DNA from: Desulfuromonadaceae bacterium
GTDB taxonomy: Bacteria; Desulfobacterota; Desulfuromonadia; Desulfuromonadales; Desulfuromonadaceae
NCBI GenBank assembly: GCA_034006915.1
Contig: JAVERW010000004.1
Location: 8,458 to 72,457 of the forward strand
Reading direction: 5' to 3'
DNA length: 64,000 nucleotides
Below, one piece after another: positions 1-64,000 of this stretch. The notes beneath the pieces are model-generated. The model did no database searches, had not been told where the DNA came from, and saw only the letters and a list, made by a program, of their open reading frames with translations. Numbering within the stretch: the stretch's first letter is position 1; the number at the start of each line of letters is the position of its first letter. Made by a program: the position numbers and the translations under genes.

Positions 1-297
1 TATAAAGAGTTTGTCTATAATTTGGAAAATGGAGAGCTTTATCAGCTGTTGGCGGGAAGAAAAAATATTGCCTGGGACCTGGATGAAGAATCTTTCATGG
101 TATGGCCGGTTCTGCATAATTTTTCTAGTTTTGGAGTCGATGGTATAATTGCCGAATGTTTTGAAGGTGCTGGTGATATATACGATTGTGACGAAGATGG
201 AGAATCTATTATATCTGCAGAAGAATTGGATGGCTGGAGAAATCATTTAATTGATGGAGCCGATGCTGTAGCTGACCATATTTATTTTACAACGTAA
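1..297 (+). CDS. hypothetical protein, 5-prime truncated by window edge; possible SMI1/KNR4 (SUKH)-like immunity-type protein
   Basis: Frame 1 is open from nt 1 (YKEFVYNLENGELYQ...) to the stop at 295-297. The YKxF..L.NGE pattern resembles SUKH proteins, by eye only. Confidence 0.3.
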   Translation, partial: YKEFVYNLENGELYQLLAGRKNIAWDLDEESFMVWPVLHNFSSFGVDGIIAECFEGAGDIYDCDEDGESIISAEELDGWRNHLIDGADAVADHIYFTT

Positions 298-333
298 GTT
301 TGTTTCAATTAATATTTAATTTTTTTTGCAAAA

Positions 334-377
334 GAGATGCATCAGCTTTGTCAGAAGTACTAGGGCTGATGCATCTC
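334..377 (-). terminator. candidate intrinsic terminator downstream of umuC
   Basis: 13-bp perfect inverted repeat GAGATGCATCAGC (334-346) / GCTGATGCATCTC (365-377). Read on the minus strand, the hairpin is followed by CTTTTGC then an A-run. Confidence 0.35.
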
Positions 378-505
378 AAGTGAAAAGAAGATCTTGAGAA
401 ACAAAAATCCCGACGGATAATTCCTGTTTTCTGACCCTAGTAAGTTTTTATAGATAGTTGGATTTGGAGGCCGATAAAGCTCTGCCAGCCGAAAATTCCT
501 CCTAC

Positions 506-1765
506 TCACTCCACCACCGGAATATCCTCCCAGCGAGTGGTGTAGCGCGGTGAGAGCAGCTCGCGTTTCATAAACCACTCTTTTTCTTTGCGCTGGCTGC
601 CCAGATACACCTTGCCCAGACCGGAGTGGTTGATCTTATCCATGGCCTGCATCAGGTTCCGGCTTTTCTCCGTGTCCTGTTCATCGAAGAGGAGGTTTTT
701 CTGTACTTCATCTTCCGGACACAGGTCTGAGAGCATAACCCCGGCCTTGGCGTAGCGCTGATCATCCTTCCAGACATTCTCTAGGAGCTTGCCCGCTAGG
801 GCTACCATCTTCAGGGTGTCACTGGTAGCCTCAAAGAAACTGCCCTGAGAGCTGTTGCTGTAGTAGGGATGGTATTTATCAAAGGGGCTGGTGCGGATGA
901 ACACACACAGCGAGGAGGCTTTCTGTTTTCGGGATCTGAGCTTGGCTGCAGCCCGGGCGGTGAATTCACACACAGCCTCGCGCATGTGATCAAACTCGGT
1001 AATACGCTCTGCAAAGGAGCGTGAACACACCATCTGCTTTTGCGGTGGGGATATCTCTTCCAGGGGGATACAGGATGTACCGTTCAGCTCGTACACGGTG
1101 CGCTCCAGCACCACGGAGAACTTCTGGCGAATGGTTTTGGGTTTGGTCTGGGCCAGCTTCAGAGCAGTATCGATCTGCATGTTGTGCAGGCGCTTGGCGT
1201 GTCTGCGTCCCACTCCCCACACATCTTCCACCGGCATGATATTAAGAAGGCGCTTCTGTCTCTTTGGATCAGACAGATCCACCACTCCCTTAACGGCCGG
1301 GTAATGTTTGGCTCCCCAGTTGGCTGCCTTGGCAAGGGTCTTTGTCGGTCCAATGCCGACACACACCGGCATACGCAGATAGCGCATTACGGTATCTTTT
1401 ATTCTTCTTCCATACTCCTCTATATCCTGCATTCCGCTTAAGTCGAGAAATGCTTCATCAATGGAGTAGATCTCTACATGGGGCGAGAACTCCTCCAGTA
1501 CACTCATGACCCGGTTGGAAATATCCGCATACAGCTCATAGTTCGAGGAGAACGTGACAATGCCGTGCTGCTCTATGAGATGACGGATCTGGAAGACAGG
1601 GGTGCCCATCTTGATCCCCAGAGCCTTTACCTCCTGGGATCTGGCAACGACGCAGCCATCATTGTTCGACAGCACCACTACGCGTCTTCTTCTCAAATCC
1701 GGGCGAAAAAGTCTCTCACAGCTGACATAGAAGTTGTTGCAGTCCACCAGGGCAAAGACGGGCAT
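506..1765 (-). CDS. umuC: Y-family translesion DNA polymerase, UmuC type
   Basis: 419 aa. N-terminus MPVFALVDCNNFYVSCERLFRPDLRRRRVVVLSNNDGCVVARSQEVKALGIKMG is colinear with E. coli UmuC. SIDEAFLDL acidic motif present. Starts 12 nt after the lexA-like gene. Confidence 0.9.
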   Translation of the reverse strand: MPVFALVDCNNFYVSCERLFRPDLRRRRVVVLSNNDGCVVARSQEVKALGIKMGTPVFQIRHLIEQHGIVTFSSNYELYADISNRVMSVLEEFSPHVEIYSIDEAFLDLSGMQDIEEYGRRIKDTVMRYLRMPVCVGIGPTKTLAKAANWGAKHYPAVKGVVDLSDPKRQKRLLNIMPVEDVWGVGRRHAKRLHNMQIDTALKLAQTKPKTIRQKFSVVLERTVYELNGTSCIPLEEISPPQKQMVCSRSFAERITEFDHMREAVCEFTARAAAKLRSRKQKASSLCVFIRTSPFDKYHPYYSNSSQGSFFEATSDTLKMVALAGKLLENVWKDDQRYAKAGVMLSDLCPEDEVQKNLLFDEQDTEKSRNLMQAMDKINHSGLGKVYLGSQRKEKEWFMKRELLSPRYTTRWEDIPVVE

Positions 1766-1777
1766 ACAAAGACTACC

Positions 1778-2389
1778 CTACGCTGCACCCTGCAGGTGAC
1801 TCACCACGCCTACAACCGTACCTTGGACGACGACACGATCTGTAGTATAGAACTGGGGCAGGTAGTCCGAGTTCGCTGGCTGGAGGCGTATTTTACCATC
1901 CTTTTCGTGGAACAGGCGCTTCAAGGTCGTGGCTGTGTTATCCACCAGGGCTACAACCAATTCTCCATTCCGCAACTGTTTGGCGGGTTTGACCACCACC
2001 AGAGCACCATCAAGGATCCCATCTTCCTGCATGGAATCACCATTTGCCTTGAGCAGATAATGCTCCGGTCCCAGAAGCAGGTTGCCAAGGTCAATGTGTT
2101 CCTCGCCTTCGGATTCTTCCATAGGCAGGCCTGCACTGATGTAGCCGAGCAAAGGCAGGGAGGTAGTCGATGGCATCTGCTCAGCCGCATCCCCCAGCAC
2201 CAACAGTCCATCTTTGTTGCGCGCGAGAAATCCTCGGATAATCAGGGTCTGCACCATCTTGTGCACCCCGTTAATTGAGGACGAGCCAATTCCTGCAGCA
2301 ATGTCCCGGATGGACGGGCTGATGTTCTTCTGCTCTATAGATTCCGCTACAAAGCGAAACACCTTCTCCTGCTTGGTTGTCAAAGCCAT
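1778..2389 (-). CDS. lexA: LexA-family repressor (wHTH plus S24 self-cleaving peptidase)
   Basis: Start chosen at ATG 2389 (MALTTKQEKVF...) preceded by GGAGAG. Has an N-terminal LexA-like wHTH, an Ala-Gly site in LLGYISAGLP, a GDSM serine motif and a TLKRL lysine motif. About 203 aa, LexA length rather than UmuD length. Confidence 0.85.
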   Translation of the reverse strand: MALTTKQEKVFRFVAESIEQKNISPSIRDIAAGIGSSSINGVHKMVQTLIIRGFLARNKDGLLVLGDAAEQMPSTTSLPLLGYISAGLPMEESEGEEHIDLGNLLLGPEHYLLKANGDSMQEDGILDGALVVVKPAKQLRNGELVVALVDNTATTLKRLFHEKDGKIRLQPANSDYLPQFYTTDRVVVQGTVVGVVSHLQGAA

Positions 2390-2460
2390 ATTCTCTCCTT
2401 CTGTTGCCATGGTAAGGGGTAAACGCGAAGTGAAACGATAATGAAACGCTGACACTATAG

Positions 2461-2534
2461 GAACAGAAGTGGAACAGAGTCAAGCAGAGAAAGGCAGAAC
2501 GTGAAATGACTTGAGGGAGAAACCTCTGTTCCAC
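2461..2534. promoter_or_regulatory. candidate SOS operator region upstream of lexA-umuC
   Basis: GAAC-N7-GAAC direct repeat at 2461-2475, the form of the alphaproteobacterial LexA box GTTC-N7-GTTC. Also an 11-bp perfect inverted repeat GTGGAACAGAG (2469-2479) / CTCTGTTCCAC (2524-2534). Lies 70-145 nt upstream of the lexA start. Confidence 0.25.
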
Positions 2535-2654
2535 ATAGTTCATTACATATCAGTTTTATTATTAGAATTATTGCACTTAAGAGAGGGTTGGGTGTAGGTT
2601 TAAGATTTTTCAGATCATGGATTAACTGTGCATATAAAATAGAGAAACAATATC

Positions 2655-2849
2655 ATGCTTATAACCCTGAAAGACCTACCATCCAACGCCAGAGGATTTG
2701 CGCAGTACTGCATTGACAACTTTGAATTCAGAGATGTTGTAGAGATGGTTTATGCTGACAAGCACGAAGATCATTGTGCTCAGTTCGATATTACCCACGA
2801 GCAATGGCAGGATGCGGTGTATGTGGTGATTAAGCAGATGGGGAAATGA
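2655..2849 (+). CDS. small hypothetical protein (64 aa)
   Basis: ATG-initiated ORF in an otherwise empty intergenic region. No recognisable motif. Confidence 0.3.
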   Translation: MLITLKDLPSNARGFAQYCIDNFEFRDVVEMVYADKHEDHCAQFDITHEQWQDAVYVVIKQMGK

Positions 2850-2999
2850 GAGACGGTCTTGAATTGTGGTCAGTATTGAATGTTTTTAAAGTTATGCTTT
2901 TTTCTTTATTTCAATAAAATCAAGATTGTTAGTGAACGGTACTACGCTACGCACCACACCGGCAGCTTATCTAGGGCGTTATTCGATGGAGGGGAAAGG

Positions 3000-3419
3000 A
3001 TGAGCGAGAATCTCCTGATAGGAGTGAAGCACGAGCTTGAAGTAGCAAGCGAACTGACGGGGGCCGGTCTAGTGGTTTCACTTCCCTTGGTCGATATCGG
3101 GGTTGACCTACTTGCATCCCGCAAAGATTTCTCGAAGACAGTACCAGTTCAAGTGAAATACAAGGAAAAAGAACAGAATATCTTTTTCACAGGTAAAGAA
3201 ATAGCCGCATACAGCGCAAAGAACGTCTATATAGCTTATATCCTTGCCGACTCCAAATGGTACATGCCGTTCAGCGTGTTTCTTGACCACGCAGAGCAAC
3301 CAGCCAGCCGAAAGGATCAAGCTGGATACATAGTGCTGGCGAGAAAAAGTGCTGAGCTCGCTGAGTATTCTGGTGAAAAGGGCTTTGCGAGGATGGTCGA
3401 GTTCATAAATGGTCCATAA
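3000..3419 (+). CDS. PD-(D/E)xK nuclease-fold protein (Hjc/restriction-endonuclease-like)
   Basis: Start at ATG 3000 after GGAGGGG. Motif series GVKHELEVASEL ... PLVDIGVDLLA ... VQVKYK fits the E / D / (E/Q)xK core of this fold. Confidence 0.5.
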   Translation: MSENLLIGVKHELEVASELTGAGLVVSLPLVDIGVDLLASRKDFSKTVPVQVKYKEKEQNIFFTGKEIAAYSAKNVYIAYILADSKWYMPFSVFLDHAEQPASRKDQAGYIVLARKSAELAEYSGEKGFARMVEFINGP

Positions 3420-3527
3420 TAAGCCCATCAGCGCTGACAACCAAAAGCCACGCTCCTTAGTCGCTCTGCTTTGGGCTGCGGGTTATTGGTAGCGTGAGGT
3501 GGTACTGAGAGGTCGTACAATCCTGGC

Positions 3528-4367
3528 ATGTCGAAGAAATCCGAAATCCTCCGAAATCAGCGAGCCTGGGCAAAAAGCGTGGGTCTTAAGTCAGATGAAA
3601 AAGGTTATTTGCCAACCTATGAAGCGAACCTGTTTCAGTCGATGAATCCTGAAACAAAAACCTCGTTCGATCAGGGCAGTGGGGCGGAGCTGGTAGATAC
3701 TGCGAGATATCCAGCCAAGATGAGGGCTTTGCATTCCTCCTCGGCGCTGGCAGTTAATTTCTTTGATTGGTGGGTGGCGAACTCAAATGGCCCGCTCCTT
3801 GAAGCCTTGGGCATCCAGAGTCCCGCTGGTTGCCGGGTCAGATTTGAAGCGCAATATCCAACCGGGTTGCCCGGGAATCCGCCCAATCTTGATGTCACGC
3901 TTGGTCTCCCCGATGGAGAGATCATCGGCATAGAGAGTAAGTTCACCGAGTGGCTCACGCCGAAACCGAAGAGCAAGAATCAATTCAAGGGGAAGTACTT
4001 CCCTGAAGACCCCGGCGTCTGGAGCTTGGTATCATTGCCGAAGTGTCAGGCACTAGCGGAATAGATTAGGGACGGCTTAACTACCTTCCGGTATCTTGAT
4101 GTGGCGCAGCTTCTCAAACATGCGCTTGGTCTTGCAACCGGCGTCGGCACACACTTCCGCCTGTTCTACATATTTTTCGATGCCAACTGTCCCGAGGGCG
4201 AGGTGCATTGGCATGAAATCCGAGAATTTGCACTGGCCGTTGGTACGGAATTGAAGTTCCAAGCAATTTCATATCAATCGCTACTGGATCAATTTGAGTA
4301 TTCGGTTTCAGGTTCAGAGGCATACCGCCAGTATCTTAAGTCGAGGTATTTCGCAGGTGCCGCCTAA
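3528..4367 (+). pseudogene. PD-(D/E)xK nuclease-like gene interrupted by one in-frame TAG
   Basis: ORFs 3528-4064 and 4101-4367 are in the same frame, separated only by TAG 4062-4064. Translation continues ...QALAE*IRDGLTTFRYLDVAQLLKHALGL. Motifs: KMRALHSSSALAVNFF, PDGEIIGIESKF, DVAQLLKH. Confidence 0.5.
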
Positions 4368-4622
4368 ACAAGTGCATCCAGTCGGGTCAACCCACTAGCT
4401 ACGCTTGTGGGTTGGCCGTTTATGCGAGGCGTTAGCAAGTAAAGGAGAAATAACATGGGTTTTTTGACAGATTGACAAAAATAGGTGGTGAGCTTGTTCA
4501 GCAAGCGCAACAGAAGCAGGCACGTCAGATGAAGGAATACTCTCGTAAATCAAAGACTGAATGGAATACGGAACCGAAAATTGGCGGAAAAACGCTTCGA
4601 GAATGGGAGTTTAAATAAATTG

Positions 4623-4988
4623 CTAACAAGACGGGAGGTTATTCAGCCTCAGAATAACACCTTTTAACCCCAGGTCCTTGCACAGCTTCGTGCATCCGTA
4701 GGGAGACATGACACGAAGAACTTTCTTCTGCGTAACCAGATACCGCTTCCATTGCCCAGGCCGTTCAACCACACATAAAAACTGCTCTGTTTTTCCCCGA
4801 ATTTTATCAGGAACTGAAATCCCCTCTGGCAAAGCACCAGGGTAGTTACTAGGATTGGCGGCGATAGCCGCGTATTCCGGAGAATCGGGCAGGGGAGCCT
4901 GTATTTCTTCAAAGGTAAGCTTAAGATCCTGAATCTCCCGGATTAAAAGCTTTAATTCAGGTTCCTGGATAATATCTTCGCCCCTCAT
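4623..4988 (-). CDS. hypothetical protein (121 aa)
   Basis: ATG ORF downstream of the relaxase on the same strand, with a repeat-rich upstream region. No recognisable motif. Confidence 0.35.
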   Translation of the reverse strand: MRGEDIIQEPELKLLIREIQDLKLTFEEIQAPLPDSPEYAAIAANPSNYPGALPEGISVPDKIRGKTEQFLCVVERPGQWKRYLVTQKKVLRVMSPYGCTKLCKDLGLKGVILRLNNLPSC

Positions 4989-5265
4989 CCCCGCCTATTC
5001 CTCAAGTTATAGTAGCTAAAACCTTCTCACCTGCCGGATATGTGAACCGACAAAATGACATCATTTGGTTTCAAATGATGCAATGTAGTTTCACATTGCA
5101 TCAAATGATTTCATTTACAATAGTGCAGGGTAGTATCAAGTGCATTTAATATCAATATCAATCTATGGATACGCTTTGCCGAAACTTGAAAATATGAATT
5201 GATTGATTGTGATACAGCGCATCTGCCGGGTAACGTCTGTATGGCATATAGTCCATCCTGCCTCG

Positions 5266-8200
5266 TCACATCCCCGGAGAAGGAGAGTCATCCCATTCAG
5301 TTGATTCCTGCTCTTCGCTTAAATTTTCTGTCTGTTTAAACGGTTCAGATAACGGTTCAGATAACGGTTCAGATAACGGTTCAGATAACGGTTCAGATAA
5401 CGGTTCAGATAACGGTTCAGATAACGGTTCAGATAACGGTTCAGATAACGGTTCCGGTAATGGTTCCGGTAATGGTTCCGGTAATGGTTCCGGTAATGGT
5501 TCCGGTAATGGTTCCGGTAATGGTTCCGGTAATGGTTCCGGTAATGGTTCCGGTAATGGTTCCGGTAATGGTTCCGCCGCAGCTACTCTTTTCTGTGTAT
5601 GTGTCTGCACAGGCTGGATACCGTGACGTTGAACACTGTTTATCCTGGCATCAAAAATGGGTGTCTGACTGATTTTAACAAGGTCTGTAACTGCCTGAGT
5701 TGTTTGTCTGCTTAACTCCCTTTTGCCCTGCATTTTTGTAATCAGGGCTGCAAACTCTGCATCGATTTTATTCTGGCGCCGGTAGTGATTCGTAAAACGC
5801 GCCGGGCTTTTATCTCCTCCGAACTTAATGCTCTCCTGCGCTGACTGTTCCATCCAGCGATCCACAGCATCCAGCGCCTGCTGCTCCAGTTCGCTTAAGG
5901 CATTTATGCCGGGGCAATTTTGTCTGCACCGGCGGATCCCCGAATGAAACACCTCTCGGATCGAACTCAGGGCATCATTGACTTTATTGCGCTCAATCTT
6001 AGGCGCCTTGGAAAACATCCTATACTCACGCACCAGTGCTGCGCGCTTCTGCATGATCTCATCTTCAGCCCGATTACGCTTTTCTACAACTGCGCCGAGA
6101 TCCCGTACCCAGTCTGAGGCACCAACTTCCTTTTGTATCCCCGTATTAAACAGCCGCAGGGGACTATCCTTATGCGCCCACTGCGAAGCCCTGGTGAGCA
6201 TCTTGTCGCGGTTGTCGGTATAGACCATGACATTATTTTTATTCCGGGAGATCCCCACCAGAAACTCGTTTTTGCTCAAAATAGGAGAATCGGAAGGGGC
6301 GTGGTACATAACCAGGCGTTCAACAGACTGTCCCTGGCTTTTATAGGTCGAGAGCGCATAGCTGTAATCAAAGTACGGATAGCTTGTCACATTCCAGCGC
6401 ACATAGCGTTCGGTTCTTCTCCCTTCCTCATCCACCAGACACGCCAAGATATCTCCATCCTCACTGATCTCATCGATTACAGCCTGCGAGCCGTTAAATA
6501 CCTTCTGCGCTCCTTTGCTGACAGACCTGCCGTCTCTATCGGTAAACTGAACCTCGCGGGATTCATTTTTCAGGAACACAATCCGCTCCCCGCAGGCAAA
6601 CTCCTTCTCCTTCTCATGCCCACGCGCATTCGAGACAGTGAATGTTTCCCCTTCGGATGATAATATCCCGGCATCAAGCAGGTGCTCACGAATCAGGTCG
6701 TTGAACGTGTCCTTGCTCTTGTTGGTTCCGGTTATCAGCAGGGCAGGGGTGTTTGAATCCCTGAAATACTCCATATACTCAGCCACCACTTTCCGGGTGC
6801 GTTCATCTGCATTGGGGGTCGCAGAGACCGCCTCACTCTCCTGAAGGATTCCTACCGCCCTGTGTACATCATCGTGGCGGGTGATAGCCTCCACTGCTGC
6901 CAGCTCAGCAGCATTTCTCTGTCTGCGTATCTGCTGCAGCGTCCAGGTCTGCATCCCTTCATCCTGCCAGGTTTCAAACGGCTTGCCTGCAGACACCCCC
7001 GGCAACTGATTCCTGTCCCCAATCAGTACAATCCGGGCTCCGAACAACTTCGCCGCATGACATAACTCGTTGGCCTGAATAGAACCGAGCATAGATGCTT
7101 CATCCACCACAATAAGATCGCCGCGTTTAATACGGCCAATATGTGCAAGGCGCGCCAGGGTTCTGCTATTACCTTCTTCTCTGGCTCGCGCATAGTTGCG
7201 CACATCAATCAGAAACTGAGCCACGGTATTGCACTTCAAGCCCGTTTCATCACCCAGCTTCTTTGCCGCATCCCCGCTTACACAAAGACCTGTAATGCGC
7301 TCACGTCCCAGAGTCTGCGCCACAGCAAGCAGCATGGTGGTCTTACCCGTTCCCGGATCGCCCTGCACCCCGGTGATAAAATCACATGCCTTAAGAATCC
7401 CCAGCGCTGCATCTCTCTGTTCCCCTTCAAAAGAGAACGGAAACAGGTTCCTGGTTGCGTGCATTAGACGCGCTTCTACATCATCTTCATCTGCAGGGAG
7501 AAACAACTCCTTGCCCTGGCGCAGAAACTCCCGGTTCTGTGTTTCAGCGCGCAGGTGCTTTACCTGCACAAGCTGTTCATGCTGATAGTCACCTTCAAAG
7601 TTATCCTGACCGGGAAGGCGGATCAGTGCATATTTTTGTAAAAACCAGGGCAGGTGTTTCAGGACATCTGCATGGTTAACAACAGGGCAGGGGGTAGAGA
7701 TACTGTTGTGTTTAAGAGTCCCGGCATATTTAAGAACTGCCGCAACCATCTCCTTGCGCGTAGTAAGCGCACTTATGTCCAGATATTCATCCAGAGCGGC
7801 CCGGATAATCTCTTTTACTTTATTCTCCATGTCCGCATTGATCTCGATATTACCCATGGTATGTGTACCGCTGCTCGCTTCTTCCATGCATATCTTTACC
7901 CCCAGATCCTGAGCAGTTTCTCGCCACTCTAGACGCAGCAGTTCCGGGTCTATGTCTACTTTGCGTTTCCGGTTTTTAAGGCATGCATCCTGGCGCTGTT
8001 TTGCTGAGGCATCCTTGCGGCAAAGACCCCTGTCAGCAAGGTTGGCAGCGATCTCAGCGTAGCGTTTCGAGAACCCCTCAATCTGTGCGCGATCGATTGC
8101 CCCAACCTCGAAACCATCTTCGGTATTTCGGGTTCGGATTCCCCGCTGTTCCAGCTCTGATCTAAGCGCAGCTTTGTACACCAGATCAAAGTGCTTTTGA

Positions 8201-8724
8201 TTCCGATAGAAGTAGCGAAAATCCACTGCGCGCACCTGCTCTTCTCCGTCAATAATGCACGCATTGGCTATCAGACAATGACTGTGCAAGAGGGGATCAT
8301 TGGATCGACTAAGTGAGTGGAGAATGGGAAGGGCAATCATCCCCTTTGCCTGATAAGAATGGGTAACCCCGCGTTCCTTTTTTACCCCCCGAAAGAAGGC
8401 GTTATCTTCAATGTATTTGAGTACCGCATTGCACGCATTGCGGTGTGCACTTACCGCAGCATCACTGATCTGTTTATCCCCTACGGCAAACAAAATTGAA
8501 ACACTCTTGGGTGCGCTGAAGGTCAGGTCAAAGGCTTTCACTTCCCGGTCCTTAACCAAGTGCGAAAAAGCTTCGCGTTTGGACACATTCAGATGCTCAA
8601 AACCGAAGAGTTTATTCCCGTTTCCCAACACCTCAATAGTGTCCTGCTCCACAGGAAAATAGTAATCATCCCTGGCGTAATAACTCTCAATCCTGCCTGC
8701 CTTAACCGTGATCCCGCTGACCAT
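5266..8724 (-). CDS. MOBF-family conjugative relaxase/helicase (TrwC/TraI-like)
   Basis: 1152 aa. N-terminal relaxase motifs [30 protein letters not shown] (His triad) and [12 protein letters not shown] are colinear with R388 TrwC. Central RecD-like helicase has Walker [15 protein letters not shown] and Walker [10 protein letters not shown]-terminal PLPE/PLSE repeat tail. Confidence 0.92.
5342..5576 (-). repeat. perfect 12-bp tandem coding repeat inside the relaxase 3-prime end
   Basis: On the + strand: 9 units of GGTTCAGATAAC (5342-5449), then 10 units of GGTTCCGGTAAT (5450-5569) plus a partial unit. Encodes (PLPE)x10 followed by (PLSE)x9. Confidence 0.95.
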
Positions 8725-8790
8725 ATTTATCTCCCTATGTGGTGAAAAAACTGTACCCGTTCCAAAGCGCGTGAATACCGCAATCCTGCG

Positions 8791-9033
8791 TCACAGACAT
8801 TTCTGAAAGCCATAGCATTTCAGGTGTTTGCCATCTTTAGGAGCGCCCGCCGGGTTCAGATGTGTGGAGCAGGGCAAAGGTTCACAAAGTGGACCGCAGC
8901 CGTGCTCAATAAAGTGAGCGCAGGCGAACGCCATATCCATGCTCTTCTGTGTGGCATTCACCTCAATGTCTCGTTGGACAGCACTCTTTAAATTCTGCCT
9001 GCTTAACAAAAAGTGGTTTTTTCGTGTTGACAT
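8791..9033 (-). CDS. possible ribbon-helix-helix relaxosome accessory protein
   Basis: Small ORF directly upstream of the relaxase on the same strand. From MSTRKNHFLLSRQNLKSAVQRDIE the beta-strand/helix pattern is RHH-like. Weak, based on position. Confidence 0.25.
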   Translation of the reverse strand: MSTRKNHFLLSRQNLKSAVQRDIEVNATQKSMDMAFACAHFIEHGCGPLCEPLPCSTHLNPAGAPKDGKHLKCYGFQKCL

Positions 9034-9117
9034 TATCAATGCGTTGATCAAGAATATACACAGTCAATATTAAATATCAACGCACAAAAACAAATATAGA
9101 CGGGAGGGAAGGCGGTT
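9034..9117. promoter_or_regulatory. candidate oriT / divergent promoter region
   Basis: AT-rich gap between the divergent relaxase operon and the + strand array. 9-bp inverted repeat TGCGTTGAT (9040-9048) / ATCAACGCA (9076-9084). TTGACA at 9027-9032 with AAGAAT 17 nt downstream. No nic site recognised. Confidence 0.3.
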
Positions 9118-9495
9118 TTGAGAATAGACCAGGAGAGAATCGAAAGGACACTGAAGATGAGCAGAAAAAAGAGCATCGAGAGCAGAATCAAAAACAAGAC
9201 ACTCAAAGATATCCGCAACGAATTGAGATTTTTTGAAAAAGGAGTAATCGCAGATGCCACCCGCGCAGCAGGTGAGATAGGGGTGGCGATATTTAGGGAA
9301 GATCCAGAGCATCAGATCTTCCAGGATTATCCGCAATTCAGAGAAAAGATTTCAGAATTATCCGATGTGCTGGGGCGGATTAACGTCAAAATTAGCAAAC
9401 GAGAAAATGGCACTGATACGGGACAAAAAAACAATCCGGTAAGCACCAAAAAGGAAAATGACTTTGTGCGCGATATCCGGGACGAAGAACTTTAA
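9118..9495 (+). CDS. hypothetical basic protein, first gene of the + strand array (StbA-position)
   Basis: TTG start at 9118, or ATG 9157 (MSRKKSIESRIKNK...). Lys/Arg-rich N-terminus. No motif recognised. Confidence 0.35.
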   Translation: MRIDQERIERTLKMSRKKSIESRIKNKTLKDIRNELRFFEKGVIADATRAAGEIGVAIFREDPEHQIFQDYPQFREKISELSDVLGRINVKISKRENGTDTGQKNNPVSTKKENDFVRDIRDEEL

Positions 9496-9517
9496 AAAAA
9501 GTGAAAGGAGAAATGGC

Positions 9518-10180
9518 ATGCTCACAATGATACACGGAGATAAGGGCGGCGTAGGCAAGTCCATGGTGGCGCAGGTACTGCTGGATTATCGGATCGCAAG
9601 CAGTCAGGAACAAAGCACAATTCTGGTGGAATCTGATACCAGAAATCCGGACGTTTCCAGGCTGTTTGGCAAATATATCCAGGTTGAGGAAATCAACCTA
9701 AAAAGCCACGACGGGTGGATGGAACTGGCAGATCTGCTGGAGCAGAATCGCGACAAAAATGTGGTTGTTTCCCTTCCGGCCGGGGTTGGCAATCACATAG
9801 AAACCGAAGGGCAGTATCTGTCTGATTTGCTCGCAGATCTGGGGCATGAATTGAAGGTGTACTGGCCGATCAACCGTAACAAGGATTCAATAATTCTCCT
9901 GAAAGAATTTATGGAATCGCCCCTGGGCCAGAGAGCAGATCTTACTGTCGTATTGAACGGATTCTTCGGTAAGCAGGAGCAGTTTCAGCTCTGGAACAAA
10001 AGCAATACCCGCCAGCAACTTCTGGAACAATATAACGGCAGGGAGGTGTTTCTCCCCGAATTGCATCACCGGGTCGTGGATGTGATCCGCGAGCCGTATA
10101 CCATGTGCAAGGGCTTGCAATATTCCGTGCGCGTCGAGCTGGAGCGCTGGCTACGCAGGGCTTATCAGATTGTGTATTGA
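9518..10180 (+). CDS. ParA/MinD-like P-loop ATPase (plasmid StbB/TraL-like position)
   Basis: Start at ATG 9518 after GGAG. Deviant Walker A in MIHGDKGGVGKSMVAQ. Confidence 0.65.
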   Translation: MLTMIHGDKGGVGKSMVAQVLLDYRIASSQEQSTILVESDTRNPDVSRLFGKYIQVEEINLKSHDGWMELADLLEQNRDKNVVVSLPAGVGNHIETEGQYLSDLLADLGHELKVYWPINRNKDSIILLKEFMESPLGQRADLTVVLNGFFGKQEQFQLWNKSNTRQQLLEQYNGREVFLPELHHRVVDVIREPYTMCKGLQYSVRVELERWLRRAYQIVY

Positions 10181-10213
10181 GGAATGAGTTTTGGCTGTGA
10201 AACAGGAGGATAT

Positions 10214-10816
10214 ATGAGTAATCATGCAGTTGGATCAAGCAGGCAGGCAGAGATCGACATCTTCGACGAGCTTGATGATGTCGATTTTGAAGAAGAATAC
10301 GTGGATGAAACAGCGTACGTAGAAAACCATGCTTACATGTACAATAGCAATACCAGGACCCCGCTGCAAAAATTTGAAGACTGGATGGGGCGGGAACCAA
10401 CTGCCCAGGAGCGGGAGGTGTTCCACGATCTGCAGCGCAATTTTGACCTTGAAGATGATGATACTCTGTGGGTGATACTGGTGGGACTGGAGTACTATTT
10501 GACTTTGTACAAAGAGATTCCCGAACGCATCAGTGATCAGATATCAACAAATATCGCGGAGACTATTAGCAAGGTAAAAAAACTTGCAGAATCGGAAACC
10601 GATTCATTATTCGTCCACGCCCAAAACATATATCTGGATCTGGATAATTATCATCACAAACTGAAGATCAATGCCCAGAGATCGATTCGGAAAAGCGTTC
10701 AGGAGGAGATCCTGAGGTTGAGAAAAGAGTATCGCCGAAACTGCGTATCCTATATTGCAGTCGGTACGCTGTTCTTCACCATCGCCTGGGCAGGAGTTAA
10801 AGCAGGGTTGCTGTAA
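10214..10816 (+). CDS. hypothetical protein with very acidic N-terminus and C-terminal TM helix
   Basis: ATG 10214 after AGGAGG. Acidic run EIDIFDELDDVDFEEEYVDETAYVE. C-terminal hydrophobic segment YIAVGTLFFTIAWAGVKAGLL. Confidence 0.45.
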   Translation: MSNHAVGSSRQAEIDIFDELDDVDFEEEYVDETAYVENHAYMYNSNTRTPLQKFEDWMGREPTAQEREVFHDLQRNFDLEDDDTLWVILVGLEYYLTLYKEIPERISDQISTNIAETISKVKKLAESETDSLFVHAQNIYLDLDNYHHKLKINAQRSIRKSVQEEILRLRKEYRRNCVSYIAVGTLFFTIAWAGVKAGLL

Positions 10817-10846
10817 TGGTATTCAAAGGAGTATCACTTTAGAGCT

Positions 10847-11653
10847 ATGGCTATCTATTTCACCGCCGATGAGCATTTCGGCCATACAAAAATCATGCAG
10901 TATTGCAAGCGCCCCTTCGATTCCATCGAAGAGATGGACCAGACAATCATCGAGCGCCACAATGCCGTGGTACGCCCGAAAGATACCGTGTATCACTTAG
11001 GGGACTTTTCGTTCTGGAACCACGGAAAATACCTAAGCCGGCTCAAGGGCAAGCATATCCTCATCCTGGGTAACCACGACCGCCTTAAAAACACCAAGGA
11101 GGGTTGGCTGGAAGTCCATCAGGTAATGCGCCTAAAATGGCAGGGCAAGGTTCTGTGGCTCAGCCACTATCCCCATCTCGTATGGCCGCAGAGCCATTAT
11201 GGAAGTTGGCACTTGTTCGGGCATGTGCATGGTTCCATGCAAGGGGTAGGGCTGAGCATGGATGTAGGCGTGGATGCCAACGACTACAGACCCGTGAGCA
11301 TCGAGAAAGTTGCAGAGGTTATGAACCAGCGCGGAGCAACCGCGCAACAATTAAAAGATGCCGTTGACAAAGAATCTCTCAAGCCCTACGCGAAGAAATA
11401 TATCTGGTGGAAAACACCGGAAGAAGCGGTGGAGTACCCGCAGCGCGTAATAGCGCAGGTGATGAATATTGGTACTTTTGAGGATACCCAGGAGCTTGCC
11501 GACCTTGTGGGTAATGATGTGTTGCGCATGGTCATAGAACAAGCCGAGGTCGGACAATTCAATGGGACTTCCTGGTCTTATTGGCATTACCGCCTTGAAC
11601 TGTGCGAGATAGACCAGGTGCCGCCATTGCCTGAACGCAGAGGGTTAAGATGA
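10847..11653 (+). CDS. calcineurin-like metallophosphoesterase with C-terminal unnamed WWKTPEEA domain
   Basis: Motifs FTADEHFGH, HLGDF, LGNHD, GHVHG. The C-terminal ~85 aa (YAKKYIWWKTPEEAVEYPQRV...WSYWHYRL) recurs as ORF 16750-17058. Stop overlaps the next start (ATGA 11650-11653). Confidence 0.8.
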   Translation: MAIYFTADEHFGHTKIMQYCKRPFDSIEEMDQTIIERHNAVVRPKDTVYHLGDFSFWNHGKYLSRLKGKHILILGNHDRLKNTKEGWLEVHQVMRLKWQGKVLWLSHYPHLVWPQSHYGSWHLFGHVHGSMQGVGLSMDVGVDANDYRPVSIEKVAEVMNQRGATAQQLKDAVDKESLKPYAKKYIWWKTPEEAVEYPQRVIAQVMNIGTFEDTQELADLVGNDVLRMVIEQAEVGQFNGTSWSYWHYRLELCEIDQVPPLPERRGLR

Positions 11654-12402
11654 AACCAAAACATTTGAGTGACGCAGAACTAATAGAAGCAATTGAACAG
11701 CTTCTACATTCAGGCGGTAGCGCCTCAGAAGAAGAAATCAAGGAAAATGCCCTTGCCTACATCAAAGGTCAGAAGCATTTACTACCCGCAAGATTTTTTG
11801 TGCGGCAAAATCTGGACAAAAAAGCTTTTTTCATGGCAGGAGGCCCGGGTGCCGGCAAAAGTGAAACCGCAGTAAATATTGGCAGGGTGGAGAGAGTGGA
11901 TATTATTGGTACAGACGCGTTGAGAAAAATTTGTCCATTCTACAGCGGTGCAAACTCAAACCTGTTCCAAGGAGCTGCATCAAAGGGAGTGTCATACCTT
12001 CTTGATTTCGCCTTCAAGAATAAAGTGTCTTTCATTTTGGATGGCAACTTTTCTGACTACCGCCTGCAAAAAGAAAACGTCTCAAGAGCTGCCAGTTGTG
12101 GCTATAACATAGAGATCCTGTTTGTCCACAGAGATAAGCAAGTTGCCAGAGATTACACCCTTGCTCGTGAAAGAATCGAAGGCCGCGTAGTACCTGAAGA
12201 TGTGTTTGAGGCAAAACTTAAAGGGGCAATAAAAACAACAATGCGAATATTGGATGAATTCCCGGACATTGCTTTTCGCTTTTTCGACCTGGAATCAAGG
12301 CAAATCCTGAGAGGCGAAAAAGCGATACAGAAACTTCATTGCCTATCTGAGCAGAAGCCAGTACCTGAACGTAGAGTTTGGCCTGGAGGTGACAACCAAT
12401 GA
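11650..12402 (+). CDS. zeta-toxin-family P-loop kinase
   Basis: Walker A FFMAGGPGAGKSETA. Overall layout fits the zeta toxin/AAA_33 kinase family. ATGA overlaps with both neighbours. Confidence 0.7.
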   Translation: MKPKHLSDAELIEAIEQLLHSGGSASEEEIKENALAYIKGQKHLLPARFFVRQNLDKKAFFMAGGPGAGKSETAVNIGRVERVDIIGTDALRKICPFYSGANSNLFQGAASKGVSYLLDFAFKNKVSFILDGNFSDYRLQKENVSRAASCGYNIEILFVHRDKQVARDYTLARERIEGRVVPEDVFEAKLKGAIKTTMRILDEFPDIAFRFFDLESRQILRGEKAIQKLHCLSEQKPVPERRVWPGGDNQ

Positions 12403-13034
12403 AACCGAAAAGAATAATTCTTGTGCGCCACGGAGAGTCACAGGCTAACGCTGATCCGGACCATCACGAGTTTACCCCCGATTATGCTATGCACTTAACC
12501 GAGACAGGCAGGCAGCAGGCGCACATGACCGGGAAAACCATCCTTGATCTGGTAGGTAACGAAAGCGTGCGTGCCTATGTATCCCCCTGGTACCGCACCA
12601 GGCAGACCTTTGAGGAAATAGAGGATGTGCTCGGCGAACGTGTAGTCAGAACTCTGGAAGATCCCCGCATTAGAGAACAGGAGTGGGGACATCTGCGTAG
12701 CGCCGATGAAACACACGCGCTATCCAAAGAGCGGATTGCCTATAGCCCGTTTTACTACCGTCTACCCGATGGAGAATCAGGCGCGGATGTATATGATCGG
12801 GTCAGCACTTTTATGGAAACCCTGCACCGTGATTTTGAAAAAGAGGATTTCCCGGATAATGCACTGATTGTCACCCATGGCATGACCTTGAGGATCTTCC
12901 TTATGCGCTGGTTCCATTGGACCGTTGAGTATTTTGAGCGGGTGCAGAACCCCGGAAATGCTGAAGTGATTGTGATGGAGAGAGACCACCAGGGGCAATA
13001 CGAGGTGACTACACCCCTTCGATTGCGTGACTGA
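12399..13034 (+). CDS. histidine phosphatase superfamily protein (phosphoglycerate-mutase-like)
   Basis: IILVRHGESQAN (RHG catalytic motif) and a downstream THG (IVTHGMTL) motif. Confidence 0.8.
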   Translation: MKPKRIILVRHGESQANADPDHHEFTPDYAMHLTETGRQQAHMTGKTILDLVGNESVRAYVSPWYRTRQTFEEIEDVLGERVVRTLEDPRIREQEWGHLRSADETHALSKERIAYSPFYYRLPDGESGADVYDRVSTFMETLHRDFEKEDFPDNALIVTHGMTLRIFLMRWFHWTVEYFERVQNPGNAEVIVMERDHQGQYEVTTPLRLRD

Positions 13035-13137
13035 ATACATGTGTAATAACAGTGCCTTGACATAATAAACTAGAAACCTAAAACACGATAAACTAGTAAA
13101 TCTTTTCTCATCGTTCTATCAGCAGAAGGCTAGAAAC

Positions 13138-13956
13138 ATGAAAATCCTCCCCTATGCAGACCTGCACATAGAGTTCAGTGCCTCACTGGATACCGCCACG
13201 CCAACCACCCTCGAAGAACAGAACGCCATGAGTGCCGCCGGCCGCCAGGCCGATGTGGTTATCCTTGCCGGGGATACCTATACCAAAGGCCGGGGACCCG
13301 AAATTGCCTCTAAGATGTTCCCCGGCAAACAGGTTGTGATGGTGGCCGGGAATCACGAATATTACGGCCAGGGATACCCGGTACATACCTCCAGACTCAA
13401 ACACAAGGCAGAGGAACATGGCATCCACTTTCTGGAAAACCAGGCCGTTGAGATAGACGATGTGGTGTTCCTCGGCTGTTCTCTATGGACTGACTGCAAA
13501 CTCTGGGAAAGCGGCCCATATAAAGGACTATACGGATTCAAGGAAACCGTTGCCGATGTGTACAGTGCCATGAACGACTACCGCAAGATCTACTATAAAG
13601 ACCGGTTCGACAAAAGAGAGCTGGTACCGCAGGACTTTATCAAGGTTCATCTGGATTCAGTAAGGTGGCTGCGCGAGCAGTTCGAGAAATATCAGGAGCG
13701 CAAGGTGGTTGTGGTAACGCACCATGCCCCATCTATCCGCTCCGTTGCCGACACCTACCAGCAGAGCGTGTATTCAGCCGCGTATGCCTCACACTTAGAT
13801 GATCTGGTAGCAGAGTCGGGCGCAGCACTATGGATTCATGGACATTCGCATGGATTCTTCGACTATCACATAGGTAATACGCGGGTGGTCTGCAACTCCA
13901 GGGGCTACCCGTTTGAAACCACCGGATTCAAGACCGATATGCTGATTGAGGTATGA
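13138..13956 (+). CDS. calcineurin-like metallophosphoesterase (second copy, different subfamily)
   Basis: Motifs YADLHIEF, LAGDTY, AGNHEYY, VTHHAP, HGHSH. Confidence 0.8.
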   Translation: MKILPYADLHIEFSASLDTATPTTLEEQNAMSAAGRQADVVILAGDTYTKGRGPEIASKMFPGKQVVMVAGNHEYYGQGYPVHTSRLKHKAEEHGIHFLENQAVEIDDVVFLGCSLWTDCKLWESGPYKGLYGFKETVADVYSAMNDYRKIYYKDRFDKRELVPQDFIKVHLDSVRWLREQFEKYQERKVVVVTHHAPSIRSVADTYQQSVYSAAYASHLDDLVAESGAALWIHGHSHGFFDYHIGNTRVVCNSRGYPFETTGFKTDMLIEV

Positions 13957-14276
13957 GCGGAAAAGAAAGTAAACATCCCATGGACAAAGGGGAAATAAAG
14001 GAAATCCTCGCTGCCGATATGGCGTATTTGTCCAGGGAATACGGGGTTGAGAGGATAGGGCTGTTCGGTTCCTACGTCCGGAATGAGCAACGCCCGGATA
14101 GTGACATTGATTTGCTGGTGGAGTTTGCCAGCAACAGACCGATTGGCTTGTTCCGATTCGTTCATCTCAAAAACCATCTATCCGATTTACTCGGCACTAA
14201 AGTGGATCTGGTAACACCTGCAGCACTAAAGCCGATTATCGGGGAGCAGATTCTAAACGAAGTTGAGTATATATGA
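13953..14276 (+). CDS. MNT-type nucleotidyltransferase (NTP_transf_2, MntA-like)
   Basis: GLFGSYVRNEQRPDSDIDLLVEF (GS...DxD). ATGA overlap with the upstream phosphoesterase. No HEPN gene follows. Confidence 0.8.
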   Translation: MSGKESKHPMDKGEIKEILAADMAYLSREYGVERIGLFGSYVRNEQRPDSDIDLLVEFASNRPIGLFRFVHLKNHLSDLLGTKVDLVTPAALKPIIGEQILNEVEYI

Positions 14277-14403
14277 CCTGGAGCCGGAACCAGTTAATGT
14301 AAAATAAAATTTGCAGATTTAGACTTTTAGGAAAATTCATTTTACGTTATGCTGAATCCGAAAAGCAGACTGCGACCCTGAAAAGCTCCGGAGTATTCAA
14401 AGC

Positions 14404-15447
14404 ATGAAAATAAAACGGGTATTATTTGATCCCCACGAAAGGGAGGTAAACGCGCTCGGGAAAAGAATCAAGGAGGCCCGTTTACGCCGGCGTTTCTCCA
14501 TGAAAAGGGTGTGTGAAAACGCAGGAATCTCCCGACCCACCCTGAGCAAGATTGAGAATCCGAATGGGGACGCCTCGGTGTGTTTCGGGCACCTGGTTGA
14601 GGTCCTGCGCGTTTTAGGTCTGGCATCCGACCTGTCCCTGATTGCCAAAGAAGATAAGCTGGGCAGGAGTATTCAGGACAATGCCCTGCATCAAGCCAAA
14701 CGAGCGCCCCGCAAGAAGAACAAACACGTGCGACTCATAGCCATTGGCGACATCCACGGGCACAGAGAAAAGCTTGATAATCTCCTGCACCAGATACAGC
14801 CGCGCGAAGAGGACAGGTTCGTCTTTTTAGGCGACTACATAGATAGAGGTCCGGATAGCAGAGGCGTGATAGAGGATCTGATAGACTTCAGGCTTTTATA
14901 CCCCAAAACAATATTCCTGCGCGGCAACCACGAACAGCTCTTGATCGACACCCTGATCAGCTGCCGGGTCATTGAAGGAACACCACTTCACAAAATATCA
15001 CCAGAGTGGAGAAAGGACGTAAAATATGAAACCGATGCCATGCTGTTTGTGAAAAATGGTGGTGACAAAACCCTGAAAAACTACGATGCAGAGGTTGTCA
15101 GGGATGGCTTTAAACATACCCTGATCGGCACGTTACCCCAAAGTCACATAGATTTTTTGACAGACACAAAACTCTATTATGAATACGGGGATTTTCTTTT
15201 TGTCCACGCCAACACAGACCCCCTCAACCCCCTGGAAGAGAACGACCCTTTTGCATTTCTGTGGGATCGTCCCACTCAATACCGGGAAGGGAAAACCCTG
15301 ATTGCCGGACACACGCCAACCGAAGAAGGTTATACCCCGGATATTTCTTCGGGAGTTATAAGACTCGACACCGGTGCTGCCTATGGCGGACCCCTGAGCG
15401 CCATGGATATATTCTCGGGGCAGATGTGGCGCTCACAAAAGGGTTAA
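14404..15447 (+). CDS. XRE-family HTH fused to PPP-family Ser/Thr (PrpA/ApaH/lambda-like) phosphatase
   Basis: N-terminus LGKRIKEARLRRRFSMKRVCENAGISRPTLSKIEN (HTH_3-like). Then GDIHGH, GDYIDRGPDS and RGNHEQ PPP motifs. Confidence 0.8.
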   Translation: MKIKRVLFDPHEREVNALGKRIKEARLRRRFSMKRVCENAGISRPTLSKIENPNGDASVCFGHLVEVLRVLGLASDLSLIAKEDKLGRSIQDNALHQAKRAPRKKNKHVRLIAIGDIHGHREKLDNLLHQIQPREEDRFVFLGDYIDRGPDSRGVIEDLIDFRLLYPKTIFLRGNHEQLLIDTLISCRVIEGTPLHKISPEWRKDVKYETDAMLFVKNGGDKTLKNYDAEVVRDGFKHTLIGTLPQSHIDFLTDTKLYYEYGDFLFVHANTDPLNPLEENDPFAFLWDRPTQYREGKTLIAGHTPTEEGYTPDISSGVIRLDTGAAYGGPLSAMDIFSGQMWRSQKG

Positions 15448-15469
15448 ATGATCTTCTTTCCCCTTGTCC

Positions 15470-16201
15470 ATGAATCAAAGGGACACCGCCATGCGACTCA
15501 TAGCAATAGGTGACATCCACGGCCACAACGACAAACTGAAGTCCATCCTGGAGCAGATAGATCCGCAGCAGTCAGACCAGTTCGTTTTTCTGGGCGACTA
15601 TATAGATCGTGGGCCGGACAGCAAGGGCGTGATTGATACCCTCATTGAATTTAAGGCTGAATTTGGGCGTAGCGTATTACTGCGCGGAAATCACGAGCAA
15701 CTCATGCTCGATGCTCTGGAAGAGCACTGTCCACAGTACTTCCCTGAAGGTTTTCAACCCACCTGGAATCCCTCGGAGAGTGGCATATATAGGAATTGGG
15801 GCAACTTCGAGCTTTGGGCTCAGAACGGCGGCTGGAAGTGTCTTGAAAGCTACGGGGTCAAAAGAGAAGAACTGACCAATCTGCCTGGCTGCTGGGACTT
15901 CGTACCTTCCGAGCATATTGCCTTTATTGCGCAGACCGAACTTTATTACCGCCAGGGAGGTTTCCTGTTTGTCCATGCCGGAGCAGTTGAAACCCTGCCC
16001 CTCGATGAACAGATGGAAACGATTTTGTGGGAACGCCACGCTCCACCGGGGATAAACGAGATCCATGTTGTAGGTCATGAGCCCTGTCCCGACTCAGAAC
16101 CATACTTTGAAGAGATGCGCTACAATCTGGATACCGGAGCAGGGTATAACAGAAAACTCACTGCTTGCGATGTGCTTACGAAGAGATATTGGCAGGCATG
16201 A
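15470..16201 (+). CDS. PPP-family Ser/Thr phosphatase (paralog of the catalytic half of 14404-15447)
   Basis: ATG 15470 preferred over TTG 15464. Motifs IGDIHGH, LGDYIDRGPDS, LRGNHEQ, VGHEP. Confidence 0.8.
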   Translation: MNQRDTAMRLIAIGDIHGHNDKLKSILEQIDPQQSDQFVFLGDYIDRGPDSKGVIDTLIEFKAEFGRSVLLRGNHEQLMLDALEEHCPQYFPEGFQPTWNPSESGIYRNWGNFELWAQNGGWKCLESYGVKREELTNLPGCWDFVPSEHIAFIAQTELYYRQGGFLFVHAGAVETLPLDEQMETILWERHAPPGINEIHVVGHEPCPDSEPYFEEMRYNLDTGAGYNRKLTACDVLTKRYWQA

Positions 16202-16753
16202 AACAGGTTGAGAACCTTAGAGAATATATACTGTCCGGGCAGAATGTGGTTCTGTATGGAGAGAAGAGCGCAGAGAAAACGACTCTGGTGTCTGAGGCCC
16301 TTCGCCTCGTTTCGGATAGCCACGATGCGGTAGTTGTTGATCTCAGCAATGTACGGAAAGGCGATGAAGTTGTTTCCAGGATTTCAGGAGCCTTGAAACG
16401 CATCCCTGTGAGAAAGCGCCCCAAAGAGGCTGTGCGGCGCTTTTTTCTTTTTTCGTATGCTTTTGCCTGCCGGAGCAAAGCAGGATTGGCAGGATTCGAT
16501 GTATGAGGTATTCGCCCACATCGAAAGGGCACACCAGGAAAGCCCCCTGGTTGTTTTCCTTGACGAGTTCCAGGATGTGCTTAACTGTCAGGACAGCGAC
16601 CGCCTGCTTGCCCTGTTGAGATCCTACATCCAGCATCAGCCTGACATCCCCTATCTCTTTGCCGGAAGCACCAGGCACCAGATGTATGACATTTTTATAG
16701 GTTACAGCAGCCCCTTCTTCAAGTCTGTACTTCCGATGGATTCAGAGCTATGA
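16198..16753 (+). pseudogene. frameshifted and truncated AAA/Arch-type ATPase
   Basis: Frame 1 gives MKQVENLREYILSGQNVVLYGEKSAEKTTL, a degenerate Walker A. After the T-rich run at 16441-16453, frame 2 continues with a Walker B-like VVFLDEFQDV. The product is far shorter than intact family members. Confidence 0.5.
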
Positions 16754-17058
16754 CATGTATTTCAAAGGTAGACCCTGATTTTCTCAAGCACTACGCGAAG
16801 AAATATATGTGGTGGAAAACACCGGAAGAGGCAGTAGAATTCCCACGGCGTGTAATCTCGCAGGAGATGAACCTGGGCGTGCGGGAAGATATGGAGTCAT
16901 TGGCCGCAGCCGTAGGTGATGACGTTCTGCGCGAGGCAATATCAGAAGCCGAGATTGGCGAGTTTGATGAACGCCAATGGCACTACTGGCATATTCGCCT
17001 GAGGCTGTGTAGAAGAGATGAAGAACCGCCTCCCATGCCCGTGCGCCGGGTGGAATAG
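16750..17058 (+). CDS. stand-alone copy of the WWKTPEEA...YWH domain
   Basis: 102 aa. HYAKKYMWWKTPEEAVEFPRRVISQEMNLG...QWHYWHIRLRL aligns along its length with the C-terminus of ORF 10847-11653. Confidence 0.5.
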   Translation: MTCISKVDPDFLKHYAKKYMWWKTPEEAVEFPRRVISQEMNLGVREDMESLAAAVGDDVLREAISEAEIGEFDERQWHYWHIRLRLCRRDEEPPPMPVRRVE

Positions 17059-17060
17059 CC

Positions 17061-17335
17061 CTGCAGCTACCCGAGATATTAAAATATGAAAAGCGAAACC
17101 TTCTACCCGGAGATATTGATTTCAGCAAGAGCCTTATCAGAGCCTACCTAAATGTTACGCAGTCATTTGCCGCTGTAGCAGATCTGCTCCAGAAGGACGA
17201 GAAGAGTATTTGGCGCATGCTCAGTCCCAGCGGGAATCAGAGTCTGAAAAACTTTATTACCATTCTTTAAATGTGTAGAGTCGAAGAACATCTTAAGCTG
17301 AAGGTTCTCTATCGTTATTAAACTCATACCAACAG
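17061..17335 (+). pseudogene. remnant of an addiction-module antidote (HigA-family HTH) gene
   Basis: Frame 3 reads ...DIDFSKSLIRAYLNVTQSFAAVADLLQKDEKSIWRMLSPSGNQSLKNFITIL*, resembling the ...AYL...IA..tG.sR.slYr.LS..GNP....i..iL.. pattern. There is no canonical start. A trailing HLKLKV lies in another frame. Confidence 0.25.
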
Positions 17336-17479
17336 TTGAGTCCATAGTGCCCTGGCAGTAAACAGTTTTTTCGATGAGGCGATATTCACCACATATAGCC
17401 TTATATTGCAACTGATGACAATAGATGATGACACCCATTATGTTTTTTGTTAATGTCGTTGTTGCATTACATATAAAAT

Positions 17480-17677
17480 AATCGGAATTGTGGAAGACGG
17501 TGAAAATCCGTCGCGGACCCGCCACTGTGTTCGGCGTTCATACGTCGTCAGTCAGACACACGACCGATTCATTTGTTCGTCCCGTCTTCGTGGTTATGAG
17601 ACGGCAGAACCAGATACGTGGATTAAATACGGAATCCCCGCAACCTCTATTGTCTATTGGTTGCGGGGATTTTTTTA
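17480..17677 (+). promoter_or_regulatory. cobalamin riboswitch (compact aptamer) with terminator expression platform, leader of the cob operon
   Basis: Core GGAAGACGGTGAAAATCCGTCGCGGACCCGCCACTGTG and a B12-box-like AGTCAGACACACGACCG. P1 is AATCGG (17480-17485) / CCGATT (17564-17569). A terminator hairpin follows. Confidence 0.8.
17634..17677 (+). terminator. riboswitch-controlled intrinsic terminator
   Basis: 12-bp stem ATCCCCGCAACC (17634-17645) / GGTTGCGGGGAT (17659-17670) followed by a T-run, 23 nt before the cobC ATG. Confidence 0.8.
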
Positions 17678-17699
17678 TGTTTGTGAAAGATACAGCCGG

Positions 17700-18308
17700 A
17701 TGAATAAGCACATCACCCTGATCAGACATGGCGCCATCGCCGCAAAACTGGACGCACTCTACATCGGTCGCAGTGATGTCCCCCTGAGTGCCGCGGGTCT
17801 GAACCAGGCTGAAGAGTTGATACAAAGAATGTCACAATCTGCCGCGCCTGCCATTGACCGCGTCTGGTGCAGCCCGGCACAGCGTGCGCTCCAAACCGCG
17901 CATCCCTTGTGCGAACACCTTGGATGTGCAGTCAGTATCGATCCACAGCTGCATGAAATTGATTTTGGCGCATGGGAAGGTCTTACCTTCGCGCAGATAC
18001 TTGAAAAGGATCCGCGCAAGGTTGATCAATGGGCGGAATTTGCACCCGGATTTTCCTTTCCGGGAGGTGAGTCACTGGCGCATTTTCATCAGCGGGTTAA
18101 ATCTGTCGCTGCAGCTATCCATGACGAAAAATGCAGTCATCTGACCATTGTCAGCCATGGTGGAGTGCTGCGCGGACTGATCTGTGCTCTGCTTCACTGG
18201 CCACTGCACGATCATCTTAAATTCACCCTCAGGCGCGCCGGCTATGCCACCCTGGAAACAGATGGTCCCCACGCTGTCCTCACGGGATTGTACAACCATG
18301 GCAAATAA
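17700..18308 (+). CDS. cobC: alpha-ribazole phosphatase (histidine phosphatase family)
   Basis: Start at ATG 17700 (MNKHITLIRHGAI...); the longer tracked ORF would run through the riboswitch. RHG motif. First gene of the cobCUTS block. Confidence 0.8.
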   Translation: MNKHITLIRHGAIAAKLDALYIGRSDVPLSAAGLNQAEELIQRMSQSAAPAIDRVWCSPAQRALQTAHPLCEHLGCAVSIDPQLHEIDFGAWEGLTFAQILEKDPRKVDQWAEFAPGFSFPGGESLAHFHQRVKSVAAAIHDEKCSHLTIVSHGGVLRGLICALLHWPLHDHLKFTLRRAGYATLETDGPHAVLTGLYNHGK

Positions 18309-18894
18309 AAGCTTAAGCAACCATCTGCTGTACATAAGTGGCGGTGCACGCAGCGGCAAAAGCAGCTATGCCGAGAAGCGCGCCTTGTCCCTTGCGGGTC
18401 CACATACATATGTCGCCACCTGTCCTGTCCTTGATGATGAGATGGTTGCGCGCATTGAACTCCACCGTCAGCGCCGTGCCGGAGATGGTTGGCATACCGT
18501 TGAAGAGCCCACAAATTTGGCAGCAGCTCTGAGTACCATCCAGGACGGCGGTGTAGTCCTGGTGGACTGCATCACCCTGTGGATCAACAATCTGCTGTAT
18601 CAGGCGGATATAAACAGTAAATCACTGTCCGAAGACTGGATGCAGACCACCACAGAAAACCTCATTGATGCCGCCCGTCGTGGGAAACGCACTGTGATTT
18701 TCGTTTCCAACGAACTAGGCATGGGCATTGTCCCGGCAGATGCCCTCTCGCGCAATTACCGCGATCTAGTGGGGCGCTGCAACCAGGTTCTGGCCGCCCA
18801 TGCGGATGAAGCTGTTTTTATGGTTTCCGGGCTGCCTTTAACACTTAAAAAAGCCATAAAGGAAGACATATGCCCTCAGTTTCCAAGGTGTTAA
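18298..18894 (+). CDS. cobU: adenosylcobinamide kinase / adenosylcobinamide-phosphate guanylyltransferase
   Basis: Start at ATG 18298 (MANKSLSNHLLYISGGARSGKSSYAE), which carries the P-loop. Size and context fit CobU/CobP. Confidence 0.85.
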   Translation: MANKSLSNHLLYISGGARSGKSSYAEKRALSLAGPHTYVATCPVLDDEMVARIELHRQRRAGDGWHTVEEPTNLAAALSTIQDGGVVLVDCITLWINNLLYQADINSKSLSEDWMQTTTENLIDAARRGKRTVIFVSNELGMGIVPADALSRNYRDLVGRCNQVLAAHADEAVFMVSGLPLTLKKAIKEDICPQFPRC

Positions 18895-19958
18895 TCGACA
18901 CCACCCTACAAGCGATCACTCCGGCTGACAACGGGGTGCGCCAACAGGCGCGCGCCCGCCTTGAAGAACTTGCCATCCCTCACTGGTCTCTGGGTCAGTT
19001 GATGGATATAGCTGAAGACCTTGCCGCTCTGACCCGTTCCATGAAGCCAACGGTTAAGCGCAAGTCCATCGCGGTTATGGCTGGAGACCACGGCATTGTC
19101 GCCGCCGGGGTAAGCAGGTTTCCCCAGGCTGTGACCGTGGAGATGGTTCGCAATTTTCTTAACGGCAACGCGAGTATTAACGCCTTCGCCCGTCACGTCG
19201 GTGCAGATCTTGTGGTGGTCGACGCCGGAGTTGCCGGAGATCTGACGGAGTTGTATCAGCATAAAGGTCTATGGAACCGTAAAGTAGCTGAGGGCACGGC
19301 CGATTTTTCTCAGGGCCCGTCCATGAGCAGAGATCAGGCGATCCAGTCTATCGAAGTCGGCATTGAGATTGCCAATCATCTCGCGGATACCACGGATCTC
19401 TACGCTACCGGCGACATGGGTATCGGCAACACCAGCCCCTCCAGCGCCATCATCGCCACTCTGTGCGGCTGCGATATAGCTACAGCCACTGGCCGCGGCA
19501 CCGGCCTGGATGATGAGGCGCTGAATAATAAAATCGCCGTGCTCGACAGGGCCCTGGCCCTGAATCAGCCAGACCCCGATGACGGCCTTGACGTGCTCGC
19601 GAAGGTTGGGGGATTTGAGATCGGTGCCATTGCCGGGTTGATTCTTGGTGCCGCAGCACAGCGCAAGCCCGTGGTGATCGACGGCATCATCTCCACCGCC
19701 GCAGCGCTGGTAGCCGCCAGCATATCTCCGGCAAGCCGTGATTACATGATCGCCGGCCACTGTAGTGTGGAACCGGGGCACCGCATCGCTTTGGAACACC
19801 TGAAAAAGAAACCATTGCTTGACCTGCAGATGCGCCTCGGCGAAGGGACCGGCGCGGCCCTGGCCATGAACCTGGTCGAAGCGGCCGTAGCGGTGCTCAC
19901 CGAAATCGCTACCTTTGAGGAAGCCTGCGTATCCCAGGCCGGGAAAACCAACGAATAG
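18870..19958 (+). CDS. cobT: nicotinate-nucleotide--dimethylbenzimidazole phosphoribosyltransferase
   Basis: 362 aa. Contains the GDMGIGNTSPSSAI signature. AAGGAAG lies ahead of the ATG. Confidence 0.88.
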   Translation: MPSVSKVLIDTTLQAITPADNGVRQQARARLEELAIPHWSLGQLMDIAEDLAALTRSMKPTVKRKSIAVMAGDHGIVAAGVSRFPQAVTVEMVRNFLNGNASINAFARHVGADLVVVDAGVAGDLTELYQHKGLWNRKVAEGTADFSQGPSMSRDQAIQSIEVGIEIANHLADTTDLYATGDMGIGNTSPSSAIIATLCGCDIATATGRGTGLDDEALNNKIAVLDRALALNQPDPDDGLDVLAKVGGFEIGAIAGLILGAAAQRKPVVIDGIISTAAALVAASISPASRDYMIAGHCSVEPGHRIALEHLKKKPLLDLQMRLGEGTGAALAMNLVEAAVAVLTEIATFEEACVSQAGKTNE

Positions 19959-19970
19959 AGAGCATCAAGC

Positions 19971-20726
19971 ATGAAACCATTCTTTGCCGCCCTCAGCTTT
20001 CTCACCATTGTGCGTGTACCTTACGCCTGGTGCGAAGATGATGCCGCACTGTCCCGCAGCCTTAACTGGTATGCGGTGATCGGACTGCTCATCGGTCTGA
20101 CTATGGCACTGCTTGATCATGTACTTTGTGCATTGTTGCCTGGGACTCTGCTGCCCAGCGCCCTGCTGGTGGTAGCGCTGATCGGCGTCAGCGGTGGCCT
20201 ACATATAGACGGGGTAGCCGACAGCGCCGACGCCTTTATGAGCTCGCGTGATCGTGACACCATGTTGACTATCATGAAGGACAGCCGTGTCGGCGCCATG
20301 GGCGCGCTGACTAGTGCGGGTCTGCTACTGCTCAAATTTACCGCCCTCGCTTCGCTGGCCGGTGATGCCCGTTCGGCGGTGATCCTGCTCACCCCGCTGG
20401 CTGGACGTGTTGCTCTGGTGCTCCCCTTGGTCAATCAGCCCTACGCCCGTCCTGGAGGGCTGGCATCCATAACTCACGAGCAGGCCACACCACGCCATGC
20501 CTGGCTCGCTTCCTCACTGTTGGCAGTGACAGCCCTAGTGGCGCTGCACGGTAGCGGCCTTATCATCGCCGCCATGGTTTTAGTGGCCACGCTGCTGTTC
20601 GGCCGTTACTGCCGCGGCAAGATCGGCGGTTTTACCGGCGATACCCTCGGCGCCACCTGTGAATTGGCCGAACTGGTTACCATTATCGCGGCGTTGCTGG
20701 TACTCTCTCATGGAGGACTATCATGA
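19971..20726 (+). CDS. cobS: adenosylcobinamide-GDP ribazoletransferase (cobalamin synthase)
   Basis: 251-aa polytopic membrane protein with the GLHIDGVADSADAF motif. Confidence 0.88.
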   Translation: MKPFFAALSFLTIVRVPYAWCEDDAALSRSLNWYAVIGLLIGLTMALLDHVLCALLPGTLLPSALLVVALIGVSGGLHIDGVADSADAFMSSRDRDTMLTIMKDSRVGAMGALTSAGLLLLKFTALASLAGDARSAVILLTPLAGRVALVLPLVNQPYARPGGLASITHEQATPRHAWLASSLLAVTALVALHGSGLIIAAMVLVATLLFGRYCRGKIGGFTGDTLGATCELAELVTIIAALLVLSHGGLS

Positions 20727-23323
20727 CGCCGAATCAGCCCCGCCATCAGCACGGCGGCAACCTTACCGCCCTCAGTCAACGCAGTGGCCTGGAGGCCGAC
20801 GAACTGGTGGATTTTTCTGCCAACCTCAACCCGCTAGGGCCACCGGAGTGGCTGCGGCCACTGATCAGCGCCAACATCAGCGACCTCGCCCACTATCCTG
20901 ATCCGCACTGTACTGCGCTGACCCAAACGGTGGCTGAGCGTTTTGGCACCGACCCGGCCCAAGTACTGATCGGCAACGGAGCCAGCGAATTGCTCCATCT
21001 GCTGATACGCGGGCTGTCCAGGACACGCCTGGTGGTACCGGTGCCCAGCTATGCCGATTACGCTGAAGTGGCGCGTCTCTATGGCATGCACGTCGAGCCC
21101 GTTGCTTTAAATGAAAGCAACGGCTTTGCCCTGCAGATGGATCTCCTCGAAGCGTGTTTAGATGAAGACCATGTCGCCGATACCCTGGTGATCCTGGGTC
21201 AGCCAAACAACCCCACCGGAACACAGCTGGACGTGAATGATGTGCGCGGTTTAGCCCGGCGTCATCCGCAAACCTCGTTTCTCATCGACGAATCATTCCT
21301 CGATCTCAGCGATGCGCCTACCAGCCTCGGTCATGAGCGGCCGGATAACGTCATAGTCATGCAGTCGCTTACCAAAACCTATGCCATCCCCGGACTGCGC
21401 CTCGGCATGGCTCTCGGCGCTGCCGAACTCATGGCACACTGTCGTTGCCTGCAACCATTGTGGAGCGTCAATACCCTGGCACAAAAGGTGGGCCGGGCCG
21501 CTCTGGCTGATGACGAATACCGCCAACGCAGCCGCGCCTTTGTGCGTGACCAGCGCCAGGCGTTACATGAACTATTGGAGAAACTGCCGGCCATCACCGT
21601 GTTTCCCGGTAGCGCCAATTTCCTCCTCTGCCGCCTCGAGCATCCCCAGCTCAATGCCGTGCAGTTGACGGATAAGGCCCTGCGCCAGGGTATTGCCCTG
21701 CGTGCCTGCGATAACTTTGCCGGACTCGATGATCGCTTCTTCCGCGTTGCCGTGCGTCCAGCCGCGGAACAACTGCAGCTGGAACAGATGCTCAGCACTC
21801 TGCTTGCCCCGCGTCGGGCTATAGCAAAAAAATGCAAAACACCAGCTATCATGTTCCAGGGCACCGGCTCCAATGCCGGCAAAAGCGTGCTCACCGCCGC
21901 CCTGTGCCGTATCCTTCATCAGGATGGCTACGATGTGGCACCGTTCAAGGCGCAGAACATGTCGCTTAACTCCTTTGTCACATGTAGCGGCGGCGAGATG
22001 GGGCGCGCCCAGGTGATGCAGGCGCAGGCCTGCCGCCTCGACCCGGATGTACGCATGAACCCGGTACTGCTCAAACCCAACAGCGACACCGGATCGCAGA
22101 TCATCATCCACGGCAAAGCGGTCGGGTCACTGCATTTTCGTGCCTATGCCGAGCAGAAGCGCGATGTCTTCGAGCAGGTCAAGCGCAGCTACACCAGTCT
22201 GGCTGCGGAACACCAGGTGATAGTGCTCGAAGGTGCGGGGAGCCCGGCGGAGATCAATCTCAAATCCGGGGATATCGTCAACATGAACATGGCGCGCTAT
22301 GCCGAGGCGCCGGTACTTCTGGTGGGAGATATCGACCGCGGCGGCGTATTCGCCTCGTTCGTTGGCACCATGGAACTGCTCAACGAAACGGAGCGCAATC
22401 AGGTGGCCGGATTTGTCATCAACCGTTTTCGCGGCGACGCCTCCCTGCTCGGCAGCGCTTTCGACGCGACCTTGGGCCACACCGGGCGCCCGGTACTCGG
22501 GGTGGTTCCCTATCTGGAGCGTCTCGGCCTACCGGAGGAGGATTCGGTGTCATTCAAACAGGGAACGCTTCATGCTGCAGATGATCCGATCAGCGGCGAT
22601 TGCCTCGATATCGCCGTCATCGATCTGCCGCATATCTCCAACTTTACCGATGTCGACCCGCTGAGCATCGAGCCGGATGTGCGGGTGCGAATAGTCCGAC
22701 GTGCCGACCAGTTGGACCGCCCTGACGCGATAATAATCCCCGGCAGCAAGAATGTCGCTGCGGATATGCTCCATCTGCGCAGTTCCGGGATCGAGAATAA
22801 ATTGCACCAGCTCGCCGATGATGACCACTGTGAGATCATCGGCATCTGCGGCGGCTTCCAGATGCTCGGCACTACCCTGCGTGACCCCCACGCCATTGAA
22901 GGAACCAATACATCCATGGCGGGCCTTGGCCTTCTTCCCCTTGATACCTGTCTGGAACCGGACAAAACCACGGTGCAGACCCGCTGCCGTCATCTCCCTT
23001 CAGGACATGACCTGATCGGCTATGAGATCCACCACGGGCGCACCACAACGACCGGGATGCAGCCGGTGGCGCGCAATGCAAAGGGAGAGTTAATCGGCGG
23101 AGCCATGCGCGGGGGTCGTGTGTGGGGCACCTATCTGCACGGGATGTTCGATGCCGATCCGTTCCGGCGCTGGTTTATCGACAAATTGCGCCAGCGCCGC
23201 GGCTGGCTGTGTGATGGTCGCATCCGCGCCTGTTATGATCTGGAGCCTGCTTTTGATCGCCTTGCCGACACGGTACGCGCCGCCCTCGACATGGAAAGCA
23301 TATACCGGAGGATCGGTCTGTGA
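20723..23323 (+). CDS. cobD-cobQ: fusion of threonine-phosphate decarboxylase (Salmonella CobD type) and cobyric acid synthase (CobQ/CbiP)
   Basis: 866 aa. The N-terminal half HGGNLTALSQRSGLEADELVDFSANLNPLGPPEWL is a class I/II aminotransferase fold. The C-terminal half begins AIMFQGTGSNAGKSVLTAALCRIL...APFKAQNMSLNS and ends in a glutaminase domain (GICGGFQMLG). Confidence 0.85.
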   Translation: MTPNQPRHQHGGNLTALSQRSGLEADELVDFSANLNPLGPPEWLRPLISANISDLAHYPDPHCTALTQTVAERFGTDPAQVLIGNGASELLHLLIRGLSRTRLVVPVPSYADYAEVARLYGMHVEPVALNESNGFALQMDLLEACLDEDHVADTLVILGQPNNPTGTQLDVNDVRGLARRHPQTSFLIDESFLDLSDAPTSLGHERPDNVIVMQSLTKTYAIPGLRLGMALGAAELMAHCRCLQPLWSVNTLAQKVGRAALADDEYRQRSRAFVRDQRQALHELLEKLPAITVFPGSANFLLCRLEHPQLNAVQLTDKALRQGIALRACDNFAGLDDRFFRVAVRPAAEQLQLEQMLSTLLAPRRAIAKKCKTPAIMFQGTGSNAGKSVLTAALCRILHQDGYDVAPFKAQNMSLNSFVTCSGGEMGRAQVMQAQACRLDPDVRMNPVLLKPNSDTGSQIIIHGKAVGSLHFRAYAEQKRDVFEQVKRSYTSLAAEHQVIVLEGAGSPAEINLKSGDIVNMNMARYAEAPVLLVGDIDRGGVFASFVGTMELLNETERNQVAGFVINRFRGDASLLGSAFDATLGHTGRPVLGVVPYLERLGLPEEDSVSFKQGTLHAADDPISGDCLDIAVIDLPHISNFTDVDPLSIEPDVRVRIVRRADQLDRPDAIIIPGSKNVAADMLHLRSSGIENKLHQLADDDHCEIIGICGGFQMLGTTLRDPHAIEGTNTSMAGLGLLPLDTCLEPDKTTVQTRCRHLPSGHDLIGYEIHHGRTTTTGMQPVARNAKGELIGGAMRGGRVWGTYLHGMFDADPFRRWFIDKLRQRRGWLCDGRIRACYDLEPAFDRLADTVRAALDMESIYRRIGL

Positions 23324-24294
23324 TGCCGCTGTGGATACATATACTCGCTGCCCTGATCCTTGATGCCATGTGCGGCGATCCTCGGCGCTGGCCCCATCCG
23401 GTGCAGGCAATCGGGCACACTGCCCAGAGGCTGGAAGTCCCACTGCGGCGTCATTTGGACGATGATTTTCGCGCCGGGCTGGTCACGGTGGTGGTGATTG
23501 TCGGCGGTAGCGCCTTGGTCATAGCCGGGCTGATCCACGGAGCGGCAGCCATTCATCCGCTTCTCGGCGATGGGCTCGCGATCATTATCCTCTACACTAC
23601 CTTCGCAGGGCGCAGCCTCAGCGATCACGCCCGTGCCGTGCAGCAACCACTACTGCAGCGCGATCTGCCTGCGGCCCGCGTCCAGATTGCCCGTCTGGTG
23701 GGCCGCGATACGGACCAGCTGGGCGAAGCCGAGATCAGTCGCGCCACTGTAGAGAGTGTGGCCGAAAATACCGTGGACGGTGTCACAGCACCACTGCTGT
23801 TTGCCGTGGTTGGAGGGCCGGTGGCAGCCATGGTCTACAAGGCGATTAACACCCTAGATTCCACCTTCGGCTACAAGAACGAGCGCTATGTGCATTTCGG
23901 GCGTGCCGCCGCACGCCTCGACGACGCGGCCAATTTTATTCCGGCGCGTCTCACCGCGCTTATCTCCATTCCGGCGGCGGCTTTGGCGGGGCTTGATGCA
24001 CGCAATGCTTGGCGCATTTTTCGGCGCGACCGCCACAACCACCCAAGCCCCAATGGCGGACAGATTGAGTCCGCCTTTTCCGGGGCACTGCATGTGCGCC
24101 TCGGCGGCGAAAACCACTATTTCGGCCGTCCATCTTTTCGCCCTTATCTCGGCGATGCCGATCAGACGCTGAGCGCGTGGCACATCAGTGCAGCCCTGCG
24201 TCTGATGATCTGGACTACTGTCCTGATCACCGTGTTCGGCCTAGTCGGAAGATCTCTGTTTACAGCCTTTTGCAGCGGAAGTTTCACCCCATGA
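23320..24294 (+). CDS. cbiB: adenosylcobinamide-phosphate synthase
   Basis: Membrane protein. N-terminus ILAALILDAMCGDPRRWPHPVQAIG is typical of CbiB. Confidence 0.85.
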   Translation: MMPLWIHILAALILDAMCGDPRRWPHPVQAIGHTAQRLEVPLRRHLDDDFRAGLVTVVVIVGGSALVIAGLIHGAAAIHPLLGDGLAIIILYTTFAGRSLSDHARAVQQPLLQRDLPAARVQIARLVGRDTDQLGEAEISRATVESVAENTVDGVTAPLLFAVVGGPVAAMVYKAINTLDSTFGYKNERYVHFGRAAARLDDAANFIPARLTALISIPAAALAGLDARNAWRIFRRDRHNHPSPNGGQIESAFSGALHVRLGGENHYFGRPSFRPYLGDADQTLSAWHISAALRLMIWTTVLITVFGLVGRSLFTAFCSGSFTP

Positions 24295-25004
24295 CCTCAT
24301 CTCAAAATCCGCCATCCACAGCACGACCATTGGTCTACGATCTCTATGCTCAACCAGTCAGTGGCGTGGAGATCGAACGTCGCTCGTTTGCCGCCATCGA
24401 CGCCGAGGCCGATTGCAGCGGTTTCACTGACGCGCAATGGCAGGTTGTGCGCCGACTCATCCATACCACAGCAGATTTCAGTCTTGCCGAGCAGATTCGC
24501 TTCAGTGATGACGCTTTCAGCTCCTGCGCCGCAGCCTTGCAACGTGAGGACACGCTGTACGCCGACAGCAACATGATCCGCTCCGGGCTTTCGGTGGCGC
24601 GCCTGCAGCAGATTTCTCCCGGTTACGAGCGCGAGAGCATCCTGTGCCATGTTGCTGATGCCGATGTAGCCAGCCAGGCAAGAAATAGCGGCCTGCCGCG
24701 TTCACTCTTTGCCGTGCGCAAGGCCGCGCCCCACCTCGATGGTGGCATTATTCTCATCGGGAATGCTCCGGTGGCGCTCCTGGAGCTCAACCGCCTGATT
24801 CTGGAGGAGGGGGTGCGCCCGGCGCTGGTGATCGGCATGCCCGTGGGGTTCGTCCATGTGCAGGAAAGCAAGGAAGAACTCAAGAACACCGGAGTGCCCT
24901 ATATTGTGATTAATGGACGGCGTGGCGGAAGCCCGCTGGCTGTAGCCTGTCTGCACGCACTCTGCGCTCTGACGCAGAAACAGGATTATCCCCTGACTGT
25001 ATAA
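24291..25004 (+). CDS. cbiC: cobalt-precorrin-8 methylmutase
   Basis: Start at ATG 24291 (ATGA overlap with cbiB). RRLIHTTADFSL motif. Confidence 0.85.
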   Translation: MTSSQNPPSTARPLVYDLYAQPVSGVEIERRSFAAIDAEADCSGFTDAQWQVVRRLIHTTADFSLAEQIRFSDDAFSSCAAALQREDTLYADSNMIRSGLSVARLQQISPGYERESILCHVADADVASQARNSGLPRSLFAVRKAAPHLDGGIILIGNAPVALLELNRLILEEGVRPALVIGMPVGFVHVQESKEELKNTGVPYIVINGRRGGSPLAVACLHALCALTQKQDYPLTV

Positions 25005-25033
25005 AACCCGTTTTTTCTTAGATTGGAGGCATC

Positions 25034-25837
25034 ATGTCGAGCGCATCTGCCAACGCAACCAACAGCAAACAACGTCCGGTCATCGTCCTGGTCGCCTTCG
25101 GTACCTCGGTGGATGAAGCCCGTCAGGTATTTGATTTCATCGACACCCGCGCACGCCAGCGCTATCCCGACCACGAGATTGAATGGGCCTTCACCTCGCA
25201 ATTCATTATAAACAAACTCAAACGGCGCGGGATAGTCACCCGTACTGTCGCTGAAGTGATCGCCGGGCTACGGACGCGTGGGGTTAGGCAGGTTGCGATT
25301 CAAAGTCTGCATGTGGTACCGGGGCAGGAATATCACATCATCCCCGCTACCGACACCAGGGGGTTAGAAGTGGCTTTTGGTGCACCTCTGCTGACCAATG
25401 AGGCTGATATAGAGGTGACCATTGATGCCCTGGCCCCGGAAATTGATCCAGAAGCGGCCACGGTGGTTGTCGCCCACGGTAACAATAAACATCCCGAATT
25501 CAATGTCCAGGTGGAAACATTTGCCCATGCAATTGAAGAACGCTATCCCAACCTGAATGTTGCGAGTGTCGAAGGCACACCGGGAACCAGAGGGCTGGAA
25601 GCCATCAAAGCCAGGCAGCCGCGCCAGGTTCATTTTATCCCCCTGATGATCGTAGCCGGAGACCATATCCTGAATGATGTCCTCGGTGACGAAGAGGAGA
25701 GCTGGAAAAACATTATTCAGGCTCCGATGAACACATGCAGCCGATCTCTGGGTTGGAATCCGGCCATTCTGGAGATCTACTTTGAACATCTCGATCAGGC
25801 TTTGAACAGCCTGGAGGAAAAATCGGTACAGTCATGA
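25034..25837 (+). CDS. cbiK: sirohydrochlorin cobaltochelatase (anaerobic pathway)
   Basis: Colinear with Salmonella CbiK: VLVAFGTS..., AFTS..I..KL, AIQSLHVVPGQEY, PLMIVAGDHILND, SW. Confidence 0.85.
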   Translation: MSSASANATNSKQRPVIVLVAFGTSVDEARQVFDFIDTRARQRYPDHEIEWAFTSQFIINKLKRRGIVTRTVAEVIAGLRTRGVRQVAIQSLHVVPGQEYHIIPATDTRGLEVAFGAPLLTNEADIEVTIDALAPEIDPEAATVVVAHGNNKHPEFNVQVETFAHAIEERYPNLNVASVEGTPGTRGLEAIKARQPRQVHFIPLMIVAGDHILNDVLGDEEESWKNIIQAPMNTCSRSLGWNPAILEIYFEHLDQALNSLEEKSVQS

Positions 25838-26625
25838 CGAAGGCAGAAATATACAAGGCTGATGCAGGGGATAACATCACAGGCATGTCTCCCAGGGCAG
25901 GACACTTTTACGCCGTAGGTATTGGTCCAGGTTCTCCTGACCTTCTTACTATCCGTGCTGCAAAACTGGTGGAGAAATGTGATGTGATTCTGGCACCCCA
26001 GGCCAAAAACTCTGCCAAGAGTCTCGCCATTGAAGCGGTGCGACCATTTCTTAGCGATCAGGAAATTACCATACTTAACTACCCCATGGAGCGCAACGAG
26101 CGCAACACCCGCCAGCGCTGGCAGAACCTGGCTAACGATGTGGTAAATCATTGCGCTGCCGGTCAATCTGTAGTCCAGGTGACCCTCGGCGATCCACTGA
26201 TCTTTGCCACCAGCTCTTACCTGTTGCAGTCCCTTGCCGATCATATGCCCGCCGACCACCTGCACGTGGTGCCGGGGATCAGCGCTTTCCAGACCTCGGC
26301 CAGCCGCTTTGCCGAAGTGCTGACGCTGCAGGAGGACCGTCTAACCCTGATGTCTGCCACCAATCTCGACGCGGTAGACCAGGCCCTAGACCATTGCGAA
26401 ACCCTGGTGCTGTACAAAGCTGGCGGATGCATTGAAGCCCTGATGGCTCTGCTGCGTCGACGCAACCTGCTCAGCCAAGCACGCCTGGTGAGTTGCGGTG
26501 AGCAGGGGGATCACGAACTGCTGGTCAAGGATTTGAGTCAATGGCCCATGAAACCATTGAGCTACATGACCACGCTGATAGTCAGGATAGGGCAACGCGG
26601 CTGGCAGGAGGATGCCACGGCATGA
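25834..26625 (+). CDS. cbiL: cobalt-factor-II (precorrin-2) C20-methyltransferase, copy 1
   Basis: TP-methylase fold; FYAVGIGPGSPDLLTIRAAKLVEKCDVILAP is CbiL/CobI-like. Confidence 0.7.
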   Translation: MTKAEIYKADAGDNITGMSPRAGHFYAVGIGPGSPDLLTIRAAKLVEKCDVILAPQAKNSAKSLAIEAVRPFLSDQEITILNYPMERNERNTRQRWQNLANDVVNHCAAGQSVVQVTLGDPLIFATSSYLLQSLADHMPADHLHVVPGISAFQTSASRFAEVLTLQEDRLTLMSATNLDAVDQALDHCETLVLYKAGGCIEALMALLRRRNLLSQARLVSCGEQGDHELLVKDLSQWPMKPLSYMTTLIVRIGQRGWQEDATA

Positions 26626-27707
26626 ACGCGGGGTTGAGGCATGGCATCACCACCGGTACTTGCGCTGCTTTGGCCGCCAAGGCCGCGGCGCTGTTGCTGT
26701 TTCGCCATCAACGGGTGGAGCAGGTGGAGATTGCGCTGCCGGACCACAGCCGTCTGACGTGGGCTGTGGAGTCACTGAAACGCTGCGATGCCGGCGCCGA
26801 AGCGAGCATCATCAAGGATGCCGGGGACGATCCCGATGTAACGCACGGTGCCCGGATTCGCGTGAGGGTCACTCCATCTCGTGGCACAGATGTCAACTTT
26901 CGCGCTGGATCAGGCGTTGGCATTGTCACCCAGCCCGGCCTGGCTCTGAGTGTAGGCGAAGCAGCCATCAACCCGGTGCCGCGCGCCATGATCACCGCAG
27001 CTATTCGCGAAGTTACCAACCACGGCATCATGGTCACCGTGACCGTGGACGGCGGCGAAGAATTGGCGGCAAAAACCTTTAACCCCAAACTCGGTATTGA
27101 GGGTGGTATTTCCATCATTGGTACCAGCGGTCGGGTGCGTCCATTCAGCGCTTCGGCCCTGCAGGAGTCGCTCAAATGTGCCCTGGATATCTGCATCGCC
27201 AGCCACACCACTGCCCCTGTGTTTGTGCCGGGTAACATGGGACGCACCGCCGCTCTACATGCCTTCCAGCTCAAAAGCCGACAGGTGGTGGAAGTGAGCA
27301 ATGAGTGGGGTTACATGCTGGAACTGGCGCAAGAGCAGGCGTTTGAGAAGCTGTTGCTGCTCGGCCACCCCGGCAAGCTGGCCAAACTGGCCATGGGGCA
27401 GTGGAATACTCACTCCAGCCAGTCACCGAGTGCCGTACCCTTTGTCGCTGCCCTGGCGTCTCAGATGATAAAACAAAACATTTCCGACAGCACCACTGTC
27501 GAAGGACTGTTTATGCAACATCTCACTTCAACACAACGCCATAGGGTCGCGAATCGTCTTGCCGAGGCTATTCAACACAAAACCGCCGAGACGTTTCCCG
27601 CCTCCTGGCAAGGGCAGGTGGTGCTGATCAATCTCAAGGGTGAGATCCTCGGCAGCGCCGGTGATTTGCACCCCTGGCTGCCTCATCCCGAGGAGGACTC
27701 GCTATGA
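26622..27707 (+). CDS. cbiD: cobalt-precorrin-5B C1-methyltransferase
   Basis: Start at ATG 26622 (MNAGLRHGITTGTCAALAAKAA...), the typical CbiD N-terminus. Confidence 0.85.
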   Translation: MNAGLRHGITTGTCAALAAKAAALLLFRHQRVEQVEIALPDHSRLTWAVESLKRCDAGAEASIIKDAGDDPDVTHGARIRVRVTPSRGTDVNFRAGSGVGIVTQPGLALSVGEAAINPVPRAMITAAIREVTNHGIMVTVTVDGGEELAAKTFNPKLGIEGGISIIGTSGRVRPFSASALQESLKCALDICIASHTTAPVFVPGNMGRTAALHAFQLKSRQVVEVSNEWGYMLELAQEQAFEKLLLLGHPGKLAKLAMGQWNTHSSQSPSAVPFVAALASQMIKQNISDSTTVEGLFMQHLTSTQRHRVANRLAEAIQHKTAETFPASWQGQVVLINLKGEILGSAGDLHPWLPHPEEDSL

Positions 27708-28336
27708 CGTCTCCCATTACCATTGCCGGGTGTGGGCCAGGTCATCCCGACTACCTTACAACGGCGGTGCATAACGCCGTGAATTCCGCCGAAGTACTGG
27801 TCGGCGCACGCCATCTGCTGTCACTGTTTCCCGCCGACAACGCCGTGCGTCTGACCGTTGATACCGATATTGCGGCCGTACTCGCAGAGATGGAAAACTA
27901 CCGCGATCGGTATATGGTGGTGCTCGTCTCGGGCGACAGCGGTTTGTTCAGTCTGGCACGCCGTGTCCAACAGCACTTCGGGCATGAACATTGCCGCATG
28001 ATCCCCGGCATAAGCTCAGTGCAGGTGACCTGCGCCCGGTTGGGCATCGACTGGCACGACCTGCGTATTATCAGCGCCCACGGTCGAACCCCTGAAGCAA
28101 CCATTGATGAACTGCAAGCCTGGCGCAAGATCGTCATCCTCGCCGGAACCAGCGCTGCCAACGAATGGGCCGCCGACCTGCTGGAGCAGTTGGGAGAAAA
28201 GTATCGAGCCACCGTGTGTGAGAACCTCACCTTGCCCGAAGAGAAGATTCAGACTTGTGATGCCAGGACATTACGTCAAAAAACCTTGGCATCGCGCACT
28301 ATCATTGTTCTGCTCCATCAGGAGGTGACGGCATGA
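27704..28336 (+). CDS. cbiE: cobalt-precorrin-7 C5-methyltransferase (CbiE only, no CbiT domain)
   Basis: 210 aa TP-methylase. ITIAGCGPGHPDYLTTAVHNAVNSAEVLVGARHLL. Too short for a CbiET fusion. Confidence 0.75.
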   Translation: MTSPITIAGCGPGHPDYLTTAVHNAVNSAEVLVGARHLLSLFPADNAVRLTVDTDIAAVLAEMENYRDRYMVVLVSGDSGLFSLARRVQQHFGHEHCRMIPGISSVQVTCARLGIDWHDLRIISAHGRTPEATIDELQAWRKIVILAGTSAANEWAADLLEQLGEKYRATVCENLTLPEEKIQTCDARTLRQKTLASRTIIVLLHQEVTA

Positions 28337-29064
28337 CCCAGCCGCAACAGGGAACGTTTTACGGAGTTGGCGTCGGCCCCGGCGACCCGGAGCTGCTTAC
28401 CCTCAAGGCGGTGCGCGTGTTGCGCCACAGTGACGCCATCTACGTGCCGGTGTCGCGGCTAAGCCGCCAGAACCATGTCGCCGATATCGCCGCCGCCTAT
28501 GCGAGCGCAGAGTGCGAAGTGGTACGGGTGAGCTTCTCTCTGGGCGGTCACACTGTCACACGTCAGCAGCACTGGCATGAGACCGCGCAGGAGATTGCCG
28601 GCCGCTTGCAGGTCGGGCAGGATGTGACCCTGGTCACCCTGGGTGATGCACTGCTCTACTCCACCCACATCTACCTGCTGCGCGCCCTGTATGCGGTTTT
28701 TCCAAAGGCCAAAGTGGAAACCGTGCCGGGCATCAGCGCTGTAAGTACCGCCGCCGCTCTCACCCAATACCCGCTCGGTGAAGGGGAGCAACCGCTGAGC
28801 ATTATCCCGGCAGCCAATGATGTGAAAAAGCTTCGCGACTTGATAACATCCGGCAGCGGCGTGGCCATCATGAAAATCGGCCACCGCCTGCCGCAACTGA
28901 TCAAATTGCTCGACCAGTGCCACGCCCTGGAGCGCAGCGTGTTTGTCGCCCGCGCCGGGTTGCCGGAGCAACGAATAGAGCTGGATTTAGTCCAACTCTG
29001 CAATGCGCCAGCGGATATCGGGAATTTGGCGGTGATTCTGGTAGCACCGAAGTGCGATAGGTAA
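28333..29064 (+). CDS. second CbiL/CobI-like TP-methylase
   Basis: FYGVGVGPGDPELLTLKAVRVLRHSDAIYVPVSR, again the C20-methyltransferase pattern. The exact step is uncertain. Confidence 0.6.
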   Translation: MTQPQQGTFYGVGVGPGDPELLTLKAVRVLRHSDAIYVPVSRLSRQNHVADIAAAYASAECEVVRVSFSLGGHTVTRQQHWHETAQEIAGRLQVGQDVTLVTLGDALLYSTHIYLLRALYAVFPKAKVETVPGISAVSTAAALTQYPLGEGEQPLSIIPAANDVKKLRDLITSGSGVAIMKIGHRLPQLIKLLDQCHALERSVFVARAGLPEQRIELDLVQLCNAPADIGNLAVILVAPKCDR

Positions 29065-29118
29065 GAATCAATAAAATGGAGAAGCAGAAATTAATAACTT
29101 TAACGATAGGGTTTTATT

Positions 29119-29916
29119 ATGAAAGTCATATTCGTCGGTGCCGGCCCTGGTGACCCCGACCTGCTCACCGTCAAGGCCAGACGCCTGCTGCGCCAGTGCC
29201 ACATCTGCGTGTATGCAGGGTCTCTGGTCAGTCCAGAGGTGGTGGATCTGGTCCCGGAGAACGCCGAGCTGCACGACTCCGCCGCCATGACCCTGGAGCA
29301 GATCGAGGCGGTGTTCGTCAGCGCTCAGCAGCAGGACATTGACGTCATCCGCTTGCACACCGGGGATCCGGCCATATACGGTGCGATCCGCGAGCAGATG
29401 AACATCCTTGACCGTCTCGGCATTGACTACGAGGTGGTACCGGGCATCAGCTCCTTTCAGGCTTCGGCCGCCGTGCTCAAGACTGAGCTGACCGCGCCGG
29501 AGATCGCCCAGACCATAATCCTCAGCCGCACATCGGGGCGCACACCCATGCCTGCAAAGCAGGATTTGGCTGAACTGGCAGGCACTGAATCGACTTTGTG
29601 CCTGTTCCTGTCGGTGCACAAGCTGGGCACGGTGGTTGGCGAACTGATACCCTATTACGGCGTCGATTGCCCCATCGGTGTGGTCTTCCGCGCCAGTTGG
29701 CCTGACGAGGTGGTAATTCAGGGAACCCTGGCGGATATCGCGCCCAAGGTGGCTGCAGCAGGTATTACCAAAACGGCCATGATCGTAGTCGGTCCCGCGA
29801 TTGGATCAGACCGGGCACATGACATCCCGGTGTCCAAACTGTATCACCGCCACTTCAGCCACGGCTATCGCAACGCCGAAGCCAACGATGAGAGCAGCGA
29901 CGGAGCAGATTCATGA
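29119..29916 (+). CDS. cbiF: cobalt-precorrin-4 C11-methyltransferase
   Basis: MKVIFVGAGPGDPDLLTVKARRLLRQCHICVYAGSLV is typical of CbiF/CobM. Confidence 0.85.
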   Translation: MKVIFVGAGPGDPDLLTVKARRLLRQCHICVYAGSLVSPEVVDLVPENAELHDSAAMTLEQIEAVFVSAQQQDIDVIRLHTGDPAIYGAIREQMNILDRLGIDYEVVPGISSFQASAAVLKTELTAPEIAQTIILSRTSGRTPMPAKQDLAELAGTESTLCLFLSVHKLGTVVGELIPYYGVDCPIGVVFRASWPDEVVIQGTLADIAPKVAAAGITKTAMIVVGPAIGSDRAHDIPVSKLYHRHFSHGYRNAEANDESSDGADS

Positions 29917-30692
29917 CTACGGCCGTGATCACCTTTTCACCGCAAGGTCTCAAGGTGATGCAACTGATTGGCCTCCATATAGAGGTAGACCAATATCTGC
30001 ACCAGTCCATTGCTGCTCCACCTGGCGTGACATCGTTTGAACGGGTTGTCGAGCTTACTGACGAGATTTTCAACCGCTATGCTGGTCTGGTTTATGTGGC
30101 GCCATGCGGTGTGGCGATACGCGCCATTGCTCCGCTTGTCGACAGCAAGCTGCGTGACCCGGCCGTAGTGTGTCTTGATGTCGGTGCGCGTCACGCAATG
30201 AGCGTATTGAGTGGCCATGAGGGTGGCGCTAATGATCTGGCCATCTCCGTTGCCAATATTACCGGCGCTGAACCGGTAATCTCCACTACCACCGAGGCAG
30301 TCAAAGACCTGATAATCGGCATCGGCTGTCGCAAAGGTAAAAGCGCTGCGGATATCTGTAGCGCCGTCACCACGAGTCTGTCCGGCCTTGATATGCCGCT
30401 TGAGAGAGTGCGCTTTCTCGCCACCGCAGATGTCAAGGCCCAGGAGGCCGGGGTGCTGAAGGCAGCCACCCGTCTCAACATCCCCTTACGTGTGATCGAT
30501 TCCGATCTGATCCGCCAAAGTACGCGGCCGTTCGGTCATTCGGAGTTTGTCGCCAGTCACGTACAACTGCCCGCGGTGAGTGAACCCGCGGCCCTGCTCG
30601 CAGGACGGAGGACGTCATTACTACTTCAGAAAACCGCCTTCAAAGGCATCACCATTGCGATCGCACGGGAAAACTGTTTCTCGTTGGTTTAG
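29913..30692 (+). CDS. cbiG: cobalt-precorrin-5A hydrolase
   Basis: CbiG_N (SGHEGGANDLA) and CbiG_C (IGIGCRKGKSAADI) signatures. TAG stop at 30690-30692 lies inside the cbiH N-terminal coding region. Confidence 0.8.
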   Translation: MTTAVITFSPQGLKVMQLIGLHIEVDQYLHQSIAAPPGVTSFERVVELTDEIFNRYAGLVYVAPCGVAIRAIAPLVDSKLRDPAVVCLDVGARHAMSVLSGHEGGANDLAISVANITGAEPVISTTTEAVKDLIIGIGCRKGKSAADICSAVTTSLSGLDMPLERVRFLATADVKAQEAGVLKAATRLNIPLRVIDSDLIRQSTRPFGHSEFVASHVQLPAVSEPAALLAGRRTSLLLQKTAFKGITIAIARENCFSLV

Positions 30693-31405
30693 GCCCCGGC
30701 AGCATTGCCGACCGCACCGCCCGTGCCACTCAAGCTATCTGTGCCAGTGAAGTGATCGTTGGCTATGGGCCCTATGTGGACAGCATCGACGATCTGATCA
30801 CAGATCAGCAGGTGATCATCTCAGGAATGATGAAAGAGGTCGAACGCTGCCGATCTGCACTGGATGAAGCGAACGCAGGAAAAAACGTGGTGTTGATCTC
30901 ATCAGGGGATGCAGGTATGTACGGCATGGCCGGACTGGCTATGGAGATGGCCGCGGCTGCCGGCTACCACATACCCGTGGAGGTGATCCCCGGGGTCACT
31001 GCGGCGAACTCGGCTGCGGCTTTACTCGGCGCACCACTGATGCTCGACAGCGCCACCATCAGCCTTAGTGATCTGCTGGTGCCGTGGGAGATGATTGTCA
31101 CCCGCCTTGAAGCCGTGGCTGCCGCCGATCTGGTGGTGTCACTATACAATCCGCGCAGCAAGAAGCGGGTGATGCAGCTTGAAGAAGCGACGCGCATTTT
31201 CCGCGCCCGGCGTTCCGGCACCACGCCCGTTGGCATCGCCACAGCCGTGGGCAGCACCGAAGAGCAGGTGGTGCTCACCGACCTCGACCATCTGCTGGAT
31301 CAGGAGGTGGGGATGCGTTCGGTGGTTATCATCGGCAATTCCACCACCTGTGTGTTGGACGGGCGCATGGTCACGCCTCGCGGCTATTACCGCGGAAAGG
31401 CGTAA
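30665..31405 (+). CDS. cbiH: cobalt-factor-III (precorrin-3B) C17-methyltransferase; no canonical start codon
   Basis: Frame 2 is open from 30584 and encodes (T)GKLFLVGLGPGSIADRTARATQAICASEVIVGYGPY. The first ATG/GTG/TTG is GTG 30752, which would delete the GxGxG SAM motif. ACG 30665 or CTG 30674 would serve as the start, or a -1 shift from cbiG. Confidence 0.7.
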   Translation, partial: TGKLFLVGLGPGSIADRTARATQAICASEVIVGYGPYVDSIDDLITDQQVIISGMMKEVERCRSALDEANAGKNVVLISSGDAGMYGMAGLAMEMAAAAGYHIPVEVIPGVTAANSAAALLGAPLMLDSATISLSDLLVPWEMIVTRLEAVAAADLVVSLYNPRSKKRVMQLEEATRIFRARRSGTTPVGIATAVGSTEEQVVLTDLDHLLDQEVGMRSVVIIGNSTTCVLDGRMVTPRGYYRGKA

Positions 31406-31408
31406 AAC

Positions 31409-32212
31409 ATGAATGGTGGACCACAGATTCTGCTCCTCGGCGGTACCAGCGAAACCGCACCTCTGGCCGTCAAACTGGCCACGGCGGGCTATCAGGTGCT
31501 GGTATCTACAGCTACGGATGCCGGTCTCGACGTAGGTGAGCATCCCGCTATACGCCGTCGTTGTGGGCGCCTGAACCAGGATCAGATCTTCGCGCTGATC
31601 CAACAGGAGCAGATGGCGGCTGTCATTGACGCTACTCATCCATATGCCCACGATGTCCATCAGGCGGCACGTGTTGCGGCCGAGTACAGTCACTGCCCCT
31701 ATTTACGTTACCAGCGCCCGGCTTTGTTGGATGTGTTTGGCGAATGTTTAACAGCACTAGATCACGACGAGGCCGCTAGGTTGGCCTGCGCCGACGGTCG
31801 ACCGGTGCTGCTCACTACCGGCTCGCGTCATCTCTCACCCTATGTAGCACAGGCTAATCGAAACCAGGTTGCTCTGTTTGCAAGGATGCTCGATCATCCC
31901 GAGACTGTGGCTGCCTGCGCGCAGGCCGGATTGCCCGAAGCGGGGCGCATCTTCGATCGCGGGCCATTCAGCCTAGAGCAAAACCGCGCACTGATCCGCC
32001 GGCACAACATCGGTGTGCTGGTCACCAAAGACAGCGGCCACGCCGGAGGCGTGGTGGAAAAGCTCGAAGCTGCCCGCCTGGAACAGTGTCGGGTCATCGT
32101 GGTGCAACGCCCTGACGAAACAATGGATAATACTTTTTACGCCATGGACCAGCTGGTTGCAGCGCTGCTACAGGGTTGCAACCAGCTGTCAAATACAGGA
32201 GAAACAATGTGA
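31409..32212 (+). CDS. cbiJ: cobalt-precorrin-6A reductase
   Basis: ILLLGGTSETAPLAVKLATAGYQVLVSTAT; CobK/CbiJ pattern and size. Confidence 0.8.
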   Translation: MNGGPQILLLGGTSETAPLAVKLATAGYQVLVSTATDAGLDVGEHPAIRRRCGRLNQDQIFALIQQEQMAAVIDATHPYAHDVHQAARVAAEYSHCPYLRYQRPALLDVFGECLTALDHDEAARLACADGRPVLLTTGSRHLSPYVAQANRNQVALFARMLDHPETVAACAQAGLPEAGRIFDRGPFSLEQNRALIRRHNIGVLVTKDSGHAGGVVEKLEAARLEQCRVIVVQRPDETMDNTFYAMDQLVAALLQGCNQLSNTGETM

Positions 32213-33555
32213 ACGAAACCACACGGGTTTATCTGGTAGGTGCAGGTCCCGGTGATAGCGGCCTGATCACGGTAAAAGGCAAGCGCTGCCTGCAGAGCGC
32301 CGATGTGGTGCTCTACGACCGCCTGTGCAATCCAGTGCTGCTTGAGGACGTGCCCCCGACTGCCGAACAGATCTACGTTGGCAAAAATATGGGGCATCAC
32401 GCTCTACCCCAGGAGCATATTAATGCATTGCTGGTGGAGAAAGCGCGTGAGGGTAGGGTGGTAGTGCGCCTCAAGGGCGGCGATCCGTTTGTATTCGGTC
32501 GTGGTGGCGAGGAGATTGACACCCTTGCCGAGGCGGGCATTCCTTTTGAAGTAGTGCCCGGCGTCACTGCCGGATTCGCCGCCGGAGCCTACGCGGGTAT
32601 TCCCCTGACCCATCGCGACTTTACCACCAGCGTAACCCTGGTCACCGGCCATCTCAACACCCGCAAAGACCACCAGCGCGATATCGACTGGACCACTCTT
32701 GGGAGGGGTCATGGAACCCTGGTGTTTTACATGGGTCTGACGAACATCGCCACCATCTGTGCCGAATTGATTCACCATGGCCGCGCTGAAGACACTCCGG
32801 TGGCTGTGGTCAGTCATGCCTCAACCCCCCAACAGCGTACCCTCATAGCCACCCTGGCTGATGCGCCGCAGCAGGTGGAACAGCAAGGCGTCACTACCCC
32901 AGCGGTAATACTGGTCGGCGATGTGGTGCGCCTGCATGAGCGGCTTGACTGGTTTCAGCGCAGCTTGACTATGGGCGAAGAATCACCAGAGAATACAAAA
33001 CCTGAAGTGGCTGAAGCAACAGAGGAAACTGAAAGCACCCGAAACAACATCCTCATCTTCACCGGCAACGGCAAGGGCAAATCCACCGCCGCCTTCGGCA
33101 TGGCATTACGTGCCATCGGTCACGGTCAGCGGGTGCGCGTTCTCCAGTTCATGAAGAACGCCACCGATGTCGGTGAGCTGACGGCGTTGGAACGACTTGG
33201 CGTGCCTGTTGAGCAATGCGGCCTCGGTTTTGTACCCAAGCCGGATCATCCTCTTTTTGCGGATCATTGCAAAGCTGCCGAGCGGGGGCTGGATCGCGCC
33301 GAATCCGCTATCTTCAGCGGCAAATATGACCTGATTATTCTTGACGAACTCTGCGGCACTGTGGCAAAGGGGCTAATAAGTGAGGATAGAGTAACCGATC
33401 TGTTATACCGTCCCCCGGCGGGTGTAAATCTGGTCCTTACCGGTCGCTATGCATCTGATGCATTGATTGAAGCAGCAGATACAGTCAGTGAAATACAGCC
33501 AGTAAAGCACGCCCTAAAGCAGGGGATACCGGCGCGCAAAGGGGTTGAATTTTGA
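32209..33555 (+). CDS. cobA-cobO: fusion of uroporphyrinogen-III C-methyltransferase (SUMT) and cob(I)yrinic acid a,c-diamide adenosyltransferase (CobO/BtuR)
   Basis: GTG 32209, 7 nt after AGGAG. N-terminus [33 protein letters not shown] (SUMT). An acidic linker follows, then [36 protein letters not shown]...LIILDEL (CobA_CobO_BtuR P-loop). Confidence 0.8.
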
Positions 33556-34943
33556 GAAACTGTCCACGTCTGGTAATTGCCGGCAGCCACAGCGGGGTGG
33601 GCAAATCCTCCCTGACCCTGGCCCTGGTGGCGGCCCTACGCCAACGCGGCCTTAAGGTACAGACCTTCAAAGTCGGACCCGACTATCTTGACCCCGGCCA
33701 TCTCTCCCGTGTGTCGGGGCGCCCGTGTTACAATCTTGATGGCTGGATGTGCGGCCACGACTACGTAACGCGCCTGTTTGCCGAGCGCAGTGCCTCTGCC
33801 GACATCGCCATAATTGAAGGGGTGATGGGCCTATACGATGGCAGCAGCGCAACCAGTCTCGACGGCAGCACTGCCCAGATCGCCGCCTGGCTTCAGGCTC
33901 CTGTAGCCCTGGTGATCAACAGCCACGGCATGGCCCGCAGCCTCGCCGCCATGGTGCATGGCTATGCCAGCTTCGAAACAAGCATCACCCTGGGAGGTGT
34001 AATCGCCAATTTCTGCGGCTCCGAATCCCACGCCACGTTGCTGGACAAAGCGCTACAGGCCGCCAACCTGCCACCACTGCTCGGTGCGATGCGTCGCAAT
34101 GCACTGCCGGATATGCCCAGCCGCCACCTCGGTCTGATTCCCGCCACAGAAACACAGTGGAGTGACAGCATAATCCGCCGACTCGCCACAGCCGCTGAAG
34201 AATATCTCAACATCGATCTTCTGCTGCAACAGGCACAAAACGCACCAGTACTGCCCTACATAGCGCCATTACCCCCGATCAAGACCATCGCCGACGGCAC
34301 AGTGCGTCTGGCGATTGCCCGTGATGCAGCCTTTCAATTTTACTATCAGGATCTATTTGATGCGCTGGAGAATAGCGGCGTTGAGTTCCGGTTTTTCTCT
34401 CCCCTGAATGAGACAGAACTCCCCGCCGAATGTAACGGTCTCTATCTCGGCGGGGGGTATCCGGAAGAACATTCCGAACAGCTGTCAACTAATCACTCCA
34501 TGCTTAACAGCATTAGCGACTTCTGCAACAGTGGACACCCAGTGTATGCCGAGTGCGGTGGGTTGATCTATCTCAGCCAGGGATTGCAGGAAAAAGAGAG
34601 AAGCTGGCCCTTTGTCGGCATACTGCCATGCTGGACCCGAATGCGCTCACGCCGCAAACGTCTTGGATATATAGACGTGACGTTACAGCGTTCCACTTTA
34701 CTCGGTGTTAAGGACACTCAAGTACGTGGACATGAGTTTCATTATTCTGAACTCTGCACTGATCCACTGCAGAAACCCGAGTGGAGCACGGCTTATCAGG
34801 TGCGAATCAACCGGGATGGATCCTTCCATGCCGAGGGATATTGCTATGGAAATGTTTTGGCAAGCTATATCCATCTACATCTGGCCTCAAACTCCCACGT
34901 GTTGGATAGTTTTGTTTCTGCCTTACAAAGATCGCGCAGCTAG
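33552..34943 (+). CDS. cbiA: cobyrinic acid a,c-diamide synthase
   Basis: LVIAGSHSGVGKSSLTLALVAALRQRGLKVQTFKVGPDYLDPGH plus a C-terminal glutaminase domain (YAECGGLIYL). Confidence 0.88.
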   Translation: MRNCPRLVIAGSHSGVGKSSLTLALVAALRQRGLKVQTFKVGPDYLDPGHLSRVSGRPCYNLDGWMCGHDYVTRLFAERSASADIAIIEGVMGLYDGSSATSLDGSTAQIAAWLQAPVALVINSHGMARSLAAMVHGYASFETSITLGGVIANFCGSESHATLLDKALQAANLPPLLGAMRRNALPDMPSRHLGLIPATETQWSDSIIRRLATAAEEYLNIDLLLQQAQNAPVLPYIAPLPPIKTIADGTVRLAIARDAAFQFYYQDLFDALENSGVEFRFFSPLNETELPAECNGLYLGGGYPEEHSEQLSTNHSMLNSISDFCNSGHPVYAECGGLIYLSQGLQEKERSWPFVGILPCWTRMRSRRKRLGYIDVTLQRSTLLGVKDTQVRGHEFHYSELCTDPLQKPEWSTAYQVRINRDGSFHAEGYCYGNVLASYIHLHLASNSHVLDSFVSALQRSRS

Positions 34944-35239
34944 TAACGTTTTACGTTATTAACAAGATGCATCCTTGTTGAGACATGATCATTTCGTTCA
35001 GGTGTAAGGATACCGAGAAGTTGGTAAACATGTGGCGCGTCCGGAGCTTTGTTCACTTTGAGCGTGCTGCCTTGAGGAACAGTTGAAGAATATTCGTCTG
35101 TGGAACTCTGTGCCAGAAATCGAGCACAGTGTATAAAGCTTTTGCGGCAATCAGGGGTACAAAAATAAGTTGCAAACGCAGGGACGAATGGATTATACCT
35201 GTCCTCAGTAACAATGCGGCTTTTGCGGCTGCTGCACAT
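34940..35239 (-). CDS. hypothetical ORF (99 aa), doubtful
   Basis: The only ORF in the 340-bp gap between cbiA and the second riboswitch. No motif or RBS recognised. Confidence 0.15.
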   Translation of the reverse strand: MCSSRKSRIVTEDRYNPFVPAFATYFCTPDCRKSFIHCARFLAQSSTDEYSSTVPQGSTLKVNKAPDAPHVYQLLGILTPERNDHVSTRMHLVNNVKRY

Positions 35240-35281
35240 AATCGGAGCCGGGCTGCCCGGCCACCTAAAACTTAATAATCC

Positions 35282-35451
35282 ACCACGACAGTGTTCAGCC
35301 CTTGCGGTTGATTAAAAGGGAATCCCGTGCAAATCGGGAACGGACCCACCGCTGTAACCGGGTACGACAGGTGCACAATGCCACTGAACTTAGGTTCGGG
35401 AAGGCGCACCTGAAGGATGATCCGGAAGTCAGAAGACCTGCTCTCGTGGTT
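35282..35451 (+). promoter_or_regulatory. cobalamin riboswitch, classical long form, leader of btuB
   Basis: AAAAGGGAATCCCGTGCAAATCGGGAACGGACCCACCGCTGTAACCGGG, GCCACTG...GGGAAGGCG module, and B12 box AGTCAGAAGACCTGC. P1 is ACCACGA (35283-35289) / TCGTGGT (35444-35450). Confidence 0.88.
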
Positions 35452-35516
35452 TTGCAGTCATTTATACCGAAGGGGATGATTCGGTCGACATGCGCAAGGT
35501 CCAGGGTCACAATGGG

Positions 35517-35546
35517 AGCCCGTAGCCGTTTGGTTACGGGCTTTTT
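35517..35546 (+). terminator. intrinsic terminator in the btuB leader (riboswitch expression platform)
   Basis: Stem AGCCCGTAGCC (35517-35527) / GGTTACGGGCT (35532-35542, one G-U pair), followed by TTTT. Confidence 0.65.
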
Positions 35547-35626
35547 GCTGTCCACCACGCCTTAATTTGTCTGAAGCCACCCCGATGTTGTCTTGTTGTT
35601 GCGCACTTAATGCGGGAGCTTTCAGT

Positions 35627-37762
35627 ATGGTAAAATACCCTAATTTCAATTATATCCTTTTTGTGTGCCTGAGCGTTATGGCAATGGCCCTTCCGGGGGC
35701 TTCTGTCGCCAGCACTTCTGTAGATCCTGCACATACAGTTCTCGATGACACCGTGGTCACGGCTACCCGTGCGGAAAAGTCCTCTTTTGCGACCCCGGTG
35801 ACCATCAGCGTGGTGAACAAAAAACAGATGGAGGAACAGAACTCTGTCACCTTCACCGATCTGATCAATGGAGTCGCTGGTGTCACCCTGAGCGGTGCCG
35901 GGCCGTGGGAGACCACGCCGACCATTCGCGGCATGGGCACCAATCGGGTGCTGGTGCTCTTTGACGGGGACCGTGAGACCAATCTGTGGGCGGGGCGCGC
36001 ACCACTGACTCCGTTTATTGACAGCAGCGATATCGAGCGGATCGAAGTGGTCAAGGGCCCTTCCTCAGTGCTCTACGGCAGCGACGCTCTCGGCGGGGTA
36101 GTCAACATTATCACCAAAGAGGTGGTACTGGCAGACAGCAACACCTGGCAGATGCAGCACCGCATCGGCACGCGCTATTCCTCTGTGGATGAGGGTCTGG
36201 TCGGCAACTACACCCTTAACGCCGGTGGTCACGGCTTCGGCATACGCCTCAAGGTGGCGGCTGAGGATCATGACGACTACGAAGTGGGCGATGGCGATGA
36301 TCTGCCCCATACCCAGTTTGAGAACAAGACCCTCAATCTGAAAACCCTCTACAACATCAACGACCATCATAGCGTCAGAGCCGAACTGCGCATCAACGAT
36401 ATCAACGACATGGGTGTGGCACAGAAAGATCCGGATGCTCCGGAATCTCACTTTACCCTGTACAACACCCGCACCTACAAACTCGGCTATGACGGCACTG
36501 ATCTGGGCATGGTGCAGCATCTGAAAACCCGCATGTTTCATGTAGATCAGAAACGGCGCTTTGTGGGTGATTTCCCCAACACGGCCAAGCAGGTTCACAA
36601 TCTTAAACAGAACACCATCGACACCACGGCCACGGGCGGTTCGCTGCAGGCGACCTTTGCACCGGGGCAGCATCAGCAGTGGATCACCGGACTGGAGATC
36701 GTCCACGAAACTACGGACTCCGCCGAAAGCCAGCAGATTTTCAGTACCACCAATGAGGCGCTGAAAAAACTACTTACTTTCCAGCCCGTGCCCGACGGCG
36801 AGCGCGACCACCTGGGGGTGTTTACCCAGAATGAGATCAGAGTAAATGAGCGCTGGAACCTGACCCTCGGCGGGCGTTACGATTACTTTGCCGCCGATGC
36901 GGATAATGTCACCATGAGCCAGAGCAGTTACAGCGCTGACGGCGTCAAGACTGCCCAGTCAGTCAATGAATTTTCCCGCGAGACGAATCAGGCCGTAACT
37001 TTCAGTCTTGGTTCCCTCTACGCGTTGAGCAACACCCTGCACCTGAGCACCAATCTGGGCACGGCGTTCCGTGCTCCGGATCTGTTTGAACGCTATTCAA
37101 CCCGGGGCGGTGGCAGCCAGGTGATCATAGGCAATCCGGATCTCGACGCCGAATACACCTACAACGCCGACCTGGGGCTCAAATATCAGTCAAGCCTTGC
37201 CCGTGGATATGTAAGCGTGTTCTACAACCGTATCGATAATTACATTGACTTGGTAAAACAGGACAGCTCGTTTCTTGGTTCCATTCCAACCTATGCTTAC
37301 GTCAATGTGGAGGATGCAGAACTTTACGGTTTTGATGCAGAGGCCACCATCCACCTTAGCCCGCGTCTCGATCTGGAGGGCGCCATCGCCTGGGTAGAAG
37401 GCAAGAACCGCGATACCCGTGAGCATATCAGCGCCATCGCCCCGCTCAACGGGCGTATCGGCCTGCGCTACGCCGCACCTTTGGTAAATGGGATGAGCTA
37501 CACCCTGCGCGCCCAGACCACCTTGTATGATCGTCAGCGCAATGTATCCGCAAGCGAAGAGGAGACTCCCGGCTACGCCACTGTTGATCTCCATGCCGGA
37601 TTCAATCTCGGTGCCCGGGGTATGTTTGAGGAGATAGATCTGAATGTGAGTCTTAAAAACCTTTTTGACCGGGGCTATCGCAGCCATCTGCGCTCGAGCC
37701 AGAAAACCTGGCTTTACGAACCGGGGCGCAATCTGGTAGTGGGTCTGAAATGTCTCTTTTAG
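35627..37762 (+). CDS. btuB: TonB-dependent outer-membrane receptor (cobalamin/BtuB-like by context)
   Basis: ATG 35627 after GGGAG. Signal peptide, plug motif DDTVVTATRAEKS, and a C-terminal ...VVGLKCLF ending in aromatic Phe. Preceded by a B12 riboswitch. Confidence 0.85.
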   Translation: MVKYPNFNYILFVCLSVMAMALPGASVASTSVDPAHTVLDDTVVTATRAEKSSFATPVTISVVNKKQMEEQNSVTFTDLINGVAGVTLSGAGPWETTPTIRGMGTNRVLVLFDGDRETNLWAGRAPLTPFIDSSDIERIEVVKGPSSVLYGSDALGGVVNIITKEVVLADSNTWQMQHRIGTRYSSVDEGLVGNYTLNAGGHGFGIRLKVAAEDHDDYEVGDGDDLPHTQFENKTLNLKTLYNINDHHSVRAELRINDINDMGVAQKDPDAPESHFTLYNTRTYKLGYDGTDLGMVQHLKTRMFHVDQKRRFVGDFPNTAKQVHNLKQNTIDTTATGGSLQATFAPGQHQQWITGLEIVHETTDSAESQQIFSTTNEALKKLLTFQPVPDGERDHLGVFTQNEIRVNERWNLTLGGRYDYFAADADNVTMSQSSYSADGVKTAQSVNEFSRETNQAVTFSLGSLYALSNTLHLSTNLGTAFRAPDLFERYSTRGGGSQVIIGNPDLDAEYTYNADLGLKYQSSLARGYVSVFYNRIDNYIDLVKQDSSFLGSIPTYAYVNVEDAELYGFDAEATIHLSPRLDLEGAIAWVEGKNRDTREHISAIAPLNGRIGLRYAAPLVNGMSYTLRAQTTLYDRQRNVSASEEETPGYATVDLHAGFNLGARGMFEEIDLNVSLKNLFDRGYRSHLRSSQKTWLYEPGRNLVVGLKCLF

Positions 37763-38898
37763 CGGATAAGACTTTGATTATAGATATACGCCATCTCGCC
37801 ATATTCCTTATGGTCGGACTGTTATTGGGACTAATCACATGTTCGTTCGCCTGTGCAGAGACAGATCCGGGTGGCTCGCGCATGGTAACCGACCTGGCCG
37901 GACGTGAAGTTGAAATATCGACTCCGGCCAAACGTCTGGTGGGAATCCATTCTGCCTTAAGTCTGCTGTGTTACATGGATCTGGCCCCGAAGGTGGTGGG
38001 GGTGGAGCATGAGGAGAAAGACCCGCGCCAGTGGGTGGGAGGCACCGGGCGTTCCTATCGCCTCGCCAATCCGCATCTCGGTGAGCTGCCCTCCATCGGC
38101 ACACGGCGTCAGATAGATGCCGAGGCCCTGGTGGCGCTCCAACCCGATGTGATCTTTATGGGCTGGGGTTCGCCGCGTGCCGCCGAACGACTGCAACAGC
38201 AGACCGGGATTCCGGTACTGATGGTGCACAACGGTAATCTCACCGAACAGCGCCATCTGTTTGAGCAATCCCTCGATCTGATCGCTTCGGTGTGTGAACG
38301 CTGCGGGCGTGCTGCGGAGATCAAAACATTTATTGACAACACCCTGAAGGATCTGCGTCAGCGCGTGGAAGAAGCCACAGGGTCCCCCACGGTGTACATC
38401 GGCGGACTCAACTTTCGCGTTGCCCACGGTCTGCTGGGTACCAGTCGTAATTATCCGCCTTTTGATCTACTGCAGGCCGACAATATCGCTGAACACATCT
38501 CCCCGCCGGACAACCTGGTGAAAGGGCGCTTTTCCATTGATGCAGAAAGTTTGATCAAAGCCGATCCTGAAGTAATATTCATTTGTGCCAGCGGTGAGGA
38601 CATGGTGCGTGATGACCTGAAGCATCCGGCTTTTGCCGCCTTGGGTGGGGTGCGCCGCAAGCAACTGTACCGTATTATCCCTCACTACTACGCACCCAGC
38701 CCCGATACAGTGCTGGCGGAGACCTATTACATAGGGACAGTTCTGTATCCCGAGGTCTTTGACGATGTGGATATTGCAGCTACGGCCGATCGCCTTTACC
38801 GCTTTTTCGTCGGCACGCCTCTCTACGCGCAGATGTCCGAAACTTTTGGACCTTTTGGCGCTCTAAATACAAACGATGCGGATGGCCCGTCGTCATGA
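37750..38898 (+). CDS. btuF: ABC transporter periplasmic binding protein (BtuF/FepB class)
   Basis: N-terminal hydrophobic signal. Peripla_BP_2-like LVGIHSALSLLCYMDLAPKVVGV...ALQPDVIFMGWG. Sits directly upstream of the FecCD permease. Confidence 0.7.
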   Translation: MSLLADKTLIIDIRHLAIFLMVGLLLGLITCSFACAETDPGGSRMVTDLAGREVEISTPAKRLVGIHSALSLLCYMDLAPKVVGVEHEEKDPRQWVGGTGRSYRLANPHLGELPSIGTRRQIDAEALVALQPDVIFMGWGSPRAAERLQQQTGIPVLMVHNGNLTEQRHLFEQSLDLIASVCERCGRAAEIKTFIDNTLKDLRQRVEEATGSPTVYIGGLNFRVAHGLLGTSRNYPPFDLLQADNIAEHISPPDNLVKGRFSIDAESLIKADPEVIFICASGEDMVRDDLKHPAFAALGGVRRKQLYRIIPHYYAPSPDTVLAETYYIGTVLYPEVFDDVDIAATADRLYRFFVGTPLYAQMSETFGPFGALNTNDADGPSS

Positions 38899-39920
38899 GT
38901 GTGCGCCGGACCTATTATCAACGTCAGCGCCGCCTTACTGCAGGCTGGGTTCTAACCCTGCTGGCTCTAGGGGTGCTCACTTTGTTCGCTCTGAGTAGCG
39001 GAGCGATGGATATCGACTGGGGAGGAATATTCTCCGGTACAGATCATGGCCTCAGCGCCTCTCAGCGGGTATTGGTGCATATTAGACTGCCACGCGCCTG
39101 TAGCGCCATCCTCGGCGGCGCGGCCCTGGCTACGGCAGGGCTCATCCTACAGGTATTGCTTAACAATCCACTGGCCTCTCCCTCCACCCTTGGCATCTCC
39201 CAAGGTGCATCCTTTGGCGCGGCGTGCGGTATCTGGCTGCTGTCCTCCTCTGCGGATCTGTCCGCAACCCCCTGGCTGGTAACTGGTCTGGCCTTTGCCG
39301 GAGCCATGACCACCACTTTGCTGATTCTTGCTTTGAGTCTGTGGCGCAATTGTGGGCGTGAGACCATTATTCTCGCCGGAGTGGCGTTGAGCGCCTTGTT
39401 TGTCGCCGCTACCACCCTGCTGCAGTACCTGGCTGACGATACCCAGCTAGCTGCCATTGTCCACTGGAGTTTTGGCGATGTCGGGCGCGCCGGCTGGAAG
39501 GATATCCGGATACTTTCCGGGATTACCTTTGTCGGCCTGGTAGCATTGTGGAGTCAGCGCCGTGCGTTCAATGCCCTAATGTGCGGGCATGACACTGCCA
39601 CCACCCTCGGCTTGCATGTTACCCGTCTGCGCCTGGGCGGTGTTGCATTGGTGGCTCTAATGACCGCCACCACCGTCACCATCCTTGGGGTTATCAGTTT
39701 CATCGGTTTGGTTGCCCCCCATCTAGTGCGTCTCCTCGTCGGGGACAGTGTAGTGGCGCGCCTGCCGTTATGCGCTCTGTGTGGCGCTATTTTACTCCTG
39801 CTCGCCGATCTAAGCGGGCGCACCCTAATGGCACCGCTAACCTTCCCCGCCGGGGTGGTGACCGCGTTTCTCGGCGCGCCGCTGTTTCTTGCGCTGTTGT
39901 TTTCCCGGGAGCAGCCATGA
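38895..39920 (+). CDS. btuC: FecCD-family ABC permease (BtuC-like)
   Basis: 341 aa, polytopic. RLPRACSAILGGAALATAGLILQVLLNNPLASPSTLGIS is the FecCD signature region. Confidence 0.85.
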   Translation: MSVRRTYYQRQRRLTAGWVLTLLALGVLTLFALSSGAMDIDWGGIFSGTDHGLSASQRVLVHIRLPRACSAILGGAALATAGLILQVLLNNPLASPSTLGISQGASFGAACGIWLLSSSADLSATPWLVTGLAFAGAMTTTLLILALSLWRNCGRETIILAGVALSALFVAATTLLQYLADDTQLAAIVHWSFGDVGRAGWKDIRILSGITFVGLVALWSQRRAFNALMCGHDTATTLGLHVTRLRLGGVALVALMTATTVTILGVISFIGLVAPHLVRLLVGDSVVARLPLCALCGAILLLLADLSGRTLMAPLTFPAGVVTAFLGAPLFLALLFSREQP

Positions 39921-40708
39921 ACCTGACCCTGAAGCAACTCAGTTTTGCCTATCGCGGCTCTCCGCAGCTCCTCCACGCGCTCGACACCTCTTTGGCCGAT
40001 GGTGAGCTTACCGCTCTACTCGGAGTCAACGGGTCGGGTAAATCCACCCTGCTCAAGCTGATAGCCGGCATCCTTAAACCCGGGCGCGGCGACATCGTTC
40101 TTGGCGCCCCGTTAAAGCGCTCCCTTAGGCAGCTTGGCCCCAGGCACATCGCACGCTACTGTGCCTATGTCGCCCAGAACACCCATCCCTCGGTTTTGTC
40201 AGTATTTGACTACGTACTCCTTGGACGTCTGCCTCATCAGCACGGTTTTTCGGCCAGAGCGTCGTCGTACGATCTGGATGTGGTGGAACAGAGCCTGGAA
40301 CACATGGAACTCACCTCTCTGGCTGACAGATCCATGACCAGGCTTAGTGGAGGTCAGATTCAGATGGCAGTGCTTGCCCGCGCTCTGGCCCAGCAACCCG
40401 CCATCCTCCTTCTCGACGAACCCACCAGCAACCTCGATCCCAGACATCAGGTTCTGCTGATGGATAAACTCCGTGGTGCCAGCCAGGAGCATGGCACCAC
40501 GGTGATTTTCAGTATGCACGATGTCAATCTCGCCCTGCAGTGGGCTGACCAGGTACTGCTGCTCCACAAAGGGGAGCTGTTGCGGCACATTCCAACCGAT
40601 CAGCTGTCCACGACCGACCTCTCAACCCTGTTTGACCTCAGTTACCAGGAACATGATACAGAAAAAGGGCAGCGCTGGTTCAGGCCCAGAATAGATCAAG
40701 GTATCTAA
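39917..40708 (+). CDS. btuD: ABC transporter ATP-binding protein (BtuD/FecE-like)
   Basis: ATG 39917 (ATGA overlap). Walker A GVNGSGKSTLLK, signature LSGGQ, Walker B LLLDEPT. Confidence 0.88.
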   Translation: MNLTLKQLSFAYRGSPQLLHALDTSLADGELTALLGVNGSGKSTLLKLIAGILKPGRGDIVLGAPLKRSLRQLGPRHIARYCAYVAQNTHPSVLSVFDYVLLGRLPHQHGFSARASSYDLDVVEQSLEHMELTSLADRSMTRLSGGQIQMAVLARALAQQPAILLLDEPTSNLDPRHQVLLMDKLRGASQEHGTTVIFSMHDVNLALQWADQVLLLHKGELLRHIPTDQLSTTDLSTLFDLSYQEHDTEKGQRWFRPRIDQGI

Positions 40709-40921
40709 GCTTGGTCATGAGCCTTTTCAGCATGGTGGCATCTACGTTTCTGAATCAGTGCGACTGGGGGCTTTACGTATATGTTTGTAAGCAGAGTGCT
40801 TGCAAAGGCATAAATTAGCTTATAATGGCAGTAAATAGAGATCTTAGGATATTATCCCCCCCCTTTTATTATGTAAAATAGATAACTTGCAAAAAAATTA
40901 GTTTGTCGCTAATATTGACGT

Positions 40922-42136
40922 ATGGACATTTTTTCAATACATCCGCTGATGCCGGAAAACACAAAGACTCTTCAGGACCTCGCATTGACTGTAGCTACCA
41001 GGTCCGGAGAGATTGCGGGTAAGCTCCATCCTAAAACCAGCCTCGCTGTTGAGGATTTGTTGCGCATTGTAAACAGCTACTACTCCAATTTGATTGAGGG
41101 CAATAGTACCCATCCCAGCGACATAGAACGCGCAACTCGTGGTGACCTGGACACCGATCCTGCGAATAGAGAACTGCAACTTGAAAGCAAGGCCCATATA
41201 TACTGCCAAAAAAAGATAGATGGATGCATAAAAGAGAATACCCCTCTGAATGTTACCACTCCGGATTTTCTGCGCTGGATCCATAAAACCTTCTACGACC
41301 GGATGCCGGATGCTATGCAGTATGTTACGCATAGCGAAACGCAGGAGAGGTTGTTTGTTTATGGGGGTAAATTCAGAGAGCGCAGTGTAAAGGTCGGACG
41401 TCACGTTCCTCCTGAGAGTTCCCTGGTTCCAGGTCTGCTGGATATTTTTGCCAAAGAATACGGCGGCAGGGTTCATGGAGCCAATAAGATTATCGCTGCT
41501 GCTGCAGCCCACCATAGACTGATGTGGGTGCATCCGTTTCTTGACGGCAATGGCAGGGTCGCAAGGTTGTTTACTGACGCCTATTTCAAAACCATCCCGC
41601 TACCGGGATACGGCATCTGGAATGTAAGTCGCGGCCTGGCTCGTGATCGGGATAACTACAAGTCAATGCTGGCTGTCGCGGATAAAACACGCCAGGGAAA
41701 TTATGATGGGCGCGGATATCTGTCCTCTAGACATCTTACCGAGTTCTGCGAATACTTCCTTGATATCTGCGTTGACCAGATAAACTACATGTCCGGATTG
41801 CTCGACCTGGATGGACTTCTCAAACGCGTAGATTCTTACGTTAACTTACGCAATAAGCACATTATTCCCGATCCCTTGCCCCAACGCTACCAGGGCTTAA
41901 AAAAAGAGGCTGCACCCATCATAAAAGAGGTAATCCTGCAGGGCGAATTGGGCAGGGGAGAGGCTGCAGCATATTCGGGTTTAAAAAGAGCCGGACGGGA
42001 TATCCTCAAGCAGTTGGTTGACGAAAAGATTCTTATATCGGATATGCCCAAAAGTCCTGTGCGGTTCGGCCTGCCAACCAGCATGGCTGTATGGATTTTT
42101 CCGGAATTGTATCCGAATAAAGAGATTGCGAAGTAA
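40922..42136 (+). CDS. Fic-family protein (AMPylase-type Fic motif)
   Basis: HHRLMWVHPFLDGNGRVARLF matches HxFx(D/E)GNGRxxR. 404 aa. Confidence 0.85.
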   Translation: MDIFSIHPLMPENTKTLQDLALTVATRSGEIAGKLHPKTSLAVEDLLRIVNSYYSNLIEGNSTHPSDIERATRGDLDTDPANRELQLESKAHIYCQKKIDGCIKENTPLNVTTPDFLRWIHKTFYDRMPDAMQYVTHSETQERLFVYGGKFRERSVKVGRHVPPESSLVPGLLDIFAKEYGGRVHGANKIIAAAAAHHRLMWVHPFLDGNGRVARLFTDAYFKTIPLPGYGIWNVSRGLARDRDNYKSMLAVADKTRQGNYDGRGYLSSRHLTEFCEYFLDICVDQINYMSGLLDLDGLLKRVDSYVNLRNKHIIPDPLPQRYQGLKKEAAPIIKEVILQGELGRGEAAAYSGLKRAGRDILKQLVDEKILISDMPKSPVRFGLPTSMAVWIFPELYPNKEIAK

Positions 42137-42256
42137 ACTTGATTTCTCAAAAGCTACGGTCAAATGATAGGGAGTAAAACATAGGGTATTACCCTCTCAA
42201 AAGGTTGTCCCCATTGTTTTGATAGGCTTTTATCAAAAAGTTAAGGAGTTTATGCA

Positions 42257-42751
42257 ATGATTGTCGGTTATGCCAGGGTATCCACCACCTTGAGACTCAG
42301 ATTGAGCAGCTAGGGCAAAGAAGGAACGCCCGGAACTCGAAGCCACATTCGATTTTATACGCGACGGTGATTCCGTGGTTTGCTACAAGCTGGATCGCAT
42401 TGCCCGGAGTACCAGACACCCGTTGGAGATAGTGGAGCATCTGGAAGAGTAGGGCGTTGCCTTAGGGGTTTGAATATTAATCTTACGCGGGAACACCCAC
42501 CGGAAAGTTGATGCTAACCATGCTTGCTGGTATTGCACAGTTCGAGCGGGGAATGATGCTGGAGCGCCAGGCTGAAGGGATCGCCATGGCTAAAAGGGCG
42601 GGGCGATTCAATGGGTCATTCAGTTATCAAGAACAAGACCGAACAGATTTACCAGATGTTGCAGCAGGGGAGACCGAAGGCGCAAATTGCCAGAGAGTTT
42701 AAGATAGGTGTTGCTTCTGTATATAGGGTTTTAAAATCTCGGAGCATTTAG
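42257..42751 (+). pseudogene. decayed serine recombinase (resolvase/invertase family)
   Basis: MIVGYARVSTT then a deletion and stop. Other frames give PELEATFDFIRDGDSVVCYKLDRIARSTRH, TGKLMLTMLAGIAQFERGMMLERQAEGIAMAKRAG and KAQIAREFKIGVASVYRVL. At least three frame changes plus internal stops. Confidence 0.8.
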
Positions 42752-42825
42752 GCGAAATACCCAGGATTATTTAAGGTCACTCTATTGTTTTAGAGGAGAA
42801 GGATGCAGAAAGTAGATTTGTCTTG

Positions 42826-42887
42826 TTGACTTAACAGTCATCCCTTGTTATGCTTGCGCAGCAAGCATAACAAGGGATGACTGTTAA
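42826..42887 (+). promoter_or_regulatory. promoter P1 embedded in a 27-bp-arm perfect palindrome (candidate AbiEi operator 1)
   Basis: TTGACT (42826-42831), 17 nt spacer, TATGCT (42849-42854). Palindrome arms 42831-42857 and 42861-42887 with loop GCA. Confidence 0.55.
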
Positions 42888-42920
42888 AGTGGTGTTGTGA
42901 TCTGTAAGTCTTAAGAGTGT

Positions 42921-42980
42921 TTGACAAGTGTGATTACTTGCTTTATGCTTGCGTAGCAAGCATAAAGCAAGTAATCACAC
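42921..42980 (+). promoter_or_regulatory. promoter P2 embedded in a 25-bp-arm perfect palindrome (candidate AbiEi operator 2)
   Basis: TTGACA (42921-42926), 17 nt spacer, TATGCT (42944-42949). Palindrome arms 42928-42952 and 42956-42980 with loop GTA. Shares the core TTATGCTTGC-N3-GCAAGCATAA with operator 1. Confidence 0.55.
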
Positions 42981-42999
42981 TTATGAAGCATTTATCACT

Positions 43000-43950
43000 A
43001 TGCCTTTATCAAAAACTCTCCATCCTTACTGGGAAATCTACCTCAAGGAACTCTTTGAGCAGTTATCAAAGCCCTCCGCCGAGATCCCTTCAACAAGATG
43101 CTTAACCAGGAAAACGTTTACATCTCTACATGGTAAGATTATTAAAAACCTATCTTTGCCATCTACGTTCCCAAGTGGTTTACAATGCCTGAGACTCTTA
43201 TCGTCCATGGGACTAGCCTCTGAAATAGATATAGACAAACATGAGGGATCGGCACCTTCAAAAGAATTCTATCTATTGGGAGTTAGCTCTTCTAGTAGCC
43301 CGTATGTTGATCCTGTAGAGATACTTCAAGCATACAAGCCCGATGGCGTTATTTGTTTTTTTAGTGCTCTATCATACTACGAGCTAACAACTCAATTTCC
43401 AACACACCACCACATCGCAATAATTACTGATCGAATGCCAGCGGCTAAATCAGAAAAGTCCGCCTGCCAATTTCGCGCGAAAAAAAAGAGCCCAATAAAA
43501 CTAGGATCTATAGCTTTCCATTATCAAGAAACTCCTTTTTATACAGTAACTAGGAGTAGAAGCACAATCCCAAGCATCAAAAACAGAAGACTCAACCCAA
43601 AAACAAATATTAAAATGACATCAAAGGAGCAGACCTTACTCGACACACTTCACTACCCTCTTCATTGTGGTGGACCTGAGGTTATTTTGGAAGCATGGGA
43701 TACACTTTTGAAAAATTTAGACGAAGGGAATTTCGTGAAGATTATTAAGCAAATCAATTCGTCGCACCTTACAAGAAGGTTAGGAGCATTGTTTGATTAT
43801 TTAGGATATCATCCCCAAATTGAATTATGTGAAATTCTAGAGGAATCCAAACAGAGAGCCCAGAGTTCCTCAGAAATCAGTGGGATTCCACTATTTCGAG
43901 GAATTCAATATTCTAACACCAATACAGACTGGAAAGTATTTACAAGTTAA
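43000..43950 (+). CDS. abiEi: AbiEi-like antitoxin/transcriptional regulator (type IV TA)
   Basis: ATG 43000 chosen just after the operator. Sits immediately upstream (8 nt) of an AbiEii gene. The segment ICFFSALSYYELTTQFPTHHHIA resembles the conserved AbiEi core. Confidence 0.6.
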   Translation: MPLSKTLHPYWEIYLKELFEQLSKPSAEIPSTRCLTRKTFTSLHGKIIKNLSLPSTFPSGLQCLRLLSSMGLASEIDIDKHEGSAPSKEFYLLGVSSSSSPYVDPVEILQAYKPDGVICFFSALSYYELTTQFPTHHHIAIITDRMPAAKSEKSACQFRAKKKSPIKLGSIAFHYQETPFYTVTRSRSTIPSIKNRRLNPKTNIKMTSKEQTLLDTLHYPLHCGGPEVILEAWDTLLKNLDEGNFVKIIKQINSSHLTRRLGALFDYLGYHPQIELCEILEESKQRAQSSSEISGIPLFRGIQYSNTNTDWKVFTS

Positions 43951-43958
43951 GGACCTCA

Positions 43959-44846
43959 ATGAATAAAAGTCAGTTAAATTTTTGGAAAAAAAACGCTCTA
44001 CTGCACGTTTTATCAGCACTAGCTGAAAACAACGAGATCAGGGAGATCTTGATTTTTAAAGGAGCCCTTATCCTAAATCGGCACCTTGACACTGAAAGAA
44101 TGTCTCTTGATATTGATAGCAACCTTGATATCGATTTCAGTCTTCAACTTCCAGAACGTGAGAGTCAAAAACAATTTCTAGAAGAACACATTCCTGTCGC
44201 CATCGAACGCTATTTTGAAAAGCAAGATCCGGTTAGATATCAACTTAAAAATTTAAGAATAGATTTAAGTCCTCCTAGCGATCACCCAAGAGGGTGGGAT
44301 GCGTTTTGTGTCAAAGTCACCCTTGATGATTATGAAAATGAAGGAATCAGAGGTTTGCCAGCTCTGACAATTGATGTCGCGGCACCTGAAGTTCTCAGTG
44401 ATGCATCTGTTCAAAAAATGGACTGGAATTCTTCCAGTATTAGAGCATATACACTAGAAAGAATTGCCGGAGAGAAGTCTAGAGCCTTTTTGAGCACACT
44501 CCCAACCTACAGAAGCAAAATGAAAAAACCAGGTGAGGCTATTAGAACAAAAGACCTCTATGACCTTGCACGGATATTAAAAGCTGTCCCTATACATGAC
44601 AAAGGGTTTTGGCAAATAGCAGGAAAGGAATTTCGACTGGCATGTAAATCCCGCTTTATAGATTGTCATGGAATTGATTCTTTTAAAGAAAGCTGGGGAT
44701 CAACTAAAGAAGCCTTTGAAAGCGATAAAATCATCCCACCAGATATTAGATTTGAAATTATCGAAAATACACTCGACGAGATAATTAGCTTTTGGATTGA
44801 AGAAGGGATCATTCCTTTTGAATTTCCCCTTCAAGATGAAAAATAG
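43959..44846 (+). CDS. abiEii: AbiEii/AbiGii-family nucleotidyltransferase toxin
   Basis: ILIFKGALILNRHL...ERMSLDIDSNLDIDF fits the FKGGTAL...S.D(I/L)DF NTase motif. 295 aa. Confidence 0.75.
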   Translation: MNKSQLNFWKKNALLHVLSALAENNEIREILIFKGALILNRHLDTERMSLDIDSNLDIDFSLQLPERESQKQFLEEHIPVAIERYFEKQDPVRYQLKNLRIDLSPPSDHPRGWDAFCVKVTLDDYENEGIRGLPALTIDVAAPEVLSDASVQKMDWNSSSIRAYTLERIAGEKSRAFLSTLPTYRSKMKKPGEAIRTKDLYDLARILKAVPIHDKGFWQIAGKEFRLACKSRFIDCHGIDSFKESWGSTKEAFESDKIIPPDIRFEIIENTLDEIISFWIEEGIIPFEFPLQDEK

Positions 44847-45058
44847 ATGAATATCTCAAAAAGCTTATAAGCGTTGGCGCTAGTCACGTTAAAATAAAAC
44901 AGTAACTTATCACTCGCACCTACTTAGCCTTTAGGGAGGGTGCCCCTTGGCCTAGATATGGTGAGAAATTTTATCTTTTGAAGAGGTCTTGCTGGACTTC
45001 AACACTACCCAAACCCCGAGTATAACTATTAAGGGCTGATTCCTCAGTCTATCAAAAC

Positions 45059-45099
45059 CCACGACTTGAGCTGCCATGTATGGCTAGATCAAGTCGTGG
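45059..45099 (-). terminator. intrinsic terminator of minus-strand gene 45113-45616
   Basis: 11-bp perfect stem CCACGACTTGA (45059-45069) / TCAAGTCGTGG (45089-45099), followed on the minus strand by GTTTTGAT. Confidence 0.5.
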
Positions 45100-45112
45100 A
45101 TTAATTGATTGT

Positions 45113-45616
45113 TTAATTTCCACTGTCTAAAATATCATAATCGAAAATAAGATCGTCGTCATAGCTCCACGAGTCCATTTTTTCTAAGATTTCTATGGCC
45201 TCTTGAAGAAGGTTGTCTGGATAGACACCTTTGTAATATTCTTCAATTTCATCTCTAACATTGATTTTCTGATATGAGCATTTAGTCTCAGTAGCTGGGG
45301 GATAAGCTCCCCTTTCAAACGTGTTGTTAAGATAAGTTGTTAAATCGTGTATTACATAATCTTTCGCTGTATGAGGAAGAACCCTAGCTATTCCAGAATT
45401 AATTTTATTGCGTAATTTATTGTACTGTGGATCGCCAAAGAACATTCCATCAAGTTTTTTGTGTAATAAAGACCAGCTGGCAAAGCCAGTTAAAGATGCA
45501 ATCTGATCTAAATAAAAAGTATGGCTACGCTGCTTCGTTATGCGTTTTTCTAGTTTTGCGGCTCGTTTTAGGTTCTTGATAAAGGTTTCTGGGGGAAGTA
45601 CGTAGGGAATGATCAT
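45113..45616 (-). CDS. hypothetical protein (167 aa), AT-rich, opposite orientation within the defence island
   Basis: ATG ORF with its own terminator. No recognisable catalytic motif. Confidence 0.45.
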   Translation of the reverse strand: MIIPYVLPPETFIKNLKRAAKLEKRITKQRSHTFYLDQIASLTGFASWSLLHKKLDGMFFGDPQYNKLRNKINSGIARVLPHTAKDYVIHDLTTYLNNTFERGAYPPATETKCSYQKINVRDEIEEYYKGVYPDNLLQEAIEILEKMDSWSYDDDLIFDYDILDSGN

Positions 45617-46367
45617 ATTTACTCCTTAGCCTCTAGTTTGAGATTTTGGCTGATCCGCTAGCAACAAAATACAGAGAGCTGGGTAAAATATGACAAGAAG
45701 GTGTGCCGGGCTGCTTAATAGCTTCGCGATGCGGATCTGCTAGCGTGCCTTGACGCTTTCTAAATAATCACATGTTTATATATTTCATGTCAATCAGTTT
45801 GTTAGATGTCACACAGGAGGGACAGCATTGAATGCCCCGTGCGTTTGCTTGATTTTTAAGCTCATTTTATTTATTCGTTGCAATATGTGTGAAAGTGGAG
45901 TGCAAGTCCCTATTTTGCAGATGTAAAGTGAACTTGCATTAGTCACCATGTTAGTGTGGCTAATCAAGCAAGCGGGATTGTTGTTGGCTTGTGTGGCGCC
46001 CTGTTGATTGTTGGTAGAATGTAATTCAAATATTGAGCGATGATTCCAAAGACTGTCTGATTTAAAGTCTCTTGCTTACATGCTCAAAAAAACAGCAATC
46101 CGCACAATCCCACTTCCTATCTACACAATTCAGTCTACTCAAGCGAGTATTCCACAGATACCAGTGGAAAACAGAATGCCCTCAAGCTATGGTCAAGCGT
46201 GAATCCTGATCGGCATTATCTTTAACATCTAAACCTGAAGACTTGTTTTTGGGCATGTCGCCTATGAATGATTCTTTGATTTTTCTTAATAAAATCTGTA
46301 TATTTACTATATTGTTTTTATTCGCTGGGTGATGCATATGAGCAGGAGGAATCTTTCCATATGCTGA

Positions 46368-46412
46368 AACCACTGTGCCAGGCAGATACCGGCCCAGTGG
46401 TTTTCTCTTTTT
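46368..46412 (+). terminator. orphan + strand intrinsic terminator 25 nt upstream of hsdM1
   Basis: Stem AACCACTG (46368-46375) / CAGTGGTT (46395-46402), then TTCTCTTTTT. No annotated + strand gene lies upstream within 1.5 kb. Confidence 0.45.
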
Positions 46413-46436
46413 AGACTATGTGATTGGTCAGAATAA

Positions 46437-47918
46437 ATGTTGTCAAAGAAATTGAATTTATCCCAGTTAGAGCAATACCTTTCAAAAGCAGCCTGGATTC
46501 TAAAGGGTCCAGTCGATGCATCAGATTTCAAGGTCTACATATTCCCGCTTTTGTTCTTCAAGCGAATCTCTGATGTTTACGACGAAGAATATCGCATAGC
46601 GCTAGAAGAGTCCGGCGGCGATGTCGAGTATGCCTCTCTTCCGGAGATGCACCGCTTCGAGATCCCGGAAGGCTGTCACTGGAATGATGTGCGAGAGAAA
46701 ACCGTCAACGTCGGCCAAGGGATTGAAGCTGCTCTGCGTGGCATTGAGCAAGCCAATCAGGAACATCTTTACGGTATTTTCGGTGATGCGCAGTGGAGCA
46801 ACAAAAACAAGCTCCCCGATCGGTTGTTGGTCGATCTGATCGAGCACTTCTCTCAATACACCCTGGGAAACGAAAATGTCGATCCCGACATGCTCGGCAA
46901 CGCATACGAATACCTCATCAAACACTTTGCTGATTTAACCAATAAAAAAGCGGGTGAATTCTATACGCCTCGGACGGTAGTGCATCTTCTCGGTCTGATT
47001 CTCGATCCGCATGAGGGAGAAACAATTTACGACCCGGCGTGCGGTACCGGTGGGATGCTGCTTGAGTGTGTCGATCACCTTAAGGACAACAAAGAAGACT
47101 ATAGGACGCTCAAACTATTTGGACAGGAGAAGAACCTGACCTCCAGCTCCATTGCCCGGATGAACATTTTCCTGCATGGCATTGAGGATTTTCAAATTGT
47201 ACGTGGAGATACCCTGCGTAATCCGGCCTTTTTTGAGGCCGACGGCTTGAAGACCTTCGATTGTGTCATTGCAAATCCACCATTCTCTCTGAAAAACTGG
47301 GGAGCCGATTACTGGGCCAATGATCCTTATGGGCGCAACATTGCCGGTGTGCCACCCAAGGGCAACGGTGATATGGCCTGGGTACAGCACATGGTTAAGT
47401 CGATGAACAGCACGGGTCGAATGGCAGTTGTGTTGCCGCACGGCGCACTGTTCCGTAAGGGTGCCGAAGGGAAGATCCGCCAAGCACTTCTGGAGATGGA
47501 CCTGCTCGAAGCAGTCATTGGACTGGGCCCCAATGTGTTTTACGGAACGCAGCTCTCAGCATGCATCATGGTCTTTAAGCAGAACAAGGAGCCGGAGAAA
47601 AAGCAGAAGGTTCTTTTTATTGATGCTACTGAGCAGATCAGGGTGGGACGGGCACAGAACTTTCTTGAGCCGGAGCATGTGCAGCAGATTTACACTTGGT
47701 ATCGCGATTATATCGATGTCGAGAATTACGTTAAAGTCGCTGGTGTAGACGAGCTGAAAGAGAACGATTACAACCTCAATATTCCTCTCTACGTTGAAAA
47801 GATTATCGAAGACAACCTGCCAACAGTCGAGGAAGCCTTGGCTGACCTGAAAGAGGCTTGGGACGAGAGCCTGAAAGCCGAAGAGAAGTTCAAGGAAGTG
47901 CTTGCGAGGTTTATGTAA
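46437..47918 (+). CDS. hsdM: type I R-M N6-adenine DNA methyltransferase subunit, copy 1
   Basis: HsdM_N region (FIFPLLFFKRISDVYDEEY), GEFYTPRTVV, DPACGTGGML, IANPPFS. Confidence 0.9.
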   Translation: MLSKKLNLSQLEQYLSKAAWILKGPVDASDFKVYIFPLLFFKRISDVYDEEYRIALEESGGDVEYASLPEMHRFEIPEGCHWNDVREKTVNVGQGIEAALRGIEQANQEHLYGIFGDAQWSNKNKLPDRLLVDLIEHFSQYTLGNENVDPDMLGNAYEYLIKHFADLTNKKAGEFYTPRTVVHLLGLILDPHEGETIYDPACGTGGMLLECVDHLKDNKEDYRTLKLFGQEKNLTSSSIARMNIFLHGIEDFQIVRGDTLRNPAFFEADGLKTFDCVIANPPFSLKNWGADYWANDPYGRNIAGVPPKGNGDMAWVQHMVKSMNSTGRMAVVLPHGALFRKGAEGKIRQALLEMDLLEAVIGLGPNVFYGTQLSACIMVFKQNKEPEKKQKVLFIDATEQIRVGRAQNFLEPEHVQQIYTWYRDYIDVENYVKVAGVDELKENDYNLNIPLYVEKIIEDNLPTVEEALADLKEAWDESLKAEEKFKEVLARFM

Positions 47919-48940
47919 TGGACAAAAAAGATTTAACTGTGTCGGCTGTCGACCGGCAAAATATCCTCAACAATCCATATGCTCTGCGGGAAATTGAAAA
48001 GGCGGCGCATATTAAAGGGATTCCTTTTGAGGGCCGGTCCGTTGTGCTCAAGGAACAGGTGGCGGAATTCTTTGAGGTCACGCCGCGAACAATAGATAAT
48101 TACATCGAGAAAAACGGAGATGAACTGCGCCAAAACGGGTACGAGGTTTTACGCGGTAAACGATTGAAAGATTTGAAGTTATCCGTTGCGGAAAATGTTG
48201 GTAACGAAATAGATTTCGTTACCAAAACTACCGTGCTAGGTGTGTTTGATTTTCGGGCATTTTTAAACCTTGCCATGCTAATGACGGAGAGCGAGCAGGC
48301 TCGCCTGCTGCGCAAGGCGATTCTGGATATTGTCCTCGACACCATTAACCAGCGCACTGGTGGCGGGACCAAATATATCAACCAGCGTGACGAGGAGTTT
48401 CTGGTTTCCTATTTTGAAGAGGAAAACTACCGCAAGGAATTTACCGATGCCCTGCGCGACTGTGTCGATATGGGAAAATTCAAGTATCCGCTTTATACGA
48501 ATAAGATCTATGAGAGCATCTTTAACGAAAATGCGAAAGAATATCGCAAGATTCTCCGCCTGCACGAAAAAGACAAGGTGCGCGATACATTCTACTCCGA
48601 AATCCTGGATCTAGTTTCATCCTACGAATATGGATTCGGACAAGAGATTCGTGCTGCCTACGAAAAAAGGGGACGCAAGCTGAGTTCATGGGAGGTAGAC
48701 GATTTATTTAAGGCTTTCGAGGACATGCCGCACTGGAAACCGATGGTTGAAAAAGCCCGCAACAAGATGGCCAGCCGGGATCTCGCCTTCCGGGATGCCC
48801 TGCATCATCAACTAAAGGAATATATAACTCCTGTTCACCGTGAAGACTTCGAGCGTTTCCTTGGTGAAAAGAGCAAGGAACTCGCGGAGCGGATAGAAGA
48901 TGCAAAGGATGTAATGAAACGGCTGAAGGAGCGCTCATAG
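47918..48940 (+). CDS. ORF6N/RhuM-like DNA-binding domain protein in the antitoxin position of Doc
   Basis: ATG 47918 overlaps the hsdM1 stop. FEGRSVVLKEQVAEFFEVTPRTIDNYIEKNGDEL resembles ORF6N/RhuM-type N-terminal domains. Its stop overlaps the doc GTG by 1 nt. Confidence 0.5.
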   Translation: MDKKDLTVSAVDRQNILNNPYALREIEKAAHIKGIPFEGRSVVLKEQVAEFFEVTPRTIDNYIEKNGDELRQNGYEVLRGKRLKDLKLSVAENVGNEIDFVTKTTVLGVFDFRAFLNLAMLMTESEQARLLRKAILDIVLDTINQRTGGGTKYINQRDEEFLVSYFEEENYRKEFTDALRDCVDMGKFKYPLYTNKIYESIFNENAKEYRKILRLHEKDKVRDTFYSEILDLVSSYEYGFGQEIRAAYEKRGRKLSSWEVDDLFKAFEDMPHWKPMVEKARNKMASRDLAFRDALHHQLKEYITPVHREDFERFLGEKSKELAERIEDAKDVMKRLKERS

Positions 48941-49383
48941 TGGCCGCCATAGTTTACATTACGCTGGATCAGGCCATTGAAATCCACCGCAAAACGGTGG
49001 AGGTGAGTGGTGGCGGTGCGATGGGCGCCCTTAATCTGGGCCAACTCGAAAGCGTCTTGGAAAACATTCAAAACGATTTGTATTATCCCACCATTGAAGA
49101 CAAACTGACACACCTGTTCTTCGGCTCGAATAAATTTCATTGCTTTGAAGACGGAAACAAGCGGATTGCACTTTCATTGGGTGCACAGTTTCTGCTGCTG
49201 AACGGCTATGTGTTTGCCGCCACGCGGTTCATGCGTGAGATGGAAAATGTCAGCTATCATGTCGCTGCAGGCCTGATATCTAAAGAGTTGCTCCGAACGA
49301 TAGTTGATGAATTGATTAACGAAGACGAACTAAGCGAATCCACTAAGCTCGCCATTGTGAGCGCACTGATCTCTGAGGAATGA
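48940..49383 (+). CDS. doc: Doc (death-on-curing) Fic-fold toxin
   Basis: 147 aa. ITLDQAIEIHRKTVEVSGG and the Doc-type Fic motif HCFEDGNKRIAL. Confidence 0.8.
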   Translation: MAAIVYITLDQAIEIHRKTVEVSGGGAMGALNLGQLESVLENIQNDLYYPTIEDKLTHLFFGSNKFHCFEDGNKRIALSLGAQFLLLNGYVFAATRFMREMENVSYHVAAGLISKELLRTIVDELINEDELSESTKLAIVSALISEE

Positions 49384-49399
49384 TTTTTTAGAGGAAACA

Positions 49400-50860
49400 A
49401 TGAACCAACAAGAACTTGAAAAATACCTCTGGGGTGCGGCTACGGCTTTGCGCGGCACTATTGATGCCGGAGACTATAAACAGTTCATTTTTCCGCTCCT
49501 CTTTTTTAAGCGTATCTCTGATGTTTATGATGAGGAGTATCAAAACGCTCTGGCCGAAAGTGGTGGCGATGTTGAATACGCTGAGTTTGCTGAGAACCAT
49601 CATTTCCAGATCCCTGAAGGGGCGCATTGGAATGATGTTCGAGAAACTACCGTCAATGTCGGGATGGCTTTGCAGGATGCCATGCGCGAGATCGAAAAAG
49701 CCAACCCTGAAACCCTGCACGGTATCTTTGGCGATGCCAGTTGGACCAACAAGGATCGCCTATCCGATGAGATCCTCATCAGCCTGATTGAGCATTTCAG
49801 TCAGCACAAACTGACCCTTGCCAATGTGCCTGATGATCAGCTCGGCAACGCCTACGAATACCTGATCAAAGAGTTCGCCGACGATAGCGGTCACACTGCT
49901 GCGGAATTTTACACCAACCGTACCGTGGTCAAGCTGATGACTATGATCATGGACCCGCAACCGGGGGAGAGCGTCTACGATCCTACCTGTGGTTCTGGTG
50001 GTTTGCTGCTGAACTGTGCGTTGTACCTGAAAGAAGATGGGAAGGAATACCGTACCCTCAAGCTCTACGGACAGGAGATCAACCTGATTACCTCGGCCAT
50101 TGCCCGTATGAACATGTTTATGCACGGTATTGAGGAGTTCAGCATTGTGCGGGGCGATACTTTGGTGCAACCAGCCTTTCTGGAAAACGATGAGCTGAAG
50201 AAATTCAACATCATCCTTGCGAACCCTCCCTATTCGATCAGAGCATGGGACCGTAAGAGTTTTGAAAATGATCCTTATGGGCGCAACATCTGGGGGACGC
50301 CTCCGCAAGGATGTGCGGACTACGCCTTTCAGCAGCACATGCAGATGAGCCTCGATGACGAGAATGGTCGGGCTATTTCCCTTTGGCCGCACGGTATTCT
50401 CTTTCGTGACTCAGAAGCGTCCATGCGCCGCAAAATGATAGAGGCCGACCTGGTTGAGTGTGTCATTGGGCTGGGGCCGAACCTCTTTTACAACTCACCG
50501 ATGGAAGCCTGTTTGCTGATTACTCGGACGAAGAAGGATGAAGCAAAACAAGGGAAGGTGCTGATTATCAACGCAGTTAAAGAAGTACGGCAGGATAAGA
50601 ATATCGCCTTTTTGGAAGAGGGGCACATCGATCGGATTCTCTATGCCTATCAGAAATTTGAGGATCAGGATGGGTTCTGCAGGGTGGTACCGGTTGAGGA
50701 GATATTGAGCAACAACGCCAGCTTGAATATGGCACTGTATGTCAGCAATGTCGATGTCGGTGCTGAACGTATCTCTCTCAATGAAGCGATCACCAAGTGG
50801 GAAGCCTCTTCGATCGATTTGAAAGAGAGTATGACTGATCTGTTCAAGGTCTTGGGCTAG
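49400..50860 (+). CDS. hsdM: type I R-M N6-adenine DNA methyltransferase subunit, copy 2
   Basis: Same motif series as copy 1 (FIFPLLFFKRISDVYDEEY, AEFYTNRTVV, DPTCGSGGLL, LANPPYS). Directly followed by hsdS and hsdR. Confidence 0.9.
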   Translation: MNQQELEKYLWGAATALRGTIDAGDYKQFIFPLLFFKRISDVYDEEYQNALAESGGDVEYAEFAENHHFQIPEGAHWNDVRETTVNVGMALQDAMREIEKANPETLHGIFGDASWTNKDRLSDEILISLIEHFSQHKLTLANVPDDQLGNAYEYLIKEFADDSGHTAAEFYTNRTVVKLMTMIMDPQPGESVYDPTCGSGGLLLNCALYLKEDGKEYRTLKLYGQEINLITSAIARMNMFMHGIEEFSIVRGDTLVQPAFLENDELKKFNIILANPPYSIRAWDRKSFENDPYGRNIWGTPPQGCADYAFQQHMQMSLDDENGRAISLWPHGILFRDSEASMRRKMIEADLVECVIGLGPNLFYNSPMEACLLITRTKKDEAKQGKVLIINAVKEVRQDKNIAFLEEGHIDRILYAYQKFEDQDGFCRVVPVEEILSNNASLNMALYVSNVDVGAERISLNEAITKWEASSIDLKESMTDLFKVLG

Positions 50861-50862
50861 AT

Positions 50863-51975
50863 ATGAAGATGGATAGAATTGATTTGAATAATCTCGATAA
50901 ATCGACCTGGACGACTTACCGTTTTGACCAGATTGCATCAAGTATTTCAGAGCGCGTTGATCCGACCAATACCGACTTAAAGCACTACATCGGGTTGGAG
51001 CACATCGACTCGGAGAATATTCACATTACCCGCATGGGCGCACCTACTGAGGTCAGCGGACAGAAGCTAAGGTGCTATCCCGGAGATGTAATCTTCGGTC
51101 GTCGCAGAGCGTATCAGCGGAAAGCTGCTGTGTGTGAGGTGGATGGATTCTGTTCTGCTCATTCATTGGTATTGCGCGCAAATCCCGAAATTATCGATCC
51201 GAAACTCTTTCCGTTCTTTCTCCACTCCGACACCTTTATGCATAGGGCGGTAGACATTTCCGTAGGGTCATTATCGCCAACGATCAATTGGGGAGCACTC
51301 AAAAAACAAGAATTTCTTCTTCCACCCAAAGAGCAGCAAGTACAGTTAGTTGGAATTCTTTGGGGCATGGATGAAGTGGTTGCGAAGGATAGACAATTAT
51401 TAAATTCCATCACAAAAGCCAATAGTATAGTTATTACAAACGAAATTAAGAACTTGCAGACTAATTATGAAAACACAGCTCTGTGTGAACTCGTAGAGTT
51501 ACGCACTGGGAAGCTAGACTCAAATGCTGCAATAGAAAACGGCAAATTCCATTTTTTTACATGTGCACCGGAAACATTAAGAATTGACACTTATTCTTTT
51601 GACTGTGAGGCAATTCTGTTAGCAGGAAACAATGCTGCGGGTGTTTATCCCTTAAAGCATTATAAAGGTAAGTTTGATGCGTATCAGAGAACTTATGTAA
51701 TAACAATCAAAGATGATGTTGGACTTAACTACCGATATCTGTTGGAGGTAATACGGTCTCAACTTGGCTTACTTCAAAGGCATTCTGTAGGTAGCTCAAC
51801 AAAATTTCTTACAATGGGCGTCCTGAAAAAAATGAAGATACCTGTTCCAACAGAAACAGATCAAAAGATAATGGTGAAAAAAGTTGAAGCTTTTTCCAAC
51901 TCTATAAGCAAGACAAACACCGCCTTGAGCGCTGGTATCTCTATGCAAAAATCCCTAATCAATCAGGTATTCTAA
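50863..51975 (+). CDS. hsdS: type I R-M specificity subunit
   Basis: 370 aa between hsdM and hsdR. Two-TRD layout with central and C-terminal conserved helices (Methylase_S-like). Confidence 0.8.
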   Translation: MKMDRIDLNNLDKSTWTTYRFDQIASSISERVDPTNTDLKHYIGLEHIDSENIHITRMGAPTEVSGQKLRCYPGDVIFGRRRAYQRKAAVCEVDGFCSAHSLVLRANPEIIDPKLFPFFLHSDTFMHRAVDISVGSLSPTINWGALKKQEFLLPPKEQQVQLVGILWGMDEVVAKDRQLLNSITKANSIVITNEIKNLQTNYENTALCELVELRTGKLDSNAAIENGKFHFFTCAPETLRIDTYSFDCEAILLAGNNAAGVYPLKHYKGKFDAYQRTYVITIKDDVGLNYRYLLEVIRSQLGLLQRHSVGSSTKFLTMGVLKKMKIPVPTETDQKIMVKKVEAFSNSISKTNTALSAGISMQKSLINQVF

Positions 51976-51976
51976 G

Positions 51977-54943
51977 ATGACCTTCACCGAACTCAACAGC
52001 GTAGAGCACTTCATCGTTCGCGAACTTACGGGTGTCAATCTCAACAAGGAAGGCACAGCCGAGTTAAAAGCTGGCTTCGGTTCCTCCTGGCAGTACAAGC
52101 CACCCCAAGAGCTGAAACGGGGCGTCAACGAAGTGCTCGAAGAGAGTGAAGTGCAGGCCGCGCTGATTCGTCTCAACCCGGAGATTGCCGCCAAGCCGGA
52201 ACGGGCCGATGAAGTCATCTACAAGCTCCGCGCTATTCTGATTTCGGTTAACCAAGTCGGGCTGGTCAAGGCCAACGAAGAGTTCTTCTTGTGGCTCACC
52301 GGCGAGAAGACCATGCCCTTCGGCGAGAATAACCGTCACGTCCCCATCAAGCTCATCGACTTTGAAAATCTCAGCAACAACACCTACACCGTCACCAACC
52401 AATTCCGCATCCATCACCGTGAAACCAAAATTCCTGATGTCGTTCTGTTGATCAACGGAATCCCGGTGGTGGTCGGTGAAGCCAAGACCCCGATTCGGCC
52501 TTCGGTGAGTTGGCTCGATGGTGCCCATGAAATCAACGCGATCTACGAAAATGCCGTGCCGCAACTCTTTGTGCCCAACATCCTGTCTTTCGCTACTGAA
52601 GGGAGGCAATTATATTACGGTGCTATCCGTTGTCCGCTAGAGTTCTGGTCCCCCTTGCGGAAAGAGGAAGACAATAATCAGGTTGCCAGAGCGCTGGGGC
52701 TGTCGGAAGTTGGTGCCGAGCTGAATGATCTCCTCAACCCGGCCCGATTGCTCGACATCATGCGCAACTTCTCCCTCTTTACCACCAATAAGAAGAAGCA
52801 GCGCACCAAGGTGATTCCACGCTTCCAGCAGTACGAGGGGGCCAATAAGATCGTTGCTCGGGTAAAAGAGGGACGCATCAAAAAGGGGTTGATCTGGCAC
52901 TTTCAGGGGTCAGGAAAATCGCTGCTCATGGTTTTTGCAGCGCAGAAGCTGCGTCGCGCGCCGGAGCTGAAAAGCCCGACTGTAATCGTACTGGTTGATC
53001 GCGTTGATCTCGACACCCAGATCAGTGGCACCTTCAATGCCGCCGATGTGCCAAATGTGGAAAGCACCGAGAGCATCAGCGAACTGCAAACCATGCTGGA
53101 GCGTGACACCCGTAAAATCATCATCTCAATGATTCACAAGTTCCGCGACGCCAAGCCGAACATGAATACCCGCGATAACATCATCGTCCTGGTCGATGAA
53201 GCCCACCGTACCCAGGAGGGTGATCTGGGGCGCCAGATGCGGGCTGCGCTGCCGAATGCGTTTCTGTTTGGTCTGACCGGTACGCCAGTGAACAAGGCCG
53301 ATAAGAATACCTTCTGGGCCTTTGGTTCCGAGGATGATCAGGGCGGCTATATGTCGCGCTATACCTTCCACGATTCGATCCGTGACGAGGCAACCCTGCC
53401 ACTGCACTTTGAGCCGCGCCTGGTTGATGTGCATGTCGATACGGAATCGCTCGATAAAGCGTTTGCTGAATTCAAAGATAGTGCTGCTCTTTCCGACGAA
53501 GAGGCTGATGCACTGAACAAGAAGTCAGCAAAAATGTCAGCGTTTTTGAAATCACCTGAGCGTGTTGAGAAGATTGTTGAGGACATTGCTACTCACTTTA
53601 AGGAGAAGGTTGCCCCGCACGGATTCAAGGCGATGATTGTCACGCCGGATCGTCATGCCTGTGTGCAATACAAGGAAGAGCTGGATAAGCATTTTCCGGA
53701 AGAGGCGAGCAAGGTTGTCATTTCGACTTCAGCTAACGATGATCTCGAATTCAAGCAAAAGTGGAGCGTTGATAAAAGCCAACAGGAGAAAGTGGTCGAT
53801 GAGTTCAACGATGCGAAGTCGGATCTGAAGTTCATCATCGTCACGGCTAAACTGCTGACCGGCTTCGATGCACCTATCCTGCAGACCATGTATCTCGACA
53901 AATCACTCAAGGATCATACCCTGTTGCAGGCAATCTGTCGCACCAACCGCCTCTATCCGCAAAAGTCCTTCGGTCGGATTGTCGATTACTTCGGCATTTT
54001 CGATGACGCCGCCAAGGCCCTTGAGTTCGACGAGAAGACGATTCAGCAGGTGATCACCAACCTCTCTGAGCTGCGCGATAAGCTCCCACAGGCGATGGCC
54101 GATGTGCTGGCCCACTTCCCTGATGTTGATCGCTCTCTGGACGGATTTGAAGGGTTAGAAGCTGCCCAGAACGCCATTAATACCAACGATAAGAAAGATG
54201 CCTTCGCTCGTGACTTCAAGTATCTCGCCAAGCTCTGGGAATCACTGTCACCAGACAATATCCTGAATATTTATAATCAGGACTATAAGTGGTTGGCGCA
54301 GGTCTATGAGTCGGTTAAACCCGCATCCGATAACATTGGCAAGCTGCTGTGGATGACTCTCGGGGCGCAGACGACACAACTGATCCACGAGAATATCCAT
54401 GTCGGAGATGTGCATACGCTTGATGAGTTTGTGTTGGATGCGGATGTGGTCGAGGAGATCTTCAATAACCCTGACCCGAAGAAAGTCAAGCAGCTCGAAA
54501 AGGCACTGATCAAACGATTCAAAAAACGCGCAGGAAATCCGAAGTTTAAATCCCTGAGTGAACGGTTGGAGGAGTTACGTGACAGAGCCGAGAAGGGTTT
54601 GATCTCCTCAATCGAGTTCGTCAAGGAACTCTGCATGCTGGCCAAGGAGACAGTGCAGGCTGAGAAGGAGTTTGAGGAAGAGATTCAGGAAAAGTCTCCA
54701 CAGGCAGCGCTTACCGAACTTTTTCTGGAGCTTAAAACCGATCAGACCCCTGCGGTTGTAGAGCGGATTGTTGCGGACATCGATTCGATTGTTCGGATCG
54801 TGCGTTTCCCCGGATGGCAGCAATCGACCCAGGGTGAGCGCGAAGTGCAGAAATCGCTGAGGAAGGCATTATTGAAGTACCAGTTGCATAAAGACCAGGT
54901 ACTGTTTGATCGGGCTTATGCGTATATAAAAGAATATTACTGA
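51977..54943 (+). CDS. hsdR: type I restriction enzyme R subunit
   Basis: 988 aa. N-terminal PD-(D/E)xK (DVVLLINGIPVVVGEAKTP), helicase motif I FQGSGKS and DEAH box VLVDEAHRTQ. Confidence 0.92.
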   Translation: MTFTELNSVEHFIVRELTGVNLNKEGTAELKAGFGSSWQYKPPQELKRGVNEVLEESEVQAALIRLNPEIAAKPERADEVIYKLRAILISVNQVGLVKANEEFFLWLTGEKTMPFGENNRHVPIKLIDFENLSNNTYTVTNQFRIHHRETKIPDVVLLINGIPVVVGEAKTPIRPSVSWLDGAHEINAIYENAVPQLFVPNILSFATEGRQLYYGAIRCPLEFWSPLRKEEDNNQVARALGLSEVGAELNDLLNPARLLDIMRNFSLFTTNKKKQRTKVIPRFQQYEGANKIVARVKEGRIKKGLIWHFQGSGKSLLMVFAAQKLRRAPELKSPTVIVLVDRVDLDTQISGTFNAADVPNVESTESISELQTMLERDTRKIIISMIHKFRDAKPNMNTRDNIIVLVDEAHRTQEGDLGRQMRAALPNAFLFGLTGTPVNKADKNTFWAFGSEDDQGGYMSRYTFHDSIRDEATLPLHFEPRLVDVHVDTESLDKAFAEFKDSAALSDEEADALNKKSAKMSAFLKSPERVEKIVEDIATHFKEKVAPHGFKAMIVTPDRHACVQYKEELDKHFPEEASKVVISTSANDDLEFKQKWSVDKSQQEKVVDEFNDAKSDLKFIIVTAKLLTGFDAPILQTMYLDKSLKDHTLLQAICRTNRLYPQKSFGRIVDYFGIFDDAAKALEFDEKTIQQVITNLSELRDKLPQAMADVLAHFPDVDRSLDGFEGLEAAQNAINTNDKKDAFARDFKYLAKLWESLSPDNILNIYNQDYKWLAQVYESVKPASDNIGKLLWMTLGAQTTQLIHENIHVGDVHTLDEFVLDADVVEEIFNNPDPKKVKQLEKALIKRFKKRAGNPKFKSLSERLEELRDRAEKGLISSIEFVKELCMLAKETVQAEKEFEEEIQEKSPQAALTELFLELKTDQTPAVVERIVADIDSIVRIVRFPGWQQSTQGEREVQKSLRKALLKYQLHKDQVLFDRAYAYIKEYY

Positions 54944-54964
54944 TTCACTTATAAGGGGTACGAG

Positions 54965-56434
54965 TTGGGAAAATACGGTCTTAGTAAATCATTGATCCTA
55001 AAGGGCATGCAATGCCCGAAAGCGCTTTATCTCCAGAAGAACCCGCCAGACTTTGAATTTCCGCCACAGCCTGATCTTGAAGCCAGGTTCCGTGCCGGTC
55101 ATGAAGTCGGCATTCTCGCCCAGCAACTCTTCCCCGGCGGTACCGAAGTCCCCTTTGATGGGCTGTCGATTCCTGAACAGGTTGAGCAAACCCGGCAACT
55201 GATCGAATCGGGCGCCAAAGTTATATACGAAGCCTCGTTCGAGTACGATGGCATTTTCGTCAAGGTCGATATCCTGGTAAAGGACGGCGACGCCTGGCAA
55301 ATCCATGAAGTGAAAATGTCGACCTCGGTCAAGGAGGTCAACCTCAATGACGTGGCAATCCAGTTCTATGTGCTCGGTCAGTGCGGGCTGCTTATTTCGG
55401 GCGCGTACTTGGTGCATATCAATAACCAGTATGTACGGCAGGGGGAGATTGATGTGCAGCAGCTCTTTGCCAGTCAGGACGTGCTGGAAGAAGCTGTTAC
55501 GCGTCAGGCCGGTCTGCAGCAACTGATCGATGATCTGCGCGTCAGCTTGCAGGGTGACGAACCGCAGATTGATATCGGTCCGCATTGCAGCGATCCGTAC
55601 GACTGTGATTTTGCCCCATACTGCTGGCAGCATATCCCGGAGAACTCGATCTTTGATCTGCGTGGCAACGGGGTGAAGAAATGGAGCCTCTACGAGCAGG
55701 GCATTATCCGCTTCGATCAGATTCCCCTGGAGATGCTAAACAAGAACCAGCGCCACCAGGTTGAGGCTACTTTGAATCAGCAGAATTGCATTGACCCGCA
55801 GTCGGTGACAGCTTTTCTGGATACCCTCTGGTATCCGCTCTATCACCTCGATTTCGAAACCTTCAATGCTGCAATCCCCAAGTTTGACGGAACCCGCCCT
55901 TATCAGCAGGTGCCGTTCCAGTTTTCACTGCATGTTCAGCAGGAGGCCGGTGCCGAGCCGGAGCATTACGAATATCTCGCGGCGCCGGACGTTGACCCTC
56001 GGCGTGAACTGATTGAGCAGTTACTTGCTCTGATCCCTGAGGATGGTTGCGTCCTGACCTATAACCAGACGTTTGAGAAGGGGGTACTGCGAAACCTGGC
56101 GGAGTTGTTCCCCGATCTGGCTGATGCGATCAATAATCGTGTGGAGAATGTGCGTGACCTGATGGTGCCGTTCCGCAGGCGAGATGTTTACCGCTGGCAA
56201 ATGCGTGGCTCCTATTCGATCAAAGAAGTGCTTCCGGCGATGGTTCCTGAGCTTTCTTATTCAGGGATGGAGGTTGCCGACGGTATGGCGGCGATGCAGG
56301 CGTATCATGATATGTGTGCGTTGGGGCCTGGGGCGGAGCTGGAGCGATTGCGGGCGGCGATGCTGGAGTATTGTCAGTTGGATACGTTGGCTATGGTGAG
56401 GATATTGGGGGAGTTGGAGTATGTAATTAAGTAG
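54965..56434 (+). CDS. DUF2779-family protein (Cas4/RecB-like PD-(D/E)xK nuclease with Cys cluster)
   Basis: TTG start. N-terminus LSKSLILKGMQCPKALYLQK, EVKMS, Cys cluster HCSDPYDCDFAPYCW, C-terminal LEYCQLDTLAMVRI. Confidence 0.7.
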   Translation: MGKYGLSKSLILKGMQCPKALYLQKNPPDFEFPPQPDLEARFRAGHEVGILAQQLFPGGTEVPFDGLSIPEQVEQTRQLIESGAKVIYEASFEYDGIFVKVDILVKDGDAWQIHEVKMSTSVKEVNLNDVAIQFYVLGQCGLLISGAYLVHINNQYVRQGEIDVQQLFASQDVLEEAVTRQAGLQQLIDDLRVSLQGDEPQIDIGPHCSDPYDCDFAPYCWQHIPENSIFDLRGNGVKKWSLYEQGIIRFDQIPLEMLNKNQRHQVEATLNQQNCIDPQSVTAFLDTLWYPLYHLDFETFNAAIPKFDGTRPYQQVPFQFSLHVQQEAGAEPEHYEYLAAPDVDPRRELIEQLLALIPEDGCVLTYNQTFEKGVLRNLAELFPDLADAINNRVENVRDLMVPFRRRDVYRWQMRGSYSIKEVLPAMVPELSYSGMEVADGMAAMQAYHDMCALGPGAELERLRAAMLEYCQLDTLAMVRILGELEYVIK

Positions 56435-56498
56435 GGTGTCACCCGAATTCAAGTAGGGCGGCCCCGAATACCAAGATTATAGGTTGACGGAGGAAGTT

Positions 56499-58016
56499 AT
56501 GAGAATCGAAGAAGCTGTTGAATGTATGTCAAAGATCAACCTTCACCGTATCCTTGACAGCTATACCAAGGACACCCTCAAGCCAGATGAAGAGACCTCT
56601 CGCAGACGTATCATGTCCGACCGCGATCTCCTTCAAAACGCTGAAAACATTTCAAAAAGAATGCAGTTCTCTGGTGTTTCTTTTGACACAAAAGCGTTGG
56701 CCTTTTTTCTGGTCGAGACGCTTTTGGGTGCTGACCGATGCCAGCTTGATGAGCAAACAATTATTTCAAGCATTACCGACTATGAGAAAAAAATTATAGA
56801 TGAAGCCTCTCATCCCGATATTTTCAAATACAAAAACACTGATGCGGTGAATATCTACAAAACCGTGCTGGAAGTTGCGCTTGAAGATGATGTTATCAGT
56901 GACGATGAGAAACGTCTTCTTGGTAAGCTGAGAGCACATGTAGGCTTGTCACTTAACGACCACCACTTGATCCAAGCTAGTCTGAAAAAATTCCCTAAAT
57001 CCGGAAACGAAATCCATACAGAAAAAGAAATTAAAAATGGATTGACCGATTTACAGAGGCGTGGTGTCGTTTTTTACTGCAACCAATGTAACGGTGGCCC
57101 CGTCTATATGATTCCTGAAGAAATTGTTCCTGGGGTGAAACTAGTCGTTGGGCTTGAGTTATCCAAAGACGCTTATGCTCTTCTACTGGATAAGCTGACA
57201 GTAAATGCCCTTTGGCAAATTCTCGAAACAAATGGTTTGCCGACTTCCGGAAAAAAGGGCGAAAGAATTCAGAGGGTTCAAGGAGCAGACATCCAGCCGA
57301 GTTGTGCTTTAAACGCACTATCAAATGATGAGTTGTACGAACTGTGCAAGAAGCTTCCTGGTGTCAATGTCAGTGGTAGTAAGGCAACGCGAATCAGCAA
57401 TATCATTAGCCACTTTGACAAGCTACGGGTTGTGGCGTGTGACGAAACGTCTGACAGTCGAGAAAAATACTACGAGTATTATGTTGAACTTGCCACCCGT
57501 GACAGGGAAAACTTGCTCACCAATAAGGTGATCAGCAAAGACAAGGATATGGACTTAGCTTTTGAAGAGGGCACACGGTACCTTTTTGAGAAGAAGTTAG
57601 GTCTGATCCTTGAGCCGATGACAGGCAGCGAACATGCAGATGGAGTTTTGAAGCTCCCTAAATCGAAAGAATTGTTCATGTGGGATACAAAGAGCAAAGA
57701 GACCATGTATGAGTTCCCAAATGATCACTTCAATCAATTCAGGCGATATATCTTGAATTCTACTGAACGAGTAAATTGTTTCATGGTGATTGCTCCGAAA
57801 ATTTCGGACAAGGCCGATGAAAATGCGTACCGGCTTAAAACGCAATCTAGCTCGGATACCGATGTGTCTCTCATAAGTGCTGATGATCTCAAGTGGGTTG
57901 CTGGAAATTGGAGTTCATATTCGACTAACGGCAAGTTTTCTCTCGATGTTTTCAATTTTACGGGGGTGCTTGATCGTGGGAGTTTGAAGAAGAGGATGAA
58001 GATCTTTTTGAAGTAG
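56499..58016 (+). CDS. orphan multidomain nuclease: TerB-like motif, two SAP-like motifs, FokI-like PD-(D/E)xK cleavage domain
   Basis: ATG 56499 after GGAGGAAG. SAP-like LTVNALWQILETNGLPTSGKKGERIQRV and LSNDELYELCKKLPGVNVSGSKATRISNIISHF. The C-terminus YYEYYVELATRDRENLL...ADGVL...FMWDTKSK...NQFRRYILNS is colinear with the FokI cleavage domain (YIELIEIARN...PDGAI...VIVDTKAY...EMQRYVEEN). Confidence 0.6.
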   Translation: MRIEEAVECMSKINLHRILDSYTKDTLKPDEETSRRRIMSDRDLLQNAENISKRMQFSGVSFDTKALAFFLVETLLGADRCQLDEQTIISSITDYEKKIIDEASHPDIFKYKNTDAVNIYKTVLEVALEDDVISDDEKRLLGKLRAHVGLSLNDHHLIQASLKKFPKSGNEIHTEKEIKNGLTDLQRRGVVFYCNQCNGGPVYMIPEEIVPGVKLVVGLELSKDAYALLLDKLTVNALWQILETNGLPTSGKKGERIQRVQGADIQPSCALNALSNDELYELCKKLPGVNVSGSKATRISNIISHFDKLRVVACDETSDSREKYYEYYVELATRDRENLLTNKVISKDKDMDLAFEEGTRYLFEKKLGLILEPMTGSEHADGVLKLPKSKELFMWDTKSKETMYEFPNDHFNQFRRYILNSTERVNCFMVIAPKISDKADENAYRLKTQSSSDTDVSLISADDLKWVAGNWSSYSTNGKFSLDVFNFTGVLDRGSLKKRMKIFLK

Positions 58017-58130
58017 ACAGCGTCGGGGTCGGGACAGTTCCGTGGGGCAGTTTCACGGAAGCGTCCTCAAACCCGAATTACTCATAATGCTAATTAATTG
58101 ATGTGTGCCCGGGATTCCCGGACAAACGTT

Positions 58131-58327
58131 TGGAGAATGTGCGTGATCTTATGGTGCGGTTTCGCAGGTGGGATGGAGATCGCTGAAGGCATTGCAGCGA
58201 TGCAGGCTTATCATGATATGTGTGCGTTGGTGCCTGGCGCGAAGTTGGATTGATTGCGGACGGCTATGCTGGAGTATTGTCGGTTGGATTCGTTGGCAAT
58301 GGTTAGGATTTGGGGGGAGTTGATGTG
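58131..58327 (+). repeat. diverged, internally deleted duplicate of the DUF2779 gene 3-prime end
   Basis: Aligns by eye to 56142-56180 and 56266-56427, for example GCGATGCAGGCNTATCATGATATGTGTGCGTTGG and ATGCTGGAGTATTGTC. About 85 nt of the original is missing between the two blocks. Confidence 0.8.
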
Positions 58328-58421
58328 ACTATGAGAACAGCACGCGATCTTGCGATGAATAAATACATATAAATAATTGCTATTTTAAAAAGCCTGCACT
58401 CCAAAAATCGAGGGTAACTAG

Positions 58422-59807
58422 ATGAGCAAAGACATTCAGATTCTAAAATCTCGAGATGACAAAAATCCAGTGATGTTTCAATCTTCCGAAGAGGTAGATT
58501 TGTTTACCCTTGTTGAAGGTCTTGATTGTTCATGGATAAAGCAAGACCAACAGTTTGGCCCTGAAAAGTTGAGGCCACGTATTGAGCCTTGGCTGACGGC
58601 GCTATTTCAATCCGAACATCTTGCATTGCTGGCTGGATCAGGGCTTTCTCACGCAGTTCATCAAGTCGCAACAGGCTCTCTTCTTCCTGGGATGTCCAAG
58701 GTATCCTTCAGCAGCTACAACGCAGAAATAGAAACTAAAGCTAAAGAATCTGCTGAAGAATTAGGAAGAGCAGAAGGGAATATTGAGGATCAAATTCGCG
58801 TGGTAAATGAACTGTTACGTGGACTTGACATACTGGCAGCAAATAATGCTGATTTCAAGAAACCGTTTGAGGCTTTGGATGGTGAACTAAATACAATTCT
58901 TAGTGAATTTGCGACATCAATTCTCCAAGGTGAAAATGGATTAATTACTGCTAGCGAGGAAAAACGTGAAGATGCTTTTAACTACTTAGTTAGTTTCTTG
59001 ATGAGTTTTTCTAGTCGTACAGGAACACGTGACCGACTTCAAATCTTTACGACCAATTATGACCGTTTTATTGAGGCGGGCGCAGATATTGCTGGACTTC
59101 ATCTTCTTGATCGTTTTGTTGGTTCTTTGACACCAATCTTTCGATCCTCACGGTTGGATGTTGATATGCACTATAATCCACCGGGAATCCGTGGTGAACC
59201 TCGATATCTTGAAGGAGTAGCGAGATTCACAAAACTACATGGGTCCCTGGATTGGGTCAGCTCAGAATCTCAGATTAGACGGTTTGGGCTTCCCTTCGGA
59301 GCAGATAAAGTTGAACCGTACCTAGGTGCCCCTGGTCTTTACGGGGCAAAGTCGTTGGATCTAATGATTTACCCAAACGCAGCTAAAGATCGAGAAACTT
59401 CTGCATACCCATACGTTGAATTGTTCAGAGATTTTGCCGCAACTGTTTGTCGTCCCAATAGCACACTGGTCTTGTTTGGATATAGCTTCGGTGATGAGCA
59501 CATTAATCGAGTTATTGAAGATATGTTAACTATCCCTTCAACACACTTGGTTGTTTTTTCGCATAGTGATCCTCTTGGGAGAATTATGAGTACCTACAAA
59601 AAACTTGGACGCCATGCGCAGATTACTTTGATGATTGGGACTCACTTGGGTGACCTTAGAACAGTTGTAGACAACTACCTACCGAAACCGGCTATTGATC
59701 GAACGACATTTAAAATGGGCGAGTTACTAAAGGCGAGATGGGGTACAGGTCAAGCTGATACACCTGAAGCCAGCAAAGAAGTGGATGCGGGGTGGTCTGA
59801 TGAGTAA
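58422..59807 (+). CDS. SIR2-like (SIR2_2 family) protein of a Sir2-HerA defence pair
   Basis: LALLAGSGLSHAV, IFTTNYDRFIE, KLHGSLDW, LVLFGYSFGDEHINRVI. Overlaps the herA start by 8 nt. Confidence 0.75.
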   Translation: MSKDIQILKSRDDKNPVMFQSSEEVDLFTLVEGLDCSWIKQDQQFGPEKLRPRIEPWLTALFQSEHLALLAGSGLSHAVHQVATGSLLPGMSKVSFSSYNAEIETKAKESAEELGRAEGNIEDQIRVVNELLRGLDILAANNADFKKPFEALDGELNTILSEFATSILQGENGLITASEEKREDAFNYLVSFLMSFSSRTGTRDRLQIFTTNYDRFIEAGADIAGLHLLDRFVGSLTPIFRSSRLDVDMHYNPPGIRGEPRYLEGVARFTKLHGSLDWVSSESQIRRFGLPFGADKVEPYLGAPGLYGAKSLDLMIYPNAAKDRETSAYPYVELFRDFAATVCRPNSTLVLFGYSFGDEHINRVIEDMLTIPSTHLVVFSHSDPLGRIMSTYKKLGRHAQITLMIGTHLGDLRTVVDNYLPKPAIDRTTFKMGELLKARWGTGQADTPEASKEVDAGWSDE

Positions 59808-62049
59808 AACCCTCTTCGAACATGCTGGAACATTGCGTATTGGTTCTGTGGACTTTGTATCACCAGATGAAATCAAAGTTTTACTTGATATTGAGGCCCC
59901 TGACTCAGTCGCACTAAACACTGGTGGGCCCATGCCCTTCCCAAGGGTAAATAGTTACGTTTTGATCCCAGTTGATGATGGCTACCTTGTTGGCCAAATC
60001 GAATGGCTCACCGTGGAACGATCTTCTTTCCCTAAACGTCGTGGCATGCAAGATTTTGGAGTTATAGATATGCCATATCCACTACGGCGTATGAGCCTGA
60101 ATCCACTTGGAACACTCAGGAAGAGATCGAACAGGACCGAAAAATATGTATTTCGTCGTGGTGCAGATGCGTTTCCGTCTATTGGTTCAGGAGTCCTGCT
60201 TCCAACAGATACACAGCTGCGTTCTATAGTCGAATCCGGTGATAGACGTAGAGTTAAGCTTGGGACAAGCCCTTTAGCGGGGCACGCTGAAGTTTGTGTG
60301 GACCCGGATCGTATTTTCGGTCGGCATCTTGCGGTGCTTGGGAATACTGGAAGCGGTAAATCATGTACAGTTTCGGGTTTGATCCATTGGTCGCTAGAAC
60401 AAGCACAAGCGTTCAGTGGGAAAACACCCAATGCACGTTTTATAGTCCTAGACCCCAATGGAGAATACGCGAATGCTTTTGGTGATACTGCTAGAATCTT
60501 TCAAGTTAACTCGGAGACGAATCCACTCAAAGTTCCGTTATGGTTTTGGAATAGTGCTGAGTGGTGCGCTTTTACACATGCAAGCGCTAGAGCTCAAGTA
60601 CCTCTGATTAAGCGGGCTCTTCGTTCGATGCGAAACGAAGAATTTGAAGTCAGTGACAATATTGATATTGCAGCTAAACGGTTTCTGGGGATCATTCTTC
60701 AATCCATTATCTCTAGTAAAAATTCTGGAGAGCCATTCTATAAGGAGTTTCCTGATGCCAAAAACTTCATGGACCGCTTGTCTCTTTGGAGTACAAGCGT
60801 TGGTGAATACGATGAAATAATAGATTTTGATTTAAGCGAATTACGCAGAACACTCGATGAGTCGGTTGCTGCGCACAAAGTCAAGCAGCCTAATGGTTGG
60901 ATTAATTATTCAGTCTTTTTGGCTAGTGAAGTTGACGCGTTGATCGATTGTCTACGAACCACCTACGAGGGCCTCGGAGGAAGTCCCAACGATTTATTGC
61001 CTAAAAATGAAGATGTACCAGTAAAGTTTCCTGGAAACATCTTCGTTGATTTTCTCGAAGGTCTTGCTCAAGAAACAGGCAACGAACAATATGTAGAATT
61101 TCTGCTCGCGCGTATAAGAACCATGCTGGCAGATACTAGGATGAGTTCTGTTATCAGTGATGATGAGGACATTACGCTAGAAAGTTGGTTGATGCAATAT
61201 ATTGGAGGTAGTACAGGTGAAGGTGGATGCGTTTCTGTTATAGATCTCTCCCTAGTTCCAGCAGAGATAATCCACCTAGTTACATCAGTGATTTCGAGAA
61301 TGTGCTTTGAGTCATTGCAACGTTATCGAAAGTTGAAAGCGAAAACGCTGCCCACTGTTTTGGTTATGGAGGAAGCACACACATTCATCAAAAAGTATCG
61401 TGAAAATTCAGAAGATCAAAACGTTTCAGCTATCTGCTGCCAAGTCTTTGAGAAGATAGCCCGTGAGGGCCGTAAATTTGGACTTGGGCTAGTTCTCTCA
61501 TCTCAACGACCTTCCGAGTTGTCACCTACTGTACTCTCTCAGTGCAATACGTTCCTCTTGCATAGAATTAGCAACGATAGAGACCAAGAATTAGTCCACA
61601 AGTTGGTTCCCGACAATCTCAGAGGTCTTCTCAGAGAGCTTCCATCTTTGCCTTCACAAAATGCTATTCTGCTAGGTTGGGCTTCCGAACTACCGGTTCT
61701 GGTAAGAATGAATGATTTGCCGAAATCTCATCAGCCTCATTCGGCAGATCCAGACTATTGGGATGTCTGGGTAGGTCAGGACGAAGATGGCAGTATGGTC
61801 AAACGAGATGTTAATTGGAAGGAAATATCTTCTGAATGGCAGAATAAAATGCTTACTGAAGAGCAATGTATTCACTGTGAAGATTTCCTTACAGAGCAAG
61901 AAAGCGAGTTTTGCAATACCGGTGGTGTAGAGTGTTGTGATTGTATTTGCACTAAGTGTTTAAAGGCTTATGTGAATTGCTCGGGTTGCGGATGCAAAAC
62001 TCAAAATGAAGACATTTGTGATGTTTGCAGAGATCATATAGAAGATTAA
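59800..62049 (+). CDS. herA: HerA/DUF87-type ATPase of a Sir2-HerA pair, with C-terminal Cys-rich extension
   Basis: ATG 59800. N-terminal barrel-like GTLRIGSVDFVSPDEIKVLLD, Walker A LAVLGNTGSGKSCTVSGL, Walker B VLVMEEAHTF. The last 60 aa contain 13 Cys. Confidence 0.8.
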   Translation: MSKTLFEHAGTLRIGSVDFVSPDEIKVLLDIEAPDSVALNTGGPMPFPRVNSYVLIPVDDGYLVGQIEWLTVERSSFPKRRGMQDFGVIDMPYPLRRMSLNPLGTLRKRSNRTEKYVFRRGADAFPSIGSGVLLPTDTQLRSIVESGDRRRVKLGTSPLAGHAEVCVDPDRIFGRHLAVLGNTGSGKSCTVSGLIHWSLEQAQAFSGKTPNARFIVLDPNGEYANAFGDTARIFQVNSETNPLKVPLWFWNSAEWCAFTHASARAQVPLIKRALRSMRNEEFEVSDNIDIAAKRFLGIILQSIISSKNSGEPFYKEFPDAKNFMDRLSLWSTSVGEYDEIIDFDLSELRRTLDESVAAHKVKQPNGWINYSVFLASEVDALIDCLRTTYEGLGGSPNDLLPKNEDVPVKFPGNIFVDFLEGLAQETGNEQYVEFLLARIRTMLADTRMSSVISDDEDITLESWLMQYIGGSTGEGGCVSVIDLSLVPAEIIHLVTSVISRMCFESLQRYRKLKAKTLPTVLVMEEAHTFIKKYRENSEDQNVSAICCQVFEKIAREGRKFGLGLVLSSQRPSELSPTVLSQCNTFLLHRISNDRDQELVHKLVPDNLRGLLRELPSLPSQNAILLGWASELPVLVRMNDLPKSHQPHSADPDYWDVWVGQDEDGSMVKRDVNWKEISSEWQNKMLTEEQCIHCEDFLTEQESEFCNTGGVECCDCICTKCLKAYVNCSGCGCKTQNEDICDVCRDHIED

Positions 62050-62072
62050 TTACAAACTGACTATTCAAAATC

Positions 62073-63320
62073 ATGCGTATTATACATACATCTGACATCC
62101 ACCTTGGAAAAACCTATCGCAACTCTTCTGGCGAGGTGGTGCGCTACATCGATTTTTTTGCATGTCTTTCCGGTATTGTCGATGATGCAATTCAGGGGAA
62201 AGTCAAAGCAGTCCTGATCGGCGGTGATCTGTTCCACGTCGGTCAGATTCTGCCGAAAACCTTCGCTAGAACGATTGAAACCCTACAACCCCTTAAAGAC
62301 GCAAACATCCCCTGCATTGCCATTGAGGGCAACCACGACTGGATTCATCGTCGTGACAACATCTCGTGGATGGAAGCGCTATCTCAGATGGGTTACATCA
62401 AGCTGTTGCGCCCCTCTCGAACTGAAGACGGCGGCTACCGCTTCGATCCCTTCGACGAAGAGACCGGTATGGGTGGCCATGTCGAAATCGATGGCGTCAA
62501 TATCTATGGCCTTGGCTATATCGGTGCCCAGGCTGGCAGTCATGTCGAACGCATCTGTGAAGCGGTCACCACGGAGAACAACCTGCTGCTCTTCCACGTT
62601 GGTATTTGGAGTTACTCGCCGGTCGAGATCGGCAACATGAAGCTCGAAGAGGCGCATCCATTGGCCGATAAATTCGGCTATGTCGCCCTCGGTCACGGTC
62701 ACAAACCCTACGTCATCGAATCCCCGGAGAAAAAACCCTACGCCTTTAATCCCGGTTCCCCGGAACGGGTCAACTTCGGTGAAGAGAAGTACGACAAGGG
62801 CTACTACCTCGTCACCTATGAAAATGGTGAATTCAGCCCGGAATTCAGGAATACTTCACCGCGTCCGATGTTTGTAGAAACGATTGATCTGAGTGGTGCC
62901 GAAAATGCCGATCAGGCCCTCAACATGTTTCGTGAGCAAGTTGTTGCCAAGGTTGAAAGCTCGAGTGATGAGCGTCAACCACTGCTGGAACTGAAGCTAG
63001 TAGGTCGCGTTGGCTTCCATCCTTTTGAGCTGGGTCGTGAACGCCTGAAGGCTGTTCTTGAGGATCTGCTCAATCCTCTGCATGTCGAGATCAAAAACCA
63101 TCTCTCACTGGTCAGCAGCACCGACGAAGGGGATGGGGTCAAGAAAAGCCTGGAGGAGATCGAGCAGGAGGTCCTGCGTGACCTGATCAAAACCGGCAGC
63201 GACTACCAGGGACGTGAAGTTGAATTGATCCGCCTCTCCATCACACTGAAGAATGCCGTACAAAAGGGTGATGTCGATGGAGATGAACTGCTTGACCTTC
63301 TGAACGCGGAGGGGAATTGA
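62073..63320 (+). CDS. sbcD: SbcD/Mre11-family nuclease
   Basis: MRIIHTSDIHLGK, GGDLFH, IEGNHD, GHGH metallophosphoesterase motifs. Starts 23 nt after the herA stop. Confidence 0.8.
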   Translation: MRIIHTSDIHLGKTYRNSSGEVVRYIDFFACLSGIVDDAIQGKVKAVLIGGDLFHVGQILPKTFARTIETLQPLKDANIPCIAIEGNHDWIHRRDNISWMEALSQMGYIKLLRPSRTEDGGYRFDPFDEETGMGGHVEIDGVNIYGLGYIGAQAGSHVERICEAVTTENNLLLFHVGIWSYSPVEIGNMKLEEAHPLADKFGYVALGHGHKPYVIESPEKKPYAFNPGSPERVNFGEEKYDKGYYLVTYENGEFSPEFRNTSPRPMFVETIDLSGAENADQALNMFREQVVAKVESSSDERQPLLELKLVGRVGFHPFELGRERLKAVLEDLLNPLHVEIKNHLSLVSSTDEGDGVKKSLEEIEQEVLRDLIKTGSDYQGREVELIRLSITLKNAVQKGDVDGDELLDLLNAEGN

Positions 63321-64000
63321 TGCAGATCCTTTCCATCCATCTCAAAAACATCAAGTCACACCGAGACGCCGAACTGACGTTCTCTCCCGGCATCAACGTC
63401 CTGTCCGGTCCGAATGGTGTCGGCAAGAGCACGATTTTTGAAGCGATCGGCTACGCCATGTTTGGCGTGGATGCGCAGAACTTTGTCGGAAATGTTGAGC
63501 GTTTCATCTCAATCGGCTACAAGCGCGGCGAGATAGCTGTGGTCTTTGAAGTGGCTGACAGTGAGCGCTTTAAAGTCAGTCGCACCGTCGGTACGCCTTC
63601 CAAATGGCTTCTGGCCAAAGAGGCTGGGGGCACGTTTGAGGTTGAAGAACACAAGGACAGCAAAGAAACCGAGGCACGCCTAAAGGAGTTGCTCGGGCTG
63701 AATTCTGGTCGGTCACTCGCCGAACAGTTCGAACTCGTGATCGGTCCCTTCCAGCATGAATTCCTCGGTCCTTTTGTTATCAAGCAGCCCTCCAAACGCC
63801 GTGACAAGTTTGACGAGATTCTTGGAATCGACACCTGGCGCAAGACCTTTACCCAGACCAAGGTGCTGGCCAGCGCTATCAAGGCGAAGGTGGACTCTCT
63901 TGAAAGTGCGATTGGTCCTCTTCAGGATCAGGTGGCCGAACTACCGGCGAAGAAGGTAGAGTACAAAACAGCAAAGAAGGATCTTGATCAGGCTGAGGGC
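63320..64000 (+). CDS. sbcC: SbcC/Rad50-family ATPase, 3-prime truncated by window edge
   Basis: ATG 63320 overlaps the sbcD TGA. MQILSIHLKNIKSHRDAELTFSPGINVLSGPNGVGKSTIFEAIGYAMFG (Walker A). The frame stays open to nt 64000. Not in the ORF track because no stop is reached. Confidence 0.8.
   Translation, partial: MQILSIHLKNIKSHRDAELTFSPGINVLSGPNGVGKSTIFEAIGYAMFGVDAQNFVGNVERFISIGYKRGEIAVVFEVADSERFKVSRTVGTPSKWLLAKEAGGTFEVEEHKDSKETEARLKELLGLNSGRSLAEQFELVIGPFQHEFLGPFVIKQPSKRRDKFDEILGIDTWRKTFTQTKVLASAIKAKVDSLESAIGPLQDQVAELPAKKVEYKTAKKDLDQAEG

What the first reader, a model, noticed from the sequence alone, without database searches (positions are those of the whole stretch)
56499..58016. Orphan TerB-like / double-SAP / FokI-like nuclease with no cognate methyltransferase: candidate new single-gene defence
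Seen: the C-terminal ~170 aa are colinear with the FokI cleavage domain, including the catalytic D...D-x-K (ADGVL ... WDTKSK) and the following helix (NQFRRYILNS versus EMQRYVEEN). The middle carries two SAP-like DNA-binding motifs. Residues around 130-165 (ALEDDVISDDEKRLLGKLRAHVGLSLNDHHLI) resemble the TerB-type helical repeat. The first ~110 aa are unassignable. No methyltransferase is paired with it, since the nearest are the type I hsdM genes 5.6 kb upstream. It sits as an inserted cassette between DUF2779 and Sir2-HerA. Established: the FokI domain is a non-specific nuclease that must dimerise and is targeted by its fused binding domain. SAP motifs bind DNA with little sequence specificity. 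Inference: this could be a modification-dependent or structure-sensing (type IV-like) nuclease, or a triggered abortive-infection effector. I do not recognise the architecture as a named system.
Basis: partly seen in the sequence, partly recalled or inferred. Interest (0 to 1): 0.75.

Follow-up and report, generated by a model that had tools for sequence, protein, structure and literature searches.

The report
Orphan TerB–SAP–FokI-like nuclease gene
This gene encodes an uncharacterised but widespread, horizontally mobile DNA-cutting enzyme that joins a FokI-type cleavage domain to unusual DNA-binding and sensor-like domains, has no protective methylase, and sits in an anti-phage defence island, so it is a credible but untested new kind of stand-alone defence nuclease.

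Summary
Window 56499-58016 (+) is an intact 505-aa gene under strong purifying selection (dN/dS about 0.05).

I add a winged-helix-like unit at aa 170-217. The first 222 aa fold confidently but match no solved structure.

The family is large (391 clusters at 50% identity; 238 loci in 185,579 species genomes). It is patchy across bacterial phyla and archaea, and one copy is in a haloarchaeal provirus. Its roughly 500-aa architecture is almost invariant.

No DNA methyltransferase and no SIR2, HerA or hsdR gene recurs beside it; a DUF2779 gene does so only in two close relatives (L093, L098). Most annotated contexts are defence islands or mobile elements.

The only recurrent neighbour is a potassium-channel gene: 17 copies within 2 kb of the gene and none at 2-10 kb.

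In the window, a decayed duplicate of the DUF2779 3' end marks the insertion.

No paper, PADLOC, NCBIfam or PHROG model covers the family. The best reading is a methylase-independent stand-alone defence nuclease gated by its N-terminal domain. The mechanism is untested.

The parts
56499..58016 (+). Whole gene, 505 aa: TerB-like / winged-helix-like / SAP-SAP / FokI-like nuclease
   Evidence: ORF. Full-length homologs from 96% down to 24% identity. dN/dS 0.065 and 0.045 against L088 and L089.
56489..56493 (+). Shine-Dalgarno GGAGG, 5 nt before the ATG at 56499
   Evidence: Sequence read. Conserved as ACGGAGG in L088, L089 and L085.
56499..56678 (+). N-terminal helical segment (aa 1-60), unassigned
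   Evidence: AF2 helices H3-54. Invariant M10, L15, R17, R35. No Pfam or PDB match.
56682..56981 (+). TerB-like helical region (aa ~62-161); conserved acidic residues E73, E85, D130, E137
   Evidence: Pfam TerB in 23 of 30 homologs, above the cut-off in P0039, P0051, P0065 and P0079 at aa ~83-152. Weak hits in the query itself. Tic110 helical repeat 4bm5 at aa 107-158.
57006..57149 (+). Winged-helix-like unit (aa ~170-217): helix 175-187, beta hairpin 192-204, helix 210-217
   Evidence: AF2 secondary structure. The Foldseek hits are all non-significant and are mostly winged-helix regulators or ORC/Cdc6 winged-helix domains. Invariant H173, L182, L185, Q186, G189, N195, P206, E208.
57165..57287 (+). 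SAP motif 1 (aa ~223-263)
   Evidence: Pfam SAP at aa 230-263, E 5.3e-5, 23.2 bits. Above the cut-off in homologs. PDB SAP proteins Tho1, 2rno and 1zrj align here.
57297..57419 (+). SAP motif 2 (aa ~267-307)
   Evidence: SAP_new25 at aa 277-307, E 0.052 in the query. SAP above the cut-off at the equivalent position in P0173, P0162 and P0217.
57459..58013 (+). FokI-type PD-(D/E)xK cleavage domain (aa ~321-505)
   Evidence: Pfam FokI_cleav_dom in 29 of 30 members. Foldseek FokI E 8e-7, N.BspD6I 1e-3, HindIII. hhalign over aa 361-424.
57639..57692 (+). Catalytic motif: codons D381 (57639-57641), D396 (57684-57686), K398 (57690-57692)
   Evidence: Invariant in 30 sequences. Aligned to FokI D450, D467 and K469. 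D...WDxK is kept in the haloarchaeal homologs.
54965..56434 (+). Upstream neighbour: DUF2779 / Cas4-like nuclease gene. Not a conserved partner.
   Evidence: Pfam DUF2779 E 9e-46; PADLOC Cas4 E 8e-8. Found beside the target only in L093 and L098.
58124..58325 (+). Decayed duplicate of the DUF2779 3' end (copy of 56135-56420), the scar of the insertion
   Evidence: Direct repeats D1 and D2 at 81-86% identity, with an ~83-nt deletion between them. Also present in the sister strain L093.
58422..62049 (+). Downstream neighbour: SIR2-HerA defence system. Independent of the target.
   Evidence: PADLOC SIR2 1e-157 and HerA 1e-255. No SIR2 or HerA next to any other of 171 loci. The sister strain L093 has an AAA_13 gene there instead.

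Best explanation
This is a stand-alone, horizontally mobile, methylase-independent defence endonuclease from an uncharacterised family.

**Shown here.**
- The C-terminal domain is a FokI-type PD-(D/E)xK nuclease with an intact, invariant D-D-x-K site.
- The helix that forms the FokI dimer interface is also highly conserved.
- The domain is fused to two SAP motifs and a winged-helix-like unit.
- A conserved N-terminal helical domain of about 160 aa contains a TerB-like region.
- No methylase is paired with it.
- The gene sits in defence islands or mobile contexts.

**Inferred.**
- As in FokI, a monomer cannot make a double-strand break, so cleavage needs two nuclease domains to come together on DNA.
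- The SAP and winged-helix units bind DNA with little or no sequence specificity.
- The conserved TerB-like N-domain packs against the rest (pTM 0.82 for the whole chain) and keeps the enzyme off.
- It would release the enzyme on a conserved physiological cue, possibly an ionic or membrane perturbation at phage entry, as the recurrent potassium-channel neighbour suggests.
- The enzyme then cuts DNA.
For: **Nuclease identity and active site.**

**Compact, confident fold.** Full-length pLDDT 90.2 and pTM 0.82. The N-domain alone gives pLDDT 90 and pTM 0.84.

**Selection.** dN/dS is 0.045-0.065.

**Constant architecture.** A profile of aa 1-222 finds 391 clusters. Every full-length relative checked has the same roughly 500-aa layout.

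**No partner methylase or other universal partner.**
- All-vs-all clustering over 84 and then 172 loci.
- Pfam census of 150 neighbours: the top family is HTH_3, with 4 members.

**Defence or mobile context.**
- The window itself.
- L177: type I R-M, HEPN, GmrSD_N, AAA_15.
- L087: Mrr_cat, DUF4365.
- L086: VapBC, PIN, caspase.
- L002 and L173: integrases, AAA_13/16, WYL.
- L001: transposases.
- L089 and L094: Fic.
- L175: two HNH genes.
- L014: GmrSD.
- PADLOC hits among neighbours: RmrA x3, GajA, HEC-05, IetAS, SoFic, AbiEi.

**Patchy distribution and transfer.**
- 238 loci in 185,579 species across many phyla and archaea.
- Copies 82-85% identical are shared by Gemmatimonadota, Acidimicrobiia and Spongiisociaceae MAGs.
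- Copies on a haloarchaeal provirus and a megaplasmid.

**TerB in other systems.**
- TerB domains occur in the defence systems Shango, Bunzi and Dionysus.
- A parallel TerB-repeat plus HNH protein exists, P0232.

**Potassium-channel neighbours.** 17 within 0-2 kb against 0 in 2-10 kb of flank. Most are Kv-type with a TVGYGD filter.
Against: - There is no functional data of any kind.
- The query's own TerB and FokI scores are below Pfam thresholds, so the assignments rest on the family.
- TerB is not recovered structurally: no significant Foldseek hit for aa 1-222.
- Some homologs lie among housekeeping genes (L004; L141). Formal defence-island enrichment was not computed.
- Gating by the N-domain and an ionic cue are pure inference. 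About 90% of loci, including the window, have no adjacent channel.
- Dimerisation was not modelled.
- The gene is almost absent from viral contigs (1 hit in 2.9 million). That is neutral for defence but shows it is not typical prophage cargo.
Confidence: 0.5

Rival explanations
1. It is a type IV-like, modification-dependent restriction enzyme. The winged-helix and SAP module would recognise modified DNA (for example hmC, glucosyl-hmC or m6A), and the FokI-like domain would cut nearby. On this reading the enzyme is always on and harmless to unmodified host DNA.
For: - It is solitary and has no methylase.
- The layout, a winged-helix-like unit plus a PD-(D/E)xK nuclease, resembles Mrr and DpnI (my knowledge).
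- It lies beside other type IV genes in islands: GmrSD in L014 and L177, Mrr_cat in L087.
Against: - No recognised modified-base reader (SRA, PUA/EVE/YTH, Mrr_N) was detected.
- The whole protein, including the putative DNA-binding part, is uniformly conserved from bacteria to archaea. Diversification would be expected for target recognition.
- This reading does not explain the large conserved TerB-like domain or the channel neighbours.
Confidence: 0.2
2. It is an ordinary type IIS restriction enzyme that has lost its methyltransferase.
For: It has a FokI-type cleavage domain. Type I hsdM genes lie 5.6 kb away in the window.
Against: - No adjacent DNA methyltransferase recurs in 46 non-redundant loci or in 172 loci.
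- The N-terminal region shows no similarity to FokI recognition domains.
- The gene is intact and under purifying selection, and the architecture is conserved without a methylase across phyla.
Confidence: 0.03
3. It is a non-defence, structure-specific DNA repair or processing nuclease analogous to FAN1 (SAP, helical domain, PD-(D/E)xK nuclease). It would act on host DNA intermediates.
For: - SAP motifs are typical of repair nucleases, and one member hits Fan1_SAP weakly.
- Some loci are among housekeeping genes.
- Sequence conservation is very high.
Against: - It is present in only about 0.13% of species genomes, with clear inter-phylum transfer.
- It often lies beside integrases, transposases, toxin-antitoxin and defence genes.
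- Foldseek finds FokI and restriction enzymes, not FAN1/VRR-nuc.
- Truncated or decayed copies exist in several genomes (L050, L051, L057, L059, L067).
Confidence: 0.1
4. It is an accessory component of a neighbouring system in the window (SIR2-HerA or the DUF2779/Cas4-like nuclease) rather than an independent unit.
For: - It lies directly between the two.
- The DUF2779 3' end is duplicated around it.
- L098 (85% identity) also has a DUF2779 3' end upstream.
Against: - No SIR2, HerA or hsdR homolog lies next to the target in any other of 171 loci. DUF2779 appears only in L093 and L098.
- The sister strain L093 keeps the target but has AAA_13 in place of SIR2-HerA.
- Similarity to the closest homolog L088 begins only ~17 nt upstream of the ATG (from the ribosome-binding site); downstream it holds for the 35 nt until that contig ends, so the 3' boundary is not defined.
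Confidence: 0.03

Closest known systems
FokI (type IIS restriction endonuclease) cleavage domain, Pfam PF09254
   Same: It has a PD-(D/E)xK fold with D...D-x-K (D381, D396, K398 = D450, D467, K469). The following helix aligns with FokI helix alpha4, and R416 aligns with R487. FokI is the top Foldseek hit.
   Different: - There is no FokI recognition domain D1-D3.
- There is no cognate methylase.
- Sequence similarity is too weak for HMMER against PDB sequences.
- The N-terminus is TerB-like, winged-helix-like and SAP-SAP instead.
N.BspD6I / Nt.BstNBI-type nicking endonucleases
   Same: They carry a FokI-like catalytic domain and are the second-best structural match (E about 1e-3).
   Different: Those are sequence-specific R-M components with their own recognition domains and partner subunits or methylases (my knowledge). 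None of that is present here.
Mrr / DpnI-like type IV or methyl-directed enzymes (winged helix + PD-(D/E)xK, no methylase)
   Same: They are solitary nucleases without a methylase that combine a winged-helix-like unit with a PD-(D/E)xK domain. They also share the island habitat.
   Different: There is no Mrr_N or Mrr_cat match. The nuclease is of FokI type. The protein has extra TerB-like and SAP modules. Modification dependence is untested.
TerB-containing defence systems Shango (SngA), Bunzi (BnzA), Dionysus (DinB)
   Same: They contain a TerB-type helical domain in an anti-phage context whose role is unknown but is proposed to be membrane or stress surveillance (bioRxiv 10.1101/2025.09.30.679545 and 10.1101/2024.10.26.620412).
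   Different: Those are multi-gene systems with helicase/ATPase or pore-forming effectors. Here TerB is fused directly to a nuclease in one polypeptide. There is no PADLOC match to those models.
FAN1 (SAP-TPR-VRR_nuc)
   Same: The overall logic is similar: a SAP DNA-binding motif, a helical domain and a PD-(D/E)xK nuclease. One member gives a weak Fan1_SAP hit.
   Different: The nuclease subfamily differs (FokI rather than VRR-nuc). The distribution and context are those of an accessory gene.
P0232-type proteins (TerB/Tic110-like repeats x8 + C-terminal HNH)
   Same: The same TerB-like hairpin repeat (aa 113-163 of the query) is fused to a nuclease effector.
   Different: They have HNH instead of a FokI-like domain, many repeats, and no SAP or winged-helix unit. 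They are also uncharacterised.

Membership tests
FokI-type cleavage domain (PF09254) | Profile match to FokI_cleav_dom | tested here: met
   29 of 30 family members match, best E 7.7e-8. The query alone gives no hit at E<=1, and the scores seen individually are 15.9-22.8 bits against a cut-off of 25. The assignment is therefore at family level, backed by Foldseek.
FokI-type cleavage domain (PF09254) | Catalytic D...D-x-K in register with FokI D450/D467/K469 | tested here: met
   hhalign alignment. D381, D396 and K398 are invariant and are kept in haloarchaeal homologs.
FokI-type cleavage domain (PF09254) | Fold similarity to solved FokI | tested here: met
   Foldseek 2fok_B E 8.1e-7, prob 1.00; 1fok_A E 4.4e-6.
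Type IIS restriction-modification system | Adjacent cognate DNA methyltransferase | tested here: not met
   No recurrent methylase among 150 neighbours of 46 loci. No partner cluster in 172 loci. The window's nearest methylases are type I hsdM genes 5.6 kb away.
Type IIS restriction-modification system | Sequence-specific recognition domain like FokI D1-D3 | tested here: not met
   The model of aa 1-222 gives no FokI hit. The best PDB E-value is 0.45.
Type IV (modification-dependent) restriction enzymes | Nuclease acting without a methylase | tested here: met
Type IV (modification-dependent) restriction enzymes | Recognisable modified-base reader domain (SRA, PUA/EVE, Mrr_N, etc.) | tested here: inconclusive
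   No such Pfam hit. A winged-helix-like unit is present but cannot be assigned.
Type IV (modification-dependent) restriction enzymes | Cleavage depends on DNA modification | not testable with these tools
   This needs in vitro or in vivo assays.
TerB domain (PF05099) | Profile match above the Pfam gathering score | tested here: inconclusive
   The query has only weak hints. 23 of 30 homologs match, four of them above the 24.4-bit cut-off, but these cover only profile positions 40-111 of 118. There is no structural hit to a solved TerB.
SAP motif (PF02037) | Profile match above the gathering score, helix-extended-helix | tested here: met
   The query scores 23.2 against 23.9 bits. 26 of 30 homologs match, up to E 5e-10. 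The second SAP is above the cut-off in P0173, P0162 and P0217. AF2 shows two helix pairs.
Any named defence system in PADLOC-DB v2 / NCBIfam / PHROGs | Significant match to a system model | tested here: not met
   PADLOC best is PDC-S48 at E 0.006 over 47 aa. NCBIfam and PHROGs give nothing significant.
SIR2-HerA system (as an extra component) | Conserved co-location with SIR2 and HerA | tested here: not met
   There is no SIR2 or HerA in 171 other loci. L093 has AAA_13 there instead.

The most novel reading that the evidence does not exclude
The protein would be an ion- or membrane-state-gated immune nuclease. Its conserved TerB-like domain would sense the ionic disturbance that accompanies phage genome entry, such as potassium efflux or depolarisation. 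In about 10% of loci a dedicated voltage-gated potassium channel encoded next door would amplify or supply that signal. Sensing would release the FokI-like domains to dimerise and cut DNA. This would be the first direct coupling of a potassium channel or ionic signal to a restriction-type nuclease, and it would give TerB domains a mechanistic role in immunity.
Probability: 0.12. Interest if true: 0.85.

Novelty: new variant of a known kind. Interest (0 to 1): 0.6.

Why it matters
If it protects cells, it adds a widespread, compact, single-polypeptide defence nuclease whose FokI-type cleavage module works outside any restriction-modification pairing. That bears on three things:

- **TerB domains.** How they work in immunity is unknown for Shango, Bunzi and Dionysus.
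- **Self-control.** How a non-specific dimerising nuclease is kept safe without a methylase.
- **Ionic signalling.** Whether ionic or membrane signals feed into nucleic-acid immunity, given the potassium-channel link.

A second, naturally regulated FokI-like cleavage domain could also interest designers of programmable nucleases.

If it does not protect cells, the family remains a conserved orphan nuclease of unknown role.

Tried and rejected
**Searches that led nowhere**
- HMMER of the protein and of the family profile against PDB sequences gave no FokI hit, only weak SAP, Tic110 and PCNA noise.
- Foldseek of the N-terminal 222 aa against PDB found nothing significant.
- Foldseek of the full model against viral BFVD found nothing significant.
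- The promoter and terminator scan was not above shuffled expectation.
- Literature searches for FokI-like, SAP or TerB combined with defence found no relevant paper. The Humcor1 paper does not discuss the homolog.
- I looked for variants that pair the N-terminal module with other effectors. All full-length relatives checked keep the same architecture. A few have an N-terminal extension of about 100 aa, one with a weak, below-threshold zinc-ribbon hit (E 0.002). P0149 lacks the winged-helix part.
- The viral-contig scan gave one distant hit only.

**Ideas rejected**
- DUF2779 as a general partner. It appears only in L093 and L098.
- SIR2-HerA or hsdR linkage. There are no other cases.
- A larger mobile cassette around the gene. 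Similarity to the closest homolog L088 begins only ~17 nt upstream of the ATG, at the ribosome-binding site. Downstream it continues to the end of that short contig, so the 3' boundary is undefined.
- The 8-nt CCCGAATT on both sides of the gene as a target-site duplication. It is unsupported by other loci and probably chance.
- The TTG at 56484 as the start codon. The ribosome-binding site and the homologs favour the ATG at 56499.
Full report
**1. The observation**

The ORF is real and intact. It starts at the ATG at 56499, preceded by GGAGG at 56489-56493, and ends at the TAG at 58014-58016, giving 505 aa. The upstream TTG at 56484 is not the start, because homologs begin at the same MRIEEAV. 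G+C drops from about 0.54 in hsdR and DUF2779 to about 0.43-0.45 across this gene and SIR2-HerA.

The protein has hundreds of full-length homologs. There are 214 or more clusters at 90% identity and 391 clusters at 50% identity for the N-terminal 222 aa alone. Against the two closest DNA homologs, dN/dS is 0.065 and 0.045. This is a functional gene, not a chance ORF.

**2. Domains**

On the query alone, Pfam reports only a near-threshold SAP motif (aa 230-263, 23.2 bits against a cut-off of 23.9) and a weak second SAP (aa 277-307). PADLOC, NCBIfam and PHROGs give nothing significant. Scanning 30 diverse family members one by one gives a clearer picture:

| Pfam family | Members matched (of 30) | Best E-value |
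|---|---|---|
| FokI_cleav_dom | 29 | 7.7e-8 |
| SAP | 26 | 5.4e-10 |
| TerB | 23 | 1e-6 |
| SAP_new25 | 21 | 1.7e-6 |

- **TerB.** The match exceeds the Pfam cut-off in P0039, P0051, P0065 and P0079. It covers aa about 83-152, which is profile positions 40-111 of 118.
- **Second SAP.** It is called above the cut-off in P0173, P0162 and P0217.
- **Fold.** AlphaFold2 with the 30-sequence alignment gives pLDDT 90.2 and pTM 0.82 for the whole chain, which points to a compact multi-domain fold.
- **Structural matches.** Foldseek against PDB returns FokI first (2fok_B E 8.1e-7; 1fok_A E 4.4e-6; prob 1.0), then the nickase N.BspD6I (about 1e-3), then HindIII.
- **Active site.** hhalign of the family against the FokI cleavage domain puts D381, D396 and K398 on D450, D467 and K469. 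The helix NQFRRYILNS falls on FokI alpha4 (DEMQRYVEEN), with R416 on R487.
- **Conservation.** H379, D381, G382, W395, D396, K398, S399, E401, Y404, P407, H410, Q413, F414, Y417 and I418 are invariant in 30 sequences. D...WDxK persists in haloarchaeal homologs at 24-26% identity.

Two refinements follow. First, aa 170-217 form a helix plus beta-hairpin unit. Its only structural echoes are winged-helix proteins, and all of those hits are non-significant. Second, aa 1-222 as a whole fold confidently (pLDDT 90, pTM 0.84) but match no solved structure significantly (best E 0.45). TerB itself is not recovered structurally.

**3. Family, distribution and architecture**

A scan of one genome per species found 238 loci in 185,579 genomes.

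- **Where it occurs.** The hosts are mostly uncultured:
  - many Gemmatimonadota (Palauibacter and Longimicrobiales, including sponge-associated MAGs);
  - other bacteria: Acidimicrobiia, Bacteroidota, Myxococcota, Campylobacterales, Clostridia, Izemoplasma and Verrucomicrobia;
  - archaea: Methanomassiliicoccales, Thermoplasmata and Nitrososphaera.
- **Transfer.** Copies 82-85% identical are shared by Longimicrobiales, Acidimicrobiia and Spongiisociaceae MAGs. That indicates recent inter-phylum transfer.
- **Distant homologs.** These sit on the temperate Halorubrum siphovirus Humcor1 (HrrHm1_140) and on Natrinema plasmid pNVE500 near an integrase. IMG/VR otherwise holds one distant hit.
- **Architecture.** Every full-length relative retrieved with the N-terminal profile has the same roughly 500-aa layout.
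- **Variants.** The only ones are an N-terminal extension of about 100 aa (one with a weak, below-threshold zinc-ribbon hit), one internal deletion, and decayed copies.
- **Parallel design.** The TerB-like hairpin (aa 113-163) recurs as a repeat in other proteins. One is P0232, with eight repeats and a C-terminal HNH nuclease.

**4. Neighbourhoods**

All-vs-all clustering of flanking ORFs found no universal partner, first in 84 loci and then in 172. A Pfam scan covered 150 neighbours, one and two genes away on each side, from 46 non-redundant loci. It matched 188 families, and the commonest was HTH_3 with 4 members. No DNA methyltransferase recurred. PADLOC on the same set found scattered defence proteins: RmrA x3, GajA, HEC-05, IetA/S, SoFic and AbiEi.

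Annotated contexts:

| Locus | Notable neighbours |
|---|---|
| L177 | type I R-M, HEPN, GmrSD_N, AAA_15 |
| L087 | Mrr_cat, DUF4365 |
| L086 | VapBC, PIN, caspase-HEAT |
| L002 | integrase, AAA_16, AAA_13 |
| L173 | three integrases, IS91, WYL regulators |
| L001 | transposases |
| L089, L094 | Fic |
| L175 | two HNH genes |
| L014 | GmrSD |
| L004, L141 | housekeeping genes |

The window itself is a defence island:

- Fic (40922);
- AbiEi/AbiEii (42949-44846);
- a type I R-M with two hsdM genes and an embedded Fic (46437-54943);
- DUF2779/Cas4-like;
- the target gene;
- SIR2-HerA;
- a metallophosphoesterase.

No SIR2, HerA or hsdR homolog lies beside the target in any other locus.

**5. The one recurrent neighbour**

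A potassium-channel gene lies within 2 kb of the target in 17 of 172 loci. None lies in the 2-10 kb flanks: 17 in 0.54 Mb against 0 in 1.23 Mb.

- **Channel type.** Fourteen are small 6-TM Kv-type channels (Ion_trans + Ion_trans_2). The two I read in full, L035 and L154, carry a TVGYGD selectivity filter, and L035 has an arginine-rich S4 segment.
- **Position.** Their position varies: directly downstream, directly upstream, behind a DUF4236 gene, or on the opposite strand in the provirus.
- **Spread.** They occur beside targets from very different clades: the window's own clade (L085, 83% identity), a sponge-symbiont clade, Bacteroidales, a clade at 31% identity (L154), and Humcor1.
- **Weaker cases.** Three loci (L014, L105, L110) carry an RCK-type channel behind a GmrSD gene and are weaker evidence.

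Several loci are duplicates, leaving about nine independent cases. The window has no such channel.

**6. Insertion history in the window**

Positions 58124-58325 are an 81-86% identical, internally deleted copy of the last roughly 290 nt of the DUF2779 gene (56135-56420). The segment carrying the present DUF2779 3' end plus the target therefore sits between two copies of that 3' end. This is a recombination scar.

A metagenomic sister strain (L093, 99% identical target) has the same DUF2779, target and remnant. It then carries an AAA_13 ATPase gene instead of SIR2-HerA. The site is thus a variable defence hotspot, and the target is independent of what follows it.

Similarity to the closest homolog L088 begins only ~17 nt upstream of the ATG, at the ribosome-binding site. 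Downstream it continues for the 35 nt until that contig ends, so the 3' limit of the mobile unit is not defined.

**7. Mechanism**

What is shown:

- an intact FokI-type catalytic domain;
- two SAP motifs and a winged-helix-like unit;
- a conserved TerB-like N-domain;
- no methylase;
- an accessory, mobile, island-associated gene.

What follows from established knowledge of FokI is that one cleavage domain cuts one strand. Double-strand cleavage needs dimerisation through helices alpha4 and alpha5. In free FokI the cleavage domain is held against the recognition domain.

What I infer:

- The SAP and winged-helix units give low-specificity DNA binding.
- The N-domain gates the nuclease. It is strongly conserved, with invariant R17, R35, E85, D130 and E137, which fits a sensor of a conserved cue better than a reader of variable phage features.
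- The channel neighbours, and the historical link of TerB to membrane stress, suggest an ionic or membrane signal.

My estimates:

| Reading | Estimate |
|---|---|
| Methylase-independent defence nuclease | about 0.5 |
| Type IV-like subtype | about 0.2 |
| Repair-type nuclease | about 0.1 |
| Orphan type IIS enzyme | about 0.03 |
| Accessory to a neighbouring system | about 0.03 |

**8. Comparison with known systems, and novelty**

The nuclease works like, and is homologous to, the FokI cleavage domain. The protein is not a type IIS R-M enzyme, because both the methylase test and the recognition-domain test fail. It resembles Mrr-type solitary enzymes in logic but has none of their domains. 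It shares a TerB-type domain with Shango, Bunzi and Dionysus but matches none of their models. No paper in the searchable library describes this architecture.

I rate it a new variant of a known kind, namely solitary defence-type nucleases. It is a sound candidate worth testing, and the potassium-channel association is the most unexpected lead.

Noticed in passing
window 58124-58325 (copy of 56135-56420): There is a decayed, internally deleted duplicate of the DUF2779 gene's 3' end immediately downstream of the target. It is a recombination scar, showing that the target arrived together with a replacement DUF2779 3' end.
   Followed up: yes
L093 (Ga0182239_1001357) 940-6716 compared with window 54965-62049: A sister strain with a 99% identical target has the same DUF2779, target and remnant. 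It then carries an AAA_13 ATPase (743 aa, E 4.6e-186) where the window has SIR2-HerA. The spot downstream of DUF2779 is a variable defence hotspot.
   Followed up: partly
L035 11599-12519; L043 11597-12391; L047 9124-9924; L154 4803-5564; L118 1537-2268; L085 6854-7552; L013 12804-13583; L090 7602-8432: Kv-type potassium channel genes (TVGYGD filter read in L035 and L154) lie within 2 kb of target homologs from very different clades, including a haloarchaeal provirus. Across 172 loci, 17 lie within 2 kb and none at 2-10 kb. The window has no such gene.
   Followed up: partly
L090 (Halorubrum virus Humcor1, MW344765.1, HrrHm1_140) and L091 (Natrinema versiforme pNVE500, WP_138247088.1): Both records carry 546-aa 'hypothetical proteins' that are distant full-architecture homologs (profile E 1e-42 to 1e-45) with the D...WDxK motif kept. 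One is on a temperate archaeal siphovirus and the other on a megaplasmid near an integrase.
   Followed up: partly
L030, L035, L042, L044, L041, L032 (target genes at about 10001-11515): Target proteins 82-85% identical are shared by Longimicrobiales (Gemmatimonadota), Acidimicrobiia and Spongiisociaceae MAGs, several of them sponge-associated. This indicates recent inter-phylum transfer.
   Followed up: partly
P0232 (643 aa, metagenomic): This protein has eight TerB/Tic110-like helical repeats and a C-terminal HNH endonuclease. It is a parallel 'TerB repeat plus nuclease' design and is also uncharacterised.
   Followed up: no
window 46437-54943: The type I R-M locus has two hsdM genes (46437-47918 and 49400-50860). 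An unassigned 360-aa ORF and a 147-aa Fic/DOC gene (48940-49383) lie between them, followed by hsdS and hsdR.
   Followed up: no
window 40922-44846 and 43000-46500: A Fic gene (40922-42136) and an AbiEi/AbiEii pair (42949-44846) lie upstream. G+C falls to 0.38-0.40 over about 43000-46500, against about 0.50 in the flanks, so this is probably another acquired block.
   Followed up: no
L050, L051, L057, L059, L067/L151: Several genomes carry truncated or fragmentary copies. For example, a Desulfuromonadales MAG (L067) keeps only aa 389-505 at 84% identity. The gene is lost by decay in some lineages.
   Followed up: no
L089 585-1832; L094 3444-5009; L098 299-886: In the window's own clade (83-85% identity) the gene lies close downstream of a Fic gene in two loci: directly in L089, and with one small ORF between in L094. 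In a third locus it lies downstream of an ORF6N/Rha-type phage regulator that follows a DUF2779 3' end.
   Followed up: no
L013 11624-12829; L085 5649-6869: A DUF4236 protein of about 400 aa sits between the target and the Kv channel in two distant loci (39% identical to each other). It may be a third component of that variant.
   Followed up: no

What the first reader, a model, noticed from the sequence alone, without database searches (positions are those of the whole stretch)
58422..62049. Sir2-HerA defence pair whose HerA carries a 13-Cys C-terminal extension
Seen: the SIR2_2-type protein (TTNYD, KLHGSLDW, GYSFGDEHI) overlaps by 8 nt a HerA/DUF87 ATPase (GNTGSGKS, VMEEAHTF). Established: Sir2-HerA is a described anti-phage system in which a HerA hexamer scaffolds Sir2 NADase. 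Unusual here: the last 60 aa of HerA (nt 61867-62046) read CIHCEDFLTEQESEFCNTGGVECCDCICTKCLKAYVNCSGCGCKTQNEDICDVCRDHIED. That is 13 Cys plus 2 His, suggesting a multi-zinc or Fe-S module that I do not associate with HerA. It could be a sensor or an interaction platform for the adjacent SbcCD-like proteins.
Basis: partly seen in the sequence, partly recalled or inferred. Interest (0 to 1): 0.6.

Follow-up and report, generated by a model that had tools for sequence, protein, structure and literature searches.

The report
SIR2-HerA defence pair with zinc tail
This is a genuine SIR2-HerA anti-phage gene pair in which the HerA motor ends in a rare, portable, cysteine-rich (probably two-zinc) mini-domain instead of the usual acidic floppy tail; the domain is most likely a regulatory or sensor add-on and is not tied to the neighbouring SbcCD-like genes.

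Summary
SIR2 (58422-59807) overlaps HerA (59800-62049) by 8 nt, and the last 60 HerA residues hold 13 Cys and 2 His.

The tail is a conserved module. Nine Cys are invariant (four CxxC pairs plus one) in five HerA proteins. It lies beyond the best PADLOC HerA profile, has no Pfam match, and is absent from every solved HerA.

It is rare. Five of about 210 retrieved relatives carry it. A core tree needs at least 3 gains or losses. The other relatives end in a short acidic, disordered tail.

A profile search of 1.84 billion representative proteins found the module in only two other proteins:
- A RelA/SpoT-type candidate defence protein carries it at its C-terminus.
- A protein of unknown function carries its core as tandem repeats.

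The module is acidic (net charge -2 to -16), so direct DNA binding is unlikely.

It is not coupled to the downstream Mre11/Rad50-like pair:
- Tailed HerAs also sit next to Septu or PDC-S06.
- A tail-less HerA sits next to another SbcCD-like pair.
- The Mre11/Rad50-like pair mostly occurs alone and differs sharply in GC3.

Best reading: a portable two-zinc regulatory or sensor domain on a known system. This is a new variant of a known kind, of moderate interest.

The parts
58422..59807 (+). SIR2-family NADase gene (461 aa) of the SIR2-HerA pair
   Evidence: ORF. Pfam SIR2_2 at 2.6e-08. PADLOC SIR2 PDLC04079 at 1.3e-157. NCBIfam SIR2_antiphage at 2.4e-36, below the equivalog cut-off. Aligns to E. 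coli Nezha Sir2 8j4u_A at 3e-23, with FTTNYD and KLHGSL conserved.
59800..62049 (+). HerA/DUF87 ATPase gene (749 aa; an alternative upstream ATG lies at 59785)
   Evidence: ORF. Start inferred from homologues. PADLOC HerA PDLC04098 at 1.1e-255 over aa 6-682. Pfam DUF87 at 4e-22. PDB 8wiv_A (Paenibacillus SIR2-HerA HerA) at 1.1e-51. Foldseek best hits are defence HerAs at E about 1e-17.
61858..62046 (+). C-terminal acidic Cys-rich module (63 aa aligned; 13 Cys, 9 of them invariant: C4, C7, C19, C31, C34, C41, C44, C54, C57 of the module). Proposed to be two tandem Zn(Cys)4 sites.
   Evidence: Alignment A1. No Pfam match. Lies beyond the PADLOC profile. AF2 pLDDT 76.7, with knuckle-plus-helix elements. 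Net charge -11. GC 0.38, GC3 0.30.
58350..58377 (+). Weak sigma-70-like promoter match upstream of SIR2
   Evidence: 9 of 12 matches. The number of such sites in the region is no higher than in shuffles, so this is only a candidate.
62073..63320 (+). Mre11/SbcD-like phosphoesterase (415 aa). A neighbour, probably a separate module.
   Evidence: Pfam Metallophos at 1e-12. The best NCBIfam hits are archaeal Mre11 models, far below cut-off. It starts 23 nt after the herA stop with no terminator-like site between. GC3 is 0.59 against 0.33-0.37 for SIR2-HerA. Orthologues (69-83% identity) occur in 6 other genomes of the 400 sampled (a seventh match is only 35% identical); 5 of the 6 have no SIR2-HerA next to them.
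63317..64000 (+). N-terminal part of a Rad50/SbcC-like ATPase (813 aa in full; it runs past the window end)
   Evidence: Pfam AAA_23 at 3e-23. NCBIfam Rad50 models, below cut-off. Full ORF at L014 1375-3816.
58124..58322 (+). Diverged duplicate of the 3' end of the DUF2779 gene. A scar showing that the gene at 56484-58016 was inserted between DUF2779 and SIR2.
Evidence: Direct repeats D1 and D2, 81-86% identity.

Best explanation
The two genes are a SIR2-HerA abortive-infection system: a SIR2 NADase held and regulated by a hexameric HerA ATPase.

In this copy the short acidic, disordered C-terminal tail that almost all relatives carry is replaced. In its place is a folded, acidic module of about 57 residues, built from two similar halves. 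Each half is a CxxC knuckle followed by a D-x-[IVM]-CxxC helix start.

The module most likely binds two zinc ions:
- Zn1: C4, C7, C31, C34.
- Zn2: C41, C44, C54, C57.

An 8-residue linker joins it to the last conserved helix, in the segment that aligns with the start of the C-terminal 'arm' of Paenibacillus HerA. Six copies would therefore decorate each HerA ring.

I propose that it is a portable regulatory or sensor domain. It would bind a protein cue, probably phage-derived. Alternatively it would act as a structured acidic gate. Either way it would control when the HerA ATPase/nickase and the SIR2 NADase fire.

What is shown and what is inferred:
- Shown: gene identities, conservation of the module, its rarity, its patchy distribution on the HerA tree, its presence on an unrelated RelA/SpoT-type defence candidate, its acidity, and its lack of coupling to the SbcCD-like neighbours.
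- Inferred: zinc binding, the pairing of ligands, and the sensor or gating role.
For: System identity.

The module is conserved: 9 invariant Cys plus invariant L, T, E, S, F, V, E, D, L, Y, TQN and D in five HerAs.

The module lies outside the known HerA:
- The PADLOC profile ends at aa 682.
- There is no Pfam match.
- No PDB HerA matches the tail profile.

It replaces an acidic tail. In 199 tail-less relatives the C-terminal extension has a median length of 17 aa and a median net charge of -4.

It is rare and patchy:
- 5 of 210 retrieved relatives carry it.
- The core tree needs at least 3 changes, forced by starred branches. The window's HerA is nested among 17 tail-less rows (support 99*).
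- None of the 4 other HerA-bearing genomes among the 400 sampled in the phylum has a match past residue 697.

It is portable. A profile search of 1.84e9 representative proteins gave only two hits:
- P0121 carries the module at aa 318-377. Its N-terminal part is RelA_SpoT (PF04607, 1.3e-22) and PADLOC PDC-S33 (1.3e-22). It also hits small alarmone synthetases and CapRel 7ztb.
- P0122 carries tandem repeats of the core YVCxxCLxxYxxCxxC.

Precedents:
- The C-terminal ZFD-like domain of CapRel is its phage sensor and autoinhibitor (PMC9712102).
- RAZR has a Cys4 zinc-ribbon domain and assembles around rings of phage trigger proteins (PMC13017515).

The AF2 secondary structure shows a hairpin around each first CxxC and a helix starting at each second CxxC. 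The module is acidic, with net charge -2 to -16.
Against: - There is no experimental data. Zinc binding is inferred from motifs only.
- Foldseek found no significant structural neighbour for the module (best E = 1).
- The AF2 models are of moderate confidence. The tail alone has pLDDT 76.7 from 5 sequences, and the five models range from 37 to 77. Within the full-length model the tail scores 53-74.
- The link to sensing rests on analogy and on one other carrier protein, whose genomic context I could not retrieve.
- The invariant C19 has no assigned role.
- The module could be purely structural.
Confidence: 0.55

Rival explanations
1. The tail is an adaptor that docks the downstream Mre11/Rad50 (SbcCD)-like proteins onto HerA, making a four-gene machine reminiscent of the archaeal herA-mre11-rad50-nurA operon.
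For: - In the window and in L001 the tailed herA is followed, 23-57 nt downstream and co-directionally, by orthologous Mre11-like (71% identity) and Rad50-like genes.
- No terminator-like site lies between herA and the Mre11-like gene.
- The best NCBIfam hits of the pair are archaeal Mre11/Rad50 models.
Against: - Tailed HerAs in L005 and L004 are followed by Septu (PtuA/PtuB) and PDC-S06 instead.
- The nearest relative (L015, 81% identity) lacks the tail, yet is followed by a non-orthologous Metallophos + AAA_27 pair.
- Six other sampled genomes carry orthologues of the pair. In five of them it has no SIR2-HerA nearby, and in four of those five it is a stand-alone two-gene unit.
- None of the 4 other HerA-positive genomes in the phylum sample has the pair.
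- GC3 is 0.59-0.63 for the pair against 0.30-0.37 for SIR2-HerA and the tail. L001 shows the same contrast.
Confidence: 0.1
2. The tail is a purely structural element that stabilises the HerA hexamer or the SIR2-HerA supercomplex. It would act as a zinc-stapled substitute for the distal part of the C-terminal 'arm', with no sensing role.
For: - In Paenibacillus sp. 453MF HerA the C-terminal arm (aa 576-696) wraps the neighbouring RecA-like domain and stabilises the split-spiral hexamer (PMC11472057).
- The window's HerA aligns to that chain only up to residue 608 (query residue 688), so the Cys module takes the place of the remainder of the arm.
Against: - About 98% of relatives manage with a short disordered acidic tail at this position.
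- The module also occurs on a non-HerA protein.
- Its conserved non-Cys residues and strong acidity suggest a binding surface rather than a brace.
Confidence: 0.2
3. The tail is a DNA-binding zinc ribbon that recognises DNA ends or phage DNA entering the HerA pore.
For: - Zinc ribbons often bind nucleic acids (established knowledge).
- DNA ends activate the ATPase of E. coli type III Sir2-HerA (PMC13434337).
Against: All six known copies of the module are acidic, with net charge -2 to -16 and only 3-9 Lys+Arg.
Confidence: 0.08
4. The 13 Cys bind an iron-sulfur cluster and make HerA redox- or iron-responsive.
For: The window's copy has four extra Cys (C26, C27, C29, C46) packed around the conserved ones.
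Against: - C26 and C29 are unique to the window's copy. C27 is shared only with P0121. C46 is missing from P0106 and P0121.
- The nine invariant Cys form four CxxC pairs plus one, as in Zn(Cys)4 knuckles.
- No CxxCxxCxxxCP-type motif is present (the motif comparison rests on general knowledge).
Confidence: 0.05

Closest known systems
SIR2-HerA (Nezha) anti-phage systems, e.g. Paenibacillus sp. 453MF (PDB 8wiv/8wld; PMC11472057) and E. coli Nezha (8j4u, 8su9)
   Same: - Two overlapping co-directional genes.
- SIR2_2-type NADase with the N/D/H motifs.
- HerA with Walker A/B, beta-barrel, RecA-like and helical-bundle parts.
- These are the best sequence and fold matches.
   Different: - Sequence identity to solved HerAs is only about 20%.
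- The C-terminus carries a Cys-rich module absent from all solved HerAs and from the matching PADLOC profile.
- Paenibacillus HerA has a helical arm there instead.
CapRel(SJ46)-type fused toxin-antitoxin RelA/SpoT proteins with a C-terminal (pseudo-)zinc-finger sensor (PMC9712102)
   Same: A small zinc-finger-like domain at the C-terminus of a defence effector serves as phage sensor and autoinhibitor. The window's module itself sits at the C-terminus of a RelA/SpoT-type candidate defence protein, P0121.
   Different: - CapRel's pseudo-ZFD lacks the cysteines, and no sequence similarity to the window's module was detected.
- The effector here is a HerA ATPase with a SIR2 partner, not a pyrophosphokinase.
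- The role of the module in P0121 is itself untested.
RAZR (ring-activated zinc-finger RNase; PMC13017515)
   Same: A defence protein that carries a Cys4 zinc-ribbon domain and assembles into an active ring around rings of phage trigger proteins.
   Different: - The zinc domain of RAZR is N-terminal.
- The effector is a HEPN RNase.
- No sequence relationship to the window's module was shown.
Archaeal herA-mre11-rad50-nurA DNA-end-resection operon
   Same: HerA lies next to Mre11-like and Rad50-like genes, whose best NCBIfam hits are archaeal Mre11/Rad50 models.
   Different: - The partner of HerA is SIR2, not NurA.
- The Mre11/Rad50-like pair is not co-inherited with HerA.
- The pair differs from SIR2-HerA in composition.

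Membership tests
SIR2-HerA (Nezha) defence system | SIR2_2-type protein with the catalytic Asn/Asp and His motifs | tested here: met
   FTTNYD and KLHGSLDW are present. They align to the same motifs of E. coli Nezha Sir2 8j4u_A. PADLOC SIR2 at 1.3e-157.
SIR2-HerA (Nezha) defence system | HerA/DUF87 ASCE ATPase with Walker A and B | tested here: met
   GNTGSGKS and VLVMEEAH are present. PADLOC HerA at 1.1e-255. PDB defence HerAs at 1e-51 to 1e-34. Foldseek E about 1e-17.
SIR2-HerA (Nezha) defence system | The two genes are adjacent, co-directional and co-conserved | tested here: met
   8-nt overlap. SIR2 lies directly upstream of HerA in loci L001, L004-L008, L015 and L016.
SIR2-HerA (Nezha) defence system | Phage protection by NAD+ depletion, and assembly into a SIR2 12/14-mer with a HerA hexamer | not testable with these tools
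   Needs phage assays, NADase assays and cryo-EM.
NCBIfam equivalogs SIR2_antiphage / HerA_antiphage_2 | Score above the curated cut-off | tested here: not met
   125.6 bits against a cut-off of 500, and 235.7 bits against 850. This is a different subfamily from the curated equivalogs.
Zn(Cys)4 zinc-ribbon / treble-clef fingers | Pairs of CxxC knuckles conserved across homologues | tested here: met
   Four invariant CxxC pairs in five HerA tails, also present in P0121.
Zn(Cys)4 zinc-ribbon / treble-clef fingers | Fold similarity to a known zinc-binding domain | tested here: inconclusive
   Foldseek against PDB gave best E = 1. The weak hits are RING, PHD and C2H2 proteins. The AF2 model has pLDDT 76.7.
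Zn(Cys)4 zinc-ribbon / treble-clef fingers | Metal actually bound | not testable with these tools
   Needs metal analysis of purified protein.
Archaeal HerA-NurA-Mre11-Rad50 end-resection module | NurA nuclease partner, and co-inheritance of HerA with Mre11/Rad50 | tested here: not met
   The partner is SIR2. The Mre11/Rad50-like pair is found without HerA in 5 of the 6 other genomes that carry orthologues, and HerA is found without the pair in 4 of 4 other genomes.

The most novel reading that the evidence does not exclude
The Cys module is a plug-and-play phage-sensing zinc domain that recombination moves between unrelated abortive-infection effectors: HerA of SIR2-HerA, and a RelA/SpoT toxSAS-like protein. 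It would define the trigger specificity of whichever effector carries it. More broadly, the C-terminal tip of this HerA family would be its trigger or regulatory port. That port would be occupied in other members by an acidic tail that in some copies is a near-exact mimic of the SSB C-terminal tip (..FDDDIPF).
Probability: 0.3. Interest if true: 0.7.

Novelty: new variant of a known kind. Interest (0 to 1): 0.45.

Why it matters
How most SIR2-HerA systems sense infection is still largely open. Phage SSB and Gp5.9 were identified as triggers only for one E. coli subtype in 2026 (PMC13434337).

A discrete, rare, exchangeable C-terminal domain on HerA gives a concrete handle. It can be deleted, swapped or used as bait to find the cue. 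The same domain also sits on a RelA/SpoT-type candidate defence protein.

The finding also points to the HerA C-terminus as a variable regulatory port in this large family. The module itself appears to be an undescribed domain family: it has no Pfam model and no structural neighbour.

Tried and rejected
- Word-indexed search with the tail region alone returned only the query. The tail shares too few exact 5-mers with its relatives, so the result is uninformative.
- Pattern scans with the tail alignment found nothing in 185,579 species genomes or in viral contigs. In metagenomes they found only L001 again, plus a spurious off-frame match in a high-GC membrane-protein gene (L011).
- A weak second match in the window's own genome (C143, E = 0.02) is a Cys-poor protein of unrelated sequence, taken as chance.
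- The genomic context of P0121 could not be retrieved.
- Foldseek of the tail model gave no significant match.
- The full-length AF2 monomer (pLDDT 69.6) did not place the tail confidently. It was used only to confirm the HerA fold.
- I rejected the reading that the pair is a housekeeping SbcCD. It occurs in only 8 of 401 sampled genomes of the phylum.
- I rejected the reading that the tail is ancestral and simply retained here. The window's HerA core sits inside a tail-less clade, and its tail is only 52-59% identical to the others.
- Gain cannot be told from repeated loss on an unrooted tree.
Full report
**Observation**

The ORF list shows a 461-aa ORF at 58422-59807 (+) and a 754/749-aa ORF at 59785/59800-62049 (+).
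- The first ORF contains FTTNYD, KLHGSLDW and GYSFGDEHI.
- The second contains GNTGSGKS and VLVMEEAHTF.
- The last 60 residues read exactly as quoted, with 13 Cys and 2 His. The 686-residue core has 9 Cys.

**Identity of the pair**

| Library | SIR2 | HerA |
|---|---|---|
| Pfam | SIR2_2, 2.6e-08 | DUF87, 4e-22 |
| PADLOC | PDLC04079, 1.3e-157 | PDLC04098, 1.1e-255 |
| NCBIfam | SIR2_antiphage, well below the equivalog cut-off | HerA_antiphage_2, well below the equivalog cut-off |

The NCBIfam result means this is a different subfamily from the curated ones.

The best solved relatives are defence proteins:
- HerA matches Paenibacillus sp. 453MF SIR2-HerA HerA (8wiv, 1.1e-51), followed by DUF4297-HerA and E. 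coli Nezha HerA.
- SIR2 matches E. coli Nezha Sir2 (8j4u_A, 3e-23), with the NYD and HG motifs aligned.
- An AF2 model of full-length HerA (pLDDT 69.6) finds the same defence HerAs by Foldseek at E about 1e-17.

**The tail is a real, conserved module outside the known HerA**

- Pfam finds nothing in the tail, even at E<=10.
- A profile of the tail finds no HerA chain in the PDB at E<=10.
- Paenibacillus HerA has a C-terminal helical 'arm' (aa 576-696) that wraps the neighbouring subunit (PMC11472057). The window's HerA aligns to that chain only up to residue 608, which corresponds to query residue 688. The Cys module therefore takes the place of the rest of the arm.

Four other HerA proteins from independent metagenome contigs carry a homologous tail: P0100, P0101, P0106 and P0113. 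The alignment (A1) has 23 invariant columns.
- Nine are Cys: C4, C7, C19, C31, C34, C41, C44, C54, C57. That is four CxxC pairs plus one.
- The others include L11, T12, E15, S16, F18, V24, E25, D28, L35, Y38, T48-Q49-N50 and D55.
- Of the window's other four Cys, C26 and C29 are unique to this copy. C27 recurs only in P0121. C46 is shared with three of the four other tailed HerAs.

The module looks internally duplicated: CxxC, a linker, then D-x-[IVM]-CxxC, twice.

AF2 of the tail (pLDDT 76.7 for the best of five models, which ranged from 37 to 77) puts a hairpin at each first CxxC and a helix start at each second CxxC. That is the treble-clef/zinc-ribbon arrangement.

I therefore infer two Zn(Cys)4 sites, C4/C7/C31/C34 and C41/C44/C54/C57. 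Foldseek gives no significant neighbour (best E = 1; the weak hits are RING, PHD and C2H2 proteins). The fold class is therefore not established.

**Rarity and distribution**

- Of 210 HerA relatives retrieved in two searches, 205 have 0-1 Cys in their last 70 residues and 5 have 9-13.
- Tail-less relatives end, after the conserved W-x-x-I-x-D-W-Q, in a short acidic tail (median 17 aa, median net charge -4).
- On a maximum-likelihood tree of the core (tail removed; 83 rows) the tail needs at least three changes, forced by well-supported branches. The window's HerA sits in an 18-row clade with 17 tail-less members (support 99*). P0101 is sister to a tail-less protein (98*). P0100, P0106 and P0113 form a third group.
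- Segment-wise identities show the window's core is closest to tail-less proteins throughout (76-100% in most segments). Its tail resembles only the distant tailed group (48-57%).
- N-termini shared between otherwise different lineages (P0011 and P0100) show that recombination is common in this family.
- Domain transfer by recombination is the simpler reading, but repeated loss cannot be excluded on an unrooted tree.
- In a sample of 400 other genomes of the same phylum, 4 have this HerA family. None has a match beyond residue 697.

**The module elsewhere**

A profile HMM of the tail, scored against 1.84 billion representative proteins, gave only two hits.
- P0121 (382 aa) carries the module at its C-terminus (aa 318-377, E = 2.4e-09), with all nine conserved Cys. 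Its N-terminal half is a RelA_SpoT synthetase domain (PF04607, 1.3e-22). It matches the PADLOC candidate defence family PDC-S33 (1.3e-22). It also hits small alarmone synthetases and, more weakly, CapRel(SJ46) 7ztb.
- P0122 (393 aa; no Pfam or PADLOC match) contains tandem repeats of the module's core, YVCxxCLxxYxxCxxC (five stretches matched by the profile).

The library holds one representative per 50%-identity cluster. Other fusions may therefore be hidden, and the rarity is an upper-level impression rather than a census.

In CapRel(SJ46) the C-terminal zinc-finger-like domain is the phage-capsid sensor and the autoinhibitor (PMC9712102). RAZR has a Cys4 zinc-ribbon domain and assembles around rings of phage trigger proteins (PMC13017515). 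These are precedents, not evidence for this module.

**Charge**

All six copies of the module are acidic (net -2 to -16, with 3-9 Lys+Arg). This argues against direct DNA binding. It fits protein binding or an acidic gate, the same chemical character as the tail it replaces.

**Relation to the SbcCD-like neighbours**

The downstream genes (62073-63320, and 63317 onward; 415 and 813 aa) are a Metallophos nuclease and an SMC-type ATPase. Their best NCBIfam hits are archaeal Mre11/Rad50 models, far below cut-off.

For a link:
- herA and the Mre11-like gene are 23 nt apart with no terminator-like site between.
- L001 has the same four-gene order, with an Mre11-like protein 71% identical.

Against a link to the tail:
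- L005 (tailed) is followed by Septu PtuA/PtuB, and L004 (tailed) by PDC-S06.
- L015 is the closest relative (81%) and is tail-less. It is followed by a non-orthologous Metallophos + AAA_27 pair, only 20% identical to the window's Mre11-like protein.
- L007, L008 and L016 (tail-less) lie inside type I R-M operons.
- The pair matches in 8 of 401 sampled genomes including the window's own; in six others the Mre11-like protein is 69-83% identical, and a seventh match (G074) is only 35% identical. Five of those six have no SIR2-HerA nearby, and in four of the five the pair is a stand-alone two-gene unit.
- GC3 is 0.59-0.63 for the pair and 0.64 for the upstream DUF2779 gene. It is 0.33-0.37 for SIR2-HerA and 0.30 for the tail. 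L001 shows the same contrast.

SIR2-HerA thus looks like a cassette dropped between DUF2779 and the Mre11/Rad50-like pair.
- In L026 the same frame (DUF2779 64% identical, Mre11-like 74%) holds a different SIR2-HerA subtype (24-36% identity), interrupted by an IS.
- The duplicated DUF2779 3' end at 58124-58322 marks a further insertion, of the gene at 56484-58016.

SbcCD-like pairs of two non-orthologous kinds do recur next to SIR2-HerA: in the window, L001 and L026, and in L015. That is worth a separate look, but it is independent of the tail.

**Mechanism proposed**

- Shown: a complete SIR2-HerA pair; a conserved, acidic, four-CxxC module in place of the usual acidic tail; its patchy, recombination-like distribution; its presence on an unrelated candidate defence effector.
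- Inferred: two zinc sites; six copies exposed per HerA ring just after the arm segment; a role as a regulatory or sensor domain that binds a (phage) protein cue, or acts as a structured acidic gate, to control HerA ATPase/nickase and hence the SIR2 NADase.

For E. coli type III Sir2-HerA, phage SSBs and Gp5.9 are triggers, and DNA ends relieve an ATP checkpoint (PMC13434337). Whether the window's subfamily works the same way is unknown.

My probabilities:
- Sensor or regulatory zinc domain: about 0.55.
- Structural brace: 0.2.
- Adaptor for Mre11/Rad50-like proteins: 0.1.
- DNA binding: 0.08.
- Fe-S: 0.05.

**Novelty and verdict**

The system is known. The C-terminal zinc module on HerA is not described in the papers I could search (the 2026 classification paper never mentions zinc or cysteine). 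It has no family model. This is a new variant of a known kind, with moderate interest.

Noticed in passing
Relatives of the window's HerA (P0054, P0055, P0076, P0082, P0086, P0088, P0108, P0155 and others); position equivalent to window 61860-62049: Tail-less relatives end in an acidic disordered tail. 39 of 199 end in acidic...F, and about ten end in the exact tip of bacterial SSB (..SFDDDIPF..DDDIPF..DDIPF). The SSB tip sequence is from my own knowledge. Phage SSBs were recently reported as triggers of E. coli type III Sir2-HerA (PMC13434337). An SSB-tail mimic on HerA may be a bait or an autoinhibitory element.
   Followed up: partly
window 62073-64000 and beyond (contig C111; L014 131-3816): The Mre11/Rad50-like pair (415 + 813 aa) is an accessory, sporadically distributed unit, matched in 8 of 401 sampled genomes of the phylum. 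Its best matches are archaeal Mre11/Rad50 models, and neither protein matches a PADLOC family over its full length (the Rad50-like protein gives only partial LmuB-type SMC matches). Its GC3 differs from SIR2-HerA. It is a candidate independent defence or repair module.
   Followed up: partly
L015 6924-9244; L026 782-9578; L001 12287-15972: SbcCD-like pairs of two non-orthologous kinds lie directly downstream of SIR2-HerA in 4 of the roughly 10 loci examined. One kind is Mre11/Rad50-like; the other is Metallophos + AAA_27, YhaO/YhaN-like. The association recurs independently of the Cys tail.
   Followed up: partly
L026 (G078:C76) 4787-11131: The same frame as the window (DUF2779 64% identical ... 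Mre11-like 74% identical) holds a different SIR2-HerA subtype (24-36% identity), whose herA is split by an IS (rve integrase). This suggests a cassette-exchange hotspot.
   Followed up: partly
window 58124-58322 versus 56135-56416: A diverged duplicate (81-86%) of the DUF2779 3' end flanks the 510-aa SAP-domain gene at 56484-58016.
   Followed up: yes
L007 1869-15234; L008 5271-13064; L016: Close tail-less SIR2-HerA pairs are embedded inside type I R-M operons, between hsdS and hsdR.
   Followed up: no
P0122 (393 aa, metagenomic): A protein of unknown function with no Pfam or PADLOC match has a C-terminal half made of tandem repeats of YVCxxCLxxYxxCxxC, the core of the HerA tail module (five stretches matched by the tail profile).
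   Followed up: no
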